Positions 1-64,000 are shown, counted from the first letter of the stretch. The stretch is 64,000 bases of DNA from an uncultured virus (IMG/VR IMGVR_UViG_3300002133_000084) (IMGVR_UViG_3300002133_000084), one strand, 5' to 3'. Translations and numbers: made by a program. The notes: generated by a model from the letters alone, not told the origin.

Positions 1-104
1 AAAAAAATATCAGCTACAACGAAATGCCCGCAGAACAACCTATATCAGATTGTCCTGCGGGCAAGGCGAGTTGGGCAGTTTAATGTCATGCCCAGGACTT
101 GATT

Positions 105-476
105 CTAATCAGAGTCCAACTCCGATTTGAACTCTATCATCTTTGTGATGATGTCGATCTCGTCGACACCAGCATCCTTCATAGATTTCTCTATGGAGGC
201 CAGTGCCTCCTCCTGAGTAAAAAACTCAGAGAAGATATCTTCAGCCAACTCCTGAGTTGGCTCGATTACCTTGGAATCCCATAGGGCGTCAAAGGTATTT
301 CCCACCGCAAAAAACAGCGGTAGGCTTTCCTCATTAAACATAAAACCTCCGGACTCATAATGAGCCCGGATTGCGTCCGCAATAATCTTAGCGTCCACCA
401 CGTTATGGTTGGCTGAGATAATTCCATCAGCCACATAACGGCCCTGATTTATGAGTATTCTTTGTAGATTGTCCAT
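105..476 (-). CDS. hypothetical acidic protein
   Basis: ORF track 105..521; start moved to ATG at 476, which follows a GGGAGG RBS. Confidence 0.6.
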   Translation of the reverse strand: MDNLQRILINQGRYVADGIISANHNVVDAKIIADAIRAHYESGGFMFNEESLPLFFAVGNTFDALWDSKVIEPTQELAEDIFSEFFTQEEALASIEKSMKDAGVDEIDIITKMIEFKSELDSD

Positions 477-510
477 ATTACCTCCCAGTAAAAATGCCGC
501 GGAATTGCGG

Positions 511-834
511 CTATTCCACACCAGCCAACTGCCTCATTAGAAGCGCAGCCTCGGCCCCGGGATACTTCCCGCCGGCCTTCTGGTGGATGGCCATACGGAC
601 GATGCTCTGCCCGAAATACCCAACTTCCCCATCATCAAGGGCTAACTGCCCCAGGGACATTAGCTGATCCATGCTCATCCTCTGAGCCAGATCAGCCCCC
701 CTCTCGCGCAGATAATCGATGCGCTCTTCAGCCATCGCGTTGAGTTGCTCAAAGCTCAACGCGCTAGCGTCAAAGGTGTCGGACTTAACTGGTTTTTCAT
801 ATCCCCCCATACGCTCACTGATTGTACATTCCAT
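511..834 (-). CDS. hypothetical protein
   Basis: ORF track 511..870; ATG at 834 follows GGGAGG (841-846). Confidence 0.6.
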   Translation of the reverse strand: MECTISERMGGYEKPVKSDTFDASALSFEQLNAMAEERIDYLRERGADLAQRMSMDQLMSLGQLALDDGEVGYFGQSIVRMAIHQKAGGKYPGAEAALLMRQLAGVE

Positions 835-872
835 TTCTTGCCTCCCAGCAAAAAGGGGCATTGGCCCCAAAT

Positions 873-901
873 AAAAAAGCCACCGCGATATTGCGATGGC
901 T
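873..901 (-). terminator. intrinsic terminator-like hairpin
   Basis: minus strand AGCCATCGC-AATATC-GCGGTGGCT followed by a T run. Confidence 0.55.
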
Positions 902-950
902 AAAAAGAGATCCTGGTGCGCCAGGCCGCTGTATTTTAATACATCTCTTT
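873..950 (-). ncRNA. candidate structured leader / small RNA
   Basis: 904-911 pairs with 943-950 and encloses two hairpins; TGnTATAAC -10 just upstream; terminator immediately downstream. Confidence 0.35.
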
Positions 951-1121
951 CATAATGTTATACCATAATACTGCCAAAAACGCACTCTAATCCACGCGTT
1001 ATTTATTGCTCCCCAGAGAAAAAACAAAAGACGATCCCGCGCACATCAGGGAGGGCTTGATCATGCATCCTATTGTTTTTTTAGCCCATAGCTCCATTTA
1101 ATTTAATCCGCAATATGTTTC

Positions 1122-1151
1122 TTGAAATCAAAGTTTACTATGTGCCATCTT
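1122..1151 (+). promoter_or_regulatory. putative promoter of head operon
   Basis: TTGAAA-N18-CATCTT; CTATGTGCCATCTT recurs at 9790-9803. Confidence 0.5.
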
Positions 1152-1189
1152 ATAGGTGAAATTGATTAGTCCCGCATAGGTAAGGAATT

Positions 1190-2047
1190 ATGGGCACAAA
1201 TATTACAGCCGATCAGGTATTAACGTGGGGGCGAAAAGCCGCTCAGGATTTAGTTGGTTCTGGGATTCCCCTTGTAAGTAGCATAAGTAAAACCGCAGAA
1301 GATCACTCCCTTAATCTGGAGCAGATCACGCGCGTATGCGAAGCTGCCAACCAATCGACATTTGCTTCATTGCACGGCGATCGAATGGATCGGTTGATTG
1401 GGTTTAAGGTGGCGCACGCAAAGGATGTACTAGAGGGGCTGAATAGTCCCACTGAGAAAGTGGCCATGGCTATGGGCGATGACTATACATTGCCGCCCCC
1501 CAAGGAAGATGATGGCCTGCAGCCCAATATTGGCGAGGTGATGGATACCTACTTTCCTAAGACGGCATCCGATGTGCGCGATCGCGTTACCATCACCGAA
1601 GAAAATGCCAGAATACGGGCACACATCAATAAGGTGGCGGCGGCCAAGTCTGAGCTGGATGCGGAGATGGTTGGGCATCAGGTGGAGTCAACTCGCTCAG
1701 AGGATAAGCTGTTTTACGAGGTAAAAAAGAAATTAGTCGAGGGCAATGACTTCGACGATGTGTACAACATGATTGTCGGTAGTCCGGCCGGCGAGTTTGG
1801 CAGTGATGTCAGTTCGCTCATGCGGCGCGTGCTGGAGCGATTAAAGCAGGACAATCTGGTAGCTGAGGAAACTGAGATCCCGGACAGCGTAAATGCTGGC
1901 ACACAAGAAAACAATCCACACGAGACGGTGGTTAAGCAGGCATGTGAGATTCTCAGGCGCGAGAAGAGAGTTCGCCTGCTAGAGAAGGCCGCACACCTGT
2001 GCAACGTGGAAATGGAAACCCTTTACAATAAGATGAGCCATGTTTGA
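1190..2047 (+). CDS. putative head core/assembly protein, K-x-A rich
   Basis: 285 aa, first gene of the virion region; SKTA, EKVA, PKTA, NKVA, EKAA motifs. Confidence 0.55.
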   Translation: MGTNITADQVLTWGRKAAQDLVGSGIPLVSSISKTAEDHSLNLEQITRVCEAANQSTFASLHGDRMDRLIGFKVAHAKDVLEGLNSPTEKVAMAMGDDYTLPPPKEDDGLQPNIGEVMDTYFPKTASDVRDRVTITEENARIRAHINKVAAAKSELDAEMVGHQVESTRSEDKLFYEVKKKLVEGNDFDDVYNMIVGSPAGEFGSDVSSLMRRVLERLKQDNLVAEETEIPDSVNAGTQENNPHETVVKQACEILRREKRVRLLEKAAHLCNVEMETLYNKMSHV

Positions 2048-2282
2048 CTCAGCATTTCAAAGTGAATTAGAGAAGAATGCCTTTTGGGGCACACTAGCAG
2101 TAGGCGCAGTAACGGCCGTTGCTAAGGCGGGATGGAAAGCAGCAAAGGGCATGGGCAAGTTGATAAAAAACAATAAGGGCGCCACTGTATCTGCTGCTGG
2201 TACTGGATTTGTTTTAAATGATAATCTAATGGGTGCACCGCGCCAATTGCGCCGCGCCGCCCCTGTGCAACACTTAGGATAA
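2040..2282 (+). CDS. leader-tagged small amphipathic protein (putative head cargo)
   Basis: N-terminus MFDSAFQSELEKNA followed by a cationic Gly/Ala helix. Confidence 0.7.
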   Translation: MFDSAFQSELEKNAFWGTLAVGAVTAVAKAGWKAAKGMGKLIKNNKGATVSAAGTGFVLNDNLMGAPRQLRRAAPVQHLG

Positions 2283-2285
2283 GAA

Positions 2286-2633
2286 ATGATCTACAGACGA
2301 AAAAATCTATGGAATAGCGAGGCGATAACAAATAGCAGTGTATCCAGCTGGATAGATACGGCCACACATGAGTACATGCTAGCATTCGATAATCGGGCTG
2401 TGATGGTTTTATCAGACAAAGCTACCACGGTGACTATAGAGGGCTCGATGGATGGATCGACGGTTGCTAAAACTATCATCAGTGCGCAGGCCGTAACTCC
2501 TAGTACAGCTTACGCGCATATAATGGCCGGTGGAGATCAGTTGTTTCGTTATTACAGAATTACCGTTAATGCTGCCGCTTCCCCCGATACAGTTTCCGGC
2601 TGGTTTGTTGGAAGCCATATAACGAGCTACTAA
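2286..2633 (+). CDS. small beta-rich putative virion protein
   Basis: 115 aa, beta-strand patterns TVTIEGSMDG and FRYYRITV; lies in head region. Confidence 0.5.
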   Translation: MIYRRKNLWNSEAITNSSVSSWIDTATHEYMLAFDNRAVMVLSDKATTVTIEGSMDGSTVAKTIISAQAVTPSTAYAHIMAGGDQLFRYYRITVNAAASPDTVSGWFVGSHITSY

Positions 2634-3472
2634 TGCCCGGGCAGTATGTAAAGAAGGTTGGTGACACCTATAAGCAGGTTAAGAGGAGAACCACGTACTC
2701 TGGATCTGAAGTACTCAAGGCACCCCAAGGTGCTAGGGAAACTGGCTCACACATAAGAAGATTCAAAGAGACGCGCAACCGAATAAAACCGATGGAAAAA
2801 GAGAAAATGGCTACAGTAAACGAAGAGATTCAGAATATGGTAGACGCCGGCACCCTCTCCAAGGAGGCAGCCGATCGTATTACAAAAAAGGCATCCTTCT
2901 TAGGATCAAGCCTTAAAAGATTTATGGGCGGCATGTCTGGCATGGGCGACGCCAAAGGTTTTGGCAATAAAACAGACGAATGGGCCGAGAAAGTTAAGAG
3001 CATGATGAGGGGCAAGGATAGCGATACGGCTGGCAAGGTATTTGATGGATTAAAAAAAAATGAGCAGCGCGAAGTGGCCAAGAAGATGTTAGAGGGATCA
3101 GGTAACTCTGATCCTTCGACGCTAAATAGATTTGGCGTTGGAATAGGACTCGCTGGTGGACTAGTGGCGGCCGAGGAGGGCATGGATCGATATCAGGCCC
3201 ATGAGACGCGCAAGCAAATGATGCACGTCTTCCCGGAGTTGCAGCGGGAAGATCCCGAAAAAGTAGATAGGGCATTTAATGTACTAAAGACATATTCGCC
3301 CACCCTTACCCGCGATCCGCACGTTGCTGGATCTGCCGTAGCTAAGATGATTCAATACGAGGTGGTTGATCCTGCCACCATTAAAACACTACTAGAAACT
3401 CAAAAAGCTGACAACCAACCCGGGCGCCGCCTCATTGATGCTGCGCGCACTGTTGGCCAGGCTGTAATATAG
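2633..3472 (+). CDS. putative internal head protein
   Basis: 279 aa; EKMA and TKKA motifs, glycine-zipper GVGIGLAGGLVAA; start may be internal (MEKEKMA). Confidence 0.55.
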   Translation: MPGQYVKKVGDTYKQVKRRTTYSGSEVLKAPQGARETGSHIRRFKETRNRIKPMEKEKMATVNEEIQNMVDAGTLSKEAADRITKKASFLGSSLKRFMGGMSGMGDAKGFGNKTDEWAEKVKSMMRGKDSDTAGKVFDGLKKNEQREVAKKMLEGSGNSDPSTLNRFGVGIGLAGGLVAAEEGMDRYQAHETRKQMMHVFPELQREDPEKVDRAFNVLKTYSPTLTRDPHVAGSAVAKMIQYEVVDPATIKTLLETQKADNQPGRRLIDAARTVGQAVI

Positions 3473-3481
3473 GGAAATGAA

Positions 3482-3862
3482 ATGTTTGACATAGCGTTTG
3501 CTAATGAATTAGAAAAATGTGCCGGAGTCATTGATTCGATTGGTGGCGCAATAAATAGGCATCCAAATCTCGTGACATATGGAGTATTGCCCGCCTTCAT
3601 GGGGGCCGCTGGTGCTTCGTCTTTATATTCTGGCAGGAAGATTAGGCACGAGATGGATCTCCATAAAAGTCAGCAGGCCTGGGCTGGCAGAAAATTAGAA
3701 TCCAATCCAGACAGCGCATTTTATGGAAAAATCAAAAGTCAGCTAGATAAAGAAGTGGCTGATCCAGCCAAGGATGAGCGAATGGGTGCCATTAGTGGCG
3801 GACTTTTAGGTACGCTTATGGGCGGAGCGACTGGGTTGTACTTTAAAAGTAAAATGAGGTAA
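3482..3862 (+). CDS. leader-tagged glycine-zipper protein
   Basis: MFDIAFANELEKCA leader; GAISGGLLGTLMGGATG segment. Confidence 0.75.
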   Translation: MFDIAFANELEKCAGVIDSIGGAINRHPNLVTYGVLPAFMGAAGASSLYSGRKIRHEMDLHKSQQAWAGRKLESNPDSAFYGKIKSQLDKEVADPAKDERMGAISGGLLGTLMGGATGLYFKSKMR

Positions 3863-3866
3863 GACA

Positions 3867-4164
3867 GTGTTTGATGAATCGTTTTCCATGGAATTAGAGA
3901 AGTCCGCAGAGATTGGAGCGGGGTAGTATTATATCAGCATTAGTGGCAAATGGAATTTTGTTGGGTGGAGCCTATGGAATGGGCAGGCTCGCGCAGGGGG
4001 AAAGCACTGAGCATTCATGGGCCACAGAGAACCCAGCTTTAAATACACTTTTTTTCAATCTTCCAGGTGGAGCCTATTCCATTGGGAAAATAATGGCAAG
4101 AAATAAAAACATCAAGGAAGAGCGCGCGCGGATGAATGATCAACCCCAACCAGTCCGTCATTAG
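3867..4164 (+). pseudogene. frameshifted leader-tagged gene
   Basis: GTG-start MFDESFSMELEKSAEIGAG*; removing one G from GGGG at 3920-3923 joins it to ORF 3913..4164. Confidence 0.7.
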
Positions 4165-4172
4165 GATCAGCA

Positions 4173-4973
4173 ATGACTATAAAAGATAATTTCTTTGCTG
4201 GGATGTCTAAGCTCGCCAATGAGGACGATAAAAGCTGGAGCCTAACTCCTGCAGCCGGCTTAGCTTTACCGATTATACCTAAAGTTTTGGCGCAAAAAGG
4301 GTATCTCAATAATATGGGAATTGGGAAAACTACAGATGAGGAGATAGCGACTCTCAAGAAAAGTATGGGCGTACCAACAACTATTGTTAATAAGTCCAAT
4401 AAGCGCCCAATAGATTCCTATTTTACCATCGATCGTAAGGCTGAGCTTGATAAGCCAAGGGGGACATTTACTAGAACTCCCAAAGTCGTGGTGTCCCCAG
4501 ATACAAATATTGGCGTTATAGGACATGAGTTAGGGCACGCTAAGAATTATGCTCGCATAACAAATAATGGCAAGAACTGGCAGCGTGGAGAGAAATACAT
4601 GCGATTACTCAAGGGCGCGAATATTAGGGGAGCTCAGGCGGGCACCTTAAATATTGGCAGAATGGCCCTTGGCGGAGAAAGCAATGATGCGGTTGCCGGT
4701 GGCATTGCTGCTGCGTCATTGCCGCTATTAGCAGAGGAGACATCCGCAACAGCTAGGGCGCTTCGTCATATTGTCAAGAATTTTGGATGGAAGAGGGGGC
4801 TAAAGCAGATCCCAACTGCGGCCGCTGCCCTTGGAACATACTACAGTGTGCCGGCCGCTACATTGGCCTCCAACCACCTAGCAAAAAGAAGAGATGCTAA
4901 AAAGAAGGATGAAGACAAGAGCTTTGTCCCAGGCTTGGCGTATCATAGAAAAATTACTCAAGGCAGGGGATAG
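4173..4973 (+). CDS. leader-tagged neutral zinc metallopeptidase-like protein (Zn_peptidase_2-like)
   Basis: MTIKDNFFAGMSKLA leader; HELGH motif plus downstream E-x-x-A-T-x-R-A-L and AALGTY. Confidence 0.7.
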   Translation: MTIKDNFFAGMSKLANEDDKSWSLTPAAGLALPIIPKVLAQKGYLNNMGIGKTTDEEIATLKKSMGVPTTIVNKSNKRPIDSYFTIDRKAELDKPRGTFTRTPKVVVSPDTNIGVIGHELGHAKNYARITNNGKNWQRGEKYMRLLKGANIRGAQAGTLNIGRMALGGESNDAVAGGIAAASLPLLAEETSATARALRHIVKNFGWKRGLKQIPTAAAALGTYYSVPAATLASNHLAKRRDAKKKDEDKSFVPGLAYHRKITQGRG

Positions 4974-5023
4974 TGCCACATGATTAAGCTTTGTCCCAGG
5001 CTTGGCGTATTATAGAAAAATTA
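4920..5023 (+). repeat. 37-bp direct repeat (4920-4956, 4987-5023)
   Basis: AGCTTTGTCCCAGGCTTGGCGTAT(C/T)ATAGAAAAATTA, one mismatch. Confidence 0.9.
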
Positions 5024-5045
5024 TGGTGGGTTAAATCTTGCTAAT

Positions 5046-5306
5046 GTGGCATTGGGTGGAGATCACTATGATGGAGTTGCGATAGGATCTCTTGTGTCTA
5101 TGGCTCCGCAAATTGCTTCGGAATCTTCGGCTAGTATACGGGGACTAAGTCACATAGCTAAGAATTTTGGCTTTCGTCGGGCGCTGCGCGAAGCTCCAGC
5201 ATTGGCCGTGGCATTATCGTCATACCTTACAATGCCGGCCGTAGTTGGATCTGGGATGTATTTAGATAATAAAAGGAAAAAACTAGATGGATCTTCTGTT
5301 CAGTGA
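5046..5306 (+). pseudogene. N-terminally truncated paralog of the upstream peptidase
   Basis: aligns by eye to the C-terminal third of 4173..4973 (ALGG...E-x-S-A...HI-x-KNFG...AL-x-x-Y); lacks HExxH. Confidence 0.65.
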
Positions 5307-5802
5307 TGGTGACATAGAGAAGTTGGCGTTTTCTCTTGGCGGGCTTGGCAAGATGTTTCGACGAGCCCCCAAGGCAAATCAGCAAGTTAACATATCCGAT
5401 GCCGTGCGTCACGGAAAAATAGACACCCTTCGCACGAATGCCGTCGACTCTTCTGGTAAAGGTAGATACAATAAAGTTCAGGCCGTAATGGATGGCGGCA
5501 AAAAGAGAAAGCTCAATGCGGACGAGCGAAGATTCTTGGTAGACAAAAATAAGAGACAAGCCGACATCAGGGCTAGAGTTCAGGGCCCAGTTGCCCCCGC
5601 GCCCGTAGCTGTAAAAGCGGCGCCAGCTGCCAAGGTTTCCCCGACGGCCAAGCCTAAGATTCCCGGATCAGATGTTGTGCCCAACACTAATGCCAAGCCG
5701 CCAGCCAACAATGGTGGCATGTCAAATAAGAATAAATTCTTTGGGGGCGTTGGCCTATTGGGCGCCGGCTATGGAATGGGGGCAATGAATTCCAATGGGT
5801 AA
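5287..5802 (+). CDS. basic protein with variant leader
   Basis: MDLLFSDGDIEKLA; Pro/Ala linker; C-terminal GGVGLLGAGYGMG. Confidence 0.7.
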   Translation: MDLLFSDGDIEKLAFSLGGLGKMFRRAPKANQQVNISDAVRHGKIDTLRTNAVDSSGKGRYNKVQAVMDGGKKRKLNADERRFLVDKNKRQADIRARVQGPVAPAPVAVKAAPAAKVSPTAKPKIPGSDVVPNTNAKPPANNGGMSNKNKFFGGVGLLGAGYGMGAMNSNG

Positions 5803-6094
5803 AACGGATGCATTTTACGTCGGCATGAGTAAGATGGCTGGGTTCTTGGATAGCATGGGGCGCACCGCCAAAAACAATCCGTGGGCAACGCTAGGCTTAG
5901 GCGCTGGTATTGGTGGATATGGTAAGGGGTATTCAAGTAGGGCCGATGAAACTGGCGCAACATACACCGGAAGGGCTACGGCGGCGGCGACAGTTTCTTC
6001 TGTTGCCGCAGCTTATTTTGCCAATAGGCTTCTACGTAAAAACTTATATGATACCAATCAGGCCGGATCGAAGATAATTAGGGCAATAGTTTGA
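5795..6094 (+). CDS. leader-tagged glycine-zipper protein
   Basis: MGKTDAFYVGMSKMA leader; LGLGAGIGG segment. Confidence 0.7.
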   Translation: MGKTDAFYVGMSKMAGFLDSMGRTAKNNPWATLGLGAGIGGYGKGYSSRADETGATYTGRATAAATVSSVAAAYFANRLLRKNLYDTNQAGSKIIRAIV

Positions 6095-6127
6095 TCGTTC
6101 GGGAAATGTATATAGGGAGATATTGGA

Positions 6128-6525
6128 ATGTTTGACTCTGCATTTAGCAGTGAGCTTGAGAAGTGTGCCGGCCTATTAGACTTAGAGTCCGTTGAGGATG
6201 AAATATGATACGCGTATTTAAGCGGTGAGAAAGAGCAGGATGCGTTAGAATCAATTGACAGGGTTCGGGGCAGGGGCGCGACGGATTCATTCTACGCAAC
6301 CCGTGGCTGACTGGAATACCCACACTTGGCATTGCCCCTCTAATTGCCTCGTCTATCGGCAATGATAGAGTGGCCAGATCGCTAGCCAGAAAGCACACCG
6401 ATATAGCGGGATCTATGGCAAAGGCAAGGCTTATGCGAGAAGAGCAGGCGAATGCCAATATGAGGCAAATGTCTCAAAATGCAGCAATGACGAGCGATGC
6501 ATCGATATTGGCCGGCGAGAGATAG
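6128..6525 (+). pseudogene. disrupted leader-tagged gene
   Basis: MFDSAFSSELEKCAG..., in-frame TGA at 6206-6208, frameshift near 6265-6285, then GFILRNPWLTGIPTLGIAP... to TAG at 6525. Confidence 0.65.
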
Positions 6526-6578
6526 AGTGCCACCCTCTGATCTCTTTTACTAATGAATAAAATGGAAGACAATCAATA

Positions 6579-9500
6579 ATGTCCCTAGTAAAGCTCACAT
6601 CATTCTCTGCGCTCAATAATCAGGATTTACCTACCGTAGAACCGGTGCGCGGATCTATTAAGCGTGCGTCCTTCGAGACGGAGTACCTGCCTGAGATTTT
6701 AGAGTTCCTATCCAGTCTCAAGAGGGACGATGGGAATATCTATGTCATCATCAATGCATTAGGTGGATCAGAGGCGTGGGGCGAAAATAATAACGGAGAT
6801 GATTTTCCGGTAAATACACCGCCTATTATTGTCGGCGGCAAAACGGAGTCTGATTGGGGGTTGGCCCCAAGTGATCCAGAGGCTAAGTGGGGGCATAAGA
6901 CGTTCGAACAGTTCGCCAAAGTCTTTCGGCAACATAAAAACAAACTGAGCGAGGGGCACCCCGAGTATGGTGAGCCGTTATTTTCGGCATGGAACCCAGG
7001 GATGCACCGAGTGGAGCTTGTTGCGCGCGTGCGCAGAGATGAGCCAGACATTGCCGATGTAATAGATAAGCTCGATCGCAATGAGCCGGCGGCTGTCAGC
7101 ATGGGGTGTTTCCCCGCTGGAACGCCTATTCGGATGGAGGATGGATCAGAAAAGAGCATAGAGCTAATCGAAGAGGGCGATTGGGTACTTACACATAAGG
7201 GCAATGTTAAGAGTGTATCATCTCTGAAGCCTCGCCCTTATCGTGGGGAAATGATGTCGGTTAGGTATTACGGCAGGAGATCCATTGATATGACTCCAGA
7301 GCATCCAGTCCTAATTATACCAAAGGATCTAGCTGTGACTGTAAACCATAAGCACCCTAGATTCTTGGATGATATAGATATAGATAAACTTCAGTGGGTG
7401 CACGCTGATCACCTATCAGTAGATGATGTGGTAGTGGAGCCCACATTTAATGAGGTTCGCACCCCAGATTGGGCCAATAGAAGTCTGGCTAGGATCTTGG
7501 GATATTATCTAGCCGAGGGCTACGTTATTCGCAATAGGGAAAAAGAGATTTGCGGTATAAATTTCACTTGCCATCACGATGACGCTCTACTTGAAGAGAT
7601 CTCCAGTTTAGTTGAGTCGTGGGGATCACCCTACCGAGTTTCCGTGCGCAAGCGCTCTAATTCTGAATCAGCATGCTCTGTTGAAATTTACGACTCTAAG
7701 CTGGCGACGATATGTTACCAGCTGTGTGGATCTTACGCTAGTCGCAAGAAAATAGATCGCACGCTCATGTTGTGGGATATGGATCTGCAAAGGGAATTCA
7801 TTGGAGCGTATATAAATGGTGATGGGTGCCAGAATAGGGGAAAATGGCAACCTGGATCGGTTACTATATCTACGGCATCTATCAGACTATCAGAGCAGAT
7901 AGTTTCTATGTTGAGAAGGTTGGATATATACGCCTCGCATCACTCTATTAAACATAAGCCATCCAAGAATTCAGTTGTTCGCAGAACAACTACAGAGTAT
8001 CAGATTCACATTGGGAAGGGGTATGTCAACCTCTTGGAGCCATATAGCCAAAAAATTCAACCAGTTTCCATTAAATCTGATCAGCGCGTGCGGCGCATTG
8101 GTAATTATAATCTATTTCGCATAAAAGAGGTGTCGCGCGCTCCATTCACTGGGGAAGTGTTCAATTTTGAGGTGGATGGCGATCACTCTTATGTGGCTGG
8201 CGGTATAGCTGTACACAACTGTCGCGTACCATTCGACATTTGCTCTATTTGCGACAATCGCGCCAAAACCACTAAAGAATACTGCGAACACCTGCGCTAC
8301 AATATGAAGCAAATGCTTCCCGATGGGCGCAAGGTGAAAGCTATAAATTACAAGCCCCTTTTTTTTGATATCTCTTTTGTCAGGAAGGGCGCTGATCCCA
8401 CGGCATTTACCTTGGCTAATGTGACGGCGGGAGAGAAGATCGCTTCTTCCTCCATCATCCTATCTGCCAATGCCGGATATGATGCCTATGGCGATATCGA
8501 TGCCGTGTTTGGAAAGGCCGCTGAAGACACATCCAAAACTTCTGGCTATAAAGAATCTGATGAGAAGTCTTCTTCTATTGTAAAGAGGGTTCCCGGGCAA
8601 ATACAGGCTGCCACCTCAGATGAACATCAGTCCATATTAGAGCAATTCGTCCAGAAGGTGTATCCGAAGCTGCAGGAGAAAGAAGCCGCACTACCTGCGG
8701 CCCTCCTGGATAAGTTGGCCAACGATTATTCGATGTCGGAGATATGGAGCTCAATGACGGCGGCCGGTATGTATATGCGCCCGGATGAGTTTCAGCGCAT
8801 TGCCTTAGTTCAGTCTGGACAGAATAAATTGGCCAATGATCTCTGGGACAATGGCTGGGTTTTCCCTCAATGCGATCCCATCGAATCGGATGTTCAAGTT
8901 GACGTCGATCACATTAAGGAGGCTGTGCTAAATGAGCTCTCTGGATCGATGGCCGACAGATCGGGATATCGCCCCTTCTTGATACAGCGAGTTGTATCTC
9001 TGGACAAAACGGCAGGTGAATACTTCGAGGAAAAATACGTCGATCAGGATTATACTCCACCGGTGAATGTCATGCCGGCCCTTTTGGCGCTGGGCGGCAT
9101 TTATGCTGGTGGATCAGTGGCAGCGAAATCTGTTAACCCTGTAAAGATAGAGGAGTGGATTCGACGCTCTATCGAGCGAAGCCCTGAAAACATGCGTCGC
9201 CTGGGCGATATAATTAACAGTAGGGCGAGAAGGGTGAAGGATGTGGTGGCCAAGAAATACTGGATTGCACCGGCGGCCGTATTGGGAACCGCTGGATTGG
9301 CTAGCGTCATAGATACTGGCACGTCCCTTAGGTATAAAGGGGAGATATACTGGGAGGATCCACAAATATCCAAGACGTCATCTGATAAGACGGCTGGATT
9401 CTTTCGTAGGGCTGCCATAGGAATTCCGGCCGCATATATAGCCGCTGGATATCAGGATGTAAAGCAGATGCAGGGGGAGCGGCCCGGATTCATCGGAAGG

Positions 9501-9746
9501 CAAATTCAAAATAATGCTGGCACAGTTGGATTGGGAGCTGCATTGGGTGGCGGAGTGGCATGGAGGGCCGTTGGTGGGCCAGAGAATGTAACAGAGCCCG
9601 CCAAGAAGTTGTGGGGGAGAGCGGCAAAATGGTTAGGTGGGGCAGTGAAGAAGGCTGAACAGTTAGACTTCATGTCCAGCAATGGATTACTGGAAGAATG
9701 CGACGAAGAAGTTGTAGATGCCCTTATTGTAGAGTCCGTAGGGTAG
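6579..9746 (+). CDS. prohead maturation protease with intein and long C-terminal extension
   Basis: extein motifs FRQHKN, AVSMG|CRVPFDICSIC, YCEH, FFDISFVRKGADPTA; lies upstream of scaffold and capsid genes. Confidence 0.75.
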   Translation: MSLVKLTSFSALNNQDLPTVEPVRGSIKRASFETEYLPEILEFLSSLKRDDGNIYVIINALGGSEAWGENNNGDDFPVNTPPIIVGGKTESDWGLAPSDPEAKWGHKTFEQFAKVFRQHKNKLSEGHPEYGEPLFSAWNPGMHRVELVARVRRDEPDIADVIDKLDRNEPAAVSMGCFPAGTPIRMEDGSEKSIELIEEGDWVLTHKGNVKSVSSLKPRPYRGEMMSVRYYGRRSIDMTPEHPVLIIPKDLAVTVNHKHPRFLDDIDIDKLQWVHADHLSVDDVVVEPTFNEVRTPDWANRSLARILGYYLAEGYVIRNREKEICGINFTCHHDDALLEEISSLVESWGSPYRVSVRKRSNSESACSVEIYDSKLATICYQLCGSYASRKKIDRTLMLWDMDLQREFIGAYINGDGCQNRGKWQPGSVTISTASIRLSEQIVSMLRRLDIYASHHSIKHKPSKNSVVRRTTTEYQIHIGKGYVNLLEPYSQKIQPVSIKSDQRVRRIGNYNLFRIKEVSRAPFTGEVFNFEVDGDHSYVAGGIAVHNCRVPFDICSICDNRAKTTKEYCEHLRYNMKQMLPDGRKVKAINYKPLFFDISFVRKGADPTAFTLANVTAGEKIASSSIILSANAGYDAYGDIDAVFGKAAEDTSKTSGYKESDEKSSSIVKRVPGQIQAATSDEHQSILEQFVQKVYPKLQEKEAALPAALLDKLANDYSMSEIWSSMTAAGMYMRPDEFQRIALVQSGQNKLANDLWDNGWVFPQCDPIESDVQVDVDHIKEAVLNELSGSMADRSGYRPFLIQRVVSLDKTAGEYFEEKYVDQDYTPPVNVMPALLALGGIYAGGSVAAKSVNPVKIEEWIRRSIERSPENMRRLGDIINSRARRVKDVVAKKYWIAPAAVLGTAGLASVIDTGTSLRYKGEIYWEDPQISKTSSDKTAGFFRRAAIGIPAAYIAAGYQDVKQMQGERPGFIGRQIQNNAGTVGLGAALGGGVAWRAVGGPENVTEPAKKLWGRAAKWLGGAVKKAEQLDFMSSNGLLEECDEEVVDALIVESVG
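7107..8219 (+). mobile_element. intein (371 aa) with LAGLIDADG homing endonuclease
   Basis: starts CFPAGTPI; block B TPEHP; LGYYLAEG and FIGAYINGDG; ends FNFEVDGDHSYVAGGIAVHN followed by Cys. Confidence 0.95.
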
Positions 9747-9773
9747 ATTTTTTTAAAAACACAGCAAGTATCT

Positions 9774-9803
9774 TTGCTTCACAGGTGTGCTATGTGCCAT
9801 CTT
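9774..9803 (+). promoter_or_regulatory. putative promoter of scaffold/capsid genes
   Basis: TTGCTT-N18-CATCTT, same spacing and 14-bp 3' block as 1122-1151. Confidence 0.5.
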
Positions 9804-9869
9804 CTTATATCGAAGATTATGGGTAGCTTAGCGCGCCTATAACTATCACAATTTGTGGAGGAAACACAC

Positions 9870-10442
9870 ATGAATTCCGTCCTAAAAGATATTCTTCAGC
9901 GCGCTGGCGTAGAAGAGGGCGAAAAGTTTGCTTGGAGCGGCGCCGAGAAGACTGCCGCCGAGAAGTTGGCTTCTTTTCGCGATGGCGTCAATGAGCTGGC
10001 GCAGGGTTTGGACATCGATGGCGAAATGGCTGAGAAATTTGCCAGTGAAGCCATTGGCGGGCGCATTGCCGCTCAAGCGCTCATTCAAGAATTGGGCTAT
10101 TTGCAGAAGGCCGCTGGCTTTCGCGGTATGCTCGATAATGTTCTAATGCACGCCGGTAATGCAGGCCAGTATGCTCGTGGCTATGGTGCTGATGCCGGTA
10201 ATTGGGCGAAGCGTCAAGGCTCGAGAGCTTATGAGGGTGCCGGTAACACACTTGAGGATGTGGGCCAGAAAATGGACGGCGCATTGAACAAGGTTACTGG
10301 CGGAAGAGCTGGTAGCGGCGAAAATGATTTCTTGCGTCGTAGGGGCCGTCAGGTTGCTGGTGGCGCTGGTATTGCTGCTGCTGGCGGTGGCGCATACGCC
10401 GGTATCCAGGCTGTTCGTAGTCGCTATAGCGGCGGCCAGTAA
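9870..10442 (+). CDS. putative core/scaffold-associated protein
   Basis: ATG after GGAGG; EKFA, EKTA, EKLA, QKAA motifs; C-terminal glycine zipper. Confidence 0.6.
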   Translation: MNSVLKDILQRAGVEEGEKFAWSGAEKTAAEKLASFRDGVNELAQGLDIDGEMAEKFASEAIGGRIAAQALIQELGYLQKAAGFRGMLDNVLMHAGNAGQYARGYGADAGNWAKRQGSRAYEGAGNTLEDVGQKMDGALNKVTGGRAGSGENDFLRRRGRQVAGGAGIAAAGGGAYAGIQAVRSRYSGGQ

Positions 10443-10457
10443 ATTCGAAATTTTACT

Positions 10458-10476
10458 ATACCCTTATTTTGGGTAT
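10458..10476. promoter_or_regulatory. ATACCC-N7-GGGTAT palindrome copy 1
   Basis: ATACCC TTATTTT GGGTAT, intergenic. Confidence 0.7.
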
Positions 10477-10500
10477 TAAAAGAGAAAGTAGGATAACGAT

Positions 10501-11007
10501 ATGAGCAAGACAGCAAGACTGCTGGGTGGCCAAGAGAAATTATCTCAAGACGAGCTACTCAAGACAGCCGGCCACATGGCCGCTGAGCGCGCTCAGTACA
10601 TCCTGAAGGAAGCTGCTGAAATGGACGAAGTCATCGAGAAGTTGGCTTCGACGTCCGACGAAGAGCTTGAAGAGCAGTATGGCAAATATGTCAAGATGGG
10701 CCACGATATGGCCATCGGTATTTTCGCTGCTCAAATAAAAGTAGCCATGGAAATGGAAGAGGCTGAAGCTGCCGAAGCGGAAGCTGGCGCTGGTGAAAAT
10801 GGTGAAATTCAGGAAATACTGGACACTGTAGCGGCTCAGGCCGCTGAAGAAATTGCGTCGCAGGTTCCGCCCGAGGCGCTAGAAGATCCGCAGGTTCAGG
10901 AAGAGATTGCCGCAGCTGCAGAAGAGGCGGCTGTACAGATTATCGAGGAGGCCATCGCGGCGTCCGAAGGTGCTGGTGAGGGCGCCGAAGAATATCCCGC
11001 AGAATAA
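10501..11007 (+). CDS. acidic helical scaffold-like protein
   Basis: very E/A-rich; several K-x-A motifs; between protease and capsid genes. Confidence 0.6.
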   Translation: MSKTARLLGGQEKLSQDELLKTAGHMAAERAQYILKEAAEMDEVIEKLASTSDEELEEQYGKYVKMGHDMAIGIFAAQIKVAMEMEEAEAAEAEAGAGENGEIQEILDTVAAQAAEEIASQVPPEALEDPQVQEEIAAAAEEAAVQIIEEAIAASEGAGEGAEEYPAE

Positions 11008-11019
11008 CGGGAGGGCCTA

Positions 11020-11625
11020 ATGCTTTCAATACAGGAAATAATGGAGCAGAAATTGCGCGAGGCGGGAGTCGGTGATGATCCCTCCGCTGAGGAGAAGGTT
11101 GCCTCGGACGCAACGGAAGCTACCAGTAAAGAAAACGTCGAGCCTAAGAGCGAGGAAGCGCCGAGCGATGAGTCGCCCGCCGTAGAGAAAATCGCCTCCC
11201 TTTTGCGTAAGATGGCTGAAGAGGATTCTGATGAAGCTCCCGCTGAGAAGGCAAAGGCGAAAGCTAAGCCCCCCAAGGCTAAGGATGAATCGGATGAGGA
11301 AGTTGAAAAAGTAGCAGAAGCCTTGGCTACATATGCAGCAGTTCACGAGGCACTAAACGGGAGTGACTCTCCTTCGGAGAAGATCGCCGCCGGCCTAGGT
11401 TCCCTGGGTAAGTACGTATCGAAGCCCGTTGCAATGGGTGCTGGCGCAGCCGCTGGGGCGGGTTACATGGGTTACGCTGCGGGCAAAAAGAAGGAGCGTG
11501 CAAACGATCCTAAGATTTATGTTGCCGGCGCGCGCATGGGCGCATCTCGTATGTATCAGCACATGTCGGGCCAGAGTAAGAAAGCTGAATACATCTACAG
11601 CCGCTTGACGGGGAAAGGTGCTTAA
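11020..11625 (+). CDS. scaffold/core-like protein
   Basis: acidic N-terminal half with EKVA, EKIA, RKMA, EKVA, EKIA; glycine-zipper C-terminal half. Confidence 0.6.
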   Translation: MLSIQEIMEQKLREAGVGDDPSAEEKVASDATEATSKENVEPKSEEAPSDESPAVEKIASLLRKMAEEDSDEAPAEKAKAKAKPPKAKDESDEEVEKVAEALATYAAVHEALNGSDSPSEKIAAGLGSLGKYVSKPVAMGAGAAAGAGYMGYAAGKKKERANDPKIYVAGARMGASRMYQHMSGQSKKAEYIYSRLTGKGA

Positions 11626-11627
11626 TC

Positions 11628-11978
11628 ATGAATCGTAAAGAAGTCATGATAAAGGCCGCTGAGGAAATTGAAGTCCTCGAAAAGACGGCCGCCGAGTTGC
11701 GCGAGGAAAACGAGCAGCTCAAGAAGCAGATTGCCGACACAGAGCATGAAAGTCGTTGTGTTAAGATTGCTCAGTCGATGGCGGACTCCGGGATGATCTC
11801 GGAAGATGAGGTAATTGCGCAGTCAAAAGTGCTCAAGTCGATGTCTGGCGACGAGCTAGCAATTGAAGAGCGGGCTATAGAGTTGTCGGGACATCCGAAG
11901 GTGGCGTCGTTGTCGCGCGACACACAGGATAGTTCGACTGATCCGCGTGAAAAGTTCTACCAAGAGTGGAACCAGTAA
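11628..11978 (+). CDS. coiled-coil scaffold-like protein
   Basis: heptad pattern; IKAA, EKTA, VKIA, PKVA; directly upstream of decoration and capsid genes. Confidence 0.6.
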   Translation: MNRKEVMIKAAEEIEVLEKTAAELREENEQLKKQIADTEHESRCVKIAQSMADSGMISEDEVIAQSKVLKSMSGDELAIEERAIELSGHPKVASLSRDTQDSSTDPREKFYQEWNQ

Positions 11979-11996
11979 ACACTCTCACATTCTACC

Positions 11997-12015
11997 ATAC
12001 CCCTAATGTTGGTAT
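11997..12015. promoter_or_regulatory. palindrome copy 2
   Basis: ATACCC CTAATGT TGGTAT. Confidence 0.65.
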
Positions 12016-12050
12016 GGCGGTGAGATAATTCGAGAAACGAGGAGATTACC

Positions 12051-12500
12051 ATGTATCTCAAAGTTCACACTGATATGACTCGGATCACTCGCGAGCCCGT
12101 GTCCGTTCCCTCTGGTTTTAACTGGGAGACGGATCAGTTCGATGAGGGTGAGTGGGTTGCAGTCGACGCTAATGGCGCGGCCGCACACGTTACCACCGAT
12201 CCGGTTACACATCTAAACGTATTTCCGCTATTCACGGGCACGAGTCGTCAAGACGTGCGCTTCGTGGATGGCTTGACGGTTATCAAGGGTTCGTTTGTTG
12301 GTGAGACGGACAACTTTACCGGCACACCGGCCATCAATGGCCTGTTGACAGTAGAAACTAACGGCGGATCACCGGATCAGGGGCGCTTGCGCGCTGCTAC
12401 CACTGGTGAAATCGTCATCGCCGTCGTTGAGAAAGCCGCTGTAAGTGGCACCAACGGCCTGATCTTTCGTCGGCTGGAAGGCTACGGAGTGGCTCCCTAA
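12051..12500 (+). CDS. putative head decoration (cement) protein
   Basis: 149 aa, beta/Gly-rich, strong AGGAG RBS, immediately before capsid gene. Confidence 0.55.
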   Translation: MYLKVHTDMTRITREPVSVPSGFNWETDQFDEGEWVAVDANGAAAHVTTDPVTHLNVFPLFTGTSRQDVRFVDGLTVIKGSFVGETDNFTGTPAINGLLTVETNGGSPDQGRLRAATTGEIVIAVVEKAAVSGTNGLIFRRLEGYGVAP

Positions 12501-12551
12501 TAGGGCCGCCAAGCAATTAGCTATAACGATCACTATTTGGGGAGGAAAGAT

Positions 12552-13508
12552 ATGTCTCTCAATTTCGCTGCGCCCACCAACCGGCAGATGGTAGAATCTC
12601 TGCGTACGAGCGAGGGCCAGAACAAGTTCGCTCAGAAAGCTGGTGAGTACATACGCGACAAGTTGCGCGAAACCAGCGTCTTCGATCAGATTTTGGCTCC
12701 GCAGCCAGTCACCGAAGATGAGTTGGTGCCGGGTATTTCTGACGGCTCCAGCACAACAGTTCCGGGCAATACCAGCAACACCCAGGGTGACACAGTTCAC
12801 GTTATCCGCGACATCCAGATCGGCGCCACGGCGATGCTCATGGATTTCCGCGGCCAGCCGAAAGCTCAGTTCATCAACGGCCGTCGCTTTGCGATTCCGT
12901 TTGGTGTAGTCACCACACAGCGTTACGAAAAAACACAGGAAGAGCTCCTGGCGTCGAAGTACGACATCCTGAAAGTTCTCGAAGATACCGCGTATCTCGA
13001 AACGCACACGCAGAAGGACGTTAAGTTCCTCGATTATTGCGAGCAGGCCGTCGCTACCACTGGCCAGGCCTTGACGGCCGACGGCCCGATGCAGCGCGAC
13101 ACGTTCCGCGCCATTCAGCACCCGGCGTTGCAGAACCAGTTGCAGTCGACTGTTCTATTGATGTCCAAAGCGGCCTTTACGGACTTAGGCCTGTGGGATA
13201 GCATCGACTTGGACTCGAAGGTTTCGGAAGTTACGGAAAACGGTTACGTGATGGCCAAAGTGGCCGGCATGAAGTACGTCATCAGCCTCAAGTCGAGCTT
13301 GTTCGACACCTACGCCGGCGGCAAATTGGCGACGACGAAGGTTTGGGCGTTCCCCGATCCGGAATTCTTGGGATATAACTTTTTTCTCAATGAATATCAG
13401 GTATGGAATTCTTGGGAAGCCAACTTGTGGCGCTTCCAGGGTTGGCAGACAATCGGTGCCGGTTTTGGTAATATCAACGGCATAACGAAAGTCACCGTCA
13501 CGTATTAA
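12552..13508 (+). CDS. major capsid protein
   Basis: ~318 aa from ATG after GGAGG; protease-scaffold-decoration-capsid-neck synteny; C-terminal G-x-G-x-x-N-x-x-G-I-x-K-V pattern. Confidence 0.75.
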   Translation: MSLNFAAPTNRQMVESLRTSEGQNKFAQKAGEYIRDKLRETSVFDQILAPQPVTEDELVPGISDGSSTTVPGNTSNTQGDTVHVIRDIQIGATAMLMDFRGQPKAQFINGRRFAIPFGVVTTQRYEKTQEELLASKYDILKVLEDTAYLETHTQKDVKFLDYCEQAVATTGQALTADGPMQRDTFRAIQHPALQNQLQSTVLLMSKAAFTDLGLWDSIDLDSKVSEVTENGYVMAKVAGMKYVISLKSSLFDTYAGGKLATTKVWAFPDPEFLGYNFFLNEYQVWNSWEANLWRFQGWQTIGAGFGNINGITKVTVTY

Positions 13509-13510
13509 GC

Positions 13511-13529
13511 ATACCCTTAATAAAGGTAT
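13511..13529. promoter_or_regulatory. palindrome copy 3
   Basis: ATACCC TTAATAA AGGTAT, just after the capsid stop codon. Confidence 0.65.
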
Positions 13530-13534
13530 AAGCA

Positions 13535-13909
13535 ATGTCTGAGTGGAAGGTTACAAACGTCTCCCACCAGCGTCCCAAGAAGGGCCAGGATCAAGTGGTG
13601 GCTCGCGTCATCAGCTTTGGTTCTGGCCCACTGGAACCCGGTGATTCTCGGATTATTCACGAGATCCCCGGCTCCATTGAAGGAATGGTTACTCCGCCCT
13701 CAGCCAAAGATGGCATCCTCTCTATTGAGGATCTATCCAACCCTGAGCCTAATCCCATTGTGGAGCTAGTAGAAGCAGTGGAAGAGGAAGTGGTGGAAGT
13801 GGAATTGGAGGAGGATAGCGCGCGCGAATCATCGGAAGATGAAGTCGACGAGCAGGACGAATCCAGCAGCCAACCCGGGCGCAAAAGTGGGAAGCGCCGT
13901 AAACGCTAA
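13535..13909 (+). CDS. hypothetical protein with acidic tract and basic tail
   Basis: 124 aa ORF following the capsid gene. Confidence 0.65.
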   Translation: MSEWKVTNVSHQRPKKGQDQVVARVISFGSGPLEPGDSRIIHEIPGSIEGMVTPPSAKDGILSIEDLSNPEPNPIVELVEAVEEEVVEVELEEDSARESSEDEVDEQDESSSQPGRKSGKRRKR

Positions 13910-13925
13910 ATAGAAAGAGTTCACC

Positions 13926-14381
13926 TTGGCGTTATCTCAAAAAGCGCAAGAAGCAATGAGGAATGAGCTTCGTCTCACCTTAGCTGACTACGCCGATATG
14001 AACGAGATGGTGGACGGCGAGGTGCTAAACGATGATCACTATCGTTTGGCCCTCGAGCGCGCCATACAAGATTGGAACAATACGCCGCCCATGATCGATA
14101 CCTTGACTCTCGAAAGTGTAGAGGGGCATCCAGGTGAGCATCTGATCTACGGGCGAGCGGCAGTAGAGTTGCTCAGGACGGAATTTTACACCCGCGTACG
14201 CAATGCGGTGGATATAAGTGACGGGGGTGCTTCCGTCTCTAATACAAATAAGGCACAGCTCCTATTATCTCAGGCCAGAGAGCTTAGAGATGAGATTGAG
14301 CAGAAGAAGCTAGAGTTAAAAGTTACGCTAAACCTTAATGCGGGCTGGGGTGGAATTGAGTCATCGTACTCTTACTACTAA
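13926..14381 (+). CDS. putative head-tail adaptor
   Basis: 151 aa helical protein with ISDGGASVS hairpin; neck position. Confidence 0.55.
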   Translation: MALSQKAQEAMRNELRLTLADYADMNEMVDGEVLNDDHYRLALERAIQDWNNTPPMIDTLTLESVEGHPGEHLIYGRAAVELLRTEFYTRVRNAVDISDGGASVSNTNKAQLLLSQARELRDEIEQKKLELKVTLNLNAGWGGIESSYSYY

Positions 14382-14406
14382 GCCACAGCTCTGAGAGTAT
14401 AGGCGC

Positions 14407-14997
14407 ATGGCCGAAAGGAAACAAGCGGGGCTATTTCACGAGCTACAAGAAGCGCGCCGGTGTCTTATCGGCCTCTTCCGGGCATACTTCGCCCAGCAAA
14501 CGGATCACCCCAACTTCCTATTCGACAATCAACTTAAAGACTCTCGACTCTGGATCGGCGATCAGTATCCAACCGATCTAGGGGAAACCGATCTACGGCC
14601 GGCCATAATCACCTCGCGCGGTGAATTCTCTAGGGAAAACACTGGAATAGGGGATGGGCTGGTTGATTACGACGTAGCCAGGGGAGATAAAATATTTACC
14701 CGTCCCTACGTTGGCGTCATTGTCGCTCGATGCGTCGCCCCAGAAGGCCTTGAGGCCGAGCAGCTGGCCTGGATTGTGGAGGACTTAGTAAATCTGGAAC
14801 GAGTGGAGATTATAAAGAGATCGCCTATAAGCGAAGTTCTCAATACCTCCATCGGCGCAGAGAGTCCTTACGAATCAAACAATCCGGAATTGGACTGGGT
14901 AGAAGTTCCAGTTCAGATACAGATCCGCCTCCAGTACAGCTACACGGTGACTCGTGATGCACCTGTCCTTGAGGAAATTGGAATCAATATCAGGTAG
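14407..14997 (+). CDS. putative tail terminator/neck protein
   Basis: 196 aa immediately before sheath; P-A-I-I-x-x-R-G motif. Confidence 0.5.
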   Translation: MAERKQAGLFHELQEARRCLIGLFRAYFAQQTDHPNFLFDNQLKDSRLWIGDQYPTDLGETDLRPAIITSRGEFSRENTGIGDGLVDYDVARGDKIFTRPYVGVIVARCVAPEGLEAEQLAWIVEDLVNLERVEIIKRSPISEVLNTSIGAESPYESNNPELDWVEVPVQIQIRLQYSYTVTRDAPVLEEIGINIR

Positions 14998-15013
14998 TTA
15001 AGGAGATCTAAAT

Positions 15014-16807
15014 ATGGCTTACGCTAAGCCCGATATCAAGGTAACACAGATCTTTACTTCGATCGCCGCCACCGCGCTGACGCCGAACTTATTGCCGGCC
15101 TTAGCGGGTGAAGTGTATCAGGTAGAGAAAAAGCTGGAGGCCGGCACTTATACTGGCGCCTCTGCTACACTGGCCTATCCCAGTAAAAAGTCGGGTGCCG
15201 TAATCGACACAACGACATATACGCCGTCAGTGTATATCCGCCACGGCGGAATCGACTATGATGTGACAACAGCTGCCACCATCGACGCCACAGACGTCGA
15301 CTTGGGCACTAATGTCGAGTATGAAATTCAGGCATCCTCTTCGACAGGTGCCATTGTATCGTATGCCTTTACCGATGTGAACGCTCTGTTCATCACAAAC
15401 GGCGTTGCGGCTGGAGACTTTGTTAAAATCGGCGCCAACTACTATGAGATCGCCTCGGTTGACTCGGAGACTCAGGTAACAATGCTCGTCGCTCCGGGCG
15501 ATGCCGCAAGCCAGACGTACACGATCGAGCGTCGACTGCTCGGCAAGGTGTACATCTCGTATCGCGCCTCGCGCACGGATTCGGCCGTCTCAGGTGGCTA
15601 TCTGGAAATCGGCTCATTGTCCGACTTGCAGACTCTATTCGGTGTCAATGCCGTTGCTACGCCGGAAAATCCGCTCGGCTATGGCATGTTCCTAGCGTAT
15701 TCGGCTGGTAACACGCGCGTGGGTGGATACGGTGTCGATCCTACGGCTTCTTCGGCCACTGAGTATGCCGCGGCTCTGGACATCTTTAAGACGAAGACGG
15801 TATACCACCTAGTTCCATTGACGATGAATACCTCGTACCAAGACTTGTTTATCAGCCACGCTAACACTATGTCGACGGCTGCGAAAAAGAAGGAGCGTCG
15901 CGTGTACATCGGGCGCGATATGCAAGACTCGGACGTAGTGGATTCTGGCGCTAACGGCGCTACGAACGTCGGTGGAACCGTCTTCACGGCTACTGGACAG
16001 AATTTTCTAACCACGATCAAAGCGGGCGATAAAATTAAAGTCGGCTCAGAGACAGAGGTGGTTATCTCGGCTGTTACGGATAACGAGAACCTGGCGCTGG
16101 AAACAGCTGTCACCGGCTCTTTAACATCGCAAGCCTTTACCATCACTCGCTACTACGCCAAGGATCAGCAGGTTTCCAACGCTGTCGCTGTCGCCTCTGG
16201 GATCGCCAATATGCGAGTTACCCTCGTAGGCCCCAGTAAAGTCGACGTCGATGTGAATGGCACAACCACCACCGTTGACTCGTTTTACTTGGCCGCGATC
16301 AAAGCGGGCATGCAGGCTGGTAATAACATTGGCCGCCCGCTCATCAATAAGTCGGCTCCTGGAATCCTTGGAGTCAATAAGGGATCGGATTATTTCACTG
16401 AAGATCAGCTGGATGCCATCGCTGGTTCGGGCTGGCAGCTATTTGTGCAGGACGCCGCTGGCGCTCCGTGCTATTGCCGCGACGAGCTTACTACCGATCA
16501 GTCGTCTGGGCCCAAGTTCGGCCAGGAGATAGAGGTTATCGCGCGCGACTATGCTAGCTACACCTTCCGCGATACGCTGCGTCCGCAGATCGGCAACTTT
16601 AATATCACGGAAGATACACTATCTATCTTGCGTGTTTCGCTTGAGGGCGCCATTGCTGCTCTTAAAAAGCTAGAGTACAAGCCTTTCAGTGCTATGTCAA
16701 TTGGCAAGTTCGAAGCTAGTACCTCTAATCCGGGGCGCGTCGAAGCGTCTGTTACGGCAACGCAAAACGATCCGTATACCGGCATGGATATTGATTTCAT
16801 CATCTAA
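15014..16807 (+). CDS. tail sheath protein
   Basis: 597 aa; N-terminal YAKPDIKV; sheath-like FTEDQLDAIAGSG, RDELTTD and IGNFNIT motifs; precedes tube. Confidence 0.85.
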   Translation: MAYAKPDIKVTQIFTSIAATALTPNLLPALAGEVYQVEKKLEAGTYTGASATLAYPSKKSGAVIDTTTYTPSVYIRHGGIDYDVTTAATIDATDVDLGTNVEYEIQASSSTGAIVSYAFTDVNALFITNGVAAGDFVKIGANYYEIASVDSETQVTMLVAPGDAASQTYTIERRLLGKVYISYRASRTDSAVSGGYLEIGSLSDLQTLFGVNAVATPENPLGYGMFLAYSAGNTRVGGYGVDPTASSATEYAAALDIFKTKTVYHLVPLTMNTSYQDLFISHANTMSTAAKKKERRVYIGRDMQDSDVVDSGANGATNVGGTVFTATGQNFLTTIKAGDKIKVGSETEVVISAVTDNENLALETAVTGSLTSQAFTITRYYAKDQQVSNAVAVASGIANMRVTLVGPSKVDVDVNGTTTTVDSFYLAAIKAGMQAGNNIGRPLINKSAPGILGVNKGSDYFTEDQLDAIAGSGWQLFVQDAAGAPCYCRDELTTDQSSGPKFGQEIEVIARDYASYTFRDTLRPQIGNFNITEDTLSILRVSLEGAIAALKKLEYKPFSAMSIGKFEASTSNPGRVEASVTATQNDPYTGMDIDFII

Positions 16808-16808
16808 T

Positions 16809-16827
16809 ATACCCCCAATAAGGGTAT
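16809..16827. promoter_or_regulatory. palindrome copy 4
   Basis: ATACCC CCAATAA GGGTAT, just after the sheath stop codon. Confidence 0.7.
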
Positions 16828-16851
16828 AGGTGATAAAGAAAGGAAAAGACA

Positions 16852-17529
16852 ATGGCTTTAGGAGCACCTTCAGACACTTCAACCAAAACTACGACTTACG
16901 ATAATTGGACATTTGATAATCGACTTATTCCAAATGTCATATCGACGCAGTTTGCTTCATCGAAGACAGTCTTAATCGCTGCTGGCCCGCCCAGATTTGA
17001 CGATAAAGTGACATCCACAACTCTGCACCCAATCGGCTTGGTGCAGGATTTTAATATGCAGCAAAACAATGTATTAAATGAGGTTTATGAAATTGGATCT
17101 CGTGGAAAATACTTTGTACAGGGAAGAAGTAGCCGAAACGCCACCCTTTCCCGATTGATCATACATGGCCCGTCGTTATTGCGTGCAATGTATCAAGAAT
17201 CGGGAGAATGGCCTGCTACTACTTATACAACAGACGCGGAGGCTCCAGCCAAGGCGCAAAATTCAATGATGTACATCAACATGGCCTCTCGATTTTTTGA
17301 GAGGCCTACCGGACTGTATGTACGCATTGAATCCATGCAGCACGGTAATGACGGCACCACCGTCACAAACGGTACGAAAAATGAAGATTTAGGCACAACG
17401 GCACAGATAGGATCGTTTTATCTGGAAGAGGTGTATGTTCGCGCGCACGCGCTTTCTGTTGGCGCTAGTCAGACGGTGGTTGGTGAAAATATCACCATCT
17501 CGTTTGATGAAGTTGTGCCCGTCGGCTAA
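16852..17529 (+). CDS. tail tube protein
   Basis: follows sheath; IGLVQDF, VYEIGS and ENITISFD tube-type strands. Confidence 0.8.
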   Translation: MALGAPSDTSTKTTTYDNWTFDNRLIPNVISTQFASSKTVLIAAGPPRFDDKVTSTTLHPIGLVQDFNMQQNNVLNEVYEIGSRGKYFVQGRSSRNATLSRLIIHGPSLLRAMYQESGEWPATTYTTDAEAPAKAQNSMMYINMASRFFERPTGLYVRIESMQHGNDGTTVTNGTKNEDLGTTAQIGSFYLEEVYVRAHALSVGASQTVVGENITISFDEVVPVG

Positions 17530-17564
17530 GTAGAGATTAGCTCACTTCGCGGTGAATATTAAGA

Positions 17565-17602
17565 CGGGGCGCACTCAAAATAGTAGGGTGCGCCCCGCTT
17601 TT
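17565..17602 (+). terminator. intrinsic terminator after tube gene
   Basis: CGGGGCGCACTC/GGGTGCGCCCCG stem followed by CTTTT. Confidence 0.7.
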
Positions 17603-17616
17603 ACTATAGCGATACG

Positions 17617-18378
17617 ATGAAAATAACCGAAGTGGATGTATCGGCTATCTCTCCAGGCGATTTAAAAATATCCTGGACTATTGCGCAGGCGGCAGCGCCT
17701 CGCAGTAGGTATGAGTATTCCATACTGTTCTCTGAGTCATCTGAAGGCCCATTTGAAATGGTGGGTGGCCCATTAGTCGATTTATATGAATGGATCGATA
17801 GGGGCCGTCCGCGCCACCGGTGGGCCCAGGGATATTATCAGGTTCGTGCCCACGATAATCTGAGTGGGGATGAGATTGTATCTGACTCAGCTCGCCTTGA
17901 GCATAAGCCAGACTTAGAGGCCCTGCAGATATCGCGCACCTTCGCGCGTAATTTAGCGGCCGGCATGGGGACACCAGTTCACTTCCTGATTAAGCGCACC
18001 TCGGGCGTAGCGTGCACGGCATGCGTAGATGACTTGCTGGGTAGATCCAAATCTTCGGATTGCAATACTTGCTTTCGTACTGGATTCGAGGGTGGATTCT
18101 TAAGTCCCATAGCCGGGCATTGCGATTTAAATCCATCACAGAAAATATTGCGCATGACGGCCATACAGGCCTTGGCCAGCAATCAAACAACGGCCTGGAC
18201 TTCCGGGTATCCACTGCTGAAGCCTGGAGATTTAGTCGTCGAGCAGAAAATAGACAAGCGCTGGCGAGTAGAGCAAGTTCCACAGCCCTTCGCCAAGGGT
18301 GGGTTCATATTTCGACAAAATCTCATTCTACAGGAAATAAATCCGCGCGATATAGAATACAAGATTGAGGTTTCGTAA
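17617..18378 (+). CDS. putative neck/head-closure protein with Cys cluster
   Basis: Fn3-like N-terminus; CTAC...CNTCFRTGFEGGF; LKPGDLVVE...RWRV. Confidence 0.5.
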   Translation: MKITEVDVSAISPGDLKISWTIAQAAAPRSRYEYSILFSESSEGPFEMVGGPLVDLYEWIDRGRPRHRWAQGYYQVRAHDNLSGDEIVSDSARLEHKPDLEALQISRTFARNLAAGMGTPVHFLIKRTSGVACTACVDDLLGRSKSSDCNTCFRTGFEGGFLSPIAGHCDLNPSQKILRMTAIQALASNQTTAWTSGYPLLKPGDLVVEQKIDKRWRVEQVPQPFAKGGFIFRQNLILQEINPRDIEYKIEVS

Positions 18379-18585
18379 ATGGTACCCGTTCCCATATATA
18401 GTCGCGATGGCCACCGATTACTCGACTCGAGAAATGGTGGTAAGGTTAGACATATGCTGAAAAGTGGCCGCGCGCGCGTAGCCAGATCAAAGCCATTCGC
18501 TATTCAATTGTTGTATGATCCAGAAGGGGTGCAGTGCGATTTGCCGGAAGGGGAATTCTCGCAGCCCGAATTTGACGAAGTTTAA
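18379..18585 (+). CDS. stand-alone RRXRR/PLMP-like domain protein
   Basis: resembles the IscB N-terminus: V-x-I-x-x-x-DG-x-x-L...GKVRHMLKSGRARV...PFAIQLLY; no nuclease domains. Confidence 0.7.
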   Translation: MVPVPIYSRDGHRLLDSRNGGKVRHMLKSGRARVARSKPFAIQLLYDPEGVQCDLPEGEFSQPEFDEV

Positions 18586-18586
18586 A

Positions 18587-18605
18587 ATACCCTTATTAAG
18601 GAGAT
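18587..18605. promoter_or_regulatory. palindrome copy 5 (degenerate right arm overlapping the RBS)
   Basis: ATACCC TTATTAA GGAGAT. Confidence 0.45.
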
Positions 18606-18611
18606 AGTAAA

Positions 18612-19232
18612 ATGAACGCCGATAAACCATTGGCAGGACTTCCGGACATGGAAGAGGCACTAAAGAGGGAGATGCTGGGCGAAGAAGATCGTCCCACTGC
18701 TCCGCCCCCTTCTGATAGGCTGTCACTTCACAGCGTCGACATTGGCGATGTGGGCAAGACTTTGCGCGAGCTGGTTGTGGAAGTAGAAACCGGTGCGGCG
18801 CCCCCATTGACTGAAGAAGACATTAAGATGCTCGATGATTATCTCATAAAGGGATACGCGGAGCATGAATTCAATTTATCCCCCACCTTTATTGTTAAAT
18901 TTCGCACTCCAATAGGCGAGTCGGAAATAACAGCCGATCGCATGCTCGCTGGCGCTGGGCGCAATACAACACATATGGGGCTACTTCGCTTGATGAATAT
19001 TCTTTCTCTAGCTCGCTACATTTACACCTATGGAGGCAAGCACTTATTTACCTTGCCAGAGGATGTAAATCCAGATCAATCATTTAGATCGCGCGAGGAT
19101 ATAATCGATGAGTCTATGGGCTCCCTTCGTAGGTTAGATGCCCACATCGTCGATCGCATGATTGACGAACTGCAGAAGTTTCAATCGAGATTGCGCCGCC
19201 TTCTATCCCATGAGGGCCTGCTAAATTTCTAG
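18612..19232 (+). CDS. tail assembly chaperone (gpG-like)
   Basis: upstream of tape measure; ends in slippery A-AAT-TTC-TAG. Confidence 0.7.
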   Translation: MNADKPLAGLPDMEEALKREMLGEEDRPTAPPPSDRLSLHSVDIGDVGKTLRELVVEVETGAAPPLTEEDIKMLDDYLIKGYAEHEFNLSPTFIVKFRTPIGESEITADRMLAGAGRNTTHMGLLRLMNILSLARYIYTYGGKHLFTLPEDVNPDQSFRSREDIIDESMGSLRRLDAHIVDRMIDELQKFQSRLRRLLSHEGLLNF

Positions 19233-19567
19233 AAACTCCGGTTGGGTGGGCTCGCGCATGTCTTATGGTAGACGGCGTCTATGCCGGAGTTGAAATAGAG
19301 CCCAACACCATGCGCGACGCCCTAGCTCAACTTGTATTCTATCAGAGAATAAAGATACAGCGCAAGGAAGTATTGCTCATGGCTAGCGTTATCCGCGGTG
19401 CCGAGGGGGAAAAGATTAAAGATCTGTATGAGGATTATAAATCTGCTCTCATGCCGCCCCTGAATGGACGCAAGCGCAGTCAGGAACAACAGGCTTCAAC
19501 GTACATGGATAATTTTGAGAATTTTGCATCATCCATACCTAAAAAATTACGACGGCTGGATAAATGA
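19223..19567 (+). CDS. tail assembly chaperone -1 frameshift extension (gpT-like)
   Basis: -1 frame is open from heptamer 19223-19229 (FLETPVGWARACL) into ORF 19265..19567. Confidence 0.7.
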   Translation, partial: KFLETPVGWARACLMVDGVYAGVEIEPNTMRDALAQLVFYQRIKIQRKEVLLMASVIRGAEGEKIKDLYEDYKSALMPPLNGRKRSQEQQASTYMDNFENFASSIPKKLRRLDK

Positions 19568-22500
19568 CTGAGGCCTCTGTTACAAGCGATCCATATCAAG
19601 ATCCCATATCTGCAACGCCCCTGGATGAAGTGTCACTCCAGGAGGCGGCGCAGATGGGATATATGCGCGCAAAGCATGAGATTTCGCAAGCCAGTAATAG
19701 GGCTCAGATGGGAACTCTGCTGGGCGTGTCTAGATTTGTGCAAGATGTTCAGCGCATAGATCCATCTGTAATAAATACACCCCCCGCATCTCCCGAGTAT
19801 CACGGACAGCAGTTATCGTTTGGACAGTCTCTTTCTGGGGCATTTGCGAGAGGCATTTCTCCTCGCAACATGAAAGCTTCAGATTATGAGGCTATCGCCA
19901 GACGAGACTTGTCCGAGAGGATGGCACAAACCACCCTCGCCATAGGAACCGAGGTTGCCGCTCCGTCGATGATTGGGGCCGGAGTCACTAAGTTGGCTAC
20001 AAGACTTATTGGGGCCAGTGGGCCAGTGGGGATAGGCCTCGGCATTGCAGCTGGATTTGGGGTTGACGCCCTATTAAACAATGATATAGTTCGCCACCAT
20101 CTGCAGAGGGGATCTTTCCTTGAGCAGGCATCGGGGCGCTTTATACGTCCTGGTGTGTCCAATTCTAAAATGGGCAGGGGATTTGATCGATCTGAGATAG
20201 GAGATATATCTCGCCATATCTCTGGATTGTCAGCAGAAGATCCTACATTCTCCAAAGATGAGTATGATGATCTGTTAAAAGATTTTACCTTTGCCGGAAA
20301 CTTCAATGGCGTGCGCGACGTAGAGGAATTCAAGCGCAAGTTCACTGAATCGAAGGACAATCTAAAAGCCATCATGGAAACGTTTCACACCTCCATTAAA
20401 GAGGGCGTGAAGGTGATGGAGCAGATGAATGCCCTGGGCGTAGATCAGTCCAACGTAAAGGGGCACGTCGAACGCATGTCTCATGTGGCCCAGATGTCTG
20501 GATTATCTCCGTCGTCAGCTATGCAAGCCTCCATTCAGATGTCCTCCAATGTATTCGGAGGAACTGGCATAGATTTATCCTATGGGCAATCCATGGCCTC
20601 TAATTCCCTAGAGACTGTAGGGCGCATGCAGACGTTTAACCAGGTAGATCCAGAGACTATACGCCAGCTTGGCGGAACTGTTGGCGCTGCTAATGCTATG
20701 ACGCAAATGCAGGGCAGGCTTCTTGGATCAGCTCCAGTGCGTCGAGTGATGCAGGCCGCCTTCAATGGAACCGATCAGCTAGATATGGGCGTTATCATGG
20801 GAGCTATTCGCGGAGACACCAATGCGATACAACAAGCCAACATGGCCCGGAATAACCTACTTTCTCAGGGTAGCAACATACTTGAGTATGAAGGGAGAGA
20901 AGACGAACTAATAGAATCCATGCCGGCCCCAGTGGCACAGGCACTATCCGCCGTTCCTCTGATGAATTTGGTGAATAGGGTAAAAGAGCTTGATCCCAAT
21001 TTCAAGGGAACCTCCGCGGAGATGGAGGGGCTGGCAATGCGCCATATGGGCATGGGCCGAAATGAGGCCTCTCTGCTTGTATCCTCTATTAGAAATATAG
21101 ACACTGGCGCCGTAGTAAATCAGCAAAGATCCCAACTCAATCAGATGCGCATAGATAGCGGGCACCATGAGTTTGATCAACTGATACCCACGCGAGCCTT
21201 GCAATCTGTTGGGGATATGCTAACAGACAGAATGGGCGGCGTTATTACCAGTGCTGGCGATTCATTGACTGAATTCTATGATGACACCCTGGAATCTGCT
21301 AATGGCATATTCCGAACTACGGTTGGAAATTCTACAAGCCTCGATGATCTTGTGATGATACAGAACAGGCAGAATCGAGCGATGGAATTGCGTGATCCCG
21401 ATAAATTGAAGGGGATAGCAAACGAAGATGGTATATCAGTAGAAGAGGCCATAGAAAATAATAAGTCACTAGCTGGAAGATCTAAAAAGTCGTATACCTT
21501 CGTTGGGGAAGGGGACGATAGAAAGGCTTTGCGCTCAGTTGATTTGGTGGATAAGCTCCTAGATAGAGAATCATTACAGCAATTCTACTCTGAGGGTGCC
21601 AATGAAAAAGTTGAGCAGACGGACGTTCAAAAGGCTGCCGTTGATAAATTGCGCGAGGAGCTCAATGGAGATACAAATAGGTGGGATCTATTATATCTAG
21701 CAGAGGGTGTCGCGCGCGATACGGGAGTCGCTAGTAATGGAGTTGGAACTAAAGAGGAAAAAGCGGCCGTACTGGATATGATGGTGCGTGCCACTGGCCG
21801 TAGCATGGAATCCATATTGACACCAGAGCAATCCGTGCTAACGCCAGAGCTGAAGGAGAAGTATCAAGCCTTGCGCGCAGCCAAGCGCGCCGGAGATGAA
21901 GAGGGTGCCAAGAGTATACGTCGACAAATTGATGGGATGGAAAACCAGTCAATAGGCCCCAATACATTAATCGATTTAAGGGATGACACTATCCCCGACA
22001 TTTTACATAATACGGACACCGATAGGCTTATAAGCTCCATAGAGAGCGGGGAGATGGCCGTTGAAATTATAGATGGGCGCACCAAAGAAGAATTAGAGAA
22101 AATGGGCGGCTATTCTATTTTAGACGGGAACATAGACGGCACTGTGCGCGCCGTCAAAACAGATCAACTGCAAAAGTCAATGGAGGGGCTCAATGAAAAT
22201 CGCAAGATGGCATGGGGCCTGTCTGATGATAAAACGACGGATGAGGAGCGCCTATTAGAGTCTCAAGATGATGCCTCTACTGCATTAAATAAGACTATTA
22301 AAAATGTATTAGACACAAAGGATGGATCTTCCGCAATAGAGAAGTATGCAGAAGCCCTAAATGCCGGAGGGGACATTGATCAGAAAGAATTGGATGCCCT
22401 GCGCAAAGAGGCTATCGATGCCGCTGGTGGAGGTGCAGACGCCACGCAAGTAGTGGATCTATTTACTGATGAGGATACGCGCGCGCAGGCAATGTCCACC

Positions 22501-23760
22501 CTGGAGCTAGCTCAGGATCATAGGGCTGGAAAAGATGTATTCAGGAGTAATGTTGACAGCTCGCAGGCCAGACTAAATGATACTCTCCGCGGCAAGGTGG
22601 ACGAGAAGTCAAAGGCCGATGACAGAGCGGAAGACATGATGTTTGCTAGAATGGCAATGGATAGGGATACGCGCAGTATGTTTTCCAAGGATGAAGGAAT
22701 AATGGAAAACACTCGACGTATCCTTAATAAGGGCGACAATTCCCGCCTGTGGGCTGATAGGGATTTGAATGAGCAGGATCTCATGCTTGCTGTCTTGGAT
22801 AAAAATAGAGAGCAGTTTGGCATTGGCAAGGATGATGAATTGTCCACGGCAATGTTGCAGGATGGCACCTTTTCAGCTGATCAGAAGATGCAAATGTTGC
22901 GCGTCGCCAAAGAATTTGTGGGCGATGAGCGGTATGATAAAATAGTCAAGGATGACGCCCTCATATCAATGCAACAGGGGTATGTAAATGAAGTAAAAAG
23001 TAGAGAAGAAGAGGTAGGGAAGCAGCGAGCCAACGTAGTAAAGTCACTAGATTCCATCTTAGAGGATAATGCTATTGGCGGATACGCCATGGGGCAGCTT
23101 GCCGGTGACTCGAAGGCCATTTCTGACGCCCTGCCTGATATTCGGGCCGCTATAGCCAGTGGAAAAAGTCCAGTCCAAGCCATAGAAAAGCACAGAGGGG
23201 AGCTTAAAGCAGATTCATATGAATTGCTCATGGGTATGTCGTTTGACGGGACACTGGAAAGCGCCCTTCAGGATGAAAAGATTGTTGGTGGGCTCGTAGA
23301 GTCAGAGCACAATCTTCGCACCTCAGGGGAAAATCTAGCAGCCGCCACTAAGTATCTCGAAGGAAGCCTGCTTGAATCGCTGGACGATGGGCTGACAAAG
23401 AAAGAGATTAAAAGCGCCAAGGATCAGTTTGGACAATCCTTTGATGAGAGTTATTTCGATCTATTCTCTGAAGATGCTGATATAGACGAATTGCTCAAGG
23501 CTTCTGGATTTGACGGCAAAGACTTTGAAGACAAAATGTCCGATAAGGATAAGCGTAGCGTACTCCAGAAGAAGTTAGCTAGTGACACAAGGAGCAAGCT
23601 GGGTGACTTAGGGGAAGAGGGTGGAGAGGTGGCCACGTCGGCCGGCGCCTCATCTGTCGAGAATCAGCGCGCCCTGCTTTCAGTGACGCGCACCAATGAG
23701 CAAATAGCCTATACCCTAGCTGCAATGGAGGATCGAATTAAGGCGATGGCAAATAGATAG
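19564..23760 (+). CDS. tape measure protein
   Basis: 1398 aa helical protein with a hydrophobic Gly-rich segment; follows the chaperone pair. Confidence 0.8.
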   Translation: MTEASVTSDPYQDPISATPLDEVSLQEAAQMGYMRAKHEISQASNRAQMGTLLGVSRFVQDVQRIDPSVINTPPASPEYHGQQLSFGQSLSGAFARGISPRNMKASDYEAIARRDLSERMAQTTLAIGTEVAAPSMIGAGVTKLATRLIGASGPVGIGLGIAAGFGVDALLNNDIVRHHLQRGSFLEQASGRFIRPGVSNSKMGRGFDRSEIGDISRHISGLSAEDPTFSKDEYDDLLKDFTFAGNFNGVRDVEEFKRKFTESKDNLKAIMETFHTSIKEGVKVMEQMNALGVDQSNVKGHVERMSHVAQMSGLSPSSAMQASIQMSSNVFGGTGIDLSYGQSMASNSLETVGRMQTFNQVDPETIRQLGGTVGAANAMTQMQGRLLGSAPVRRVMQAAFNGTDQLDMGVIMGAIRGDTNAIQQANMARNNLLSQGSNILEYEGREDELIESMPAPVAQALSAVPLMNLVNRVKELDPNFKGTSAEMEGLAMRHMGMGRNEASLLVSSIRNIDTGAVVNQQRSQLNQMRIDSGHHEFDQLIPTRALQSVGDMLTDRMGGVITSAGDSLTEFYDDTLESANGIFRTTVGNSTSLDDLVMIQNRQNRAMELRDPDKLKGIANEDGISVEEAIENNKSLAGRSKKSYTFVGEGDDRKALRSVDLVDKLLDRESLQQFYSEGANEKVEQTDVQKAAVDKLREELNGDTNRWDLLYLAEGVARDTGVASNGVGTKEEKAAVLDMMVRATGRSMESILTPEQSVLTPELKEKYQALRAAKRAGDEEGAKSIRRQIDGMENQSIGPNTLIDLRDDTIPDILHNTDTDRLISSIESGEMAVEIIDGRTKEELEKMGGYSILDGNIDGTVRAVKTDQLQKSMEGLNENRKMAWGLSDDKTTDEERLLESQDDASTALNKTIKNVLDTKDGSSAIEKYAEALNAGGDIDQKELDALRKEAIDAAGGGADATQVVDLFTDEDTRAQAMSTLELAQDHRAGKDVFRSNVDSSQARLNDTLRGKVDEKSKADDRAEDMMFARMAMDRDTRSMFSKDEGIMENTRRILNKGDNSRLWADRDLNEQDLMLAVLDKNREQFGIGKDDELSTAMLQDGTFSADQKMQMLRVAKEFVGDERYDKIVKDDALISMQQGYVNEVKSREEEVGKQRANVVKSLDSILEDNAIGGYAMGQLAGDSKAISDALPDIRAAIASGKSPVQAIEKHRGELKADSYELLMGMSFDGTLESALQDEKIVGGLVESEHNLRTSGENLAAATKYLEGSLLESLDDGLTKKEIKSAKDQFGQSFDESYFDLFSEDADIDELLKASGFDGKDFEDKMSDKDKRSVLQKKLASDTRSKLGDLGEEGGEVATSAGASSVENQRALLSVTRTNEQIAYTLAAMEDRIKAMANR

Positions 23761-23770
23761 CCTTAATTTT

Positions 23771-25408
23771 TTAGCTCCCAAATCGAGTGTATAGTTCATC
23801 CAGGTGATCATCATTCGGCACTATTTGCTTAAATACCCTGAGGATATCTTTAAGGGTGAAGGGCTTTACTAGATAGGCGGCCGCCCCGCATGATTGCGAT
23901 AGTGAGTCTATGTCGCGCGATCGAATACCGGTAGCCAGTACGATGCGTGATTGGGGCGATAGCGTTGAAATTACGCGCGCGGCCTCATCGCCCGGAATGC
24001 CTCCCGGCATCTGCACATCCATTAGTATTATGGAGAAGGCGTCGGGCCCTTCGTCGCGCACTATCTCTATGGCCTCTTCCCCAGATCCAGCCGTGTAGAT
24101 ATTGGGCTCCTCGTACCCCATGGCCAACATGAGATTATGATAGTCCTTGCGGGCCACACCCTCATCGTCCACTAAGAGTATCTTCCCAAAATTGAAATAC
24201 TCTGATTGCATCTGCCCGCTGTCCGCCGGAGCCGCCGGGAGGTATGCCGCCAATCCCAATCCACATGATCTGTTTGGCTCGCACACAATAGATCCTCCGC
24301 ACATCTGCACTAGACGCTGAGCGTATAGAAGCCCCAGATCATCACTTATGCCGCATGTTTCGTTTATCCTATGGGACATGGGGCCGGAATCAATAACTGA
24401 TATTCTGACGAATGCGCCGTCCGGAAGGGAGATATTATCCTTTATCAAAATGTTCTCTGCATTGATATATATTGTTCCAATGCTGGGTATATTTTTTATT
24501 CCAGCGTTTAGCATTCTCTGCACGGCACCTATGACATTAGTCTCCACTCCGCGTATCGGCCATATGTCTTTTTCTATGTTTTTTATTATCGATATATCAC
24601 TGCGTGGAGAGGTAATAATACTGGAGGACAATATATCACCGGCGACAATTAAATCAGATGATGTTTTAACTTCTGATATTGTTCCAAGTACCACTTCCAG
24701 CTGTTTTTTTGATCTTGACACGTAATCAGCCATAGAATCGAATGCTTTATTGCGTTGATCTATGGGAGCTAGGGACATTGTATTGCGAGCCAAGTTAATC
24801 TCGCTAAGTATGTTGTGTAGCATATCTGACATTGTCACATCGATAGAGCTAGTGAACTCCTCCACTGTGGCAAAGCGCTGCAAGCGAGATATGTGATTTA
24901 GGATATGATCTCTTTCGACGAACGATCCAATGGCAAGGGATATAATGTTTAGGGCCTGGCGAGAGTGTGGCTCCCATCTGCATTGTGGATCTTTTTCATG
25001 GAGAATAGATATAACTCCCCATATAGGGATGGAGGGTGTTGATACTCGTATAAATTGTGCGTATTCGAATCCACATCCAATAGATATAGAGTCGACAGCA
25101 GATGCCGCATTCATATCAGATAGGATGCCAAAACATTCCCTGCGCGCGGCCACCTCAAAATCCTTGGCGCCGATAGATGAAATAATCTGAGTAAGCCCAT
25201 CGCTCGCCCACGCTAAATATCCGCGCAACATGGACGGCCTTCCAGCCATGGGCACCATCTTGGATAGCACAACCTGAGATGCGCCGTAGTGACTGCCAAT
25301 AATCTCTAAAACTTTTAATATGGATTGAGTCGGATTAACCTGTTGATATAGTGCAGATGTGGCTACGGCAGCCAAGCTTAAGCTGGAGCCTTTATCGGGG
25401 TTTTTCAT
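23771..25408 (-). CDS. degenerate hybrid histidine kinase / response regulator
   Basis: GAF-like region, eroded HisKA/HATPase (VRISVIDSG...LGL...GGSI), intact receiver (ILLVDDE, LMDVQMPG, ATG, LVKPF). Confidence 0.8.
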   Translation of the reverse strand: MKNPDKGSSLSLAAVATSALYQQVNPTQSILKVLEIIGSHYGASQVVLSKMVPMAGRPSMLRGYLAWASDGLTQIISSIGAKDFEVAARRECFGILSDMNAASAVDSISIGCGFEYAQFIRVSTPSIPIWGVISILHEKDPQCRWEPHSRQALNIISLAIGSFVERDHILNHISRLQRFATVEEFTSSIDVTMSDMLHNILSEINLARNTMSLAPIDQRNKAFDSMADYVSRSKKQLEVVLGTISEVKTSSDLIVAGDILSSSIITSPRSDISIIKNIEKDIWPIRGVETNVIGAVQRMLNAGIKNIPSIGTIYINAENILIKDNISLPDGAFVRISVIDSGPMSHRINETCGISDDLGLLYAQRLVQMCGGSIVCEPNRSCGLGLAAYLPAAPADSGQMQSEYFNFGKILLVDDEGVARKDYHNLMLAMGYEEPNIYTAGSGEEAIEIVRDEGPDAFSIILMDVQMPGGIPGDEAARVISTLSPQSRIVLATGIRSRDIDSLSQSCGAAAYLVKPFTLKDILRVFKQIVPNDDHLDELYTRFGS

Positions 25409-25526
25409 CTATGCTACTCCTATTAGTGGGTATATATAATATACCAAAAGAGACATTGATATCAATATTTGTTCACACTGGTTTACGCCCACAATACTGA
25501 ACACAATGGCACGTACCATGCTCACG

Positions 25527-25561
25527 TTTTCTTGAAAACACACTATCGAATACGCTATGTT
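25527..25561 (+). promoter_or_regulatory. putative promoter of baseplate genes
   Basis: TTGAAA-N18-TATGTT; TTTTCTTGAAAACACACT is identical at 40628-40645. Confidence 0.5.
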
Positions 25562-25593
25562 TTCAGGGATATAAACATCGAGAGGACTCAGGC

Positions 25594-26172
25594 GTGACGA
25601 CACCCACTAAAAGAAAAGACTCTGCCGCTGGCACCGGGAAGCCAGAGGCCACCCTAGATAGAGCTAGCACAGCTGCGATAATAGATCCAGGGAAGATCTT
25701 TACTAAGCCCACGCCAACTGTCAGGTATGACGAAAAGGCCTATATCTGTATAGTTAGCGGAACTGAAGGGAAGACGATATACCAAAAATTTATCCTAACA
25801 GAGTGGGCGCGCGGATCGTCAGAGCAAATGCAGACTGTTCTCCATACGGAGGGTTGGAATTTAATTTTCCAAAGGGGTAAGCCAACTACATGGCTATTTG
25901 GCGGGATACTATACAATGGGCCAAATGATCCACTCGGTTATTTCAATTGGACTAATGAATTTATTGAGCTGTATGAAAGTAGTTTGCGTGGATCGATGGC
26001 TGCAGCAAAAAGCTATGAGTGCTATGTCTCCTTCGGGGGCAGGCAGGTAAGTGGGTATTTATTCAACATGAACATGTCATCAACTAGTCAACTGGATACA
26101 GTAACTAACTTTTCCTTTAATATGATATCCACGCAAGAAAAACCAACAACGGTGGCCAGTGGCAGCGCGTAA
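25594..26172 (+). CDS. putative tube-initiator/baseplate protein
   Basis: 192 aa beta-rich, between tape measure and hub. Confidence 0.5.
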   Translation: MTTPTKRKDSAAGTGKPEATLDRASTAAIIDPGKIFTKPTPTVRYDEKAYICIVSGTEGKTIYQKFILTEWARGSSEQMQTVLHTEGWNLIFQRGKPTTWLFGGILYNGPNDPLGYFNWTNEFIELYESSLRGSMAAAKSYECYVSFGGRQVSGYLFNMNMSSTSQLDTVTNFSFNMISTQEKPTTVASGSA

Positions 26173-28174
26173 GCATGAGTTCAAGCTATTTTTGGAGGGC
26201 GTTAAGACTCCCTGTGTATCTGCCCAGATATCCATAATGCAGGATATGCCGGCCACGGCCACACTTCAGATACCGGCAACCCCGCTATCCTTTAGGATTA
26301 TGCCGCGCACAGTTGTACATCTTTTCTGGAGGGACACAACGGGAGATGGAGGCTGGAGACTTCTTTTTGAGGGGGAGGTAGTAAAGAGAGGGTTTAGTTA
26401 CCGATCCTCTATGCGCACAACCACCATCATGTGCCAGGATATGACGATATATTGGCAGGGGGCCTATAGATATTTTTTCGATATAAGAAGCTCCGTCCCT
26501 GACTCCCATACGGTTATGCGCAAGTTTTACGCCCTAAATGTTAATTCAGACAAGGGAGCGCAGATACTCGATAACACTGTCGAGGTGGGCAACATATTAA
26601 TTGACGCCATCAATGAGGCTATTGATCCAATTGACAATAAGCAGGGATCACTGTTGGGTGGGATGAGATTCTTATTCCAAACAATGGAGGAAATAAATAC
26701 ATATTTCTATTCTGGCTCAAATCGTATGAAGCTGCGAAACAAGATAAAGGGCGTGCACAATAAGGTGGCCAATGAAATTTTACGCCAAATGACGAAGGGG
26801 GTGAAGCGAGACTTAGATCTTCTTCGCTCTGATGCTGCCACTTTGTGGGGTATGATCATGGCCCTCTTGGGGAAAACATATTACAGCTTTGTACCTTGCC
26901 CGTCTCCCGTGTATTTCAATTCCAAGGATGGAAGTGGCACCCCTAATGTAGACTGGAAGAATCTAAAGGATGGAATTGGCGGATTGGGATCCTCCCTGTT
27001 CATACCAGAGATCTTCTCTTCGCAGCCCCCGCGGTGCAATGTGTTCCTTCCTGCCGTGGTGGAATATTTCAATTTCACTGAGGATTTTAAGGCGATACCG
27101 ACGCGCACGATTGTTCGACAGCAGACGGAGGGCCTACCGACGGTTCACTATGCCCCGGTTGGACTAGAAAACAACATACGAAGCGATAGCGTAAAAGAGT
27201 TTATGCTGGACGAGGAGTTGCTTTTGGGCGTAAACCTCAACTCTTGGGAGCTATCATCCGCAGAATTAGCCGCACGCAAGGGCGCCTCCGATCCTCCGGC
27301 AAGTGGCGAGGAGAAGGAGGAAGTCGTGGGTACGCGAAGAGAGCAAGACTTTATCGTCAATCGAGTGATAAATTTTGCTCACCATCGCGCTCGCGCTGAG
27401 GCCAGATCTGGTAATGGCGGCGGCGAGTTTAATCCATTCCTTTGCGTAGGACTTCCATCAGCTGTAGTCGATCGATTGGGAGGGGTGATCGTTGGCGATC
27501 TAACTCAGGCCACTCACATTCTGGACTTTGCCAATGGAACCGCTGCAACCAACTTCACCATGGAGCGCGGGCGCTGGCTGCACTTTCCACATCCATCCGA
27601 TTCGACGCCAGACTATTTAAAGTGGGACAGTGAGGATGAGGGATTATTCGACACAAACTACCCCACTTGGTATGATCCATCCACTTTCTCTGATGAGTTT
27701 ATTGGCAAGAAGGTGTATTCGGAGATTTTCGGATATGGAGAAAGCCAGAATTATGGCGGCATACGAGAAGTAGATGAAGAAGGAAATCTAGAGTCCTTGG
27801 AGTCTGCATTAAAGAGAGTGTTGGGAGAGCACATTTCCAGTGGCGAAAGCGGTATAGATCACGCACTTAAATTTATGCATAGGGAAATTGCCACGGAATT
27901 TGAGACATTTCTCGCCCTTGGATCAGAGCCTAGCTCAGAGGCATTGCTCGAGGAGTTAAAGGAAGCTGAATTAAACAAAGCGTCTGTATGGGCACAGAAA
28001 AGAATAGATGTCACGTCAGAGCAGTGGCAAAACCCAGACGGGGCCGATCAGCCCATTAAGTGGAATGCGCGCGAGGAGGGCGAGGTATTAGGCCCGTTCT
28101 TACAGGAGCGCCAGCTGTGGGCCAAAAGTTATAATGCGGAGGTAAGTATTACAGCACATGCATTCTCGCCATAG
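26159..28174 (+). CDS. baseplate hub-like protein
   Basis: KLFLEGV...ATLQIP...LLFEGEV...CQD N-terminus; C-terminal FNPF-x-x-VG-x-P and THILD. Confidence 0.6.
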   Translation: MAARKHEFKLFLEGVKTPCVSAQISIMQDMPATATLQIPATPLSFRIMPRTVVHLFWRDTTGDGGWRLLFEGEVVKRGFSYRSSMRTTTIMCQDMTIYWQGAYRYFFDIRSSVPDSHTVMRKFYALNVNSDKGAQILDNTVEVGNILIDAINEAIDPIDNKQGSLLGGMRFLFQTMEEINTYFYSGSNRMKLRNKIKGVHNKVANEILRQMTKGVKRDLDLLRSDAATLWGMIMALLGKTYYSFVPCPSPVYFNSKDGSGTPNVDWKNLKDGIGGLGSSLFIPEIFSSQPPRCNVFLPAVVEYFNFTEDFKAIPTRTIVRQQTEGLPTVHYAPVGLENNIRSDSVKEFMLDEELLLGVNLNSWELSSAELAARKGASDPPASGEEKEEVVGTRREQDFIVNRVINFAHHRARAEARSGNGGGEFNPFLCVGLPSAVVDRLGGVIVGDLTQATHILDFANGTAATNFTMERGRWLHFPHPSDSTPDYLKWDSEDEGLFDTNYPTWYDPSTFSDEFIGKKVYSEIFGYGESQNYGGIREVDEEGNLESLESALKRVLGEHISSGESGIDHALKFMHREIATEFETFLALGSEPSSEALLEELKEAELNKASVWAQKRIDVTSEQWQNPDGADQPIKWNAREEGEVLGPFLQERQLWAKSYNAEVSITAHAFSP

Positions 28175-28865
28175 TCAAGAAGAGTTGTATTGGAAATGGA
28201 AGCAGTCGGATCGCAGTGAGGATCTGTCTGAGCTAATCCAGTCCTTTGATCCTATGATCAAAAATAAAGTATTCCAGCTTGGATCTACAACTGTGCCTAA
28301 TTCTGCCGTAGAAGCAGAGGCCAAGAAAGAGGCTATCCAGGCATTTAAAACATGGGACAGCGACAAAGCTGGATTGTCTACACATGTGGGGAATAGGCTG
28401 CAGAAGGTGGATCGATATGTAATGGATCGCCAGTCAGCTGGGCGCATGCCAGAGCAGCATATATTGCAGATGGGGCAATTTAGGGAGGCGGAGGATAGGC
28501 TTAAGGAAGAGAAGGGGCGCGATGCCACCATGGACGAGCTAGCCGATCACCTCAAGTGGACGCCGGGGCACGTATCCAAGATACGGCGCTCTTCGCAGGG
28601 ATCTGTAAATATATCTATCGATCCATCCCTAGAGGAAGTGAACCCCAATTATGGGGGTGATTTTGCCATGGACGTTTCAATGAAATACGTCTATAGGGAT
28701 CTGTCTCCGCAAGAGCAGAAAGTATTCGATCACACCTTTGGATGGAATGGGGAATCTGAGAAGAAGACAAATAAAGATATTGCCATGGCTATGGGGGTAT
28801 CTGAATCATTGGTGCGCAAGGTAAAGGGCAAGATTTATAATCAAATGAAACCTTTTGTAGGGTAA
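28158..28865 (+). CDS. sigma70-family (group 3-like) RNA polymerase sigma factor
   Basis: region 2 AIQAFKTWDSDKAGLSTH; region 3 GRDATMDELADHL; region 4 LSPQEQKVF...KDIAMAMGVSESLVR. Confidence 0.85.
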   Translation: MHSRHSQEELYWKWKQSDRSEDLSELIQSFDPMIKNKVFQLGSTTVPNSAVEAEAKKEAIQAFKTWDSDKAGLSTHVGNRLQKVDRYVMDRQSAGRMPEQHILQMGQFREAEDRLKEEKGRDATMDELADHLKWTPGHVSKIRRSSQGSVNISIDPSLEEVNPNYGGDFAMDVSMKYVYRDLSPQEQKVFDHTFGWNGESEKKTNKDIAMAMGVSESLVRKVKGKIYNQMKPFVG

Positions 28866-28866
28866 T

Positions 28867-30648
28867 ATGCCATCTGAATTTACATATACCGATGTCGCTA
28901 AATTAATGAATGATGCTCTTAAGTCGCAGAAGGTGTATGCGGACACAATGAGATCCGTATATGAAGCAAGGATTTTGGTATCTGGCGCAAATAATAGCAA
29001 TGTTGAGTTGGCTAAAAAGATGTTCTCTTCCGGAATTCCTGGGGCCAACTCCGTTGCATCTAATTGGGCTAGTAGGGCCATAGCGGAGATGGCCACCGAC
29101 GAGCTGAATAAAATGATCTCTAAATTCAGCGTGTATCAAGCTGAGTTTCTAGATGAGAATTTATCTAAGGGATACCTCGGTAAGGCGAGTAGGAAGATAA
29201 CCAAAGCCTTGCACATAGGCGAGTCTGCTCATATGGCCATGGTGCAATATTTAGTCAATTCTGCTAGGGTGACAGTGGAATCGCAGATCAAGGACATTAA
29301 TTCACTATCTTCTTTAATTAGCAGCGCACTTGGCTTAATTGACGGAATAGCGGGAGGGGATCTCTATGCGCATGCACTTAAAAAAGTTAAAGAATCCACA
29401 GAGAAGATAGAGTTCGTTGAAATTGGACTAACTAAGGTTAGGGCCCGATTAGAGAATGACAATGTATTCGAGGCGTCTCGCTATGAGGACATGATGAGCC
29501 TGATGACTGAGGCCCAGTCTGCTCTTGCCTTAGGGGATAGCGATGAAAAAATCTTATCAAGAGAGCATAGGGAGATACTCCTAAAGGACGTGGGAGATCA
29601 ATTGCTTGACTTCTTGGACATCACGGTAAAGTCATTTGACTTAATGTCGGGCATAATAGATGGACATGAAGAGTTTAAAAGTAAGTCATCTGGGATAGTA
29701 GGGTTTGAGGGGCGATTGGCTTCAGCTATTAAAAGGGCCTCTCCTTATTTGGATGACATTGAAAATTTTATTAAGCGCATACGAAACACCAGAACGATCA
29801 TGGAGGAGTCTTCGAAAGATGACTCCAAAACTAAGTTTATATGCTACATCCCAAAGTGGATGGTACAATTAGGCTTAATTCGAGGGATGATCGATTTACA
29901 GCTAAACCCAGTTGTAATTGCCAGCTTGAAGGAGGGATCGGACGCCATACTAGCTCGCGAGGAATTTGTCGATCTAATCGCCAATCTTCAGGGACTAGAA
30001 ATGTATGACAAAATAAAAGATCCCATGCGCGAAGGGCAGGCGGCCATTGTGAAATTTGTCGATCTACTAAGCGGCGATGGAGATCCGGAAGAGGTTAAGA
30101 ATTCCCTCAAGAGCTATAATTCTTATTTGAGTGGGCTTATATATAAGTATACTCAGGCCGAAGATGCCCTATCTGGGGTGGATGGAAATACATCCGAAGA
30201 CATAGATGAGCTATTGGAATTGTTTGCTATATCTGAGCCGGCTCTATCTGGGTGGAAGAAACTCTTCGACATGGGGCGTATTGATTTACTGGCAGATCTA
30301 AATTTGACTCTTGCTACGCAAGGGGGACTCATGGGGTTCGCCATGCAATCGCTGGATCTTTCGAGGGTTCCAAGATTAAAGTCGTATTTCGATAAGCTGG
30401 TAAATTATGCAATAGAATTGAAAGAAGAGCAGGAGGCTGAATCTGAGGCCACTGAAGAGCAGCAAGCATCTGATGTAGAAGCGCTTGAGCGCGAGCGTGA
30501 TAAATATGAACAGATGTCCCTTGACACCGAAAAAGGCCTGGCTGCAGTTGAAGATCTAGAGGCCCTTGAGGAGCAGATAAAGGGAACTCTCCCCCCCGAT
30601 GAATATTTATCCTCACGTCAGCGCTCCCTAGTATCATTTGGGCAATAA
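28867..30648 (+). CDS. hypothetical helical protein
   Basis: 593 aa ORF in the baseplate region. Confidence 0.6.
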   Translation: MPSEFTYTDVAKLMNDALKSQKVYADTMRSVYEARILVSGANNSNVELAKKMFSSGIPGANSVASNWASRAIAEMATDELNKMISKFSVYQAEFLDENLSKGYLGKASRKITKALHIGESAHMAMVQYLVNSARVTVESQIKDINSLSSLISSALGLIDGIAGGDLYAHALKKVKESTEKIEFVEIGLTKVRARLENDNVFEASRYEDMMSLMTEAQSALALGDSDEKILSREHREILLKDVGDQLLDFLDITVKSFDLMSGIIDGHEEFKSKSSGIVGFEGRLASAIKRASPYLDDIENFIKRIRNTRTIMEESSKDDSKTKFICYIPKWMVQLGLIRGMIDLQLNPVVIASLKEGSDAILAREEFVDLIANLQGLEMYDKIKDPMREGQAAIVKFVDLLSGDGDPEEVKNSLKSYNSYLSGLIYKYTQAEDALSGVDGNTSEDIDELLELFAISEPALSGWKKLFDMGRIDLLADLNLTLATQGGLMGFAMQSLDLSRVPRLKSYFDKLVNYAIELKEEQEAESEATEEQQASDVEALERERDKYEQMSLDTEKGLAAVEDLEALEEQIKGTLPPDEYLSSRQRSLVSFGQ

Positions 30649-30650
30649 TA

Positions 30651-31067
30651 ATGATGAAAATAATTCACAAGGAAGAGAACCCCGATGGGAGCTATCGATA
30701 TAAATTCAAATTGCCATCGGGCTCTGGCCGAGTTACTGGTATTGATGCGCTAATACAGTCGGTTATTATGACGTGGATGACTACGCGCGGGCGCGACGAG
30801 AAGGACTTGGAGTGGGGCGGCGGAATGATGAACATCTTTCGCAACTTGGGTGACTACCCGGATATACCCGTCCTATCATCCGCTATAGCAAGCTCTGTAT
30901 CGACAACAGAAAATTTAATCATTACAGATCAAGCTAAAAGGAATTTACCCGAATCACAAAAGCTGTCCAAGCTCAACTTGTTAGCTGTAAATATTGAAAA
31001 TGGACGTCCGTCTATACAAGTGGAAATTACAAATGTGGCCGGAGAATCTTCTGCCATTACTCTGTAG
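30651..31067 (+). CDS. gp25-like baseplate wedge protein
   Basis: GIDALIQ...MTTRG...EWGGG motif; precedes the J-like gene. Confidence 0.7.
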   Translation: MMKIIHKEENPDGSYRYKFKLPSGSGRVTGIDALIQSVIMTWMTTRGRDEKDLEWGGGMMNIFRNLGDYPDIPVLSSAIASSVSTTENLIITDQAKRNLPESQKLSKLNLLAVNIENGRPSIQVEITNVAGESSAITL

Positions 31068-31073
31068 GAAGCT

Positions 31074-34000
31074 ATGAACGATATTGATTTTTTAATACAG
31101 AAAATACTAGAAGATAATCCGAGGGCTGAGGTGCGCCCAGGATCAGCGCAAAGAGACTTGCTTATCGTTCCGCACTCCAAATTGCTGGAGCCAGTGGAGG
31201 AAGAGCGATCCACTATTGCGCGCGCGCAGTCCATAGCGAATTATGCCACTATGACGGATGAGGAGATGGATGCACTGGCAGCCAACTTCTTCATCTATAG
31301 GGACGGTGGGGTAAATGCTCGAACACAGGTTAAGGTAGGATTCTCTTCTCCTACCTCTGTTGAGTTGAAGGCCGGCGACACATTCCAAAACTCCGATAGC
31401 ACCAAAGAGTATTCACTTGAGTCGGATTACTATATATCCTCCTCGTCTATGTCCAGCAATCTGGAGTCGGACGGACTGTACTATACCGCCCTTTTGGACG
31501 TGGTGGCAACATCACCTGGCGATGAGTATTCAGTTGATGCCGACGAGTTGATAGAGATGCCATTGGGGCCCGTCAGCCTATCGAGGGTGACAAATCCAAC
31601 GGCCTCTTCCTATGGCTGGCACAAGGAAACTAACGCCGAGCTGTTTGCGCGCATACCTGATTCTATATCTACGCGACAGATCTTAAATACGCCCGGCACA
31701 CGATCGCGATTAATAGAGCAGTTTAGGCATATACAGGAAATTTTCCTTGTTGGCCACGGCCACTCATTAATGAAGAGAGATGAAACTTTTGAGCACTCTT
31801 CAACGGGTGGAGCCTCCATCTTACCGGTATCCAATTTCTATGGCAAGCTCCGCGGCGACACTAATAATAGGAATAAGGCCTATCAGTTGGTTTCTACAAA
31901 AGTAGAGCCGGATATAGCTGATTTCGGTTTGGAGGTGAGTCAGCTTGATTACACGAAGATGTATCGAGTTAACGACTCATCCTCAGCGGCGCTTAGCACC
32001 AACGTTCTATTTGAGGATGACTTTACTCGCTCTGGTGAATTTGTCCCCGCCACAGCCTATTTGACACTGGACTCGGATGGGACGGCCGTCGTAGAAGTGG
32101 ATACGCCAGCCCTATTCAATATTGGTGATCTTGTCCGATTGATCGATGATGACACGGCTGAAGTGCAGCGCATCATACTCGATATATCAGAGAAGAATAT
32201 CACCTTTACTGATGTGGTGGATAACAATCTGGAAACAGCCCAAAACGCGCGCGTCGAACGTGTCCTGCGCGACGAAGATGTGGGCAATGAGTGGTTTGAA
32301 TCTGATCATACCCTTAATCTGGGCATAGAAGTAGATGGGCCACAGGCTACCGTTGACTCTGGAAAGCTGGTTCTAGGGAAGGCATCTTACGCTACGGACA
32401 ATACATTACATGGGGTATCTGACGCAGCTCTAGAGGACAGCATTGAAGAGGTTATTAAGACGGCCCTGATGAATGCCGGGTATAACCCATCCGATACGGC
32501 TGATGTAAAGACAGAGGTTGAGAACTTAACCTATATCGTCAATACGGAAACCACCGGTGATACGCTATTGGCTGCGGCCACCATTAATGTTACGTCCACC
32601 GCTGGATTTGATACCAGCGGCTTCGCCTACATAGATGGAACCAGATTTGATTATACGGGCGTAACGGGCACATCGTTCACTGGCTGTAGTGGTGGAGTGC
32701 CAGCCACCACGGCGCCCGTTGATGTAGAGCAGGGTATCATCCCATCCATTAAAGCCAATCAGGTTATCTCCGTGTCTCCTGTTGTGCAGCGCTACCTAGA
32801 GCAGCAAAATGGACTGCGCATCACTGCTACTATGAGCACCACTGACACTTCAGCTGAGGGTAAATTTTCCTACATACTAACGAGGAAGAAGAATACCAAC
32901 CCAGCCAGCTATTACTATGGCTTTGGCATGGCTTGGCGCATCTCAAAGGCGGATACAGGGACAACCACTACAACAACCGCTGTTACCGCGCTGGACGCCA
33001 CGGATGTTAATGTGGCATCAACTGCTGGATTCTCTTCATCTGGAGTGGCCATACTAGACGGAACACCCTTCTCGTATACTGGAATTACGGCCACCTCATT
33101 TACTGGATGTGTGGGCGTTGTGGCTACAACCAACCCAGTGAATGTGAATCCATCTTTGCCAAATGTTTATTTGGTGGATAATGGCGACTTGCCCAATAAT
33201 GCCAATGCATACCTGGCAAGGGCCACCACATTGATGAAGGCTAATACAGATTATTCAGTAGAGATCTTGATTACCCCTCCGACGCCCGGAGATTTAGTAG
33301 ATGAGTCATCTGCTGTTGAGATTCGCGTATGGGAAACATCTGGATCGCGTCCAGTTAGCCCCACCTTATCCTATGGCGCCTATGTCCCATCGTCTGCGCG
33401 CGGGGGATACGAGGAAGATGATATGTTTGGCATATCGGTATATGACTGCAATGGGGATCAATGGTATTACGACGATTTAAAAATTGAGTCCGTGCAGGCC
33501 ACGTATCCACACTACCTACTTCGATTCGATGCGGCTGCCTTCTCTGATAAATTTAAGGTGTCCGTAACCGGTAGGGCATGGGGTGAAGTGGAGGAAGTTC
33601 AGACGTATGGGATGGCAGTGAAGGTGTGGGACGATAGTTCGTCTGGCTGGGTTGATGTGGGCACGTACACCGGAACCTCTCTTGGAACAATTGAGACGGT
33701 TAGTGGATATGATGCGGCAGACTACTCTGATGTCAACGGGTATGTATACGTCATGGTTTCTGGGCAAAATCCCTGGGGAACAGTGCGGGATGCCCAGCTA
33801 GAAGTAGACTATGCCTCCATCTTTGATGATGGCATCACGGGGGTACATGTTGGCAATAAGGTGGATGCTTACATGCGATCCGTAGATCAGATACAGAGCG
33901 GATTTGTGGATATAAACTCAATTCAAGATATCGAGTATGTAAATGTTGCGCAGGGGTTTTCCTTACCCGTAGCATCCATTGACGCTGTGTTTCTGTTGGA

Positions 34001-34535
34001 CATCGATGGGGAGCCAATAGGGAACCCACTGGTAGAGGGGACGGATTATTCACTAACCATTGTGCGCCCCGAGATGCGCTTCTCTGCCTCTGAGCACAAT
34101 GCTCTGACTTTCCCGTCCGCTCGCGTGGGATCCAATGTTCGCGTGTACTATTCCTACTTCCAGTACATAAGCGCCATTCAGGATTTCATTGACAGTGAGG
34201 CTCAACGATTAACGGCAGCCGAAGTTTTAGCCAAGGCCTTTATTCCTGCCTACGTAGACTTTACAGTGCAAGCTGGCGGGTATGGTATATCCGATGATCA
34301 AATGGAAGATGCGATTGTCGAGTTTATAAATGGACTAGGCACAACATTGGAAGTATCGGACGTAACAACAGAGATAGCTACGCAGGGGGCAACTTCTATT
34401 GTATTGCCGCTGACGATATCTGTGGAAGTCCATTCTAACGATGGACTAAAGACGTCAAATTCAGTTACAAACTCTCTCACAGTAGAGGAAAATGTGCGCT
34501 ATATCGCTCGCGACATCAACGTTGTTAGAATTTAA
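31074..34535 (+). CDS. baseplate J-like wedge protein with large insertion
   Basis: RPGSAQRDLL, MDALAANFF-x-x-R, VTNP...ETNAEL; internal ~55-aa duplication (NV-x-STAGF...YTG-x-T-x-TSFTGC). Confidence 0.8.
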   Translation: MNDIDFLIQKILEDNPRAEVRPGSAQRDLLIVPHSKLLEPVEEERSTIARAQSIANYATMTDEEMDALAANFFIYRDGGVNARTQVKVGFSSPTSVELKAGDTFQNSDSTKEYSLESDYYISSSSMSSNLESDGLYYTALLDVVATSPGDEYSVDADELIEMPLGPVSLSRVTNPTASSYGWHKETNAELFARIPDSISTRQILNTPGTRSRLIEQFRHIQEIFLVGHGHSLMKRDETFEHSSTGGASILPVSNFYGKLRGDTNNRNKAYQLVSTKVEPDIADFGLEVSQLDYTKMYRVNDSSSAALSTNVLFEDDFTRSGEFVPATAYLTLDSDGTAVVEVDTPALFNIGDLVRLIDDDTAEVQRIILDISEKNITFTDVVDNNLETAQNARVERVLRDEDVGNEWFESDHTLNLGIEVDGPQATVDSGKLVLGKASYATDNTLHGVSDAALEDSIEEVIKTALMNAGYNPSDTADVKTEVENLTYIVNTETTGDTLLAAATINVTSTAGFDTSGFAYIDGTRFDYTGVTGTSFTGCSGGVPATTAPVDVEQGIIPSIKANQVISVSPVVQRYLEQQNGLRITATMSTTDTSAEGKFSYILTRKKNTNPASYYYGFGMAWRISKADTGTTTTTTAVTALDATDVNVASTAGFSSSGVAILDGTPFSYTGITATSFTGCVGVVATTNPVNVNPSLPNVYLVDNGDLPNNANAYLARATTLMKANTDYSVEILITPPTPGDLVDESSAVEIRVWETSGSRPVSPTLSYGAYVPSSARGGYEEDDMFGISVYDCNGDQWYYDDLKIESVQATYPHYLLRFDAAAFSDKFKVSVTGRAWGEVEEVQTYGMAVKVWDDSSSGWVDVGTYTGTSLGTIETVSGYDAADYSDVNGYVYVMVSGQNPWGTVRDAQLEVDYASIFDDGITGVHVGNKVDAYMRSVDQIQSGFVDINSIQDIEYVNVAQGFSLPVASIDAVFLLDIDGEPIGNPLVEGTDYSLTIVRPEMRFSASEHNALTFPSARVGSNVRVYYSYFQYISAIQDFIDSEAQRLTAAEVLAKAFIPAYVDFTVQAGGYGISDDQMEDAIVEFINGLGTTLEVSDVTTEIATQGATSIVLPLTISVEVHSNDGLKTSNSVTNSLTVEENVRYIARDINVVRI

Positions 34536-34546
34536 GGACAATAAAC

Positions 34547-34807
34547 ATGGATAAGGTTGCAGGGTTTTTTTCTAAAATTAAGAAGATGATGGCTGGTAGT
34601 GGGGCCCAACCAATGGGCCATGCTCAGCTATTAGCCAAATCTAAAGCGGCGAGGGGAGTAGCTGATTACAAGGCCCCATCCGTTGGTAGTAGAAAGGCTG
34701 GATTTTATCCCACTGGAAAGGAATTGAAGCGCCAGAGCTTACGCCAAGAAAATCCAGGGATGGCCATACCAAGTGAAAATGCACTAAGTGGATGGAAGCG
34801 CAGGTAA
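34547..34807 (+). CDS. small basic protein with minimal leader
   Basis: MDKVA then amphipathic GFFSKIKKMMAG. Confidence 0.6.
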   Translation: MDKVAGFFSKIKKMMAGSGAQPMGHAQLLAKSKAARGVADYKAPSVGSRKAGFYPTGKELKRQSLRQENPGMAIPSENALSGWKRR

Positions 34808-35646
34808 TGTTCTTTGAGTCTTTCTCGCGCGAGATGAATAAACTTGCCGCCGAATTTGGGCATAGGACATCTGAGGCCGGGTTTCACTCTATGATTCAGT
34901 CTGGAAAGATTGTATCTGGACTAGAGGCCGCTTTAACAGATAAGCTGGATACATTCGAGAGTGGATATGTTGCAGGGCAGCGCGAACCAATAAAGGCATT
35001 AAACCTCTCGTCGGAAGAGTTGTTGCTATTGGACGTGACAACGGAATCTGATTCACCCATTGCGCGTAGCGATGTATTAAGATCGATCGCTGAAGAGAGG
35101 GGGGTATCAGAGCAGCAGGTAGCCTTTTCCCATTTGAAGAGTCGCTATAGGGAGGCCTTGGATAGATTGCGCGGAATACATCTTGAGCACGGTGGAGAGC
35201 ACGCAGATATAGCTAGGGCGAAAAGCTATGGAATTAGCAAACTTACACCCTATATATTCGCCAATAAGGGCGGATTAATGCCAACTGATCGTGGTTATGG
35301 GGAATTTGGCATTTTATTTAATTCCAAGAAGTTCTCCAACTCTGGAAAATGGAATACGGTGCCCAACGAACACATATCTCTCCCTGATTACAAGAATAGA
35401 AAATTGCCCCACGTACCACTGGGCAGGGCAACCTTCGTTGTACCCGATAATAGATTGGATGAGATTCAGGCAATGTATCCAGAGAGAAGGATAGTTCCAG
35501 AGTCCAGTGTGGGCGATCGGATCTTATCAGAAGAGTCCCCCTTAAGTGCCAGGTATTGGCTTAGGGCCAAGAAGACGGTTGGTAGATTGCTGTCTGGATC
35601 GGGTATTGGCAGTGAATACTTTGATCGAAAGATGAAGGCTGAGTAA
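34807..35646 (+). CDS. leader-tagged protein, possible ADP-ribosyltransferase-like fold
   Basis: ATG at 34807 gives MFFESFSREMNKLA; H-x-T...I-x-x-S-G-x-I-x-S start, YIF, YG-x-x-x-I-x-F, NEH. Confidence 0.5.
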   Translation: MFFESFSREMNKLAAEFGHRTSEAGFHSMIQSGKIVSGLEAALTDKLDTFESGYVAGQREPIKALNLSSEELLLLDVTTESDSPIARSDVLRSIAEERGVSEQQVAFSHLKSRYREALDRLRGIHLEHGGEHADIARAKSYGISKLTPYIFANKGGLMPTDRGYGEFGILFNSKKFSNSGKWNTVPNEHISLPDYKNRKLPHVPLGRATFVVPDNRLDEIQAMYPERRIVPESSVGDRILSEESPLSARYWLRAKKTVGRLLSGSGIGSEYFDRKMKAE

Positions 35647-37046
35647 TGTTTTTCGATGCATTTAAATTAGAGCTCGAAAAACTGGCCACGGAATTGCGTC
35701 CACACCAGGAAGAGGCTATTAGAGCTCTATCTAAGTCTGATGCACTTTTACTGTATCATGGGCTGGGATCCGGAAAGACGCTCACGTCCCTATCAGCGGC
35801 CGATCGCCTCGGATTGCCCCTCACTATGGTGGGGCCAGCGGCATTAAAACACAATCTCCCCAAGGAAAAGGAAAAGCATAGCATAAAAGCCGATGCCAAC
35901 TTCTACACCTACAACAAGCCCCCCGAGCAGGGCGGCGGCATTGTGGCCTTTGATGAGGCGCATCGCATGGGGCAAATATCATCTAAAAGATCTCGCCTTG
36001 TAGATATACTGGAAGGCGATAAGAAGCTCTTGATGACGGGTACGCCTATACGCAATAGGCCATCTGAGTTGATACCCATCATGCGCGGCCTGAACATAGA
36101 CGTTCCCAGGGACGTTAAGGCCTTTAACGATAAGTACATTGAAGAAATTGAAGAGGATCCAGGATTCTTCGCCCGAGTATTTAGGGATGTAAAGCCGGGC
36201 GTTAAGTTTAAGGGAAAGAATCTTAAAGAACTAGGAGACTTACTCACTGGCAAGGTGCACTATCATGCCACTGGAACCGATGGATTCCCCTCCGTAGTAG
36301 AAGAGGAGATCTTAGTGGACATGACAGATAAGCAGCAAAGTGCACACGATATGGCCATGAAGAATAATCCATCCCTTGCGTATAAGATTAGAAATGGAAT
36401 AGCCCCATCGAAGACGGAAAGCACCCAGCTCAATGCCTTTCTAACGGCTTCGAGGCAAATATCCAATATACCGGGTAGCTACAATCTTTCAGCTACAAGT
36501 GAAGATGCGCCCAAGATACAGCGCGCGGCCGATGAGGTGATAAAGCACCGTAGAGATAATCCCAATTATCGCGGCGTAACCTATTCAAACTTCATCGATC
36601 ACGGCATTCGCCCAATGGCCGATGAGCTTGGGCGCCGCGGTGTTTCGTATGGCGAATTTACCGGATCACTAACCGACAAAGAAAAGGCCCGCATCATAAG
36701 TTCGTTTAATAGCGGTGAAATAGAACATCTATTGATATCTGGCGCGGGCGCGGAGGGCTTAGATCTCAAGGGTGTGCGCCTTATGCAGCTAATGGAGCCC
36801 CACTGGAATGAGGCTGTATTAGATCAGGCGGCCGGCAGGGCAATTCGCATGGGATCCCATGATCACCTGCCGGAAGATGAGCGATCTGTAACTGTGCAAA
36901 ACCTAATAGCTCGCCCCAAAGAGACTGGATTGTTATTCAAGAGTCGCGATAAGGCTACCGATGAATACCTGCGCGATAGGGCGAGCGAAAAACAAGAGCT
37001 GAACAATCAATTCTTAGACGTATTGAGACGGGTGGGATCTAAATAA
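35646..37046 (+). CDS. leader-tagged SF2 (SNF2/NPH-I-like) helicase
   Basis: MFFDAFKLELEKLA leader; HGLGSGKT, DEAH, TGTP, AEGLDL, QAAGRAIR. Confidence 0.9.
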   Translation: MFFDAFKLELEKLATELRPHQEEAIRALSKSDALLLYHGLGSGKTLTSLSAADRLGLPLTMVGPAALKHNLPKEKEKHSIKADANFYTYNKPPEQGGGIVAFDEAHRMGQISSKRSRLVDILEGDKKLLMTGTPIRNRPSELIPIMRGLNIDVPRDVKAFNDKYIEEIEEDPGFFARVFRDVKPGVKFKGKNLKELGDLLTGKVHYHATGTDGFPSVVEEEILVDMTDKQQSAHDMAMKNNPSLAYKIRNGIAPSKTESTQLNAFLTASRQISNIPGSYNLSATSEDAPKIQRAADEVIKHRRDNPNYRGVTYSNFIDHGIRPMADELGRRGVSYGEFTGSLTDKEKARIISSFNSGEIEHLLISGAGAEGLDLKGVRLMQLMEPHWNEAVLDQAAGRAIRMGSHDHLPEDERSVTVQNLIARPKETGLLFKSRDKATDEYLRDRASEKQELNNQFLDVLRRVGSK

Positions 37047-37738
37047 TGATTAATGAAAAATTCTTCAATGGTATGCAGAAGTTAGCGTTTAACCTCAGAG
37101 ATGCCAGTAAGGTGAGTCGAGTTTTTAAGGCTAGGCAGATTCCTCAAAAGAATCTACATAAAGATATGATTGGGGAGTTCGTTGGATACAACAAAGATGT
37201 AAAGGGCTTTGCTGCAGCCACCGGCCAGGATGTCAATCAGATAATGAATACGCAAAAGGGAATTGGAGTATCCCCAGGAAAAGTGAGAGCCCCCAAGAAG
37301 GGTGATGCCCTTAGATTTTTTAGAGGAACCGCATCTAAGATGAATGGAGTAGATTTAGGCCCAAAGGTAGAATTCACTGGACGTCAAAGAAGGATGCTAG
37401 ATGGAGTGACGAAAGGGCATGAAGTTGATGAAACAATAGTAAAAAACAAAGCAGAATTTATGCCACTTGGACATTTGTCTCCGGACGTGATCTTGAGGGA
37501 GCATAATAAGATCGTCACAATGCCGGAAGAATTTGAGCCAGTTAGGAGATTCCTGCGAAAGGTTAGGAATACTCTCGGAGAGGCGCCAGTCGCCGAGGCC
37601 CATATGAACAATGCCTCTGGGCCTAAGGGTTTCACATATGGTAGAGGGCAAAGGCTTAGTAGGCATGCCAGAAAAAGAATGACAGATATTTTAGAGAGAA
37701 AAAATAACGAGATGATTGCAGCTCAGGCTGCGGAATAA
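37046..37738 (+). CDS. leader-tagged basic protein of unknown function
   Basis: MINEKFFNGMQKLA leader; GHEVDE, GH and REH clusters. Confidence 0.7.
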   Translation: MINEKFFNGMQKLAFNLRDASKVSRVFKARQIPQKNLHKDMIGEFVGYNKDVKGFAAATGQDVNQIMNTQKGIGVSPGKVRAPKKGDALRFFRGTASKMNGVDLGPKVEFTGRQRRMLDGVTKGHEVDETIVKNKAEFMPLGHLSPDVILREHNKIVTMPEEFEPVRRFLRKVRNTLGEAPVAEAHMNNASGPKGFTYGRGQRLSRHARKRMTDILERKNNEMIAAQAAE

Positions 37739-37755
37739 TATGTGGGATCTGAATA

Positions 37756-37905
37756 ATGGCTGACGTTAAAAAGCTGTGGAACTTTATATCTGACGCATGG
37801 CTCCTTATGGATCGAGCCGACAGGCGATCCATCGAGCAGCTGTGGGCTGGATATCAGGAAATAATTGCACAGCTATCTATTAATCTCAATACGGGTGGGA
37901 TCTAA
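37756..37905 (+). pseudogene. truncated duplicate of the 5' end of gene 38121 (49 aa)
   Basis: first 45 codons match 38121-38255 with 4 synonymous differences, then run into a copy of 37028-37053. Confidence 0.85.
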
Positions 37906-37908
37906 ATA

Positions 37909-38121
37909 ATGATTAAAGAAAAATTTATGGATGGAATTGCCAAGATGGCGTCGGCTGCGGGCAATTATGAAAAAGAATTAAGCGTAGCGGCCTGGAATGA
38001 GTTTACTGGTAGAGGTGGGGAGAGTAGGCGAGACGTCATGAGGCGGCACGGGATGCATGTGTTGTTGGGTGGGAAGCCCACTGACTTTATTAGCCTACTT
38101 ATAGATGGAAGAATTAGGTAA
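37909..38121 (+). CDS. leader-tagged short protein
   Basis: MIKEKFMDGIAKMA leader; upstream DNA duplicates 37028-37053. Confidence 0.6.
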   Translation: MIKEKFMDGIAKMASAAGNYEKELSVAAWNEFTGRGGESRRDVMRRHGMHVLLGGKPTDFISLLIDGRIR

Positions 38122-40619
38122 TGGCTGACGTTAAAAAGCTGTGGAACTTTATATCTGACGCATGGCTCCTTATGGATCGAGCCGACAGGCGATCCATCGA
38201 GCAGTTATGGGCCGGATATCAGGAAATAATTGCACAGCTATCTATTAATCTCAACAGGGAGGCCATTGATCCCTTAGTAGAATATGCCGTCGATAAAAAG
38301 ATTCTTCTATGGGAGAACTTCGACTGCACGGGCGGCGGACTTATATTTTCCGCTGGATCCAATGTGGCATCCATACCCCTATTACAGGATAGGATTGAAA
38401 ATCCAAATACAACCCTTACGGAGGGTGTCGACTACACCATAGTAGAAGGCAATTTCATATTCGCCTCGGCTCCTAATGCTATACTGTGGGCCCCTGAAGT
38501 ATACCAATATAATGATCGCGTCCATGAGGTTCTGGGTGATCCTGTTGACGTCCACCTTGACAGGGTGGGGTGGAATGCAGAGGATGCGCTGCCGGCACTA
38601 CAATGCTTATGGTATACCTACATACACGGCCCAACGCAGCGCAATATACGCGCATCGATCAATGCTCTCATGGGGCTGCCTTATGCCAAGCATGCCGGGC
38701 AAGTGGTATCCATTACCAGTGACACGATCAAGGTTCGATATGGGGATTCTGGTACTGTTTATCCGTCGGGTACGGGGCGCGCAATAGCCGGCACAGAGAT
38801 TGACTCATCCTTCACTGGATTGGTAGATCATAGCCTACGCCTTGTAATAGGATCGGATGTGTCGTCCATACTGGCAGACGATTACTATTTAACTACCGGT
38901 GTCAATGAGGGCGAATACATAGTCCGAGAAAAGCATAATGTCGCATCGTCTACCGTCATATCAGAATTGACATCTGGGGCAACCGATGCCAACGGCCGCT
39001 GGTTTACCGGCGTCGGCGGAGACTGGGCCCAGGTGGATGCTGGCGACTTGATCAATATCACTGCGCCAAGCTCTATTGCTGGATATTACCAGGTGGAGGC
39101 AGTAGACTCCTCGGGCGCGCGCGCGTGGCTTAGGGATAGGGTTCAAGGCGGATTATCTGGCATTACCTTCACTGTGGAACGCGAGCCCTGGATTCGTCTT
39201 GATTCAAAGCTTCCCGATACATCATCTCCCGTAGGACGCATCGTTCGCCCCAATAAGAGCTGGCCATTTGACGTGTGGCAGGGAAGCCTCTTAGTGGATT
39301 CGGCTGGATCAGAGCATATAATATGGAATAACGGTAGCAACTCTATTCGTATTAGCTCTGATGTGTCTCCCGGCGTTTTTCGTATTCGTCCCAGATTCGC
39401 TGAAGATTCTTCGGAGGCATTTGACAGGATAGCACAAGCTGCGTCTGCTCATAGCGTAGATGACTATGTCTATAGATTCGATCCACTATTGGATGGCGTG
39501 CGCCTGTCTGATTGGCGAACAGATGAACGTTGGCAGCGCTGGCAGCCTGGTATTCTCGCCTTAAATGCTAATGCCAATGGCACTACTAGCGTTCAAGTAA
39601 GCTCTGTTTCTGGAGTGTTTAAAAACGGCGTCTACGATATGATGGCCGAAGGGGAGGAGACTATCCGAGTCAGCGTCTCCTCTGTGAGTCCACCCAATAC
39701 TGTCGTACTAGATAAGGCTATACCGTCCACTTATACCACACTGAAGATGGCGCGCTTAGTGCCGGCGCAATTATCAGTTGAGGGACTAAAGGGGTTCTAT
39801 GTTATTGCCGATCCATCAACGGCGGATACGGATGGGGCTGGATTATCAGTAGAAGATTTATCAGCCACATTTAATGATGGATCTGTTTTACCTGGGGATC
39901 ACGTTCGAATGATCACCTCAGATGGAACAACATATAGCTCGGCTATATCTACCGTAGTTGACGATGAGCACTTGACGGTTTCCAGCGCGTTGCCGGCTGG
40001 GCAGTCGGGTGCATACTATCAAATTGTGCGCCCCTATACCACATCAGAATATGCAACGCTCATTGTGGATGCTACGGCGTATGTGCAGGAGAATTTTGAC
40101 GAATCGCTCATCTCCTCGATGTTATCTCGTTTTCTGCCTAATCACATTAAGCATTTCATTACATCCTCCTCGGTAGAGATCCTGGAGATCCTCTCTTCTA
40201 TTATAGAGGATGAGAGGATACTGGAGTTTATAGCAGTTCGTCCCATATCTGATACATCACGCTCGGATGAAGATGATAATGTGGATGATGATTTCCTGGC
40301 TGGGCCCTCAGTATATGAATGGGTGGCCGAATACTTTACCGATTATCAAGTTATTGTACCTACGGAAATTATTACGGACGAGTACTCACTGGATGGATCG
40401 CTAGCCGATGAAGATGATAACGTAGATGTAGACTTCGTGGCCTGGCCATATAACGCCCAGGTGTGGGCCACAGACGAATCCGAGATAATACTATTAACAG
40501 AGGAAACATATTATTTCCCAGTTCAGCCCCCCGCAGCTGGATCGGTAGCCGATGGATCGCTTGCGGTGGACGGTGAATTTTTTGCAGATGGTAGCTTTAC
40601 AGAGTGGGAAGACTTCTAG
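38121..40619 (+). CDS. putative baseplate wedge/structural protein
   Basis: 832 aa; HGPT-x-x-N-I...LMGLP and RFLPNH motifs; acidic C-terminal repeat DEDDNVD. Confidence 0.6.
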   Translation: MADVKKLWNFISDAWLLMDRADRRSIEQLWAGYQEIIAQLSINLNREAIDPLVEYAVDKKILLWENFDCTGGGLIFSAGSNVASIPLLQDRIENPNTTLTEGVDYTIVEGNFIFASAPNAILWAPEVYQYNDRVHEVLGDPVDVHLDRVGWNAEDALPALQCLWYTYIHGPTQRNIRASINALMGLPYAKHAGQVVSITSDTIKVRYGDSGTVYPSGTGRAIAGTEIDSSFTGLVDHSLRLVIGSDVSSILADDYYLTTGVNEGEYIVREKHNVASSTVISELTSGATDANGRWFTGVGGDWAQVDAGDLINITAPSSIAGYYQVEAVDSSGARAWLRDRVQGGLSGITFTVEREPWIRLDSKLPDTSSPVGRIVRPNKSWPFDVWQGSLLVDSAGSEHIIWNNGSNSIRISSDVSPGVFRIRPRFAEDSSEAFDRIAQAASAHSVDDYVYRFDPLLDGVRLSDWRTDERWQRWQPGILALNANANGTTSVQVSSVSGVFKNGVYDMMAEGEETIRVSVSSVSPPNTVVLDKAIPSTYTTLKMARLVPAQLSVEGLKGFYVIADPSTADTDGAGLSVEDLSATFNDGSVLPGDHVRMITSDGTTYSSAISTVVDDEHLTVSSALPAGQSGAYYQIVRPYTTSEYATLIVDATAYVQENFDESLISSMLSRFLPNHIKHFITSSSVEILEILSSIIEDERILEFIAVRPISDTSRSDEDDNVDDDFLAGPSVYEWVAEYFTDYQVIVPTEIITDEYSLDGSLADEDDNVDVDFVAWPYNAQVWATDESEIILLTEETYYFPVQPPAAGSVADGSLAVDGEFFADGSFTEWEDF

Positions 40620-40673
40620 TAGCATCTTTTTCTTGAAAACACACTCGAGAATCTACTTTCTTTAAGTATTAAC

Positions 40674-40692
40674 ATACCCTGAAATTGGGTAT
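40674..40692. promoter_or_regulatory. palindrome copy 6
   Basis: ATACCC TGAAATT GGGTAT in intergenic region. Confidence 0.7.
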
Positions 40693-40733
40693 AAAATACT
40701 GAATTTTAGGAAATTGCAAAAAATTGAGGAATT

Positions 40734-41318
40734 ATGTCCAACGCTGATCGCGATGCGTTAATAGAAAAAATGCACTCATATGGGCGCTCCGTCGGGGCTC
40801 TTTATGGGGAAACATGCATCGAGCGCTACCCGGGGGATGCCAATATAGTTGATCCCTACAAAGTTTCCTGCGATCCCATTGAAGTGTCGAAGTGGGAGCC
40901 AAATATAATCGTAGACAATTCCGGACTAATCCTATCCGCCCTGTGTAAGGGTGAGGGTGGATACTCTGGACTTCAGTATGTCGTAATTGGCTCAGGCAAC
41001 GTGTCGTGGGATACATCTGGCGTTCCGTCCCCCACGGTGGGACAGACACAGATGGTAAACGAGCTGGGGCGCGTAGCCGCCTCTATTGTTTTCCTCGATG
41101 GATCTAATAACCCCACGGCTAGCGTTACGAATAAGCTAGAGATCAGCGGCACGTTCGGATCCGGTGTCGCAGAGGGGGCCGACTGGCGCGAGTGGGGCAT
41201 TGTCGGAGGAAACGCAACAGGCACAGCCAATACGGGACTACTGTTCGATTACTCTACGCACAGCGCCATCCCAAAAGACACAGAAACAATCATTCGCCGC
41301 GTCCGCATAATCTTCTAG
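40734..41318 (+). CDS. baseplate/tail-collar protein
   Basis: NIIVD-x-x-G...IGSG...ELGR...EA-x-x-x-x-WREWGI pattern typical of fibre-attachment proteins. Confidence 0.6.
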   Translation: MSNADRDALIEKMHSYGRSVGALYGETCIERYPGDANIVDPYKVSCDPIEVSKWEPNIIVDNSGLILSALCKGEGGYSGLQYVVIGSGNVSWDTSGVPSPTVGQTQMVNELGRVAASIVFLDGSNNPTASVTNKLEISGTFGSGVAEGADWREWGIVGGNATGTANTGLLFDYSTHSAIPKDTETIIRRVRIIF

Positions 41319-41329
41319 GAATGTCATAG

Positions 41330-43732
41330 ATGTCTACTGATAAATTCACAAATATAGCAAAGTCGCCAGTCTATACGCCCGAGAAGCGATCGGATGCACT
41401 GTGGACGCAATACGAAGGCAAGCACGTCCACGGCGGATTTCTTACGCGCGCGCAACAGATTTCAGAGCATCGTGATGCAGAGATCTTACGCACGCTATCC
41501 CCTTCGGGATTCTTAGCCGTCGATCGATCAGTTCTGGCTCATGGTGATGCAAAAATAAAAAGCGGCACCATGGTGACGGGCGTCACGGCCAATGATTCGG
41601 ACTTGATTCGCATCTATGCTCCCAATGAGCAATATAAGGCATTGGTTAATGGGTGGATGATAACGCTCCATAACATACAAGCCAACTCGGCGCCCTCCGC
41701 CTTTGGCACAGATTATCTTGCCATAAAGTTAAATCCATCCCCACTGGCACTTGGGAGATTTGACTTGGTGTTTTTGGAGGTGTGGCGCGAGGAGGTGGTT
41801 GACACTGACACGCTATATCCTCATGGAAATGTACAGACTGGCACCACGGCTATAACTAACGACATCAAGGACTCCCGTGAGGCTCAGGGCACAGTAAACT
41901 CTGCCATCCAGATCCGATCGCGCATTCGCGTAGTAGACGGAGTTGATTATGAAACATATCCGTTTGGCATTGATCATACGGCCGTAGTTAAGGCGCAGGG
42001 CGGCGCTGGCTCAGTTTCCACATATACTTTTGCCAATGCGGGCGCCTCTACAGGAGACTATGGACTCTGGGTTGCTGGCGACGGAGACGACACTTCTCGC
42101 ACAGATCTTAATAGCGTCGACGGGTACTCTTACGCTATTCCAATTGCCATTGTTCGCAGGCGCAACTCGACAGCCTACAATCTCACGACTAATACGAATG
42201 GCGCACTAAATCAAATATCGGACGGCGTATCCGATCGCCCTGATTCATTATATAAGGATCAAGTATATATATCGGATGTTTTGGACATTCGACTCCATGC
42301 CAATCTGAATGCACGTCAATATTCCGACATAATGCGCGATTGGAAGAATGCCATCCTTGGATCAACTGCTCGCATGGTATTTGGGCAGAATGATCAGGCT
42401 GGACACTCGGATACTTGGGGAACTGAAGTTATTAGGGTTGAGGGAATATCGAATGCATCTGATACTGGAGTTGATGAAACGTTAGCGCCAGACGCCGCAC
42501 AGCGATTATTCTCGGATGAGAGCGCCACGCAGACATCTGTTGGCTTTATCACCAACGGCTCAGATGACACAGATCTTTCCCAGGTGGTAAGCTACACCTT
42601 CTCCTCTAAGCTGATAACTCTAGACGCTACTCAGTTTACGGTGGCTGGGGCTCTCATTGGAACGTCTACCCCAACATTAAAATGGGTGTCCGATGGGACT
42701 ACAGTGGTGTTGACGGGGGCGTGGACTGGCCTTGGAACTGCATCCGCTACAGCCACCATAAACGTTGGTGATGGAAACTATCAGGCCTCTGGACAATTTT
42801 ATATTCAATTTGATTCAACTCTACCCTTAGCTCAGGGCCTTAAAGAAGTTCCATCCTCCATACATAAAGCGACGTTCAACGGGACAGACATGTATGTAGG
42901 AACTACAGTTGCCAGTCTCAATCTCACTAATCTAGCTTCTACTGGAGCTATGGGAATCTCGTTCGAGTATCGCACGCGCGCAGTAACGGAGATTGCCAAG
43001 AGGGAGTCCATTACGGCAAATGGAAATGGAGTGGCGAGATCCTCTGGATATGTGTTGGCCACCTCTGCCGGAGTCGCCTCTGGTGGAATTGTTACTGGGC
43101 TATCCGCATCCCAAGCCATCGACGTTGTATATGCAATGACTCCTGGAACTTCGGATAAGATTTGGATCTACTATTCATTTATACCCCCACAGTCTCCTGC
43201 ACTACCATCTACACTTTCAGTTGAGATGCTATATGTGGAAGACAGAATTATTTCATCCAATCTTGGAACTGGGGGCGGCACAGATGGGCAGCCATTCTTT
43301 AATCCTCTATTGCACATCCCAGAGAATAGCGCCATCACAAAAGACTCAGATCTAAAAAATACTTCCGATTTGATTATATCTGACTTTGGCGGCAACTGGG
43401 GATTACTGGATATTCCTGTACTATTTCAGACTCCATGGGAATTGGTGTTTCAGTTTTCCTCTCCCGGGACTGATTCCGAGGGACGCCCATATTATGCCGA
43501 TTCAGATGTAGACTTTATAGCCATGGGGCAAAGTCTTTCCACTGCACAGTGGCACAGGACGGCATTGTTTGGAGTTGCTCGCGTAACTTCCGGATCTGGT
43601 ATTTTTGCCACGGGAACATTGGTGGCAGTTTGTTTTTCAGAGACACTTAATGCCGTTAATAATCGAGCGGGGGTTCAGTCCTCATCGAATTTCGCCGTCT
43701 CTGTATTTCCTATTAAGGAAATGTCCCACTAA
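41330..43732 (+). CDS. baseplate/tail fibre structural protein
   Basis: 800 aa, Thr/Ser/Gly-rich; R-x-DLVFLEVW, YAIPIA-x-V-x-RRN, RPD motifs. Confidence 0.6.
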   Translation: MSTDKFTNIAKSPVYTPEKRSDALWTQYEGKHVHGGFLTRAQQISEHRDAEILRTLSPSGFLAVDRSVLAHGDAKIKSGTMVTGVTANDSDLIRIYAPNEQYKALVNGWMITLHNIQANSAPSAFGTDYLAIKLNPSPLALGRFDLVFLEVWREEVVDTDTLYPHGNVQTGTTAITNDIKDSREAQGTVNSAIQIRSRIRVVDGVDYETYPFGIDHTAVVKAQGGAGSVSTYTFANAGASTGDYGLWVAGDGDDTSRTDLNSVDGYSYAIPIAIVRRRNSTAYNLTTNTNGALNQISDGVSDRPDSLYKDQVYISDVLDIRLHANLNARQYSDIMRDWKNAILGSTARMVFGQNDQAGHSDTWGTEVIRVEGISNASDTGVDETLAPDAAQRLFSDESATQTSVGFITNGSDDTDLSQVVSYTFSSKLITLDATQFTVAGALIGTSTPTLKWVSDGTTVVLTGAWTGLGTASATATINVGDGNYQASGQFYIQFDSTLPLAQGLKEVPSSIHKATFNGTDMYVGTTVASLNLTNLASTGAMGISFEYRTRAVTEIAKRESITANGNGVARSSGYVLATSAGVASGGIVTGLSASQAIDVVYAMTPGTSDKIWIYYSFIPPQSPALPSTLSVEMLYVEDRIISSNLGTGGGTDGQPFFNPLLHIPENSAITKDSDLKNTSDLIISDFGGNWGLLDIPVLFQTPWELVFQFSSPGTDSEGRPYYADSDVDFIAMGQSLSTAQWHRTALFGVARVTSGSGIFATGTLVAVCFSETLNAVNNRAGVQSSSNFAVSVFPIKEMSH

Positions 43733-43756
43733 AATCTTAGGGAACCAATACTAAAA

Positions 43757-46700
43757 ATGGCAGATCAGAATTTAAATATAGACATAGCCTCCCAGACTCC
43801 AGATTCTACAGTCCATAACAGAGGAGTTATTTCCGGGGGAACAGTAGCAGAGCTAAATATATCGTCGTTGCGTAGCGCATCTGGGGAGCGCGCCGTAAAT
43901 GTGTCCAACCTGGCAAACTCAGTTGAAAAAGATCGCGATTCTATATATGGCAAATTGGGGGAGCATCAGCGAGTTTTGGACATGCTCTCCAATACTCCCT
44001 ATCCCGACAACAACGGCCTGCCTCTATTTGTAACCACCTTCGACAGTATCGAGCGGAAGGTATACCAGAGCAACCGGGCGATCGCCTATACCGATCACGA
44101 CATGCCCAACTCGTCCAATGTGCGCATTGTCGATAAGGCAGCTGGCGAGCGGGGAGTGATAGATTCTCGTCTCCAGTTAGAGAAGCAGCACTATTGGGGG
44201 GAAGTTTTAGAAGTCACTAAGATGCGCCGAGACAATGAGACGGATGAAGTACTTCGAGGCATATCCAAGATAGCCAATGACGGCTATATGTATCTCATCG
44301 GCTCTGATGCTACTAATGCGGACGGCAACCGCCTGTACCGAATTGATCCCAATACGCACGACAAATTAGGCACCTGGATCTTAGACAACGATCAGTGGAA
44401 TGGCAATGACTCAATAGAGTATATCGCCGGTATCGATACGGACGGCGATAACCTATATATCTGCTACACGCTTGGGGAAGCCAGCAATAGGGGGACGATC
44501 CATAAATTCCCGATAGAAAATCTGCCGGCATCGGGCAGCACACTGACTCGCATGAGTGTAAGCGGGATAAGTTCGGCTCAGTTTGGCGCATCCTACTACA
44601 ATCCGGTGAGTGTCACCTATGACGGAGACTCGGATTGCCTGTGGGTGGTGACGGTGTCCGGCACATTGGCTATCGTGAAAATAAGCACGGATTTCTCCGA
44701 TGTGGCTGCCCCTACAGTTATACTTACCGGCGCTGGCATACATAGTAATACGCGATGCGTCACATATGCAGACAATAAGCTAACCTATGTCGACGGCAGT
44801 GGATCGAGAATCTATACCACTATAAAGCCGGCAGTCACGGGGACTGTGCAAATTGTTTCCCAAATCAATGCAGTTGTCTACGGAACGAACATTTATGGTA
44901 TCTGTATAACCAACGATCTGCTCTATATGACGGTGGACAATTGCATCGCCCGCGTTGCCTGGGAGAAAGATACGATCTGTCTACCGCAGTCGGCGGCGCA
45001 GATTCCGCCTAACGATTGGGGTAAGGCGGATCCGGCGGATGGCAACTCAACGCCGGCTAGTCATATCTATGTAATTAATAAGATAATCGACAACGCTACG
45101 GCGCACACGGACTGGGTAGACGATCAGTTTAACGGATTAAAGCTCTTTGTCCGCGGTGGCACCTACAGCGGCGAATGGTTTACGATCTCAGACACCGACG
45201 GCACCAATGGATCGGTGACGATCTCCGCCACCTCCAACAAGGGCACGGCCTCCGCTACGGCGATGGTGGCCGGACAACTGATTGAGGTGGGCATCCCCGA
45301 GAAGAACCTATTGGGCCGCCTCTCGAATGCAGGGGACTGGCAGGATGGGTGGAGTTGGGGCGCTGGGGCCTCCATCGGATGGCGCGACACCCAATGGATA
45401 TCACAGGGATTCATCCTTACGAAGCGATCGCAAATCGCCGAAGTGCGCATAAATGTGGCTAGCGAAACTGGTACGGCGGTGGGCTCCTCTGAATTCCGCA
45501 TAGAAACAGACGTTGATGGATCACCATCGGGCACACTAGCACACCCGGATGCTACGTTCACCGCAGATCAAAGCGGCATGCCTGGATCAGGTTACTATCA
45601 AGTAACTTTCGCGCGCCCCTTCATGCTCGATAGCTATACGCAATATCACCTTGTGATGCAGACGGCGGCACTCGACAATAACAACCTAAACTTCACGTAT
45701 AATACGGCTGCGGGGGCCTTTAAGAAGGGCACCTTCAAGGCATCTAGTGATTCTGGCTCCACTTGGGGTGAAGTCAGTGCCGGTGCCGCCCTCTACTTCG
45801 AAATCCTATCGGACAATATTCCAATCGCCAAGGTGAACAACGCTGTCATCGACGAAGAGGCTGGCAAGATCTATATGGCCCTTGGTACATATAATGTGGC
45901 CGATGGCCGCGGGGTGGCTGCTTACGATATAGCCACTGGGGCTGTTCGCATGGTGGAATATTCAGCCGGCTCCTCTCATTGTAATCTAGATGTGGCCTTT
46001 GCGGGCGACTATCTGATCTTTCTACTGTCGCATCCATCCTCTGGCAATACACTGAAAGTATATGATCGATGGACATACGAATTCATAAAAAACATTGACT
46101 CCAATCCGAGCCTTATCAGAGATACCGCCATTCATGCTATCGACGGCAAAGAACTCGTCGTTGACGAGGAGACTGGGCGTAAAGAGCCCTTCTTCATCAT
46201 TGGCTCCTACAATAAGGTGCACATTTATAATCCACTGAGTGGCGAGATATCGAACATCGATCTCACGACAATGGGATCCACCCGAAACGTCATCTGCTAT
46301 ACTTGCGCTCTCGCTGATAATGGAACAGCCCTCTTTGGGATAACCGATGAGAGTATAATTGATGATTCGTACTGCATGGGATTCCGTAGGATACAAGACA
46401 TAAAATCCGCGGCACCCCCATCCTTCGCCTCGGCTGATTTTATTATTCGTGGGTGGCACAACGAATACATGTGGGGTGAGGGCGCTACTTATCAAAATTA
46501 TTTTCCCTTTTATACATTAGAGAGAGATCCCTCCTCGTGGACGATGGGCAAAAATGTAGGTGGAAGACTCTACTCGGATGGTGACGCCGGTATCTGGGGC
46601 AACCAGCAGAATCCCGGGCGTATCACGTTTAGCGGGCTAAACCCGGAGATGGTGTATTCGCCGCAGGTAGGCTACCAGACAGTGGACGGCGGGGCCACCC

Positions 46701-48823
46701 TTCACCTACGATATGCCGGCTCATTCACCAGTTCTAGTTGGGTGAATTTCACTATCCCCAATAGTGTAAACGCGTCTTATTCTCCGGGCCCCATCTCCGG
46801 CGTAACCAGCTTCACGCTGGAGCTCTACGTTGATGGTTGGAGTGGAACGCCCGGAAATGAAGGCCAGCGCTTCCACGCCATCACCCTCTACCACAAGAAC
46901 GCCAATGGATTCTTCGGTATTAATATTAACCAGATCGCTGTCCGATCTAAGTATGACGCGGGGGGCAACTGGATAGAAAACGAATGGGCGATCGCTACGG
47001 GTGAGGATGATGCTACTCGCGGAACTGCCGTTAATATCGTCTTAGAGCAGGCGGATAAAACTACCATGCTGGCCGCCTCTGATAATCCGTTTGGATATAA
47101 CGGTATAGGAGTGGGATTAGATAAGACGTATGCGGTGAATGTCGACGATAGCTCCAGTATGTTCTTGGAAGCCTATCGCACTCGGGAAGACAAGCAGGAC
47201 GGGTATAATATAAAGCAGATGAGCGCATCGCTCTATACATCGTCTATCGTCGAGACGCACTCCCTCCTCTTTAGAGAGTGGAGCGGTGCGACGAAGGGCG
47301 GGAAAATCGCTATAAGTGATACCATGGTGTGCGTCTGCCACAATCAGGGTATGACGATCTACCGCATGCCCTACGTTGACAATGATCTAGTGGGCGCCGG
47401 CGAATACCGCAGCGTCGAGCATTACGACGCTGATGGTATCGCGCGCATCACAGGCACGATGATGGGCGACTTTGAGAAGCCTCTTGCCGCGCTCGAGTTG
47501 TCGAGAGGTATCGGCGGGCATGCCTCACTTCTGCCGGTGCGCAAGGATCAGCTGGACTATGCACTGCTTTCCGATCAGGCCGAGATCGCTCCCGGCGTTT
47601 TCCTCGACTACACCAACCGTATCGAGGGATTTAAGACGCCCGTGCAGGCGTTGGATCTGGGGACAGGCGGACAGCCAGATGATACGCATTTATCCCACCC
47701 GTCCGTCATCAAGGTGGGCTCCACGTATAAGATGTGGTATGGGGGCCACGATGGATCGAACTGGTTCAACATCATGTATGCCGATTCGTCGGATGGGGTG
47801 ACGTGGGCCAATAGGCAGTCCGTTATCGCTTACAATACAGAGGCGACGTATGACTCAACCTATGTTAATCATCCGTCCGTCATTCTGGATGGGGCCACTT
47901 ATAAGATGTGGTACAATGGAAATAATGGGACGGGGCGCATAATGTATGCTACGTCCGCTGACGGCATTACGTGGGCCAACCACCAGATGGTGCTCAATGT
48001 CGCCGGCGCTACATTATATGGTTCGCACGTCGATTACCCCAGCGTCATAAAAGATGGATCTACCTATAAGATGTGGTTTGGAGGTAGCGATGGATCGAAC
48101 TATAGAACCTTCTATGCCACTTCAGCTGACGGTATTGCGTGGACGGTGCGCAACCAACCGGTGGCCGATATAACGGATGATCCAGCGTGGGGATCAATAC
48201 ATGCCTTTCGTCCGTGCGTAGTAAAGGATGGCAGTGTCTACAAGATGTTTTTTGGAGTGGCGGGAACTCCATTCAATGCCATTGAATACAAAGAGTCAAA
48301 CGATGGCATCCATTGGGGTGGCTTCATTCGATTGTTCTCTCCCAATCTGGAGGGCACCTGGGATGCCACGCACGCATTGTCGCCCGCGGCGATAATTGAC
48401 AATGGTGTTTTCAAGGTGTGGTATACGGTTCATGCTGGCGGATCTAATCGCATTGTCTATACCGATAATGCCACCGTTGGGACGGAGACGTTTATACCGG
48501 TTGTCGATGTCAATGGTGCGCGCGTGATCGATGCGCCCATCCAAGCTTCAGGTGAGTATGGTGGATCGGTGTTGTTTACGCCGGGCGGAGACAAGTTATC
48601 GTCTCTTATTGCACCAGCGGCATCTATCCATGGCACTTCTGGATCTCCGTCATTTACCTCTCTGACGTGGGCGGATCCCACTGCGGGGGTTACATCGGAA
48701 CATGAGGTGGATCCAATAGCCGACTACTCTCAAATGCAACTCAGTCTATATAAGACAAAATATGGAAAGTCTCCCCTAATTAAAACGTTTGGGGACTGGC
48801 GATCAGAGATACCATCCTTTTAA
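43757..48823 (+). CDS. large tail fibre/receptor-binding protein with beta-propellers
   Basis: 1688 aa; five C-terminal repeats P-x-V-I-x-D-G-x-x-Y-K-M-W...Y-A-x-S-x-D-G-x-x-W (GH43/32/130-type propeller). Confidence 0.75.
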   Translation: MADQNLNIDIASQTPDSTVHNRGVISGGTVAELNISSLRSASGERAVNVSNLANSVEKDRDSIYGKLGEHQRVLDMLSNTPYPDNNGLPLFVTTFDSIERKVYQSNRAIAYTDHDMPNSSNVRIVDKAAGERGVIDSRLQLEKQHYWGEVLEVTKMRRDNETDEVLRGISKIANDGYMYLIGSDATNADGNRLYRIDPNTHDKLGTWILDNDQWNGNDSIEYIAGIDTDGDNLYICYTLGEASNRGTIHKFPIENLPASGSTLTRMSVSGISSAQFGASYYNPVSVTYDGDSDCLWVVTVSGTLAIVKISTDFSDVAAPTVILTGAGIHSNTRCVTYADNKLTYVDGSGSRIYTTIKPAVTGTVQIVSQINAVVYGTNIYGICITNDLLYMTVDNCIARVAWEKDTICLPQSAAQIPPNDWGKADPADGNSTPASHIYVINKIIDNATAHTDWVDDQFNGLKLFVRGGTYSGEWFTISDTDGTNGSVTISATSNKGTASATAMVAGQLIEVGIPEKNLLGRLSNAGDWQDGWSWGAGASIGWRDTQWISQGFILTKRSQIAEVRINVASETGTAVGSSEFRIETDVDGSPSGTLAHPDATFTADQSGMPGSGYYQVTFARPFMLDSYTQYHLVMQTAALDNNNLNFTYNTAAGAFKKGTFKASSDSGSTWGEVSAGAALYFEILSDNIPIAKVNNAVIDEEAGKIYMALGTYNVADGRGVAAYDIATGAVRMVEYSAGSSHCNLDVAFAGDYLIFLLSHPSSGNTLKVYDRWTYEFIKNIDSNPSLIRDTAIHAIDGKELVVDEETGRKEPFFIIGSYNKVHIYNPLSGEISNIDLTTMGSTRNVICYTCALADNGTALFGITDESIIDDSYCMGFRRIQDIKSAAPPSFASADFIIRGWHNEYMWGEGATYQNYFPFYTLERDPSSWTMGKNVGGRLYSDGDAGIWGNQQNPGRITFSGLNPEMVYSPQVGYQTVDGGATLHLRYAGSFTSSSWVNFTIPNSVNASYSPGPISGVTSFTLELYVDGWSGTPGNEGQRFHAITLYHKNANGFFGININQIAVRSKYDAGGNWIENEWAIATGEDDATRGTAVNIVLEQADKTTMLAASDNPFGYNGIGVGLDKTYAVNVDDSSSMFLEAYRTREDKQDGYNIKQMSASLYTSSIVETHSLLFREWSGATKGGKIAISDTMVCVCHNQGMTIYRMPYVDNDLVGAGEYRSVEHYDADGIARITGTMMGDFEKPLAALELSRGIGGHASLLPVRKDQLDYALLSDQAEIAPGVFLDYTNRIEGFKTPVQALDLGTGGQPDDTHLSHPSVIKVGSTYKMWYGGHDGSNWFNIMYADSSDGVTWANRQSVIAYNTEATYDSTYVNHPSVILDGATYKMWYNGNNGTGRIMYATSADGITWANHQMVLNVAGATLYGSHVDYPSVIKDGSTYKMWFGGSDGSNYRTFYATSADGIAWTVRNQPVADITDDPAWGSIHAFRPCVVKDGSVYKMFFGVAGTPFNAIEYKESNDGIHWGGFIRLFSPNLEGTWDATHALSPAAIIDNGVFKVWYTVHAGGSNRIVYTDNATVGTETFIPVVDVNGARVIDAPIQASGEYGGSVLFTPGGDKLSSLIAPAASIHGTSGSPSFTSLTWADPTAGVTSEHEVDPIADYSQMQLSLYKTKYGKSPLIKTFGDWRSEIPSF

Positions 48824-48832
48824 GGTGATTAA

Positions 48833-49006
48833 ATGGCGCAGTTAAATCAGAGTCCCAAAAGTGAAAAAAAGGCCACCATGCGCGATGATGCGCGCGCGGC
48901 GATGATCGAGCTCAGGGGTGATAGGTTGGGCAAGCCTACGGTAGCATCCCTATCTGAGGAAGTTGATAATCTAAAGAAAATCATCCGCTACCTATTAGAC
49001 AGGTAA
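48833..49006 (+). CDS. 57-aa protein, possible fibre chaperone (not in ORF track)
   Basis: own translation MAQLNQSPK...IIRYLLDR*, AAGGTG RBS, fills the gap between two fibre genes. Confidence 0.55.
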   Translation: MAQLNQSPKSEKKATMRDDARAAMIELRGDRLGKPTVASLSEEVDNLKKIIRYLLDR

Positions 49007-49007
49007 C

Positions 49008-49026
49008 ATACCCTCAATTGGGGTAT
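49008..49026. promoter_or_regulatory. palindrome copy 7 (overlaps start codon)
   Basis: ATACCC TCAATTG GGGTAT(G). Confidence 0.7.
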
Positions 49027-51310
49027 GATAAAAGGATACTTTGTGAATAATCCGAATCAAAATATAGATCTTGATGCGCAAACTCCCGCAGGAGAGGCGA
49101 CAATAACGACGAATCACGCCTCTGCAGAATGGACTGATCCGGTTAGGATTGGATCTACGAGGCTGTGGACTCACAGTATCACTAAAAACCTGATGACGAA
49201 GGAGGGATCTAACCCATCCACGGAAGACGATGGGATTATTAGGATTCCGTTTGACGGGACTAATATTTCCGTAACTGGCGGCACTATGTCCAGTGTTGCT
49301 ATCTCCAGTGGAACTATTACTGGGACTCCAATATCAAACTCTAATATATCCGGTGGGACAATATCCAACGCTCCCATTTCCAATGGATCAATATCCAGAG
49401 TGAGCCACATATCGTCCAGTATTGACGCGCATAAAATCGTGCCGTTTTTCCTCGACGAACCCGCGCACGTTTCGCCCTCGTTTAACTGGCAACGCGCTAT
49501 ACGACAGACTTCGTGGTATGCCGAGTTAGGCGCACCGCCGACGCATGGCGCGTTTGTCATTGATGCATCGCAAAATGCGATAAGCTGGATTGACTTAGAC
49601 AGCGCGACGCTTGCGGTTTATATGACATTCAGTGCATCAAGTGACAATGTTACCGCGACAATGATTGGCTATTTAAGTATGCAAATAGCCGACATTCAAG
49701 TGATTGATTTTAAAATTATCGTGGGTGATAATTCGGGGGGCTTTAACAATTACCCATGCTTTATTATCGACTTACTGGAAGATCGCGCCTATGGATGGTA
49801 TAGCTCAGGGTTCCGCGTATTTAATGGAGACATATCGGATCGCAACAGTGAGCTTAGCGCAACCCAATATTCATCAATGGCCATCTTCAACAATACCGTC
49901 AACTCCGTGGCAATCTGCCGAGATCCCAATGGAGGTACAGATCACTTCGGACGGCCGTTGCACTATTGGATGGCTGGGCAGGCAACAAAAGCATCCATAT
50001 ACAACCCAATAACAAACGCCATTTATGACAGCGCGGCCGGCACTGTGCCGTTGCAAAGTGTAGACATTGCACCCAGCGGCTATTATGCCGTTGTCACAGA
50101 CGACACATACGACTATACGCGCATAGGCTTATTGCCAGTGGATTCAATTACTGCCGATGGGTTTGTCGAAACGGCATTGACTGTAAACAATGTTGGCGGA
50201 AATGTATGGAGCTTGGGTTTCCCCTCTGATCCCGCAGGTACAACATTCAACAAGATAGTGGACGGTGGCATATTGGGCGGCCCCATCTCTGTCGGCGGTA
50301 GCAATCAAGGAGCGTTTATAGTCCACTGGCCGCCCGTAGTAAACAGCGGCGAACATGGCATTATAAAAATGACTTCCACTTACGTCACGCCCTACATGAA
50401 AGGCACTCGCGTTGCGGCTTATCCCCTCGACTCGGTGACAGATCGAAGTGGGAATGGCTTCAATCTAACCAATAATGGCGCAACGCTATCGGCCTCCGGT
50501 GGGCCACTTGGTGGATATGCCACCTTCGATGGCGTTAGTGATTATATGATGCACGGTGGATCAACTGGGCGATTCGATGCGGGTGGCGTAAACAGTTTGG
50601 AGTTTGTCGTTTCCTGTTACGTAAAGTCGGCAACCACCTCCAATCCCATTGTCACGCCGCGTATCTATTGGAGCAATCACGGCACGTCATATATTGCCCT
50701 TTATTTCAACACAAATGGACAGTTAAACATTGAGATGTATGACGGATCCACCACAAAGGCCGTCACCTCTACTGCAGATTTTTTCGATGCAAAATGGCAC
50801 AGCGTAGTCGGGCAATCTGATGGAACTGATTTAATGCTGTATGTGGATGGCATTTTAATTGGAAGCACCAACGTATCTGGCTCCATGTCAGGCGGGGCAA
50901 ATTACGGCAGCGATCTACACGTAGGAAGCAATAGCACGAGTGGGCAATATTTCGCTGGAAGCATATCGAACATGCAAATGGGTACAACGGCATGGACGGA
51001 GGACGAAGTAGCCCTTGAGTATCAACGGATGCAGGCAGGGTTGGCAGGTTTTACAACGCTACTCACCGCAGACGATATAGACAGCGTTCAGATTGCACCT
51101 AGCGGAGAATACGCCATTGTCACCGCTGGTAATGTCGCACACGTTATGGATCCGCGCACAGGTATAATTTTAAGTACGGATGCAGTTGGCGCGGGAACAC
51201 TCAACGACGCCGCAATCTGGCAGAATCCGGGGGCCGATTTACCAAGTCGACTATTGGGCGCATCTGGCACAGTAGAGGCGAAGCAGGAAGATGAAAGGAT
51301 GGGCGGCTAA
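49025..51310 (+). CDS. tail fibre with LamG/concanavalin A-like domain
   Basis: DRSGNG-x-x-L-T, FDGVSDY, D-x-x-WH, LYVDG, F-x-G-x-I; I-S-x-x-x pentapeptide repeats near N-terminus. Confidence 0.75.
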   Translation: MIKGYFVNNPNQNIDLDAQTPAGEATITTNHASAEWTDPVRIGSTRLWTHSITKNLMTKEGSNPSTEDDGIIRIPFDGTNISVTGGTMSSVAISSGTITGTPISNSNISGGTISNAPISNGSISRVSHISSSIDAHKIVPFFLDEPAHVSPSFNWQRAIRQTSWYAELGAPPTHGAFVIDASQNAISWIDLDSATLAVYMTFSASSDNVTATMIGYLSMQIADIQVIDFKIIVGDNSGGFNNYPCFIIDLLEDRAYGWYSSGFRVFNGDISDRNSELSATQYSSMAIFNNTVNSVAICRDPNGGTDHFGRPLHYWMAGQATKASIYNPITNAIYDSAAGTVPLQSVDIAPSGYYAVVTDDTYDYTRIGLLPVDSITADGFVETALTVNNVGGNVWSLGFPSDPAGTTFNKIVDGGILGGPISVGGSNQGAFIVHWPPVVNSGEHGIIKMTSTYVTPYMKGTRVAAYPLDSVTDRSGNGFNLTNNGATLSASGGPLGGYATFDGVSDYMMHGGSTGRFDAGGVNSLEFVVSCYVKSATTSNPIVTPRIYWSNHGTSYIALYFNTNGQLNIEMYDGSTTKAVTSTADFFDAKWHSVVGQSDGTDLMLYVDGILIGSTNVSGSMSGGANYGSDLHVGSNSTSGQYFAGSISNMQMGTTAWTEDEVALEYQRMQAGLAGFTTLLTADDIDSVQIAPSGEYAIVTAGNVAHVMDPRTGIILSTDAVGAGTLNDAAIWQNPGADLPSRLLGASGTVEAKQEDERMGG

Positions 51311-52271
51311 AGTGAATAAGACAGAGCTTGAGCTGGCGGTAAAAGAAACAGTCAACGGTATTCCGTTTGCCATCGTAGATAACGGCACACACGCAGATGG
51401 CACACGAAAAGTTGGATGGAAAAAACGCGATGGGATTTACCTCACCATACAAGCCGCGATAGACGCGGGGCATAGTCATATACTCGTTGCAGATGGCACA
51501 TACGGACGATTTGATATAAATCGAGCGGGCGTGCATGTGCAGGGCAGTGGATATAATACGCGCATATTTCACACGGGCGATGGCAATATTCCTGTGCATT
51601 TAACCGCTGACTATTCTATGGTTAGTGATATGTCGAGCGAGGGAGTGCAGGGAGGCGGGTATGGAGGATATACATTTGCGTTTGGCGCACAATACTGTCA
51701 GGGGAAAAATCTCTGGGTTAGGGCATCAGACAGTGAGGGAATCTTTTTTACGCCGACGGCAGTGCATTGCTCTGTCGATCAAGTTGTCGTTAAAAACTGT
51801 GATGATTTTGATATACGCACCTATGGCGGCTCGACTTATTGCTCAGTCTCAAATGCTAAGATCGTAACGTCGGCGATAAATGCTGGAGTATATAGCTCAG
51901 GCTCATACAGCCAGTGGAATAATATTCATGTAGCAAACAGTGGTACTGGCAATCCATTCACATGCACAGCAGATCAAGGCAACTTCTCAAACATCAGAAT
52001 AAATCTCGGTGGCAGTACGGGCCAAATGAATATCTCAAGCTCGTATAACACATTTTCTGGAATATCTATGGTTGGCGCATCAACCACCAATAAAGTCGGC
52101 TTTTCTGGTGACTTCAATTCAATGGTTGGGCTGATGGAGGCGTCAGGGGGAGGAGGAGCCAGTATCATTTTTAATGCGGGAGCGGATTACAATTATGTGT
52201 CGGGCACTCGAAACAGCTCTATAACCGATAATGGCACTGGAAATAATCACAGCAATACAGTGCAATTCTAA
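51291..52271 (+). CDS. pectin-lyase-like beta-helix tailspike
   Basis: TIQAAIDAG...V-x-x-GTY...V-x-G-x-G-x-x-T entry motif and Asn-rich beta repeats. Confidence 0.7.
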   Translation: MKGWAAKVNKTELELAVKETVNGIPFAIVDNGTHADGTRKVGWKKRDGIYLTIQAAIDAGHSHILVADGTYGRFDINRAGVHVQGSGYNTRIFHTGDGNIPVHLTADYSMVSDMSSEGVQGGGYGGYTFAFGAQYCQGKNLWVRASDSEGIFFTPTAVHCSVDQVVVKNCDDFDIRTYGGSTYCSVSNAKIVTSAINAGVYSSGSYSQWNNIHVANSGTGNPFTCTADQGNFSNIRINLGGSTGQMNISSSYNTFSGISMVGASTTNKVGFSGDFNSMVGLMEASGGGGASIIFNAGADYNYVSGTRNSSITDNGTGNNHSNTVQF

Positions 52272-52283
52272 GGGAAAAATAAA

Positions 52284-52700
52284 ATGCTATACACAGACGG
52301 CACCACTCCAGCAACATTAGAACAAGTCGAAGAGGAGCGCGTTGCTCTTATCGCCGCCGACAAACTCGCAGAGCGCGAAGCGAATGCCTCTGAGGTGCAG
52401 GAATTTATCGACACTTATAAGAATGATCCTGCTGATGCCGACTATCTTGTGCGATTATCTAATGCAAAAATTACGGCCACCCCAGACGATAAAGATTCGA
52501 CTTTCGTTGTGATCAACTTCGATCCAGTCATCATCGTGGCTGATACAGCAGAGGGCGGAGTGTGTCGCGGATCTCTAGCTGTTATCACTAAGATGGGGAC
52601 GGCGGACACTCCGAAGAGGGAGGCCGTGGGCGCCACGGGATTCAGGTGCTCTAAGGGCGATGCGATAAAACACCTGATGTCCATATCCACTCTCCTGTAA
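52284..52700 (+). CDS. hypothetical protein (possible fibre assembly factor)
   Basis: 138 aa ORF after the spike gene. Confidence 0.5.
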   Translation: MLYTDGTTPATLEQVEEERVALIAADKLAEREANASEVQEFIDTYKNDPADADYLVRLSNAKITATPDDKDSTFVVINFDPVIIVADTAEGGVCRGSLAVITKMGTADTPKREAVGATGFRCSKGDAIKHLMSISTLL

Positions 52701-53041
52701 TGAACGCCTTTGGTGGCCTGCACTTAAGGCCGCTTCCAGACGGTAAGAGCTGGGAAGTGGAGAGAGATTGGTGCATTTTGGGCCACGCTGTCCCAGCGGG
52801 CACGAAGACTGACTTTGCTAGCATCCCAAGAATACTATGGGTGTTTCTGCCTCCCTGGGGAAAGTATGGGCCGGCCGCCATACTACATGACTATTTATAC
52901 TCAACGGGCTACAGTAGAATAGCATCTGATACGCTATTCTACGCCCTGATGAAGGTTGGGGGAGTGTCAAAATCTTTACGGTTTATTATGTACTGGGCCG
53001 TCAGATTATTCGGGCAATCCCATTGGAAACAACCCAAATAA
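52700..53041 (+). CDS. DUF1353-like protein
   Basis: VPAG-x-x-TDFASIPR...AA-x-LHDYLY...AVRLFG. Confidence 0.85.
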   Translation: MNAFGGLHLRPLPDGKSWEVERDWCILGHAVPAGTKTDFASIPRILWVFLPPWGKYGPAAILHDYLYSTGYSRIASDTLFYALMKVGGVSKSLRFIMYWAVRLFGQSHWKQPK

Positions 53042-53116
53042 CATCAAACATTAGCCAAACCACATCGCACGGGGTGGGGTAGCAGACTTCTGTAGGAAGA
53101 TTATCAAAAATTTCAC

Positions 53117-53581
53117 ATGGCCTTTAACACATTAAACCCAATCCAGTTCGGCAGGATCGGAATCCTCCTCTTAAATAGTATGTCCACCCCATTCATCTTG
53201 TCTCATGCGGATGGGCGAATATTTAACTGTAATGACGCTTTTGCTAAGATGATGAATATGTCAGTAGAGGATATTCTAGGTATCGGCTGGGATAAATTAA
53301 CGCACCCCGATGACTTGAGGCCCGATATGAGACACGCGGAGCTATGCCTTAGTCAGAGTAGTGATATGATAGGCTACTCGGTAGATAAGAGGTATGTGTC
53401 ATCTGGGGGGATTATGCCGGTAAATCTGGAAGTTGAGATTTTCAATGGATCAATCTACCCAGATCCAATGTTTGGAGTATTAATAACCGACTTAATGGGC
53501 GTCAGGGAAGTTTCTGGGGCAAAAATATTGTCTTGGAAGAATAGGGATGGGGCGTGGGTTTCAGGTGAATACAATGGCTAA
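53117..53581 (+). CDS. single PAS-domain protein
   Basis: DGRI-x-x-CNDAF-x-x-M...EDILG...LTHPDD...KRY. Confidence 0.8.
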   Translation: MAFNTLNPIQFGRIGILLLNSMSTPFILSHADGRIFNCNDAFAKMMNMSVEDILGIGWDKLTHPDDLRPDMRHAELCLSQSSDMIGYSVDKRYVSSGGIMPVNLEVEIFNGSIYPDPMFGVLITDLMGVREVSGAKILSWKNRDGAWVSGEYNG

Positions 53582-53846
53582 TACTTCATTAGAGAAATTT
53601 ACAAAAGAAGCATCTGAAATGTTTGCCATAACCATTGAGGTGGATCGCCTCAAGGGGGATATGACTCGAGTCAGAATAGACTTAGATGGAACTTCTTCAT
53701 CTCCTGGGCTACTTGGCAGAATGGCAAGCGCCGAATCTAAAATACAGCGTGGAGTAATGATCGCCATCATGTTCCCCGTTATAATTGGCTTAATTACAAC
53801 AGCCGCTGCCGCTGCCTACGTAATAGGCAAAATAGCGGCCGGCTAG
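53574..53846 (+). CDS. putative holin-like membrane protein
   Basis: coiled-coil plus C-terminal hydrophobic segment directly before the endolysin; ATG at 53574 after AGGTG. Confidence 0.5.
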   Translation: MANTSLEKFTKEASEMFAITIEVDRLKGDMTRVRIDLDGTSSSPGLLGRMASAESKIQRGVMIAIMFPVIIGLITTAAAAAYVIGKIAAG

Positions 53847-53861
53847 AAAAAGGATCACATT

Positions 53862-54590
53862 ATGGATGTTATATTTTCTCCAACTCCTTCGAGGGGATCT
53901 AGAAAAAGAAGTAAGCCCGTAGTCGACACGATCGTTGTTCATTATTCGGGTAGGCGCAATCCCACCTCGGCATACAATACCATATTAAATCCCAAAGAGC
54001 AGAAGTCGTATCATTTTCTCATTGGCCCGGACGCCGAATCTATCTGGTGCTTTGTGCCCGTTCCATACGTGGCCTGGCACGCCGGACATAGCTTATGGAA
54101 GGGCCGCCGCGGACTCAACCGATACTCCATAGGCATCTCCTTTGCCAATGACGGCACCCAAGGATACAATGAAAAAGAAATGGAGGCTTTTTACGAGCTT
54201 CTCTTCGACGGGTATCATCTCTGTGCGGATCCCAACATAGAAACGCACGCAGAGTACGATCAGTGGCTAGGGCCGCAGCAGGCCATCTTACATGAGTATC
54301 CCCATATAGGAGTGGATAACATAGTAGGACACGACGTCATTGCCCAGAACGCCATAGAGGCTGGTATACGCCCCGAGTGGAATGGACGATCGGATCCGGG
54401 TGCATTGTTCCCATGGGATCAGGTATACGCCGAGATGGCTAATTTTAGATCCTCTCAACTCAAGGCGGCATCCAATCACGTCGCCTCAATTCAGAAGCCG
54501 CGCATGGAATTCCAGATTGCCGATCCGGAGAAGGGGACAGTAGGGGACTACTTCCTCAGAGGTAAAGACATCGATATAGTTACGGGCTAA
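53862..54590 (+). CDS. N-acetylmuramoyl-L-alanine amidase (Amidase_2) endolysin
   Basis: IVVHYS, SYHFLI, AWHAG, N-x-x-SIGI, IVGH, DPG-x-x-FPW. Confidence 0.9.
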   Translation: MDVIFSPTPSRGSRKRSKPVVDTIVVHYSGRRNPTSAYNTILNPKEQKSYHFLIGPDAESIWCFVPVPYVAWHAGHSLWKGRRGLNRYSIGISFANDGTQGYNEKEMEAFYELLFDGYHLCADPNIETHAEYDQWLGPQQAILHEYPHIGVDNIVGHDVIAQNAIEAGIRPEWNGRSDPGALFPWDQVYAEMANFRSSQLKAASNHVASIQKPRMEFQIADPEKGTVGDYFLRGKDIDIVTG

Positions 54591-54615
54591 AAAAGAATCA
54601 TACCGGCTAAAGAGG

Positions 54616-54641
54616 ATGCCCCCCAAATGGGGGGCATTTTT
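54616..54641 (+). terminator. intrinsic terminator ending the virion/lysis region
   Basis: ATGCCCCCC-AAAT-GGGGGGCAT then TTTT. Confidence 0.85.
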
Positions 54642-54723
54642 GCTATATACATTATAGTATGCTGGGTACTGCAAAATGTGCACTCTTGATTCTCCTTATG
54701 GGGCGGGTGCATTTCCTTTCTCC

Positions 54724-54752
54724 TTGCAAACAGAACGCTAGTTCGCTAGTTT
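54724..54752 (+). promoter_or_regulatory. recombinase promoter containing a GAAC-N4-GTTC (LexA-type) box
   Basis: TTGCAA-N17-TAGTTT with GAACGCTAGTTC at 54733-54744. Confidence 0.5.
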
Positions 54753-54773
54753 ATACTTATGTGAGGAGATCAA

Positions 54774-55682
54774 ATGACTCAGGTAATTCAAGCCGATCTG
54801 TTCGATTCTTCCATGGCTTGCCATGCATCCGAATTGCGCTCCCTCATCAAAGAATTTCTGAGGTGGTGCGAGACGGCCGGCAAAGCCAGAAATACAGTTG
54901 AAGTATATTACTACGATCTTAAAGCGTTTGTTCGTTTCTTTGAAGAGCACAACATCCCAATGGGCGATGAGCTTCTTAGTAGCTACCTTCACTCACTGGT
55001 AACACTCAAGCCGGCCACTCGTCGCCGGCGCTACTACTCCCTTTCTAAATTGTTTACTTGGTGCATTGAGCAGGGGATCACCAAAGACAACCCCCTCAAG
55101 AGGCACCAGCCACCAGTCGTCATTGATGGTGGCCCGCGCCCCATACCGGAAGCAGATCTCCATAGGCTAACAGCTGCCATAGAAGAATTGTGCAACGATC
55201 GATATAAGCTGATGTACCACTTGCTGCTCGATACCGGCATGCGCATCAATGAGGCGGTGTCTATTCGGCTTGATGATATATCTTGGGCGGAGGGGGAAGA
55301 GTCCATCCTTATACGGGGCAAGGGGCGGCGGCGGCGACTGCTACCACTGAGCCCTGAGATGAGATCCTTTAATCTCCTCAGAGAATACATAGGAACTAGG
55401 GTGGACGGAGCTCTATTTGAGGGGCGCAGTGGTGGACACCTCGTCAGAGAGGCGCCCACCGTATACCTGCGAAGAATACTATCCACCCTCAACATGAACT
55501 ACACAATGCACCAATTAAGGCATACTGCCGCCACAAATTGGATCAACAGGGGCGGCATGTCGACGCTGGTAGTGCAAGATCTACTGGGGCACTCCTCCTC
55601 CATCTACACCGAACGCTACGTCCAGGTGAGGGAATGGAAGAAGAGAGCCGATCTTAAGGCTTATGCCATGGCCAATGGCTAA
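54774..55682 (+). CDS. XerC/D-like tyrosine recombinase
   Basis: TGMRINE, RGKG, HQLRH, LLGH, TERY catalytic set; SAM-like N-terminus. Confidence 0.9.
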   Translation: MTQVIQADLFDSSMACHASELRSLIKEFLRWCETAGKARNTVEVYYYDLKAFVRFFEEHNIPMGDELLSSYLHSLVTLKPATRRRRYYSLSKLFTWCIEQGITKDNPLKRHQPPVVIDGGPRPIPEADLHRLTAAIEELCNDRYKLMYHLLLDTGMRINEAVSIRLDDISWAEGEESILIRGKGRRRRLLPLSPEMRSFNLLREYIGTRVDGALFEGRSGGHLVREAPTVYLRRILSTLNMNYTMHQLRHTAATNWINRGGMSTLVVQDLLGHSSSIYTERYVQVREWKKRADLKAYAMANG

Positions 55683-56992
55683 GCAGCTTGCCTTGCTCTT
55701 TCGTCTACACCTTTAATACGATCCTTCACTCTATAGTTCCCATATTTATCCTGCCACACTTTGATCAAGTTGAATATATCATAGTGATCTGAGTGCAGAT
55801 TCGGGTGAGATAATATGGCGAGAATAGTCTCAGTGTTCTTCTCTGGATCCGGTAGGGCCATAGCTTGACTAAGAGTTATACCATTTGTGGCCCCATTGGA
55901 TAGCACTTCTATGCACCCCCATTTCTTCCATAGAAAAGTGGCGAACTGACTGGAGATGAATGGATTTGTTGCCATGGAGATAATAGCAGCACGATTCTCC
56001 GATCTATCTTCGGCAATAAACCTCAACGTCTTCTCGTCCGTATTGAGATTACCAGCTACAGCCATTCGAACCTCAGAATACTTATCCCTAGACAGTCGAT
56101 CCAACAGCGCGCGCGTGGCGTTGGCAGACTTTGCCACATAAGCCCTTATGTCCTTGTGATCATTACACCGGGAAATGCCCCACAACGTACCAGCGCCCAC
56201 GTTGTGGTTTTCCGTTATATTCATTAAGGATGCCTGCGCTGAATAATCATACCCGCCCCCAGCTAAGCGATCAATGCATTCATTCGATATGATATCCAAC
56301 ACGCGCATGGGGCAGTGATGATTCTTGGATAACTCCAAATAAGTTTGCTTGTCTTTCGACTTTAAGAGTAACTCCCAAACGGCTTCATCCAATCCTGGAT
56401 CTGGCCTCCTTGCCAATCTATTTCTAACACTGGCGATCCTAGATCCCTTTTCCCATATGAGCCGAACAGTCTCCTCTCTACATGCCGGATTACTCGACAG
56501 TTCATTGAGAACAGAATCAGAAGACTCGCGCGTGGCCAACATATGCAAGACGTTGGGCGGAGTCATCCTATTGCCAGCCAAAGAAGATTTTACTCCGACG
56601 GACGGATCCTTCAGCAATCTATGGGCCGCCTCCTCGTATATATCTTCCCTCTTGGCTATGTTCTGCCTAATACTAAATGTATCAGCCTTTGAAACTATCA
56701 GCACTTGAAGCTCGGCCGGCAATCCGCGCCACCTGGAAAACTCATGCAAATGCCTTCCAGATTTAATAGACTCCTCCATTGCCCCAATGCAGAATGAGCT
56801 ATTATTGCACAGGCGATCAAAGATCGTCGTAGTTCCACTACTCTTTTCCAGTAGGGCAACCTGAACTTTCGGGCTCAAATTTTCGCGCCCGGCGGCCTTT
56901 AACATCGTTCCTATCTTTCCGTCGCCAATCAACTTCAACAGCTGATCGTCTTCGGTAAATGGGTTTTCCACTAAAGTATCTTCAATGTTCAT
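55679..56992 (-). CDS. LRV/HEAT-like repeat protein
   Basis: repeated V-x-x-x-L/V-A-x-N-x-x-T-x-x-x-x-L units. Confidence 0.7.
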   Translation of the reverse strand: MNIEDTLVENPFTEDDQLLKLIGDGKIGTMLKAAGRENLSPKVQVALLEKSSGTTTIFDRLCNNSSFCIGAMEESIKSGRHLHEFSRWRGLPAELQVLIVSKADTFSIRQNIAKREDIYEEAAHRLLKDPSVGVKSSLAGNRMTPPNVLHMLATRESSDSVLNELSSNPACREETVRLIWEKGSRIASVRNRLARRPDPGLDEAVWELLLKSKDKQTYLELSKNHHCPMRVLDIISNECIDRLAGGGYDYSAQASLMNITENHNVGAGTLWGISRCNDHKDIRAYVAKSANATRALLDRLSRDKYSEVRMAVAGNLNTDEKTLRFIAEDRSENRAAIISMATNPFISSQFATFLWKKWGCIEVLSNGATNGITLSQAMALPDPEKNTETILAILSHPNLHSDHYDIFNLIKVWQDKYGNYRVKDRIKGVDERARQAA

Positions 56993-57374
56993 TTTTTTCC
57001 TCCCGCTCGGCGTCTTTGCGATCCATTTCTTCCAGCCTTCTAGATAGCGGCTCCGGCTTATTCATCCAGGGCTCTATCTTCATTCCCTCAATCCAATCCT
57101 GAAAAGAGGGGATGTGCCCAGAGAAATCCTCTCGCACATGCTGCTCTGATATTAGCCGCGTAGGCACTTTCTTGCCATCCGAATTGGTTATAGTCACGCC
57201 GAACAGGCGCTCCGACTCGAAGATGCCCTGCGCGTGATGCCGCATGGCCCGGTGTCGTGGATCAGCAATAATTTCCTTGGATGCGTCAAACCAATTATGG
57301 ATCTCGATATAATTTTCAGGCTCGCCGCCAAACTTCCTCGCCGACGACATAGCGTGGTGCCAAGAGTGTGACAT
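56982..57374 (-). CDS. DUF6915-like protein
   Basis: HA-x-SSARKFGG...IH-x-WFD-x-SK...RHRA-x-RHH-x-x-GIF...EQHV-x-ED. Confidence 0.7.
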   Translation of the reverse strand: MSHSWHHAMSSARKFGGEPENYIEIHNWFDASKEIIADPRHRAMRHHAQGIFESERLFGVTITNSDGKKVPTRLISEQHVREDFSGHIPSFQDWIEGMKIEPWMNKPEPLSRRLEEMDRKDAEREEKNEH

Positions 57375-57877
57375 TATTTACTCTCCGTTTTTAATACATT
57401 CTTGATAGTTCTTTCAAAGATTGCTATCGCCACCTCGTTAGGTAATTCGCCATCTCTGAGCCGTTGAAAATGATTCAACAGATCACGCCCCAGATCCCTA
57501 GCTAAGTCCGAGTCGACGTCAGTGGATCCGTGCCTAATACAATCATCGATATAGAGGGTGTCTGTCATTTTGGTTTCCCACGACTCTACGTCCAACTCCC
57601 ACTCTCCAGTCTCGTGATCCGTCAACTCAGCGTAGTCAAATCCAAGGGGGTAGGGGTGATGCAAAAGCCTCCAATCATTCTCTGCGTCCCAGTCTACAAC
57701 CCAAGACTCATTTTCATCATAGAATTCAACGTCGCCGTGAAAATGAGTCTCATCCGAATTAAACAGTAGGGCCCACTTTATTTTTCGTATATTCTCGCCC
57801 AATAAGATCTGGCGATGGGCCTCCACCTTATCCATGAGCCCGTCGGCCACCATCTTCTCAATTGCCTCTTTACTCAT
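57374..57877 (-). CDS. acidic hypothetical protein, paralog A
   Basis: start MSKEAIEK at 57877; shares G-L-x-D...IL...W...DETH-x-x-G-x-VEF with the neighbouring gene. Confidence 0.65.
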   Translation of the reverse strand: MSKEAIEKMVADGLMDKVEAHRQILLGENIRKIKWALLFNSDETHFHGDVEFYDENESWVVDWDAENDWRLLHHPYPLGFDYAELTDHETGEWELDVESWETKMTDTLYIDDCIRHGSTDVDSDLARDLGRDLLNHFQRLRDGELPNEVAIAIFERTIKNVLKTESK

Positions 57878-58406
57878 TGACGGCCCCCTTTTCAGCCCTA
57901 TAAGCCAATAGATCCTTGTGCTCACTCAGATTAAAGCCGTGCTCTATCATAGACACTATATCGGACAATTGAGCCATATCTGGAGGGCTCATTGGATCAA
58001 TGTCCTCGAGTAATTTTATAACCTCTACCCCAATTTTACGTGCGTTATGCGGATCAACCCATTCGGATTCCAGGTACACATCGTCAACCTTATAGCAATC
58101 CTCTAAGCAGACAGCATTCTCTTCGCCCACACGCCACTCCCACAAACCCGAATCATGCCCATTAAGCCTTTCAATGAGATCTATATTTCTATCAAACGGA
58201 TCGAGTTCGCCGTCTGGCCAATACGACTTAACGGTTTCCCCATCTTCATTGATAAACTCAACCTCTCCATAGGGGTGCGTCTCGTCTGCATCCCACACAT
58301 TCTGCCATCGAACCCTCACAATCTCATGGCCAGCCAGAATTCCCAGGTAGGCTTGAAAGGGATCAATCAATCCTTCTTCTGCAAGATTTTTCACAGTGTC
58401 GCTCAT
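57870..58406 (-). CDS. acidic hypothetical protein, paralog B
   Basis: 178 aa; DETHPYGEVEF motif. Confidence 0.65.
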   Translation of the reverse strand: MSDTVKNLAEEGLIDPFQAYLGILAGHEIVRVRWQNVWDADETHPYGEVEFINEDGETVKSYWPDGELDPFDRNIDLIERLNGHDSGLWEWRVGEENAVCLEDCYKVDDVYLESEWVDPHNARKIGVEVIKLLEDIDPMSPPDMAQLSDIVSMIEHGFNLSEHKDLLAYRAEKGAVNE

Positions 58407-58501
58407 TTTAGTTCATCCTTTTTGTGGATTCTATTGTATTCCCATCTCCTCTGCGCGCAGACGTATAATGCCGCGCGACAGCGAGGTGGGGGCATTAAAT
58501 A

Positions 58502-58867
58502 TCACGATGCCACCTCAATCCTTGCGCCCATTGATCCAGAGCTGCTCGATCCCATGAGCACGTCAGCGCCAAATCCATGTATCTGCTCTCTGCGCAACTC
58601 GGCTTCCTCTCTCGAGCAAGTATGCACAATGACTTCGCCATTGCTATTTACATGATTGGCCATCTCGCGCGCCTTGCTTTTGGAGTGGCCAAAGATGGCT
58701 CCTAGCATGCTGATGACGTATTCAAACGTATGATAATCATCATCCAGTAAGATCACATGCCAAGGCTTCATCAGTTCAGTGTTGACTTCTTCCACTTTAG
58801 ACGTTCCCGTCTCAAATCCTATTTGACTCATTTGATTACGCCACCATTCATCTGTATCAAAAGGCAT
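58502..58867 (-). CDS. clpS: ATP-dependent Clp protease adaptor ClpS
   Basis: VILLDDDYHTFEYV...IFGHS...G-x-x-IV...SREEAE. Confidence 0.85.
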   Translation of the reverse strand: MPFDTDEWWRNQMSQIGFETGTSKVEEVNTELMKPWHVILLDDDYHTFEYVISMLGAIFGHSKSKAREMANHVNSNGEVIVHTCSREEAELRREQIHGFGADVLMGSSSSGSMGARIEVAS

Positions 58868-59474
58868 ACCTCACCTCATTACACATCTCATGTATAAGTA
58901 TGTATCCCCTAGCTATAGTTAGGGGCTTGGATTCACTGCTGGATTTTATGTCCGCTTCGTGCCGGAGTAGGACTGATCTTTTCATCGAGCTCCCACAGGC
59001 CTTAGCCAACATCGAAAGCACGAACAAAAAGAGCTTCCTTGGATCTTCCTCCGATGAGAACTTGTACCACAGCAACAAGGCCTCCTGCTCATCCTTCCGC
59101 TCTATGGCCCGCACAATCTGAATGGCGGGTGGGGGAGCCTTCTTTTTGGTGTCGGATGAAAAAATGAAGGCTCCTATATTCTTGGGGATTTTAGGCTTAA
59201 TGCCATGGCAGGATACTATTACTGTCGAGTATTCAGATGCCTCCTTAACAATCTTCCATCCCGCTGCGCTCAAATTCTCACCGCGGCGAACTAGTAGGTA
59301 TTTATCGGATCCAAATAGAGACATAGTATCCAGGTGGGGGAGTGGGCTATTCTTCACAATATCCCCACCATCTACAACAATCCTTATGGATTCACCGAAC
59401 GCAGATTCCAACTCTTCAATCTTGGCGTCCCTGGCCGGCCCATCTAATCCATAAACTGCCATTATATCATTCAT
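58857..59474 (-). CDS. DNA polymerase III delta (HolA)-like protein
   Basis: VYG-x-D, TMSLFG-x-x-K-x-L-L-V, and C-terminal EADIKSS; shorter than the cellular protein. Confidence 0.55.
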   Translation of the reverse strand: MNDIMAVYGLDGPARDAKIEELESAFGESIRIVVDGGDIVKNSPLPHLDTMSLFGSDKYLLVRRGENLSAAGWKIVKEASEYSTVIVSCHGIKPKIPKNIGAFIFSSDTKKKAPPPAIQIVRAIERKDEQEALLLWYKFSSEEDPRKLFLFVLSMLAKACGSSMKRSVLLRHEADIKSSSESKPLTIARGYILIHEMCNEVRYAF

Positions 59475-59478
59475 ATAC

Positions 59479-59802
59479 CTAAAAACTGGCCACTTCAGGC
59501 CAATCCTCACCCGGGTTCCAGGAGTGAAGACTCCACTCCGCATTCCAATGCTCGGCCCATTTATATCCACACTCGCATTCTAATTTCACATTCAACTCAT
59601 CGATTGATCCGCCATTATCATTCTCATCGACGACGTCTCCCACATAGCCGCACTCAGGGCACATCTGCAGATCTTTAACCGGAACTTCACCGGATTCCTT
59701 TTTCGCCTCTTCTATCTTTGCCCTTAGCTCCAAAAATTCCTTATGGACAATGGGAGCCAGGGCTCCAGATAGCATATCCAACTCTTTATTACTCAGGTTC
59801 AT
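59479..59802 (-). CDS. small zinc-ribbon protein
   Basis: CPECG and CECG; ATG at 59802 after GGAGG. Confidence 0.6.
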   Translation of the reverse strand: MNLSNKELDMLSGALAPIVHKEFLELRAKIEEAKKESGEVPVKDLQMCPECGYVGDVVDENDNGGSIDELNVKLECECGYKWAEHWNAEWSLHSWNPGEDWPEVASF

Positions 59803-60056
59803 TTTGATTCCTCCTATGTTTTGGGTGGCGCTTATACTTGCCGCCCTTGTCCAGCTCCTCTTTCTTCGTTGGAGGGGGGAGCGCCCTCCGCGTCTTTTTG
59901 AACAGCTCACGCCTGTCTATTTTTTTGCTCATGTAAATACTCTTTCAGTGAATCCTCCAAACCCCACAGCGGGATAATTTTATTTCGAATCCACGCAACG
60001 AGTCCCGCCACAACAATCATCGTCACAGTGAACGCTATTAACTTCCAGTCCATTCT

Positions 60057-60284
60057 CTATTTCCTTGTGTATTCTGCGTGCACGTCCCTGACTAGGATTA
60101 CCTCTAGCTCCCATCGCACGCTGCTATCACTGGTAAACATTCCAGTTTCTATATTCACAATGCCAGTGGGAACACTGGATCCAACCACTTGATGTAGCTG
60201 TTCATCTTTAAGGAAAAAGTCCCCAATTTCCACATTTTTAAGGGGGCCTGTGCTGTTATCTTTCGCGCTTTTTGTGAATGCCAT
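60057..60284 (-). CDS. hypothetical protein
   Basis: 75 aa ORF with AGGAG RBS. Confidence 0.55.
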   Translation of the reverse strand: MAFTKSAKDNSTGPLKNVEIGDFFLKDEQLHQVVGSSVPTGIVNIETGMFTSDSSVRWELEVILVRDVHAEYTRK

Positions 60285-60420
60285 TTTTTTCTCCTATTAC
60301 AATTTTAAGTGCCAGTTTCTCTGCCTCTTCCCGCGGCAGGCCACCATCATATTCCATGATGGCAGCCCGCTCCTCGAAGTCTTCTCTCTGCTCTTCTGTT
60401 AAATCGCTAAAGTCAACCAT
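60256..60420 (-). CDS. 54-aa protein with EERAAIMEYDGGLPREEAE motif (not in ORF track)
   Basis: own translation; fills the gap in the minus-strand operon. Confidence 0.6.
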   Translation of the reverse strand: MVDFSDLTEEQREDFEERAAIMEYDGGLPREEAEKLALKIVIGEKNGIHKKRER

Positions 60421-60679
60421 CCTTGAATCTCTTTATATCGTCGTAGTCCACCCACACCCATGCCATGACATAGGCGCCGCGATCCGACTCAGATATGCGT
60501 GAAGTGGGGAGCACTTCCTTACCGTCTTCCATGAGGAATTCATCTATCTCCACCTCACCATCGCTGTTGTGTTTGTCTCTGGCGATCTCGATTAACTCAT
60601 CAGCGGTTGCTAAAACCACGGGCTCCTCTTCATCCTCCTCATCATAGGAATTGATGAATGAGTATTCTTTATCGCTCAA
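60413..60679 (-). CDS. acidic hypothetical protein
   Basis: 88 aa; GAYVMAWVWV motif. Confidence 0.6.
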   Translation of the reverse strand: MSDKEYSFINSYDEEDEEEPVVLATADELIEIARDKHNSDGEVEIDEFLMEDGKEVLPTSRISESDRGAYVMAWVWVDYDDIKRFKDG

Positions 60680-61753
60680 TTATTTCCCCCTCTTGTATTT
60701 AAGTTGTGATAGCAGGCAGTCCTCGAATCCCTGATCATCGCGCGGCCCTATGTATTGCGGTTGAAATAGGCTGCCACCCCGATAGGCGTAGAGATATTCC
60801 ACCTCAATAATGAAGCCCTCTAGTGGGATCTCCTTGTTCGGCGGAATTGTCACATTGCCAACTGGTACCCACTTTCGGCTGTCAATGTTATCCAAAAGAG
60901 ACATTGCCACGCTGCGCTTTTCATTGACGGCTGTTACATATACCGTAGCGGTGGCGTATAACTTGTACTTCAATTGATCGCCGCCGTTGGCCGGCCGATT
61001 TTCCGTGAAGGGAGCATCCCACCGCTTAAAGACAATGCCCTCAGCATTATCCTTAATAAGCTGCTCATATAGAAATCGCTTGCCAGCGCTCGTCCTCGCA
61101 GACTTCACTCGCTCGATGGGCCCAGAGAAATTTAAATCCTCCAGGCAATCCATGCGCTCATGGTAGGGTAGGGGGCGCAAGTCTTTTCCATTGAGCTCTA
61201 ATAAATCAAAGGCAAACATCATATCGCCCATATCCTCACCGTCGACTAAGAATTTACCGTCGACTGTAGATACATAGTCTGCAATAGATTTAGACATGCC
61301 CGTGGTGAGCCCCTTCTTATTGATGGCTATTATATCATCAGCCTTCTTAATCATCCGGCGCTCACCATCATGCTTCTCCTGCGCCCAATAGCGATCGTCT
61401 TCTATTAGTCGCAGCACCTCATCTTCCTCGATGAAGTTTAAAAGCTGTGGGCGCGCACCAGAATCAACTTGATCGCTCTCGTAATGCATGGCGGCCGCAT
61501 CAGATCCAACCGGCTTATACATGCTGGCGATCTTACTCTTCACCAGCTTATCATACTCTTTCTTGGCCTTGTCGTACGGCACCGGAGTTTTTGTTTTTAT
61601 CCGCACCTTCATGGTGCCTCCGCGTGGGCCATTCGCGCCGTGCACCATGAAAAGCCCGCCTTCCACCTCTTCGAGGAAGGCATTGTATATCTTATCACTA
61701 CTGCCCTCCGTATTGTGGAGGCTTATGCTCTCATTTCTATCGCTCATGATCAC
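60680..61753 (-). CDS. WGR-like domain plus ATP-dependent DNA ligase-like protein
   Basis: SSDKIY...G-x-RG N-terminus; QEKHDGER, VDGE, AFDLL, EGIVFK, KYK, OB-fold IEVEYLY. Confidence 0.85.
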   Translation of the reverse strand: MIMSDRNESISLHNTEGSSDKIYNAFLEEVEGGLFMVHGANGPRGGTMKVRIKTKTPVPYDKAKKEYDKLVKSKIASMYKPVGSDAAAMHYESDQVDSGARPQLLNFIEEDEVLRLIEDDRYWAQEKHDGERRMIKKADDIIAINKKGLTTGMSKSIADYVSTVDGKFLVDGEDMGDMMFAFDLLELNGKDLRPLPYHERMDCLEDLNFSGPIERVKSARTSAGKRFLYEQLIKDNAEGIVFKRWDAPFTENRPANGGDQLKYKLYATATVYVTAVNEKRSVAMSLLDNIDSRKWVPVGNVTIPPNKEIPLEGFIIEVEYLYAYRGGSLFQPQYIGPRDDQGFEDCLLSQLKYKRGK

Positions 61754-61754
61754 C

Positions 61755-61973
61755 CTAATCGTAGGTTATAGAGGCCTCTATCTGCGCCCCCAATTCATGC
61801 TGGTGCACATCTACTGATATGCTGGGATTTTCACTTTCGTGGCTCCAACTATAACACTTGAACTCCCCGCCGAAATCCTCGTGCGGCCCATCGAATTCCG
61901 ATAGTTTCATCCCTACGGATTCTGCCAGTATGGAGGCAATTCTTATAACCTTCTCTTTGTTTGGCGCGGGCAT
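61755..61973 (-). CDS. hypothetical protein
   Basis: 72 aa, abuts neighbouring genes. Confidence 0.5.
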   Translation of the reverse strand: MPAPNKEKVIRIASILAESVGMKLSEFDGPHEDFGGEFKCYSWSHESENPSISVDVHQHELGAQIEASITYD

Positions 61974-62354
61974 CTATATCTCCTCAATGTTAATACGGAA
62001 CTTGCGCCCCGTGGTGCGCGATGTCATGATACGCCCATCTTCTATGATCGACGCATCTCCACCGTCGAAACCATAATAAATCAGTGGCTCCACTTTATTG
62101 CCGCGATCGTCTTCTCGGTAGTGGTATTTCTCTCCCACTTCAAATCGATCATTTTCTTCATTGGGCTCGCACTGCATAAAGTCCAGGCCAAATATCCCAG
62201 ACTCTATGCCCCTATCGGAGAGGACGTCGTCCATGACATCCTCTCCCTCTAGCTCCACCTCGACTATCACCTCATCTTCGTCGTCGTAACACTCCCTAAA
62301 TTGGACGATTCTTATATGTGGATTACTCGTCGTCTCCAGCTCGTCGTGTTCCAT
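61974..62354 (-). CDS. acidic hypothetical protein
   Basis: 126 aa, abuts rtcB. Confidence 0.55.
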   Translation of the reverse strand: MEHDELETTSNPHIRIVQFRECYDDEDEVIVEVELEGEDVMDDVLSDRGIESGIFGLDFMQCEPNEENDRFEVGEKYHYREDDRGNKVEPLIYYGFDGGDASIIEDGRIMTSRTTGRKFRINIEEI

Positions 62355-63752
62355 TTAATCTCCGTCGTCTGAATGTCCGCCCATCACAACCGCTACGGGC
62401 TTCATCTTTGCCACTACGTCCACCAAGATGCCATCCTGCAAAGCGATGACGCGCTCGATGTCTTTATAGGCTGTGAATGCTTCATCGCCCTCAATGCCGT
62501 CATGGAGGATTTGATTATCCTTCATGTGGCGCGAGAAGCGATTGTAGTCGAACTTACTCTTTGAGGCCGTACGCGATTCGTGTCGTCCAGCTCCGTGCGA
62601 ACACGAGTAAACAGACGACTCTTCTCCCAGTCCCTCCACCAAATACGAGTTCGTCCCAGATGAGCCCGGTATAATACCAGGAACACCTTTATGCGCTGGT
62701 GTTGCCCCCTTGCGGTGGACAACCAAGTCGTTCTCTTCCCACGCAAAGTTGTGGTGATTTTCCAGCACGTCGAACTTTTTACCAGCGGCACTAATCGGAG
62801 TTCCGCGATCCACCGGCATCACGTCACACCGCATATCTCTTATGAAGTTTGCGTGTATCAAATGGTGATTGGCCTGTGCGTAGAGCCCCATAAGATTCAT
62901 CACCTTCCAATACTCGCGCCCAATGTCTGTATCCATATCCAGCCAGCAATAGGAGGAGGGGACACCGCGCGCGATGCGCCTGGTATAATATTCTGCCGCA
63001 CTGCAGTACTTCTTCGCCATCTTGTAGCCCACGCCACGCGATCCAGAGTGGGTGACAAGACAACTAAACTGATCGCCCTTTTTGAGGGGAATCCAATCCA
63101 CCTCTTTAATGATCTCTCCCACCATTACGTCCGCGAAGTGGTTCCCGCCACCGGAGGTTCCCAGCTGCGAGTGTGCTAAATCCTTCAGGGAATGCAGTGG
63201 CAAGTCCTTGTCATCCCACTCGGGCCGATCCATCACGTCGTGATCTTTACGCTTATCGAACGTCTCAAACCCAAAGCGAGTATTCTTCTTTAGATTTTTA
63301 AACGCCTTGTCGCGCATCTTGCCGTGCATATCACGCCCCGGTATATCCATGATCGTCATACACATACGGCAGGCAATATCCACGCCCACCATGGAAGGGG
63401 AGACGGCATTTTTAAGGGCCGCCACACCGCCAACGGGGAGCGCGTATCCAACTTGTCCGTCGGGCAACACGGCACCCGCTTCGAACACGGGGAGCTTCGC
63501 CGCATTGTCCATCTGGGACATTACGTCGTATGCAAAGTCCAGCCCCGGATCGCCAAACATCGCATAGGGCACCTTCTTGTCGCGCATCTTTAACATCGAT
63601 CGCACGTTAAATTCTCTGCGTACCGTAGACACAATGTCCTCTGGGGCCATGTTGCCGCGCCCCAACTCGGAGGCCCGCCGACAAAGAGCGGGGAAGTTGC
63701 CTACCAGATCTGGCGTAATTCCAGAGTCTCTTATTATCTTATTGGTGTCCAA
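62355..63752 (-). CDS. rtcB: RtcB RNA ligase
   Basis: VGVDIAC, GTSGGGNHF, HSGSRG, HHNFA, HRKGAT, SHGAGR, DE-x-x-x-AYKDI. Confidence 0.92.
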   Translation of the reverse strand: MDTNKIIRDSGITPDLVGNFPALCRRASELGRGNMAPEDIVSTVRREFNVRSMLKMRDKKVPYAMFGDPGLDFAYDVMSQMDNAAKLPVFEAGAVLPDGQVGYALPVGGVAALKNAVSPSMVGVDIACRMCMTIMDIPGRDMHGKMRDKAFKNLKKNTRFGFETFDKRKDHDVMDRPEWDDKDLPLHSLKDLAHSQLGTSGGGNHFADVMVGEIIKEVDWIPLKKGDQFSCLVTHSGSRGVGYKMAKKYCSAAEYYTRRIARGVPSSYCWLDMDTDIGREYWKVMNLMGLYAQANHHLIHANFIRDMRCDVMPVDRGTPISAAGKKFDVLENHHNFAWEENDLVVHRKGATPAHKGVPGIIPGSSGTNSYLVEGLGEESSVYSCSHGAGRHESRTASKSKFDYNRFSRHMKDNQILHDGIEGDEAFTAYKDIERVIALQDGILVDVVAKMKPVAVVMGGHSDDGD

Positions 63753-63755
63753 TTG

Positions 63756-63929
63756 TCACCTCCTTCTTACGTCTGCTGTATCTACGCTATAGTGAGTACA
63801 CCACCGACGATACGTGTTCGTTGATACGCCGAGCGCCCTTCCGGCGTCTGAGTTTGTTCTATACATACGAGATACTCGCTCAACATCTTTTTTTTCTGGG
63901 CGATTAACCTTCCTCTTTACGCTGGCCAT
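63756..63929 (-). CDS. 57-aa Fis-like HTH protein (not in ORF track)
   Basis: own translation ...SDAGRALGVSTNTYRRWC... Confidence 0.55.
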   Translation of the reverse strand: MASVKRKVNRPEKKDVERVSRMYRTNSDAGRALGVSTNTYRRWCTHYSVDTADVRRR

Positions 63930-64000
63930 TCTCTTTCCTCCTAATCCTTTGGGGCGTGCGGATTGGAAACAATGGCAATTGTATACTGCGTGCTCATATT

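Follow-up and report, generated by a model that had tools for sequence, protein, structure and literature searches.

The ORF at the center of this analysis encodes a Swi2/Snf2-type motor and lies on a 64,000-nt stretch of DNA (hereafter "the window") that is part of a 152,839-bp contig; the source of the gene is a large uncultured phage. We name window ORFs by w and their start position and related loci by L and a number, and G002 denotes a complete 210-kb relative. By Pfam, the product is a single-domain protein with matches to SNF2-rel_dom (E 4.7e-15; 55.9 bits, cut-off 24.9), Helicase_C (E 8.1e-15; 55.5 bits, cut-off 23.5) and ResIII (E 1.7e-07), and in PHROGs it is matched at 1.7e-40 by phrog_62 ("DNA helicase"), which, like phrog_11801, is a long multidomain profile. 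The helicase motifs comprise Q21, motif I (GSGKT, 41–45; G41/G43/K44), P64/A65, motif II (DEAH, 103–106; D103/E104), TGTP (131–134), SGAGAEG (365–371) and Q394/R398/R401, and their columns (Q, I, Ia, II, III, V, VI) are invariant or nearly so in alignments of 31 and 83 homologs. A first-pass annotation of this DNA had described an ORF here with a leader fused directly to an intact helicase core, and its ORF, motifs and quoted strings were all confirmed (ELEKLA-TELRPHQ, residues 9–21; LLYHGLGSGKT, 35–45; EPHWN...QAAGRAIR..SH, 384–405).

An AlphaFold2 model of the protein (pLDDT 94.7, pTM 0.90), in which the 466 residues amount to roughly the motor core alone, retrieved Snf2-type motors throughout the 48 Foldseek matches listed (ranks 1–50), led by Mot1, ISWI, Chd1, Ino80 and CSB, with E-values down to 2e-21 and query-normalized TM-scores of ~0.6–0.7 for most listed matches and 0.36–0.54 for four. 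This comparison, made at the level of whole folds, supports a two-lobe Snf2 fold. By sequence and model, the gene product is an intact double-stranded-DNA translocase of the chromatin-remodeler type. Snf2 enzymes translocate along duplex DNA without unwinding it.

Vaccinia NPH-I (D11), the VETF small subunit (D6) and E. coli RapA are Snf2-family ATPases that serve multisubunit RNA polymerases, and the poxvirus pair is virion-packaged. The first-pass annotation had seen a specific resemblance to this pair, which dissolved on comparison into generic Snf2 likeness: NPH-I (6rfl_Y) is the 21st profile match and aligns with the C-lobe only (query 332–425), the two poxvirus polymerase-complex entries among the listed Foldseek matches (6rfl_Y and 7amv_W) stand at ranks 40 and 41, and Sth1, ISWI, the Sulfolobus Snf2 core, Mot1, Chd1 and CSB rank higher. 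The E-value of NPH-I against the window helicase is 8.7e-8 in the sequence comparison and 7.3e-19 in the fold comparison, no better than for dozens of cellular remodelers, and RapA was absent from both the 60 best PDB profile matches and the 48 listed Foldseek matches. Profiles and model thus point to no particular kinship with NPH-I or, within the matches listed, with RapA.

Table 1. Features of the window discussed in the text (coordinates in nt from the first letter of the window; those of the helicase include the stop codon).
Feature	Position	Strand	Remarks
Leader-bearing small protein, 80 aa	2040..2282	+	hydrophobic, Gly/Ala-rich segment
Leader-bearing protein, 126 aa	3482..3862	+	
Leader-bearing protein, 266 aa	4173..4973	+	HExxH; possible zinc metallopeptidase
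Leader-bearing protein, 171 aa	5287..5802	+	
Leader-bearing protein, 99 aa	5795..6094	+	
Mini-ORF, 26 aa	6128..6208	+	scarcely more than leader
Putative T4 gp21-type prohead protease, 1055 aa	6579..9746	+	intein at ~residues 178–547 (nt 7110–8219)
Four acidic, scaffold-like proteins	9855–10442, 10501–11007, 11020–11625, 11628–11978	+	repeated [E/D]-K-x-A
Major capsid protein	12537..13508	+	phrog_2522; homology to Arash major capsid protein gp226
Sigma-70-family factor	28158..28865	+	Pfam Sigma70_r3, Sigma70_r4; phrog_351
ORF with doubtful, degenerate leader, 86 aa	34547..34807	+	
Leader ORF, 284 aa	34792..35646	+	motif from 34807; no Pfam/PHROGs match; stop overlaps helicase start
Swi2/Snf2-type SF2 ATPase, 466 aa	35646..37046	+	
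N-terminal leader of helicase, residues 1–15	35646..35690	+	helix 2–15 in model
Leader-bearing basic protein, 230 aa	37046..37738	+	start overlaps helicase stop
141-nt copy (96%) of 5' end of gene at 38121	37754..37894	+	repeat search and translations
61-nt copy (80%) of helicase 3' end and leader junction (37028–37088)	37891–37951	+	repeat search
Leader ORF, 70 aa	37909..38121	+	within duplication scar

The helicase leader carries the motif F-x3-hydrophobic-x-K-x-A and joins the core directly. In the model it is a helix of low pLDDT (63 over residues 1–10 and 78 over residues 11–20) appended to an enzyme in which every later 10-residue block reaches at least 88 and mostly more than 92. About ten other window ORFs bear the motif, always at the N-terminus and every one in the plus-strand late block (Table 1). 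A search with a strict form ([FWY]-x3-[LIMFV]-x-K-x-A) finds it 8 times over the 1326 N-terminal positions of the block's 51 ORFs, counting 26 residues from each start, vs 0 hits over the 15,613 positions further inside these ORFs. The window's 21 ORFs outside the block lack it, and looser forms bring extra N-terminal copies. Leader codons vary synonymously at conserved residues, so conservation acts on the protein rather than the DNA. The proteins that bear it gave nothing above threshold in Pfam and PHROGs (E up to 5), save for weak hints in w4173 (Peptidase_M48 at its HExxH, E 0.16) and its L035 relative (Zn_peptidase_2, E 0.0035, below cut-off). The low-confidence, appended helix of the model speaks for a tag common to these proteins rather than a piece that the helicase fold requires, and so do the homologs: six or fewer residues precede the core in 16 of 116 N-terminally intact helicase homologs.

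The helicase sits in a block (34547–38121) that is an insertion relative to the gene order of Salmonella phage Arash, the sole cultured relative, with duplication scars inside; the 141-nt and 61-nt copies together are the recombination scar of a cassette. The Atlas model of w37046 is mostly unstructured (pLDDT 0.38), and an ESM Atlas search with it gave no usable match. Two loci, L019 and L020, have homologs of parts of w37046 on the 3' side of their helicase gene (for L019, E 3e-12 at 28% identity across 236 aa), and this neighborhood is conserved. A promoter and terminator scan of positions 30000–42000 was uninformative (25 promoter-like signals vs 19.6±4.2 in shuffled sequence; 13 terminator-like vs 8.9±3.6).

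Across the window and 80 related loci, the motif was found 56 times N-terminally and 85 times internally, a 5.6-fold N-terminal enrichment per position. Several relatives have their own motif flavor, common to the helicase and neighboring ORFs (L004, L019, L041, L050, L035 and L036), and among the 54 helicase clusters left after dereplication at 90% identity, helicase leaders resemble those of other proteins in their own genome (mean BLOSUM62 score 21.3, 23 pairs) more than those found in different genomes (8.35, 817 pairs; label permutation p about 0.0005). Such likeness within genomes could also stem from recombination between leader-coding segments, of which scars exist, and not from a shared receptor. 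G002 holds seven copies of one 11–12-residue flavor, six of them at 179.9–187.4 kb around the helicase and just upstream of the head genes; there, a generic regular expression gives an N-terminal enrichment of only 2-fold, and the specific flavor alone is telling. A position-specific scoring matrix recovered leaders (score ≥14) at 81 of 1896 ORF N-termini vs 31 of 13,574 internal windows, in a test made partly circular by the N-terminal seeds used to train the matrix. Certain flavors confined to one genome (e.g., L004 and L005) escape it. Proximity of another leader ORF (≤10 kb) did not clearly distinguish leader-positive helicase clusters (9/14) from the others (20/40). Among genome contigs, relatives turned up only on contigs the size of a phage, in metagenome-assembled genomes whose labels span various phyla, which yields neither a host assignment nor evidence of integration.

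The family-wide view also bears on a plainer account, in which the protein would be an ordinary, unpackaged intracellular helicase of replication, recombination or repair, its place among tail genes a recombination accident and its N-terminal helix a family-specific part of the enzyme. Of the 116 homologs, 73 share a short K-x-A element beside the core, and the element persists even in forms whose helicase lies within a larger polypeptide; the helicase element could thus be a family-specific helix or linker, and the leader is a long-standing accessory of the family rather than something newly fused to it. The scarred insertion fits this account as well, and Iyer et al. (2021; PMC7824862) suggest that jumbo-phage Snf2 helicases may replace UvsW in recombination. 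We nevertheless consider it quite improbable. Some ten non-helicase ORFs bear the same leader at their N-termini only, leader flavors co-vary within genomes, and the start and stop codons of the helicase gene overlap those of neighboring leader ORFs in the late block.

To our knowledge, few systems are known that address proteins to a phage capsid for injection. Examples are the T4 capsid-targeting sequence, the P1 DarB signal and phiKZ-like propeptides, and such systems serve as protein-delivery tools. In T4, the gp21 protease removes the capsid-targeting sequence. The first T4-like feature sought here, a short N-terminal peptide common to several unrelated late proteins (IPI–III and Alt in T4), is present in the window. 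The second is a gp21-type protease gene beside scaffold-like and capsid genes, and it is present too, by the fold of a relative. The candidate protease, w6579, is homologous to Arash gp222 on either side of an intein that is inserted directly after a VSMG motif and gives intein and LAGLIDADG Pfam matches. An intein-free relative from L036, modelled in its place, aligned with T4 gp21 (5jbl_B) at a VIA-align Z of 11.6 and an rmsd of 3.1 Å over 147 of 164 residues, and its top three Foldseek matches were T4 gp21 (5jbl).

The third feature, recurrence of the leader's short site in the scaffold-like proteins, is present as enrichment of [E/D]-K-x-A over composition-preserving shuffles in w9855 (4 vs 0.19 expected, p 0.0002) and w11020 (4 vs 0.74, p 0.005), where the label "scaffold" for the proteins of 9855..11978 reflects position and composition only. 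The site is also in excess in the protease w6579 (5 vs 0.70) and in two small ORFs beside the G002 head genes (7 vs 0.32 and 4 vs 0.25). This recurrence of the motif in scaffold-like proteins and protease is a further point against an ordinary helicase, and repetition of the motif in scaffold-like proteins is itself a likeness to T4, as is the nature of one putative cargo protein, an enzyme acting early. The two systems also differ: the motif here is F-x3-hydrophobic-x-K-x-A where the T4 peptide ends in L/I-x-E, a site absent from the window leaders; a 52-kDa Snf2 motor is among the putative cargo here; an intein interrupts the protease; and T4 is no more than a remote relative of this phage.

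Evidence from virions comes from Arash, whose gp217 is the ortholog of the window helicase (34.5% identity). In Arash particle preparations gp217 was found at 100% coverage with 38 unique peptides and 1148 spectra, for comparison with 1333 for the major capsid protein, 3516 and 1210 for RNA polymerase subunits and 467 for sigma, according to the Arash paper (PMC10585845). Spectra on a par with the capsid protein sit poorly with an unpackaged enzyme, but contaminants are possible in this list and would suit that account: 116 of 272 Arash proteins were found, ribonucleotide reductases among them, and the authors allow for carry-over of abundant enzymes (PMC10585845). Arash gp217 has no leader, so a leader was not needed for whatever took gp217 into the preparation, and the 75 kb of Arash searched for leaders yielded none that was clear. 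For a signal that does suffice, there is DarB of P1, a helicase-containing virion protein whose first 30 residues target a reporter to the capsid (PMC9024508). Apart from the Arash paper, a limited literature search found no description of the leader or of a packaged apparatus in this clade.

A link to transcription is visible in gene order. In 14 of the 80 related loci, homologs of the Arash RNA polymerase proteins are encoded no more than 10 kb from the helicase, directly upstream of it in L005, L017–L021 and L035, and by Pfam these neighbors are true beta and beta' genes, fused as beta-beta' in open frames of about 1250–2900 aa. All 14 tested IMG/VR records with the helicase contain RNA polymerase beta PF00562, at one place in 12 and, in G002 and G010, at two places that share one open frame; with a polymerase in every relative tested, co-occurrence may reflect common descent only. 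The 64-kb window itself contains no RNA polymerase gene detectable by tblastn at 1e-4. No second copy of the phage was found by an exact-peptide scan of viral contigs or, with 50 bases from the start of the window, among metagenome contigs. It does encode a sigma factor that is 31% identical to Arash gp10 (E 3.6e-20) and occupies the same relative place, within the baseplate gene block in window and Arash alike; gp10 was found in Arash particles (PMC10585845).

We consider it somewhat more likely than not that the leader-tagged Snf2 ATPase is packaged in the capsid, has its leader trimmed, and is injected with the DNA to aid the start of infection together with the phage polymerase. The ~15-residue amphipathic leader would act like the T4 capsid-targeting sequence, docking cargo to the scaffolding core during prohead formation, and the gp21-type protease would probably trim it at or near K-x-A, the motif that the scaffold-like proteins repeat. 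The mature ATPase would ride in the capsid and be ejected together with the DNA. More speculatively, it may then work on the incoming genome with the phage's bacterial-type RNA polymerase and sigma. Conceivable tasks are recycling or release of the polymerase, promoter clearance and removal of host proteins from the DNA, a job parallel to that of RapA for E. coli RNA polymerase and of NPH-I and VETF for the packaged poxvirus polymerase. The first-pass annotation had proposed a co-injected virion ATPase; the spectra of gp217 beside polymerase subunits and sigma (PMC10585845) lend this indirect support, and fused beta-beta' genes adjoin the helicase in a subset of relatives. Packaging of the window protein itself is an inference, as are leader removal and the transcription role.

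Packaging and injection may also serve a different end, in which the ATPase would be an anti-defense or nucleic-acid-handling module like P1 DarB and the polyvalent proteins, protecting or repairing incoming DNA or RNA or stripping host nucleases, and would not act on transcription. In distant relatives (26 longer forms scanned of 34 listed), the helicase is fused to LigD 3'-phosphoesterase, ATP-dependent ligase, InPase, Zn_peptidase_2, 2H phosphoesterase, P-loop kinase-like or DnaJ domains, and several effector domains share one large polypeptide in L024, L025, L027, L029, L033, L034 and L042, though not in the window protein. Iyer et al. (2017; PMC5512222) describe polyvalent proteins with the same domain sets, in which Swi2/Snf2 is a hub domain and DarB the prototype. 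The multidomain nature of phrog_62 and phrog_11801 points the same way, as does PA-SR01, whose helicase lies within the head gene block without a PF00562 match. Against this stand the adjacency of polymerase genes in the 14 loci and the lack of DarB's partner methyltransferase domain in the window protein and the 26 fused forms scanned, and we judge an anti-defense role unlikely. The two roles are compatible with each other.

DarB resembles the proposed system as a Swi2/Snf2-like helicase protein that owes its entry into the P1 capsid to an N-terminal signal shorter than 30 residues and whose injection is presumed; it is, however, a 250-kDa protein with a methyltransferase, and its signal has no recognizable consensus with other Dar proteins (PMC9024508). 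The window protein is a bare motor, and its tag has a recognizable consensus common to about ten proteins. From polyvalent proteins, where distant helicase relatives are domains alongside InPase, ligase, phosphoesterase and zinc peptidase, the window differs in that its modules are separate proteins, every one with a leader to itself.

Four fused relatives carry a leader-like motif at module junctions, which we did not find described in the available text of Iyer et al. (2017; PMC5512222). We tentatively extend our reading to a broader one, which we suspect is rather more apt to fail than to hold: that F-x3-hydrophobic-x-K-x-A is a portable address-and-processing tag across an uncultured clade of 150–210-kb, polymerase-encoding phages, that it copies the scaffold repeat so that cargo co-assembles with the scaffold core and is cut by the gp21-type protease, and that the same element marks the joints of polyvalent proteins. 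If so, giant polyvalent proteins with the tag at their joints would be polyproteins cut up inside the head, and the tag would suggest how such proteins are assembled from, and cut into, modules. A recognizable, genome-specific tag would also let the injected cargo of a large uncultured clade be listed from sequence and would supply a testable packaging signal. The injected proteome here would then comprise a Snf2 motor, a zinc peptidase, and small membrane-like and basic disordered proteins, with a packaged polymerase and sigma.

The position of the gene invites one further explanation, namely that the translocase, anchored at the ejection channel, pulls the ~150-kb genome into the cell. Movement along duplex DNA without unwinding, a property of Snf2 enzymes also stated in PMC5512222, would suit such a motor, and the window gene lies in the baseplate and tail-fiber block beside small leader proteins with hydrophobic, glycine-rich and possibly membrane-active segments. 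Yet in Arash, G002 and most relatives the helicase gene adjoins head or RNA polymerase genes, not tail genes, and the tail-block site in the window looks secondary; moreover, an anchoring domain is absent, since the 466 residues are essentially motor core. We regard an entry motor as very improbable.

Under the preferred reading, a capsid-packaged ATPase acting with the phage polymerase, these phages would form the second known lineage whose Snf2 motor and phage-encoded multisubunit RNA polymerase travel together, here plus a sigma factor, in parallel with the packaged transcription apparatus of poxviruses. The first is the phiKZ group of jumbo phages, in which a Snf2 helicase lies beside the beta/beta' genes and a RapA-like role was proposed (Iyer et al., 2021; PMC7824862). 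The present phages differ in their fused beta-beta' polymerase and in having a sigma factor, which phiKZ-group phages lack according to the same source, and they fall in a different clade by capsid protein. The window capsid protein relates to Arash only and, weakly, to phage G. As an idea only, a leader-like K-x-A in the capsid N-arm fits three of the four capsid proteins compared, the window's own being shifted by one residue.

The leader-bearing SF2 helicase reported in the first-pass annotation is confirmed. The window comes from a large tailed phage that is very divergent, and all strings quoted earlier are present in the translation of its helicase ORF (see table), as are the intact Q motif, Walker A, DEAH, TGTP, motif V, and motif VI, which are invariant or nearly so across homologues (alignments of 31 and 83 sequences). 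Pfam's SNF2-rel_dom, Helicase_C, and ResIII each exceed their cut-offs, and PHROGs returns phrog_62 (“DNA helicase”). AlphaFold2, run on 83 sequences, gave a model (mean pLDDT 94.7, pTM 0.90) in which each ten-residue block after residue 20 reaches a pLDDT of at least 88 (mostly >92), and residues 2–15—within the leader, an N-terminal helix of ~15 residues with the motif F-x3-hydrophobic-x-K-x-A—form a separate, lower-confidence helix (pLDDT 63 for residues 1–10, 78 for residues 11–20). Among solved structures, the best sequence matches were Rad5, Rad54, vaccinia NPH-I (C-lobe only, E 8.7e-8), and the Sulfolobus Snf2 core. The family-profile search was led by Sth1, ISWI, the Sulfolobus core, Snf2, and Ino80, with NPH-I in row 21 and RapA absent among the best 60 matches listed; the fold search with the helicase model was led by Mot1, ISWI, Chd1, PBAF, Ino80, and CSB, with two poxvirus polymerase-complex entries at ranks 40 and 41 and similar scores. 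On these rankings, the protein is a bona fide Swi2/Snf2 motor without special kinship to the poxvirus enzymes, and the comparison originally drawn with poxvirus D6/D11 stands as an analogy but not as a relationship.

Coordinates of the features discussed
Feature	Position	Strand	Remarks
Late block	1190 to about 55,700	+	head, tail, baseplate, fibre, lysis, and integrase genes
Leader ORF starts	2040, 3482, 4173, 5287, 5795, 6128, 34792, 35646, 37046, 37909	+	34547 doubtful
Short leader ORF	6128-6208	+	26 codons: complete leader and 12 further residues; just before protease gene
w6579, putative gp21-type prohead protease	6579-9746		homologous to Arash gp222 outside intein
LAGLIDADG intein in w6579	about 7110-8219		directly after invariant VSMG
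Sole minus-strand gene in structural block	23771-25408	-	545 aa; C-terminal response-regulator receiver domain
Sigma-70-family gene	28158-28865		regions 3 and 4; inside baseplate block, tightly packed with neighbours
Extra block relative to Arash	34547-38121		five leader ORFs; between gp13-like and gp14-like genes
Helicase ORF	35646-37046	+	466 residues; Snf2 motor (Pfam)
Direct repeat, 61 nt (80%)	37028-37088 / 37891-37951		copies junction of helicase end and next leader
Direct repeat, 141 nt (96%)	37754-37894 / 38119-38259		copies start of gene at 38121, the next baseplate or fibre gene
Fibre-like protein	43757-48823		1688 aa; glycoside hydrolase family 130 domain
Next gene after fibre-like gene	49025-51310		laminin-G/concanavalin-like domain
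Small PAS-domain protein	53117-53581		late-block end
Tyrosine integrase	54774-55682		late-block end

A six-frame motif scan of the window found the leader element at + strand ORF starts only. Specifically, its strict form ([FWY]-x3-[LIMFV]-x-K-x-A) matched 8 of 1326 positions in the first 26 residues of 51 late-block ORFs, none of 15,613 internal positions of late-block ORFs, and nothing in the 21 other window ORFs. The bodies behind the leaders are mutually unrelated: besides the Snf2 motor, they include a 266-aa protein with HExxH and weak metallopeptidase signals, a basic protein of 230 aa for which little structure is predicted, a 284-aa protein that falls into no known family, and several small proteins with hydrophobic stretches rich in glycine and alanine. 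Synonymous codons vary at the conserved leader residues, so it is the peptide that is under selection. The short leader ORF could be what is left of a gene resembling gp221 of Salmonella phage Arash, a cultured relative, or it may encode a leader-only peptide.

A protein search returned 759 helicase homologues at E ≤ 1e-5, the best of them 44–57% identical and on contigs up to 228 kb (the window helicase's own contig has 152,839 bp). Within the phage collection, the only close helicase relatives were Arash (34.5%) and Pseudanabaena phage PA-SR01 (31%), and the window capsid protein matched nothing but Arash, apart from a weak match to Bacillus phage G. Leader-less homologues do exist: among 120 listed homologues, 16 have ≤6 residues ahead of the core, 73 carry hydrophobic-x-K-x-[A/S] directly before it, 27 miss this element by a simple test, and 4 are fragments. 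The leader is thus optional yet old within the family. The PA-SR01 helicase ORF (L002), amid head genes, has a 142-residue N-terminal extension with two R-R-x-F-L-K-N stretches resembling twin-arginine signals.

We also surveyed 80 IMG/VR helicase loci with 10-kb flanks. Leader flavour is phage-specific and common to the helicase and neighbouring ORFs (seen in loci L004, L019, L035, L036, L041, and L050). After dereplication at 90% identity into 54 helicase clusters, a scoring matrix found leader-positive helicases in 14, another leader ORF in 29, and both in 9, counts that are low estimates as the matrix misses some flavours. Helicase leaders are far closer to the leaders of other proteins in their own genome (mean BLOSUM62 score 21.3, 23 pairs) than to leaders from elsewhere (8.35 over 817 between-genome pairs; p about 0.0005 by permutation). 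The complete 210-kb relative G002 has seven copies of one 11–12-residue flavour, six of them within 7.5 kb around the helicase and just ahead of the terminase and head genes. In G002 ORFs 185892-186422 and 79166-79549 the flavour lies at the extreme C-terminal end rather than at the start; these copies may be miscalled starts, frameshifts, or remnants.

The window leader clusters flank w6579 (window ORFs are named by start coordinate) and four acidic, scaffold-like proteins encoded between it and the capsid gene. We modelled an intein-free w6579 relative from locus L036 on 43 sequences (overall pLDDT 70; 77–93 in 14 of 19 ten-residue blocks over residues 40–230). T4 capsid-assembly protease gp21 filled the top three Foldseek rows for its N-terminal domain (E 6.6e-3, probability 1.00) and aligned at Z 11.6 and 3.1 Å rmsd over 147 of 164 residues (VIA-align), followed by herpesvirus proteases at Z 5–6.7. 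VSMG is likely the catalytic serine motif of the putative protease and, as the intein sits directly after it, head maturation would depend on protein splicing. Intein domains, or an intein-bearing length (about 940–1011 aa), occur in about 17 of 120 listed relatives. The leader core, [E/D]-K-x-A, recurs more often than composition-preserving shuffles predict in w9855 (observed 4, expected 0.19, p 0.0002), w11020 (4, 0.74, p 0.005), and w6579 itself (5, 0.70, p 0.0002), as it is in two small ORFs adjoining the G002 head genes, 195820-196287 (7, 0.32, p 0.0005) and 196294-196596 (4, 0.25, p 0.0010). In T4, gp21 cuts off a capsid-targeting sequence that binds to the scaffolding core. The window system is like T4 in having a short peptide common to cargo leaders and scaffold-like proteins together with a gp21-fold protease, but unlike T4, its leaders lack the T4 cleavage consensus L/I-x-E.

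Evidence for packaging comes from Arash, whose particles were analysed by LC-MS/MS (PMC10585845). RNA polymerase gp206 gave the most spectra of all (3516), followed here by capsid protein gp226 (1333), RNA polymerase gp216 (1210), the helicase orthologue gp217 (1148; 100% coverage, 38 unique peptides), and sigma gp10 (467). The 116 particle proteins detected include ribonucleotide reductases, and the authors allowed for carry-over of abundant enzymes (PMC10585845); that the window protein is instead a non-packaged replication helicase is, in our judgement, improbable. Arash gp217 is itself without leader, and clear leaders were not seen in the 75 kb of Arash inspected. A helicase protein that carries such a signal at its N-terminus has a precedent in P1 DarB, whose first 30 residues bring a reporter into capsids (PMC9024508). 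An anti-defence or repair role for the Snf2 helicase seems unlikely to us, though it is the foremost of the alternatives.

The best reading, which we consider somewhat probable, is that the helicase is a packaged, injected Snf2 motor: the leader would address it for packaging in a T4-like manner, and once injected it would most likely serve the phage's own polymerase and sigma. Pfam shows beta fused to beta'-N in Arash gp206, and beta'-C in gp216. Homologues of these lie ≤10 kb from the helicase at 14 of the 80 loci (nine distinct loci once near-duplicates are removed), directly upstream of it in L005, L017–L021, and L035, and at some loci in a single reading frame of about 2000–2850 aa with an intein. 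PF00562 occurs in all 14 tested IMG/VR records containing the helicase—at one place in 12, and twice in one open frame in both G002 and G010—and was not found in PA-SR01; the 64-kb window has no polymerase match. The window sigma gene, whose relative position matches that of Arash gp10, may encode a packaged sigma factor. For phiKZ-group phages, both a Snf2–polymerase linkage and a role like that of RapA are proposed in the literature (PMC7824862). A genome-entry motor is very improbable. Bacterial-type beta and beta' are fused into frames of about 1250–2900 aa in L005, L017–L021, L035, L050–L053, and G001–G014, whereas phiKZ-like polymerases are split and come in two sets; the fused-polymerase phages span 128–210 kb, and several of their polymerase proteins bear inteins.

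The known kinds behind the finding are the T4 capsid-targeting sequence, P1 DarB, the phiKZ-group Snf2–polymerase pairing, and polyvalent proteins. With respect to the last, 26 of 34 listed longer helicase forms were scanned for domains, and their fusion partners (LigD phosphoesterase, ligase domain, InPase, Zn_peptidase_2, 2H phosphoesterase, P-loop domain, DnaJ, or DUF6321) are domain sets of polyvalent proteins (Iyer et al., 2017; PMC5512222). Four fused proteins have leader-like motifs at module joints: before the helicase (L027, residue 854), before InPase (L029, residue 490), after the helicase (L025, residue 527), and at the exact start of the w37046-like half (L019, residue 314 of 554 aa). 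This pattern of four cases is suggestive only. In the window, every such module is encoded by a gene of its own and has its own leader.

Gene order is conserved between window and Arash (w19564 = gp4, w26159 = gp8, sigma = gp10, w31074 = gp13, w38121 = gp14), apart from the extra block. The two direct-repeat pairs there read as the scar of a cassette insertion or duplication. As the helicase adjoins head genes in Arash and G002, its tail-block position in the window looks secondary, and recombination via leader-coding DNA may move cargo genes around. Among genome contigs, the relatives found were confined to contigs of phage size from metagenome-assembled genomes; IMG/VR classes two of its records as provirus.

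Follow-up and report, generated by a model that had tools for sequence, protein, structure and literature searches.

The locus described here raises the question of how genes with unrelated products came to begin alike in the late structural-gene row of a phage, and how far the DNA records that process. We analysed a stretch of 64,000 nucleotides from an uncultured virus (IMG/VR IMGVR_UViG_3300002133_000084), hereafter the window. Duplicated gene starts left between a SNF2-family helicase gene and the gene for an 832-aa protein show that cassettes with a short N-terminal leader were inserted and reordered by recombination. The region as a whole is likely a recombination-built array of such leader-tagged cassettes, in the late structural-gene row of an uncultured marine phage of ~150 kb (Table 1). 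The tagged proteins sit between acidic structural proteins (pI 4.3-4.8), with pI values in the basic range for the three short ones (9.7-10.7) and near neutrality for the two larger (7.3-7.9). At four of the seven junctions from gene 34547 through to gene 38121, stop and start overlap as TAATG. The true start of gene 34792 is probably the ATG at 34807 in such an overlap (279 aa), rather than that at 34792 (284 aa).

Table 1. Features of the leader-tagged array and of the second tagged cluster in the window.
Feature	Position	Strand	Remarks
Second tagged cluster, near head genes	within 2040..6208	+	2040-2282, 3482-3862, 4173-4973, 5287-5802, 5795-6094
Orphan 26-aa leader ORF, no body	6128-6208	+	in second tagged cluster
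86-aa basic protein	34547..34807	+	pI 10.7; N-terminal tag FFSKIKKMMA; first of tagged row
279-aa tagged cassette, gene 34792	34807..35646	+	tag MFFESFSREMNKLA; predicted ADP-ribosyltransferase-like fold of the body, Tpt1/DarT-like
SNF2-family helicase, 466 aa	35646..37046	+	tag MFFDAFKLELEKLA immediately before helicase core start LRPHQ
Junction J, copy 1	37028..37053	+	last helicase codons, stop, TAATG, first leader codons of 230-aa cassette
230-aa basic tagged cassette	37046..37738	+	pI 10.3; matches no known family
Junction J'	37742..37758	+	copy of helicase 3' end, runs into ATG of truncated copy
49-aa ORF (stub)	37756..37905	+	codons 1-45 of 832-aa gene (37756-37890) + junction J out of frame; ends TGGI*
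Junction J, copy 2	37891..37916	+	exact copy of 37028-37053
70-aa basic tagged cassette	37909..38121	+	pI 9.7; TAATG overlap with 832-aa gene
832-aa acidic structural-region protein	38121..40619	+	codons 1-45 (38121-38255) are the source of the truncated copy

Three types of repeat mark the array, and all of them exceed chance. The first-pass annotation had placed the 17-mer GTGGGATCT(A/G)AATAATG on both sides of gene 37046 (37032-37048 and 37742-37758); it does lie there, and a third copy was found at 37895-37911, making three copies in 64 kb. With up to three mismatches there were again three matches, against a shuffle mean of 0.30, and none of 100 shuffles reached three. The proposed copying of the first 45 codons of gene 38121 into 37756-37890 was verified as well: four letters differ between stub and full-length gene, in three codons (codon 29 CTG/TTA, codon 31 GCT/GCC and codon 45 AAT/AAC), and all four differences are synonymous. 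This repeat extends from the common TAATG (37754) to 37889/37894 at 96-98% identity, and the suggested self-comparison, run as self-BLAST, ranks it as the longest within the window. The second copy of junction J is identical to the first (26/26) and, as had been proposed, supplies the start of a new leader with a different body; beyond the 26 bases, similarity reaches 61 nt at 80%, into the leaders MINEKFFNGMQKLA and MIKEKFMDGIAKMA. Codon 45 of the stub is joined to the junction as CTCAAT followed by ACGGGTGGG. J' reads GTG GGA TCT GAA TAA, in frame after the stop of the 230-aa cassette.

The stretch is present in 18 runs from eight studies, and the run contigs examined were all graph contigs. 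In X1, record 1 leads from the helicase through J and the 230-aa cassette to J' and into the stub, and record 3 (37860-38148, 0 differences) begins at the stub end, crosses J and the 70-aa cassette and reaches the 832-aa gene at its start. A reversed isomer was found in X8, where record 31 runs from the 70-aa cassette through a stub with the letters CTG/GCT/AAT and then TACGGGTGGGATCTAC to the start of the 230-aa cassette. It matches a 50-aa variant (P0021) on three contigs, and the longest P0021 contig (10,416 nt) is equal in length to the contigs listed for a 230-aa variant and an 832-aa gene. The reversed junction is slightly different (TCTACTAATG vs TCTAAATAATG), and the stop of its stub overlaps the next ATG as TAATG. 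Because the X8 stub has the same variant letters though it follows the other cassette, it is a distinct allele lineage travelling with the junction. In X12, record 13 puts the helicase end next to the 70-aa cassette, with 863 nt skipped and 93 letters beyond the joint; X12 also contains a piece of the 230-aa cassette. At the neighbouring junction, cassette gain or loss via the leader was seen directly in a helicase that has the leader of gene 34792 without the 34792 body (P0018, three contigs). Exchange at repeats between close relatives gives insertions, deletions and replacements (X8/P0021, X12, P0018).

These arrangements would be accounted for by a four-part unit: junction J, then a short leader at the N-terminus, then the cassette body, and last the 832-aa gene's initial 45 codons in copy. 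A single illegitimate join may have attached codon 45 of that gene to the junction from the helicase end, giving the truncated 49-aa ORF that would now serve as linker. With such a unit, every cassette is flanked by direct repeats of two kinds, J with the leader on the left (26-61 nt) and the stub on the right (135 nt). Homologous recombination between them could delete, duplicate or move cassettes, for example when a cassette leaves as a circle via one repeat and re-enters via the other, and the two natural isomers could have arisen because cassettes can be moved by such exchange. The circle intermediate is our inference and so, since neither a single-cassette nor an empty-junction strain was seen among the strains and relatives searched, is the sequence of events. 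The first-pass annotation had proposed that the helicase once abutted gene 38121 and that two cassettes were added stepwise. Separable leader-tagged units bounded by a duplicated junction are borne out, but because of the reversed isomer a simple two-step insertion is insufficient as the whole story. The reversed order with the same odd junction, together with P0018, indicates instead an array of units permuted by recombination. The search for an empty helicase/38121 junction returned none, and direct abutment was found in no relative or strain; the only trace of such an ancestral junction would be the copy at 37742-37758, which runs straight into a 38121-type ATG.

An assembly artefact would imply that two single-cassette strains (helicase/cassette/832-aa gene) were stitched via their common sequences. 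Among the graph contigs examined no single one covers the whole duplicated arrangement; contigs break at repeat edges, the 86 identical bases of the stubs exceed the graph word length, and phasing over these bases came from a graph argument and the catalogued long contig. However, the codon-45/J join cannot come from merging two single-cassette strains, and it occurs in graph contigs of X1 and X8, from other studies, and in products recorded on five contigs (the exact 49-aa product) and on three. Moreover, in X1 the 230-aa cassette is the only continuation of the helicase end and the 70-aa cassette the only one of the stub/J joint, and the depths of these pieces are similar (6.9-9.3), which leaves the order of the window as the sole linear path using all pieces once. 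Chimeric assembly, raised as a caution by the first-pass annotation, is largely refuted and has only a very small probability. Site-specific insertion is quite improbable too. In that case the unit from ACGGGTGGGATC would mark where a mobile cassette is delimited, or where a nuclease or recombinase cuts, and the junctions would result from this activity instead of from a single chance illegitimate join with later homologous exchange. Indeed, what looks like the same right breakpoint appears with two left partners, codon 45 of the 832-aa gene and about codon 439 of a helicase that is cut off there and ends in KATGGI (P0019). The 17-mer also flanks the 230-aa cassette as a target duplication would, and the window encodes a LAGLIDADG intein endonuclease and a tyrosine recombinase elsewhere. 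On the other hand, P0019 is one contig with a 2-residue indel nearby, and thus may reflect poor assembly or simple deletion between AC microhomologies. The window has just three occurrences of the junction motif and related loci have none, its five IMG/VR matches being unrelated, and the folds of the two J copies gave z-scores of 0.61 and -0.27 against shuffles. Promoter-like sites in the window number 25 (20.8 in shuffles) and terminator-like sites 12 (9.9); the junctions contain no terminator-like site and a single chance-level promoter-like match (37023-37050, 9/12). No nuclease gene was found among the cassettes by profile match of their products.

The truncated 49/50-aa ORF may itself be functional and kept by selection, either as a free copy of the conserved N-terminal docking segment of the 832-aa protein or as an upstream frame delivering ribosomes to the following cassette in a row coupled through TAATG overlaps, though we regard this as rather unlikely. 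That four of four random substitutions should be synonymous has a probability of 0.002 for any substitution and 0.0085 for transitions only, so that purifying selection is statistically credible, and the one further difference in X8 is synonymous too. The stop-start overlap of the reversed isomer resembles those elsewhere in the row, and within the 832-aa family conservation is highest at the N-terminus. Nevertheless, synonymous-only change is equally expected if the copies diverged within full-length genes of two phage lineages, the changes are few overall, and none of the 18 runs with the stretch is an RNA run. The differences are compatible with selection on the 49-aa product and also with the origin of one copy in a related phage, which had been suggested from them.

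The leaders are not confined to this array: at least ten genes in the window are tagged, plus one orphan leader. A regular expression from five window tags found a sixth at an ORF start (shuffle mean 0.02), and an HMM built on the leaders of helicases in other phages (58 leaders) placed five of those six ORFs in the top 10 of 424. In 51 non-redundant loci of relatives (1017 ORFs), the tag of the helicase itself recurred at the N-termini of other ORFs 22 times at score >=32, against 0 in the internal control, and 29 times against 3 at score >=28 (Fisher p ~1e-6). Among direct-repeat families, leader-coding DNA ranks top in L007 and L009. If new genes simply captured the translation start of a neighbour (overlap and first codons) on insertion, the leader would be functionless as a peptide; it does coincide with recombination junctions, and body-less orphan leaders exist in the window and in L009 (at 9235). 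We consider this unlikely, because the motif is kept at the protein level where the DNA differs, the helicase and 34792 leaders having 13 aligned residues in common with several codons differing synonymously. It is also kept before the helicase core in homologues down to ~26-55% identity, begins the homologues of the 34792 body in other phages, is specific to the N-terminus and is modelled at residues 2-14 as an amphipathic-looking helix. Homologous helicases and their neighbours carry the leader across a wide clade of large aquatic phages. Judged from these sequences, the leader is a conserved peptide tag, beyond a mere scar.

The helicase gene encodes an SNF2 N-terminal ATPase domain and a helicase C-terminal domain (PF00176, 55.9 bits, cut-off 24.9; PF00271, 55.5, 23.5; PF04851, 31.7, 22.5). 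It has 770 homologues at E 0.001 or better and matches the helicase part of the long phage helicase/methylase profiles phrog_62 (691-1138 of 1881) and phrog_11801. Some 950 nt past the helicase in L019/L020 lies a distant homologue of the 230-aa cassette (28% identity). Among cultured phages, the nearest helicase relatives come from the unclassified Arash and PA-SR01. The Arash homologue, gp217 (34.5% identical), is reported from virions by mass spectrometry, in a proteome of 116 proteins whose authors warn of possible carry-over of abundant enzymes (PMC10585845). That the tag packages the helicase, the ADP-ribosyltransferase-like protein and the small basic proteins in the virion, so that they are delivered together with the DNA in the manner of the T4 capsid targeting sequence, seems to us about as likely as not.

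The 279-aa product was modelled with pLDDT 85 and pTM 0.76. VIA-align gave Tpt1 (Z 7.6, rmsd 3.8, 98 aligned) and DarT1 (Z 7.4, 3.7, 136), none reaching Z 8, followed by DarT (6.5/6.0/5.5) and Rhs ART toxins (5.2/4.9), all under the clear level of the tool; its top 22 rows were mostly NAD-using ART-fold proteins, judged by title. Foldseek with this model gave nothing at E 0.001 or better, and the Atlas leads (DarT, PARP, Arr, Tox-ART-HYD1) were all below the Atlas bar. In a 25-sequence alignment (A3), four residues are invariant (Y164, G165, S179 and E188) and three nearly so (G18, H19 and T21), which is compatible with a catalytic H-Y-E. In a relative of 1210 aa (P0170), tag, helicase and a 34792-like domain form a single protein; in the window, helicase and ART-like protein are separate ORFs, each with its own start, and there is no polyvalent fusion.

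With regard to known systems, Repoila et al. in 1994 are said to have attributed T-even swaps to recombination via a conserved leader/regulatory sequence. The cleavage motif of the T4 head protease is L/I-x-E. By eye, varied residues follow a K-[LM]-A at the end of the window tags, and no consistent L/I-x-E was found; the T4 tag differs in sequence, and its cleavage motif is given in part in PMC9026906. The T4 internal proteins are described as diverse, with only the targeting sequence in common (PMC3012670), and the T-even IPI, IPII, IPIII and Alt, like the window set, are unrelated, mostly basic, dispensable-looking proteins with a common N-terminal tag. Alt is an ADP-ribosyltransferase, and the window set includes a predicted ADP-ribosyltransferase-like protein. 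As in the window, the T-even locus is reported to vary between close relatives (PMC3012670, PMC9026906). However, the window tag also stands on a SNF2 helicase, no prohead protease was recognised among the window genes searched against profiles, and the phage is not T4-like: no T4-like head genes were found in the window, the capsid protein matching only phrog_2522, weakly (5e-08). Here, the duplicated 45-codon start and the two natural isomers record exchange directly.

PeSLs of T4-type phages are repeats described as flanking non-essential genes in hyperplastic regions, where recombination gives insertions, deletions and replacements between close relatives and circles can arise by exchange between neighbouring repeats (Arbiol et al. 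2010, PMC2839356). Those repeats are intergenic, with promoter and stem-loop terminator, whereas the window repeats are coding (gene end, stop-start overlap, leader and gene start); the window junctions show no sigma-70-like promoter or terminator signal above shuffles, and circles are proposed here from the repeats. The DarB protein of phage P1 is described as containing a SWI2/SNF2-type helicase and as travelling in the capsid, thanks to an N-terminal signal, to be delivered together with the DNA (PMC9024508). DarB is a 250-kDa methylase-helicase fusion, whereas the window helicase is stand-alone, without methylase and with a tag that is unrelated as far as seen. SWI2/SNF2 ATPase and ART are presented as hub domains of effectors encoded beside virion genes and believed, as polyvalent proteins, to accompany the DNA into the host (Iyer et al. 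2017, PMC5512222); such proteins fuse domains, whereas the window has separate genes with their own tags and stop-start overlaps, the fused form P0170 occurring elsewhere. Integron-like are the promoterless same-strand cassettes bounded by repeats, with variable order and content and a plausible circle. Unlike integrons, the window has no attC-like folded site and no adjacent integron integrase; its sole integrase-like gene (54774-55682) is ~17 kb away, with nothing linking it to the array. The exchange is best explained by general homologous recombination. In sum, the first observation is confirmed and its interpretation is supported in part.

Finally, it is possible, though doubtful, that one N-terminal cargo tag, with a virion-delivered SNF2 helicase at its centre, serves a wide clade of large aquatic phages (120-230 kb, outside the T4 group) for loading changeable effectors, and that the tag-coding DNA and stubs form an integron-like array without integrase, whose cassettes would exit as circles at one repeat and come back in at the other. 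If so, the injected cargo would be reshuffled in order and content within natural populations.

The tagged helicase lies in a same-strand row of genes, where four of the seven junctions are TAATG stop-start overlaps. The last gene of the row encodes an 832-aa protein with four relatives of 33-49% identity in a word-index search; its N-terminus is conserved in them, which makes 38121 the true start. When viral contigs were scanned with the single protein, no relatives of this gene came up, and its alignment A1 had no match in metagenome, viral or genome contigs.

Genes of the same-strand row, with predicted isoelectric points
Gene product	Position	pI	Remarks
1153-aa protein	31074-34535	4.3	acidic, structural region
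86-aa tagged protein	34547-34807	10.7	
279-aa tagged protein	34807-35646	7.9	
466-aa tagged SNF2 helicase	35646-37046	7.3	PF00176, PF00271, PF04851 above cut-off
230-aa tagged protein	37046-37738	10.3	
49-aa truncated ORF	37756-37905	4.9	
70-aa tagged protein	37909-38121	9.7	
832-aa protein	38121-40619	4.3	baseplate- and fibre-like genes next

The repeats that the first-pass annotation had described in this row were all found again at their positions. The 17-mer GTGGGATCT(A/G)AATAATG flanks the 230-aa gene on both sides (37032-37048 and 37742-37758), and a third copy lies at 37895-37911; these are the only matches in 64 kb with up to three mismatches, and shuffled sequences gave 0.30 on average, with none of 100 reaching three. 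Positions 37756-37890 (the stub) copy codons 1-45 of the 832-aa gene (38121-38255) with four letter differences in three codons (CTG/TTA, GCT/GCC and AAT/AAC, stub/gene), every one synonymous, for which the chance is 0.002, or 0.0085 with transitions only. Self-BLAST of the whole window returned this copy as the longest repeat (136 nt, 97.8%). The 26 nt at 37891-37916 are identical to 37028-37053, and the similarity extends to 61 nt at 80%; this junction (J) consists of the last helicase codons, the stop, TAATG and the first leader codons. In IMG/VR the 17-mer occurs at five loci, none of which encodes any of ten window proteins, and these are thus chance matches. Promoter and terminator scans and RNA folds of J gave no signal above shuffles. 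The context of the copy at 37742-37758 (J') folds somewhat better (z -2.34) by means of a hairpin at the 3' end of the 230-aa cassette, which is absent from the other junctions. Two further repeated regions were observed in the window. At 4920-5306 there is another duplication scar: positions 4920-4956 recur at 4987-5023 (37 nt, 97%), and residues 164-252 of the tagged gene at 4173-4973 have a 43%-identical copy in the 86-aa ORF at 5046-5306 (E 4e-20). Within 40251-40576, internal direct repeats spaced by about 141 nt code for acidic DEDDNVD-type segments in the C-terminal part of the 832-aa protein.

The annotation had also proposed that the helicase once abutted the 832-aa gene. J' carries a trace of such a junction, the only one: the last codons and stop of the helicase (GTG GGA TCT GAA TAA) stand in frame after the stop of the 230-aa cassette and are followed by the 832-type ATG. 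On the other hand, no strain with this arrangement was found in the 832-aa scans of viral, metagenome and genome contigs or among 78 helicase loci. These loci were obtained with the helicase alignment A2, the helicase as a single protein having no match in viral contigs; in none of them is the helicase followed downstream by an 832-aa homologue, and a weak piece of one lies about 7 kb upstream of it at one locus (L031).

The duplicated arrangement could be suspected to be a chimera of assembly. The stretch is present in 18 runs from eight studies, eight of these runs holding at least half of its sampled words. Four runs from four studies were compared closely, all as graph contigs rather than reads, and no piece covers the whole arrangement; parts of the stretch are without cover in two of them (X8 and X12), and those gaps were not counted as absences. 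In run X1, one contig (5282 nt) links the helicase, J, the 230-aa cassette, J' and the beginning of the stub without a break, and another (37860-38148, no differences) connects the last part of the truncated copy, J, the 70-aa cassette and the start of the 832-aa gene. The junctions of the arrangement are thus carried by graph contigs, each piece spanning a part of it, and the window order is, by inference, the sole linear path in which every X1 piece, all being of similar depth (6.9-9.3), is used once. The exact 49-aa product occurs on five contigs and a 50-aa variant (P0021) on three. These products, the X1 pieces and the join of codon 45 to J, which is impossible by merging two simpler strains, together argue against an artefact, and the words of the graph derive from reads; we therefore rejected it.

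Natural variants of the row were found as well. In X8, a contig has the cassettes in reversed order: after the 3' part of the 70-aa cassette come the 45-codon stub, TACGGGTGGGATCTAC and the first part of the 230-aa cassette. The stub letters there (CTG, GCT and AAT) are those of the truncated copy of the window, and the translation of the joint, ...NTGGIY*, is exactly that of P0021; among the contigs listed for P0021, the longest (10,416 nt) has the same length as those listed for a 230-aa variant and an 832-aa gene. In X12, the helicase end continues directly into the leader of the 70-aa cassette, 863 nt being skipped, with 26 letters that fit both sides and 93 beyond. We considered X12 as a single-cassette parent and dropped this, since a piece of the 230-aa cassette is also present in X12, and it is probably the same reversed isomer as X8. 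At the neighbouring junction, a helicase variant (P0018, three contigs) starts MEAQVMFFESFSREMNKLA and then TELRPHQ..., that is, it has the leader of the 279-aa gene without the body of that gene. A further one (P0019, one contig) is a truncated helicase ending ...KATGGI, with an apparent jump in its sequence to ACGGGTGGGATCTAA, as in the 49-aa ORF.

These arrangements suggest a model of homologous exchange. To the left of each cassette stand J and leader (26-61 nt), and to its right the 45 codons that begin the 832-aa gene (135 nt). In the window the order is helicase, J, 230-aa cassette, J' and stub, again J, 70-aa cassette and the full 832-aa gene, and in the other isomer it is helicase, J, 70-aa cassette, stub, J, 230-aa cassette and, further on, the 832-aa gene. 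Exchange between two J copies would release the 230-aa unit as a circle, and re-entry of the circle via the stub would yield the reversed order. Both isomers have the odd junction in which CTCAAT meets ACGGGTGGG, two sides joined by microhomology only; hence a single origin of this junction, with homologous exchange afterwards, needs fewer assumptions than the same accident occurring twice.

With regard to the leader, the sequence comparisons point to a conserved peptide tag. A pattern made from the five tags of the row matches a sixth at the start of the gene at 4173-4973 (mean of 0.02 in shuffled six-frame residues), and more tags start at 2040, 3482, 5287 and 5795. An orphan leader was also observed at 6128-6208, a 26-aa ORF (MFDSAFSSELEKCAGLLD...) with little beyond the long tag form of 2040 and 3482. 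The leaders of the helicase and the 279-aa gene have 13 aligned residues in common, and many synonymous positions differ between them. At E 0.001 or better the helicase has 770 homologues; in 84 of the 119 listed, the peptide ahead of the core was readable, and many of these peptides are tag-like by eye (e.g. MGKFFKIA, MDKALHVFNKYA and FWxGFEKRA). When an HMM of 58 leaders from other phages was run against the N-termini of 424 window ORFs, the helicase ranked 2nd, the 70-aa gene 7th, the 230-aa gene 8th, the 279-aa gene 9th and the gene at 4173 10th, the 86-aa gene falling outside the top 15.

The helicase's own tag recurs at the N-termini of other ORFs in relatives. This was counted at 51 non-redundant loci (one of 52, L015, being left out; 1017 ORFs) taken from the 78 related IMG/VR loci, whose contigs are about 7-210 kb, many above 120 kb. 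Internal segments served as the control, because tags are alike across phages and a comparison of own with other loci is no clean null. At a score of at least 32 there were 22 N-terminal matches and none internal (13 of 51 loci with an N-terminal match), and at a score of at least 28 there were 29 and three (16 of 51 loci; Fisher p ~1e-6). Of these 29, 26 are on the helicase strand and ten within 100 nt of the helicase. Tags match within one phage and differ between phages; at two loci (L007 and L009), the direct-repeat families that rank highest are those of the leader-coding starts, with six copies each. At L009 we also observed a leader MNKAQYIFEK (9235-9296), just before a 225-aa ORF, in which a TGA stands in frame at the codon that is Ile (ATA) in its paralogue; either a tagged gene has acquired a nonsense mutation here or the codon points to recoding. 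The cultured cyanophage PA-SR01 has the same pattern, in that ..MEHFANF precedes the helicase core and its neighbours begin with MKHFANF.. and MRKSANFAS... Its annotated 598-aa helicase (L085, 8575-10371) has an N-terminal extension of about 140 residues ahead of the tag and core, containing two RRxFLKN motifs (MNRRNFLKN.. and ..SRRQFLKNAA..) that resemble twin-arginine signal cores.

The 86-, 279-, 230-, 49-, 70- and 832-aa products had no match in PHROGs or Pfam, nor did the 230-aa protein have a usable one in the Atlas; the 86-, 230- and 70-aa proteins are without family in these collections. The 279-aa protein found only itself in the word-index search, and has 33 remote relatives, many starting with the same kind of tag; in one of them, P0170, the tag, a helicase and the domain of the 279-aa protein are fused. 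Its structure model from 25 sequences (pLDDT 85, pTM 0.76), in which the tag is a helix at residues 2-14, had no Foldseek match in the PDB at E 0.001 or better. Exhaustive structural alignment placed Tpt1 (Z 7.6) and DarT1 (7.4) at the top, with further DarT at 6.5, 6.0 and 5.5 and Rhs ADP-ribosyltransferase toxins at 5.2 and 4.9; ART-fold proteins make up most of the 22 top rows, with every Z below 8, the tool's level for a clear match. The model thus suggests an ART-like protein rather than a proven member. Among its relatives P0142-P0164, most of the longer ones (about 470-510 aa), which had no Pfam match, have an extra N-terminal region whose consensus includes GSMPL..PG.VD.D and resembles a motif of the Pol-beta nucleotidyltransferase type.

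The window is part of a divergent large phage. Positions 34500-41400 had no match among the 50,697 phage records of INPHARED, proteins identical to those of the window are recorded from a 152,839-nt contig, and the runs containing the stretch are marine or aquatic metagenomes. Other genes of the window were observed as well. A 1055-aa head-region gene (6579-9746), with phrog_36001 as the sole family match of the host protein, contains an intein (Hint/intein-splicing matches and a LAGLIDADG homing-endonuclease domain at about residues 170-550). A sigma-70 family factor gene (28158-28865; regions 3 and 4 above the Pfam cut-off) is situated within the structural-gene row. A tyrosine integrase-like gene (phrog_1, 5.8e-45), an ATP-dependent DNA ligase-like gene and RtcB RNA ligase (phrog_1075, 1.9e-82), at 54774-55682 and 60680-63752, are an unusual mix for a phage of about 150 kb.

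The tag may load the tagged proteins into the virion, a reading by analogy to which we give about even odds. It is favoured by the late, structural-region position of the genes and the basic charge of the small tagged proteins. It is also favoured by precedents: SNF2 helicase and ART domains are typical of effectors believed to enter along with the phage DNA (PMC5512222), P1 DarB has an N-terminal capsid signal (PMC9024508), the diverse T4 internal proteins have a targeting sequence as their sole common part (PMC3012670, PMC9026906), and the helicase homologue of the cultured phage Arash was detected in virions, though in a very inclusive proteome of 116 proteins (PMC10585845). On the other hand, no head protease was recognised in the window and no consistent cleavage motif in the tags, both of which count against virion loading.

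The T-even internal-protein locus and PeSL-mediated modular shuffling (PMC2839356) come closest as analogues. Our case differs from them in the phage group, the tag sequence and the link to an SNF2 helicase; moreover, its repeats are coding, not regulatory, and scars and two isomers were caught in natural populations. A literature search found no published description of the tag of this clade, which is weak evidence because the search was not designed to prove absence. New here are the clade outside T4, the helicase link and the recorded recombination.

Phage-injected proteins include counter-defence proteins such as T4 IPI and P1 DarB. To our knowledge, almost nothing is known beyond T4 and P1 of how injected proteins are chosen for packaging or how their repertoire changes. 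The scars, the two natural isomers and the cassette-less strain make the exchange mechanism visible at base resolution, with the circle as the step that we infer. With the tag as a simple sequence marker, candidate cargo (SNF2 helicase, ART-like enzyme and small basic proteins) can be listed in a large clade of uncultured phages. Two cultured relatives carry the helicase, and the tag is clear in PA-SR01, so the packaging hypothesis is directly testable. If the tag works in this way, it could also be used to load foreign proteins into phages of this kind.
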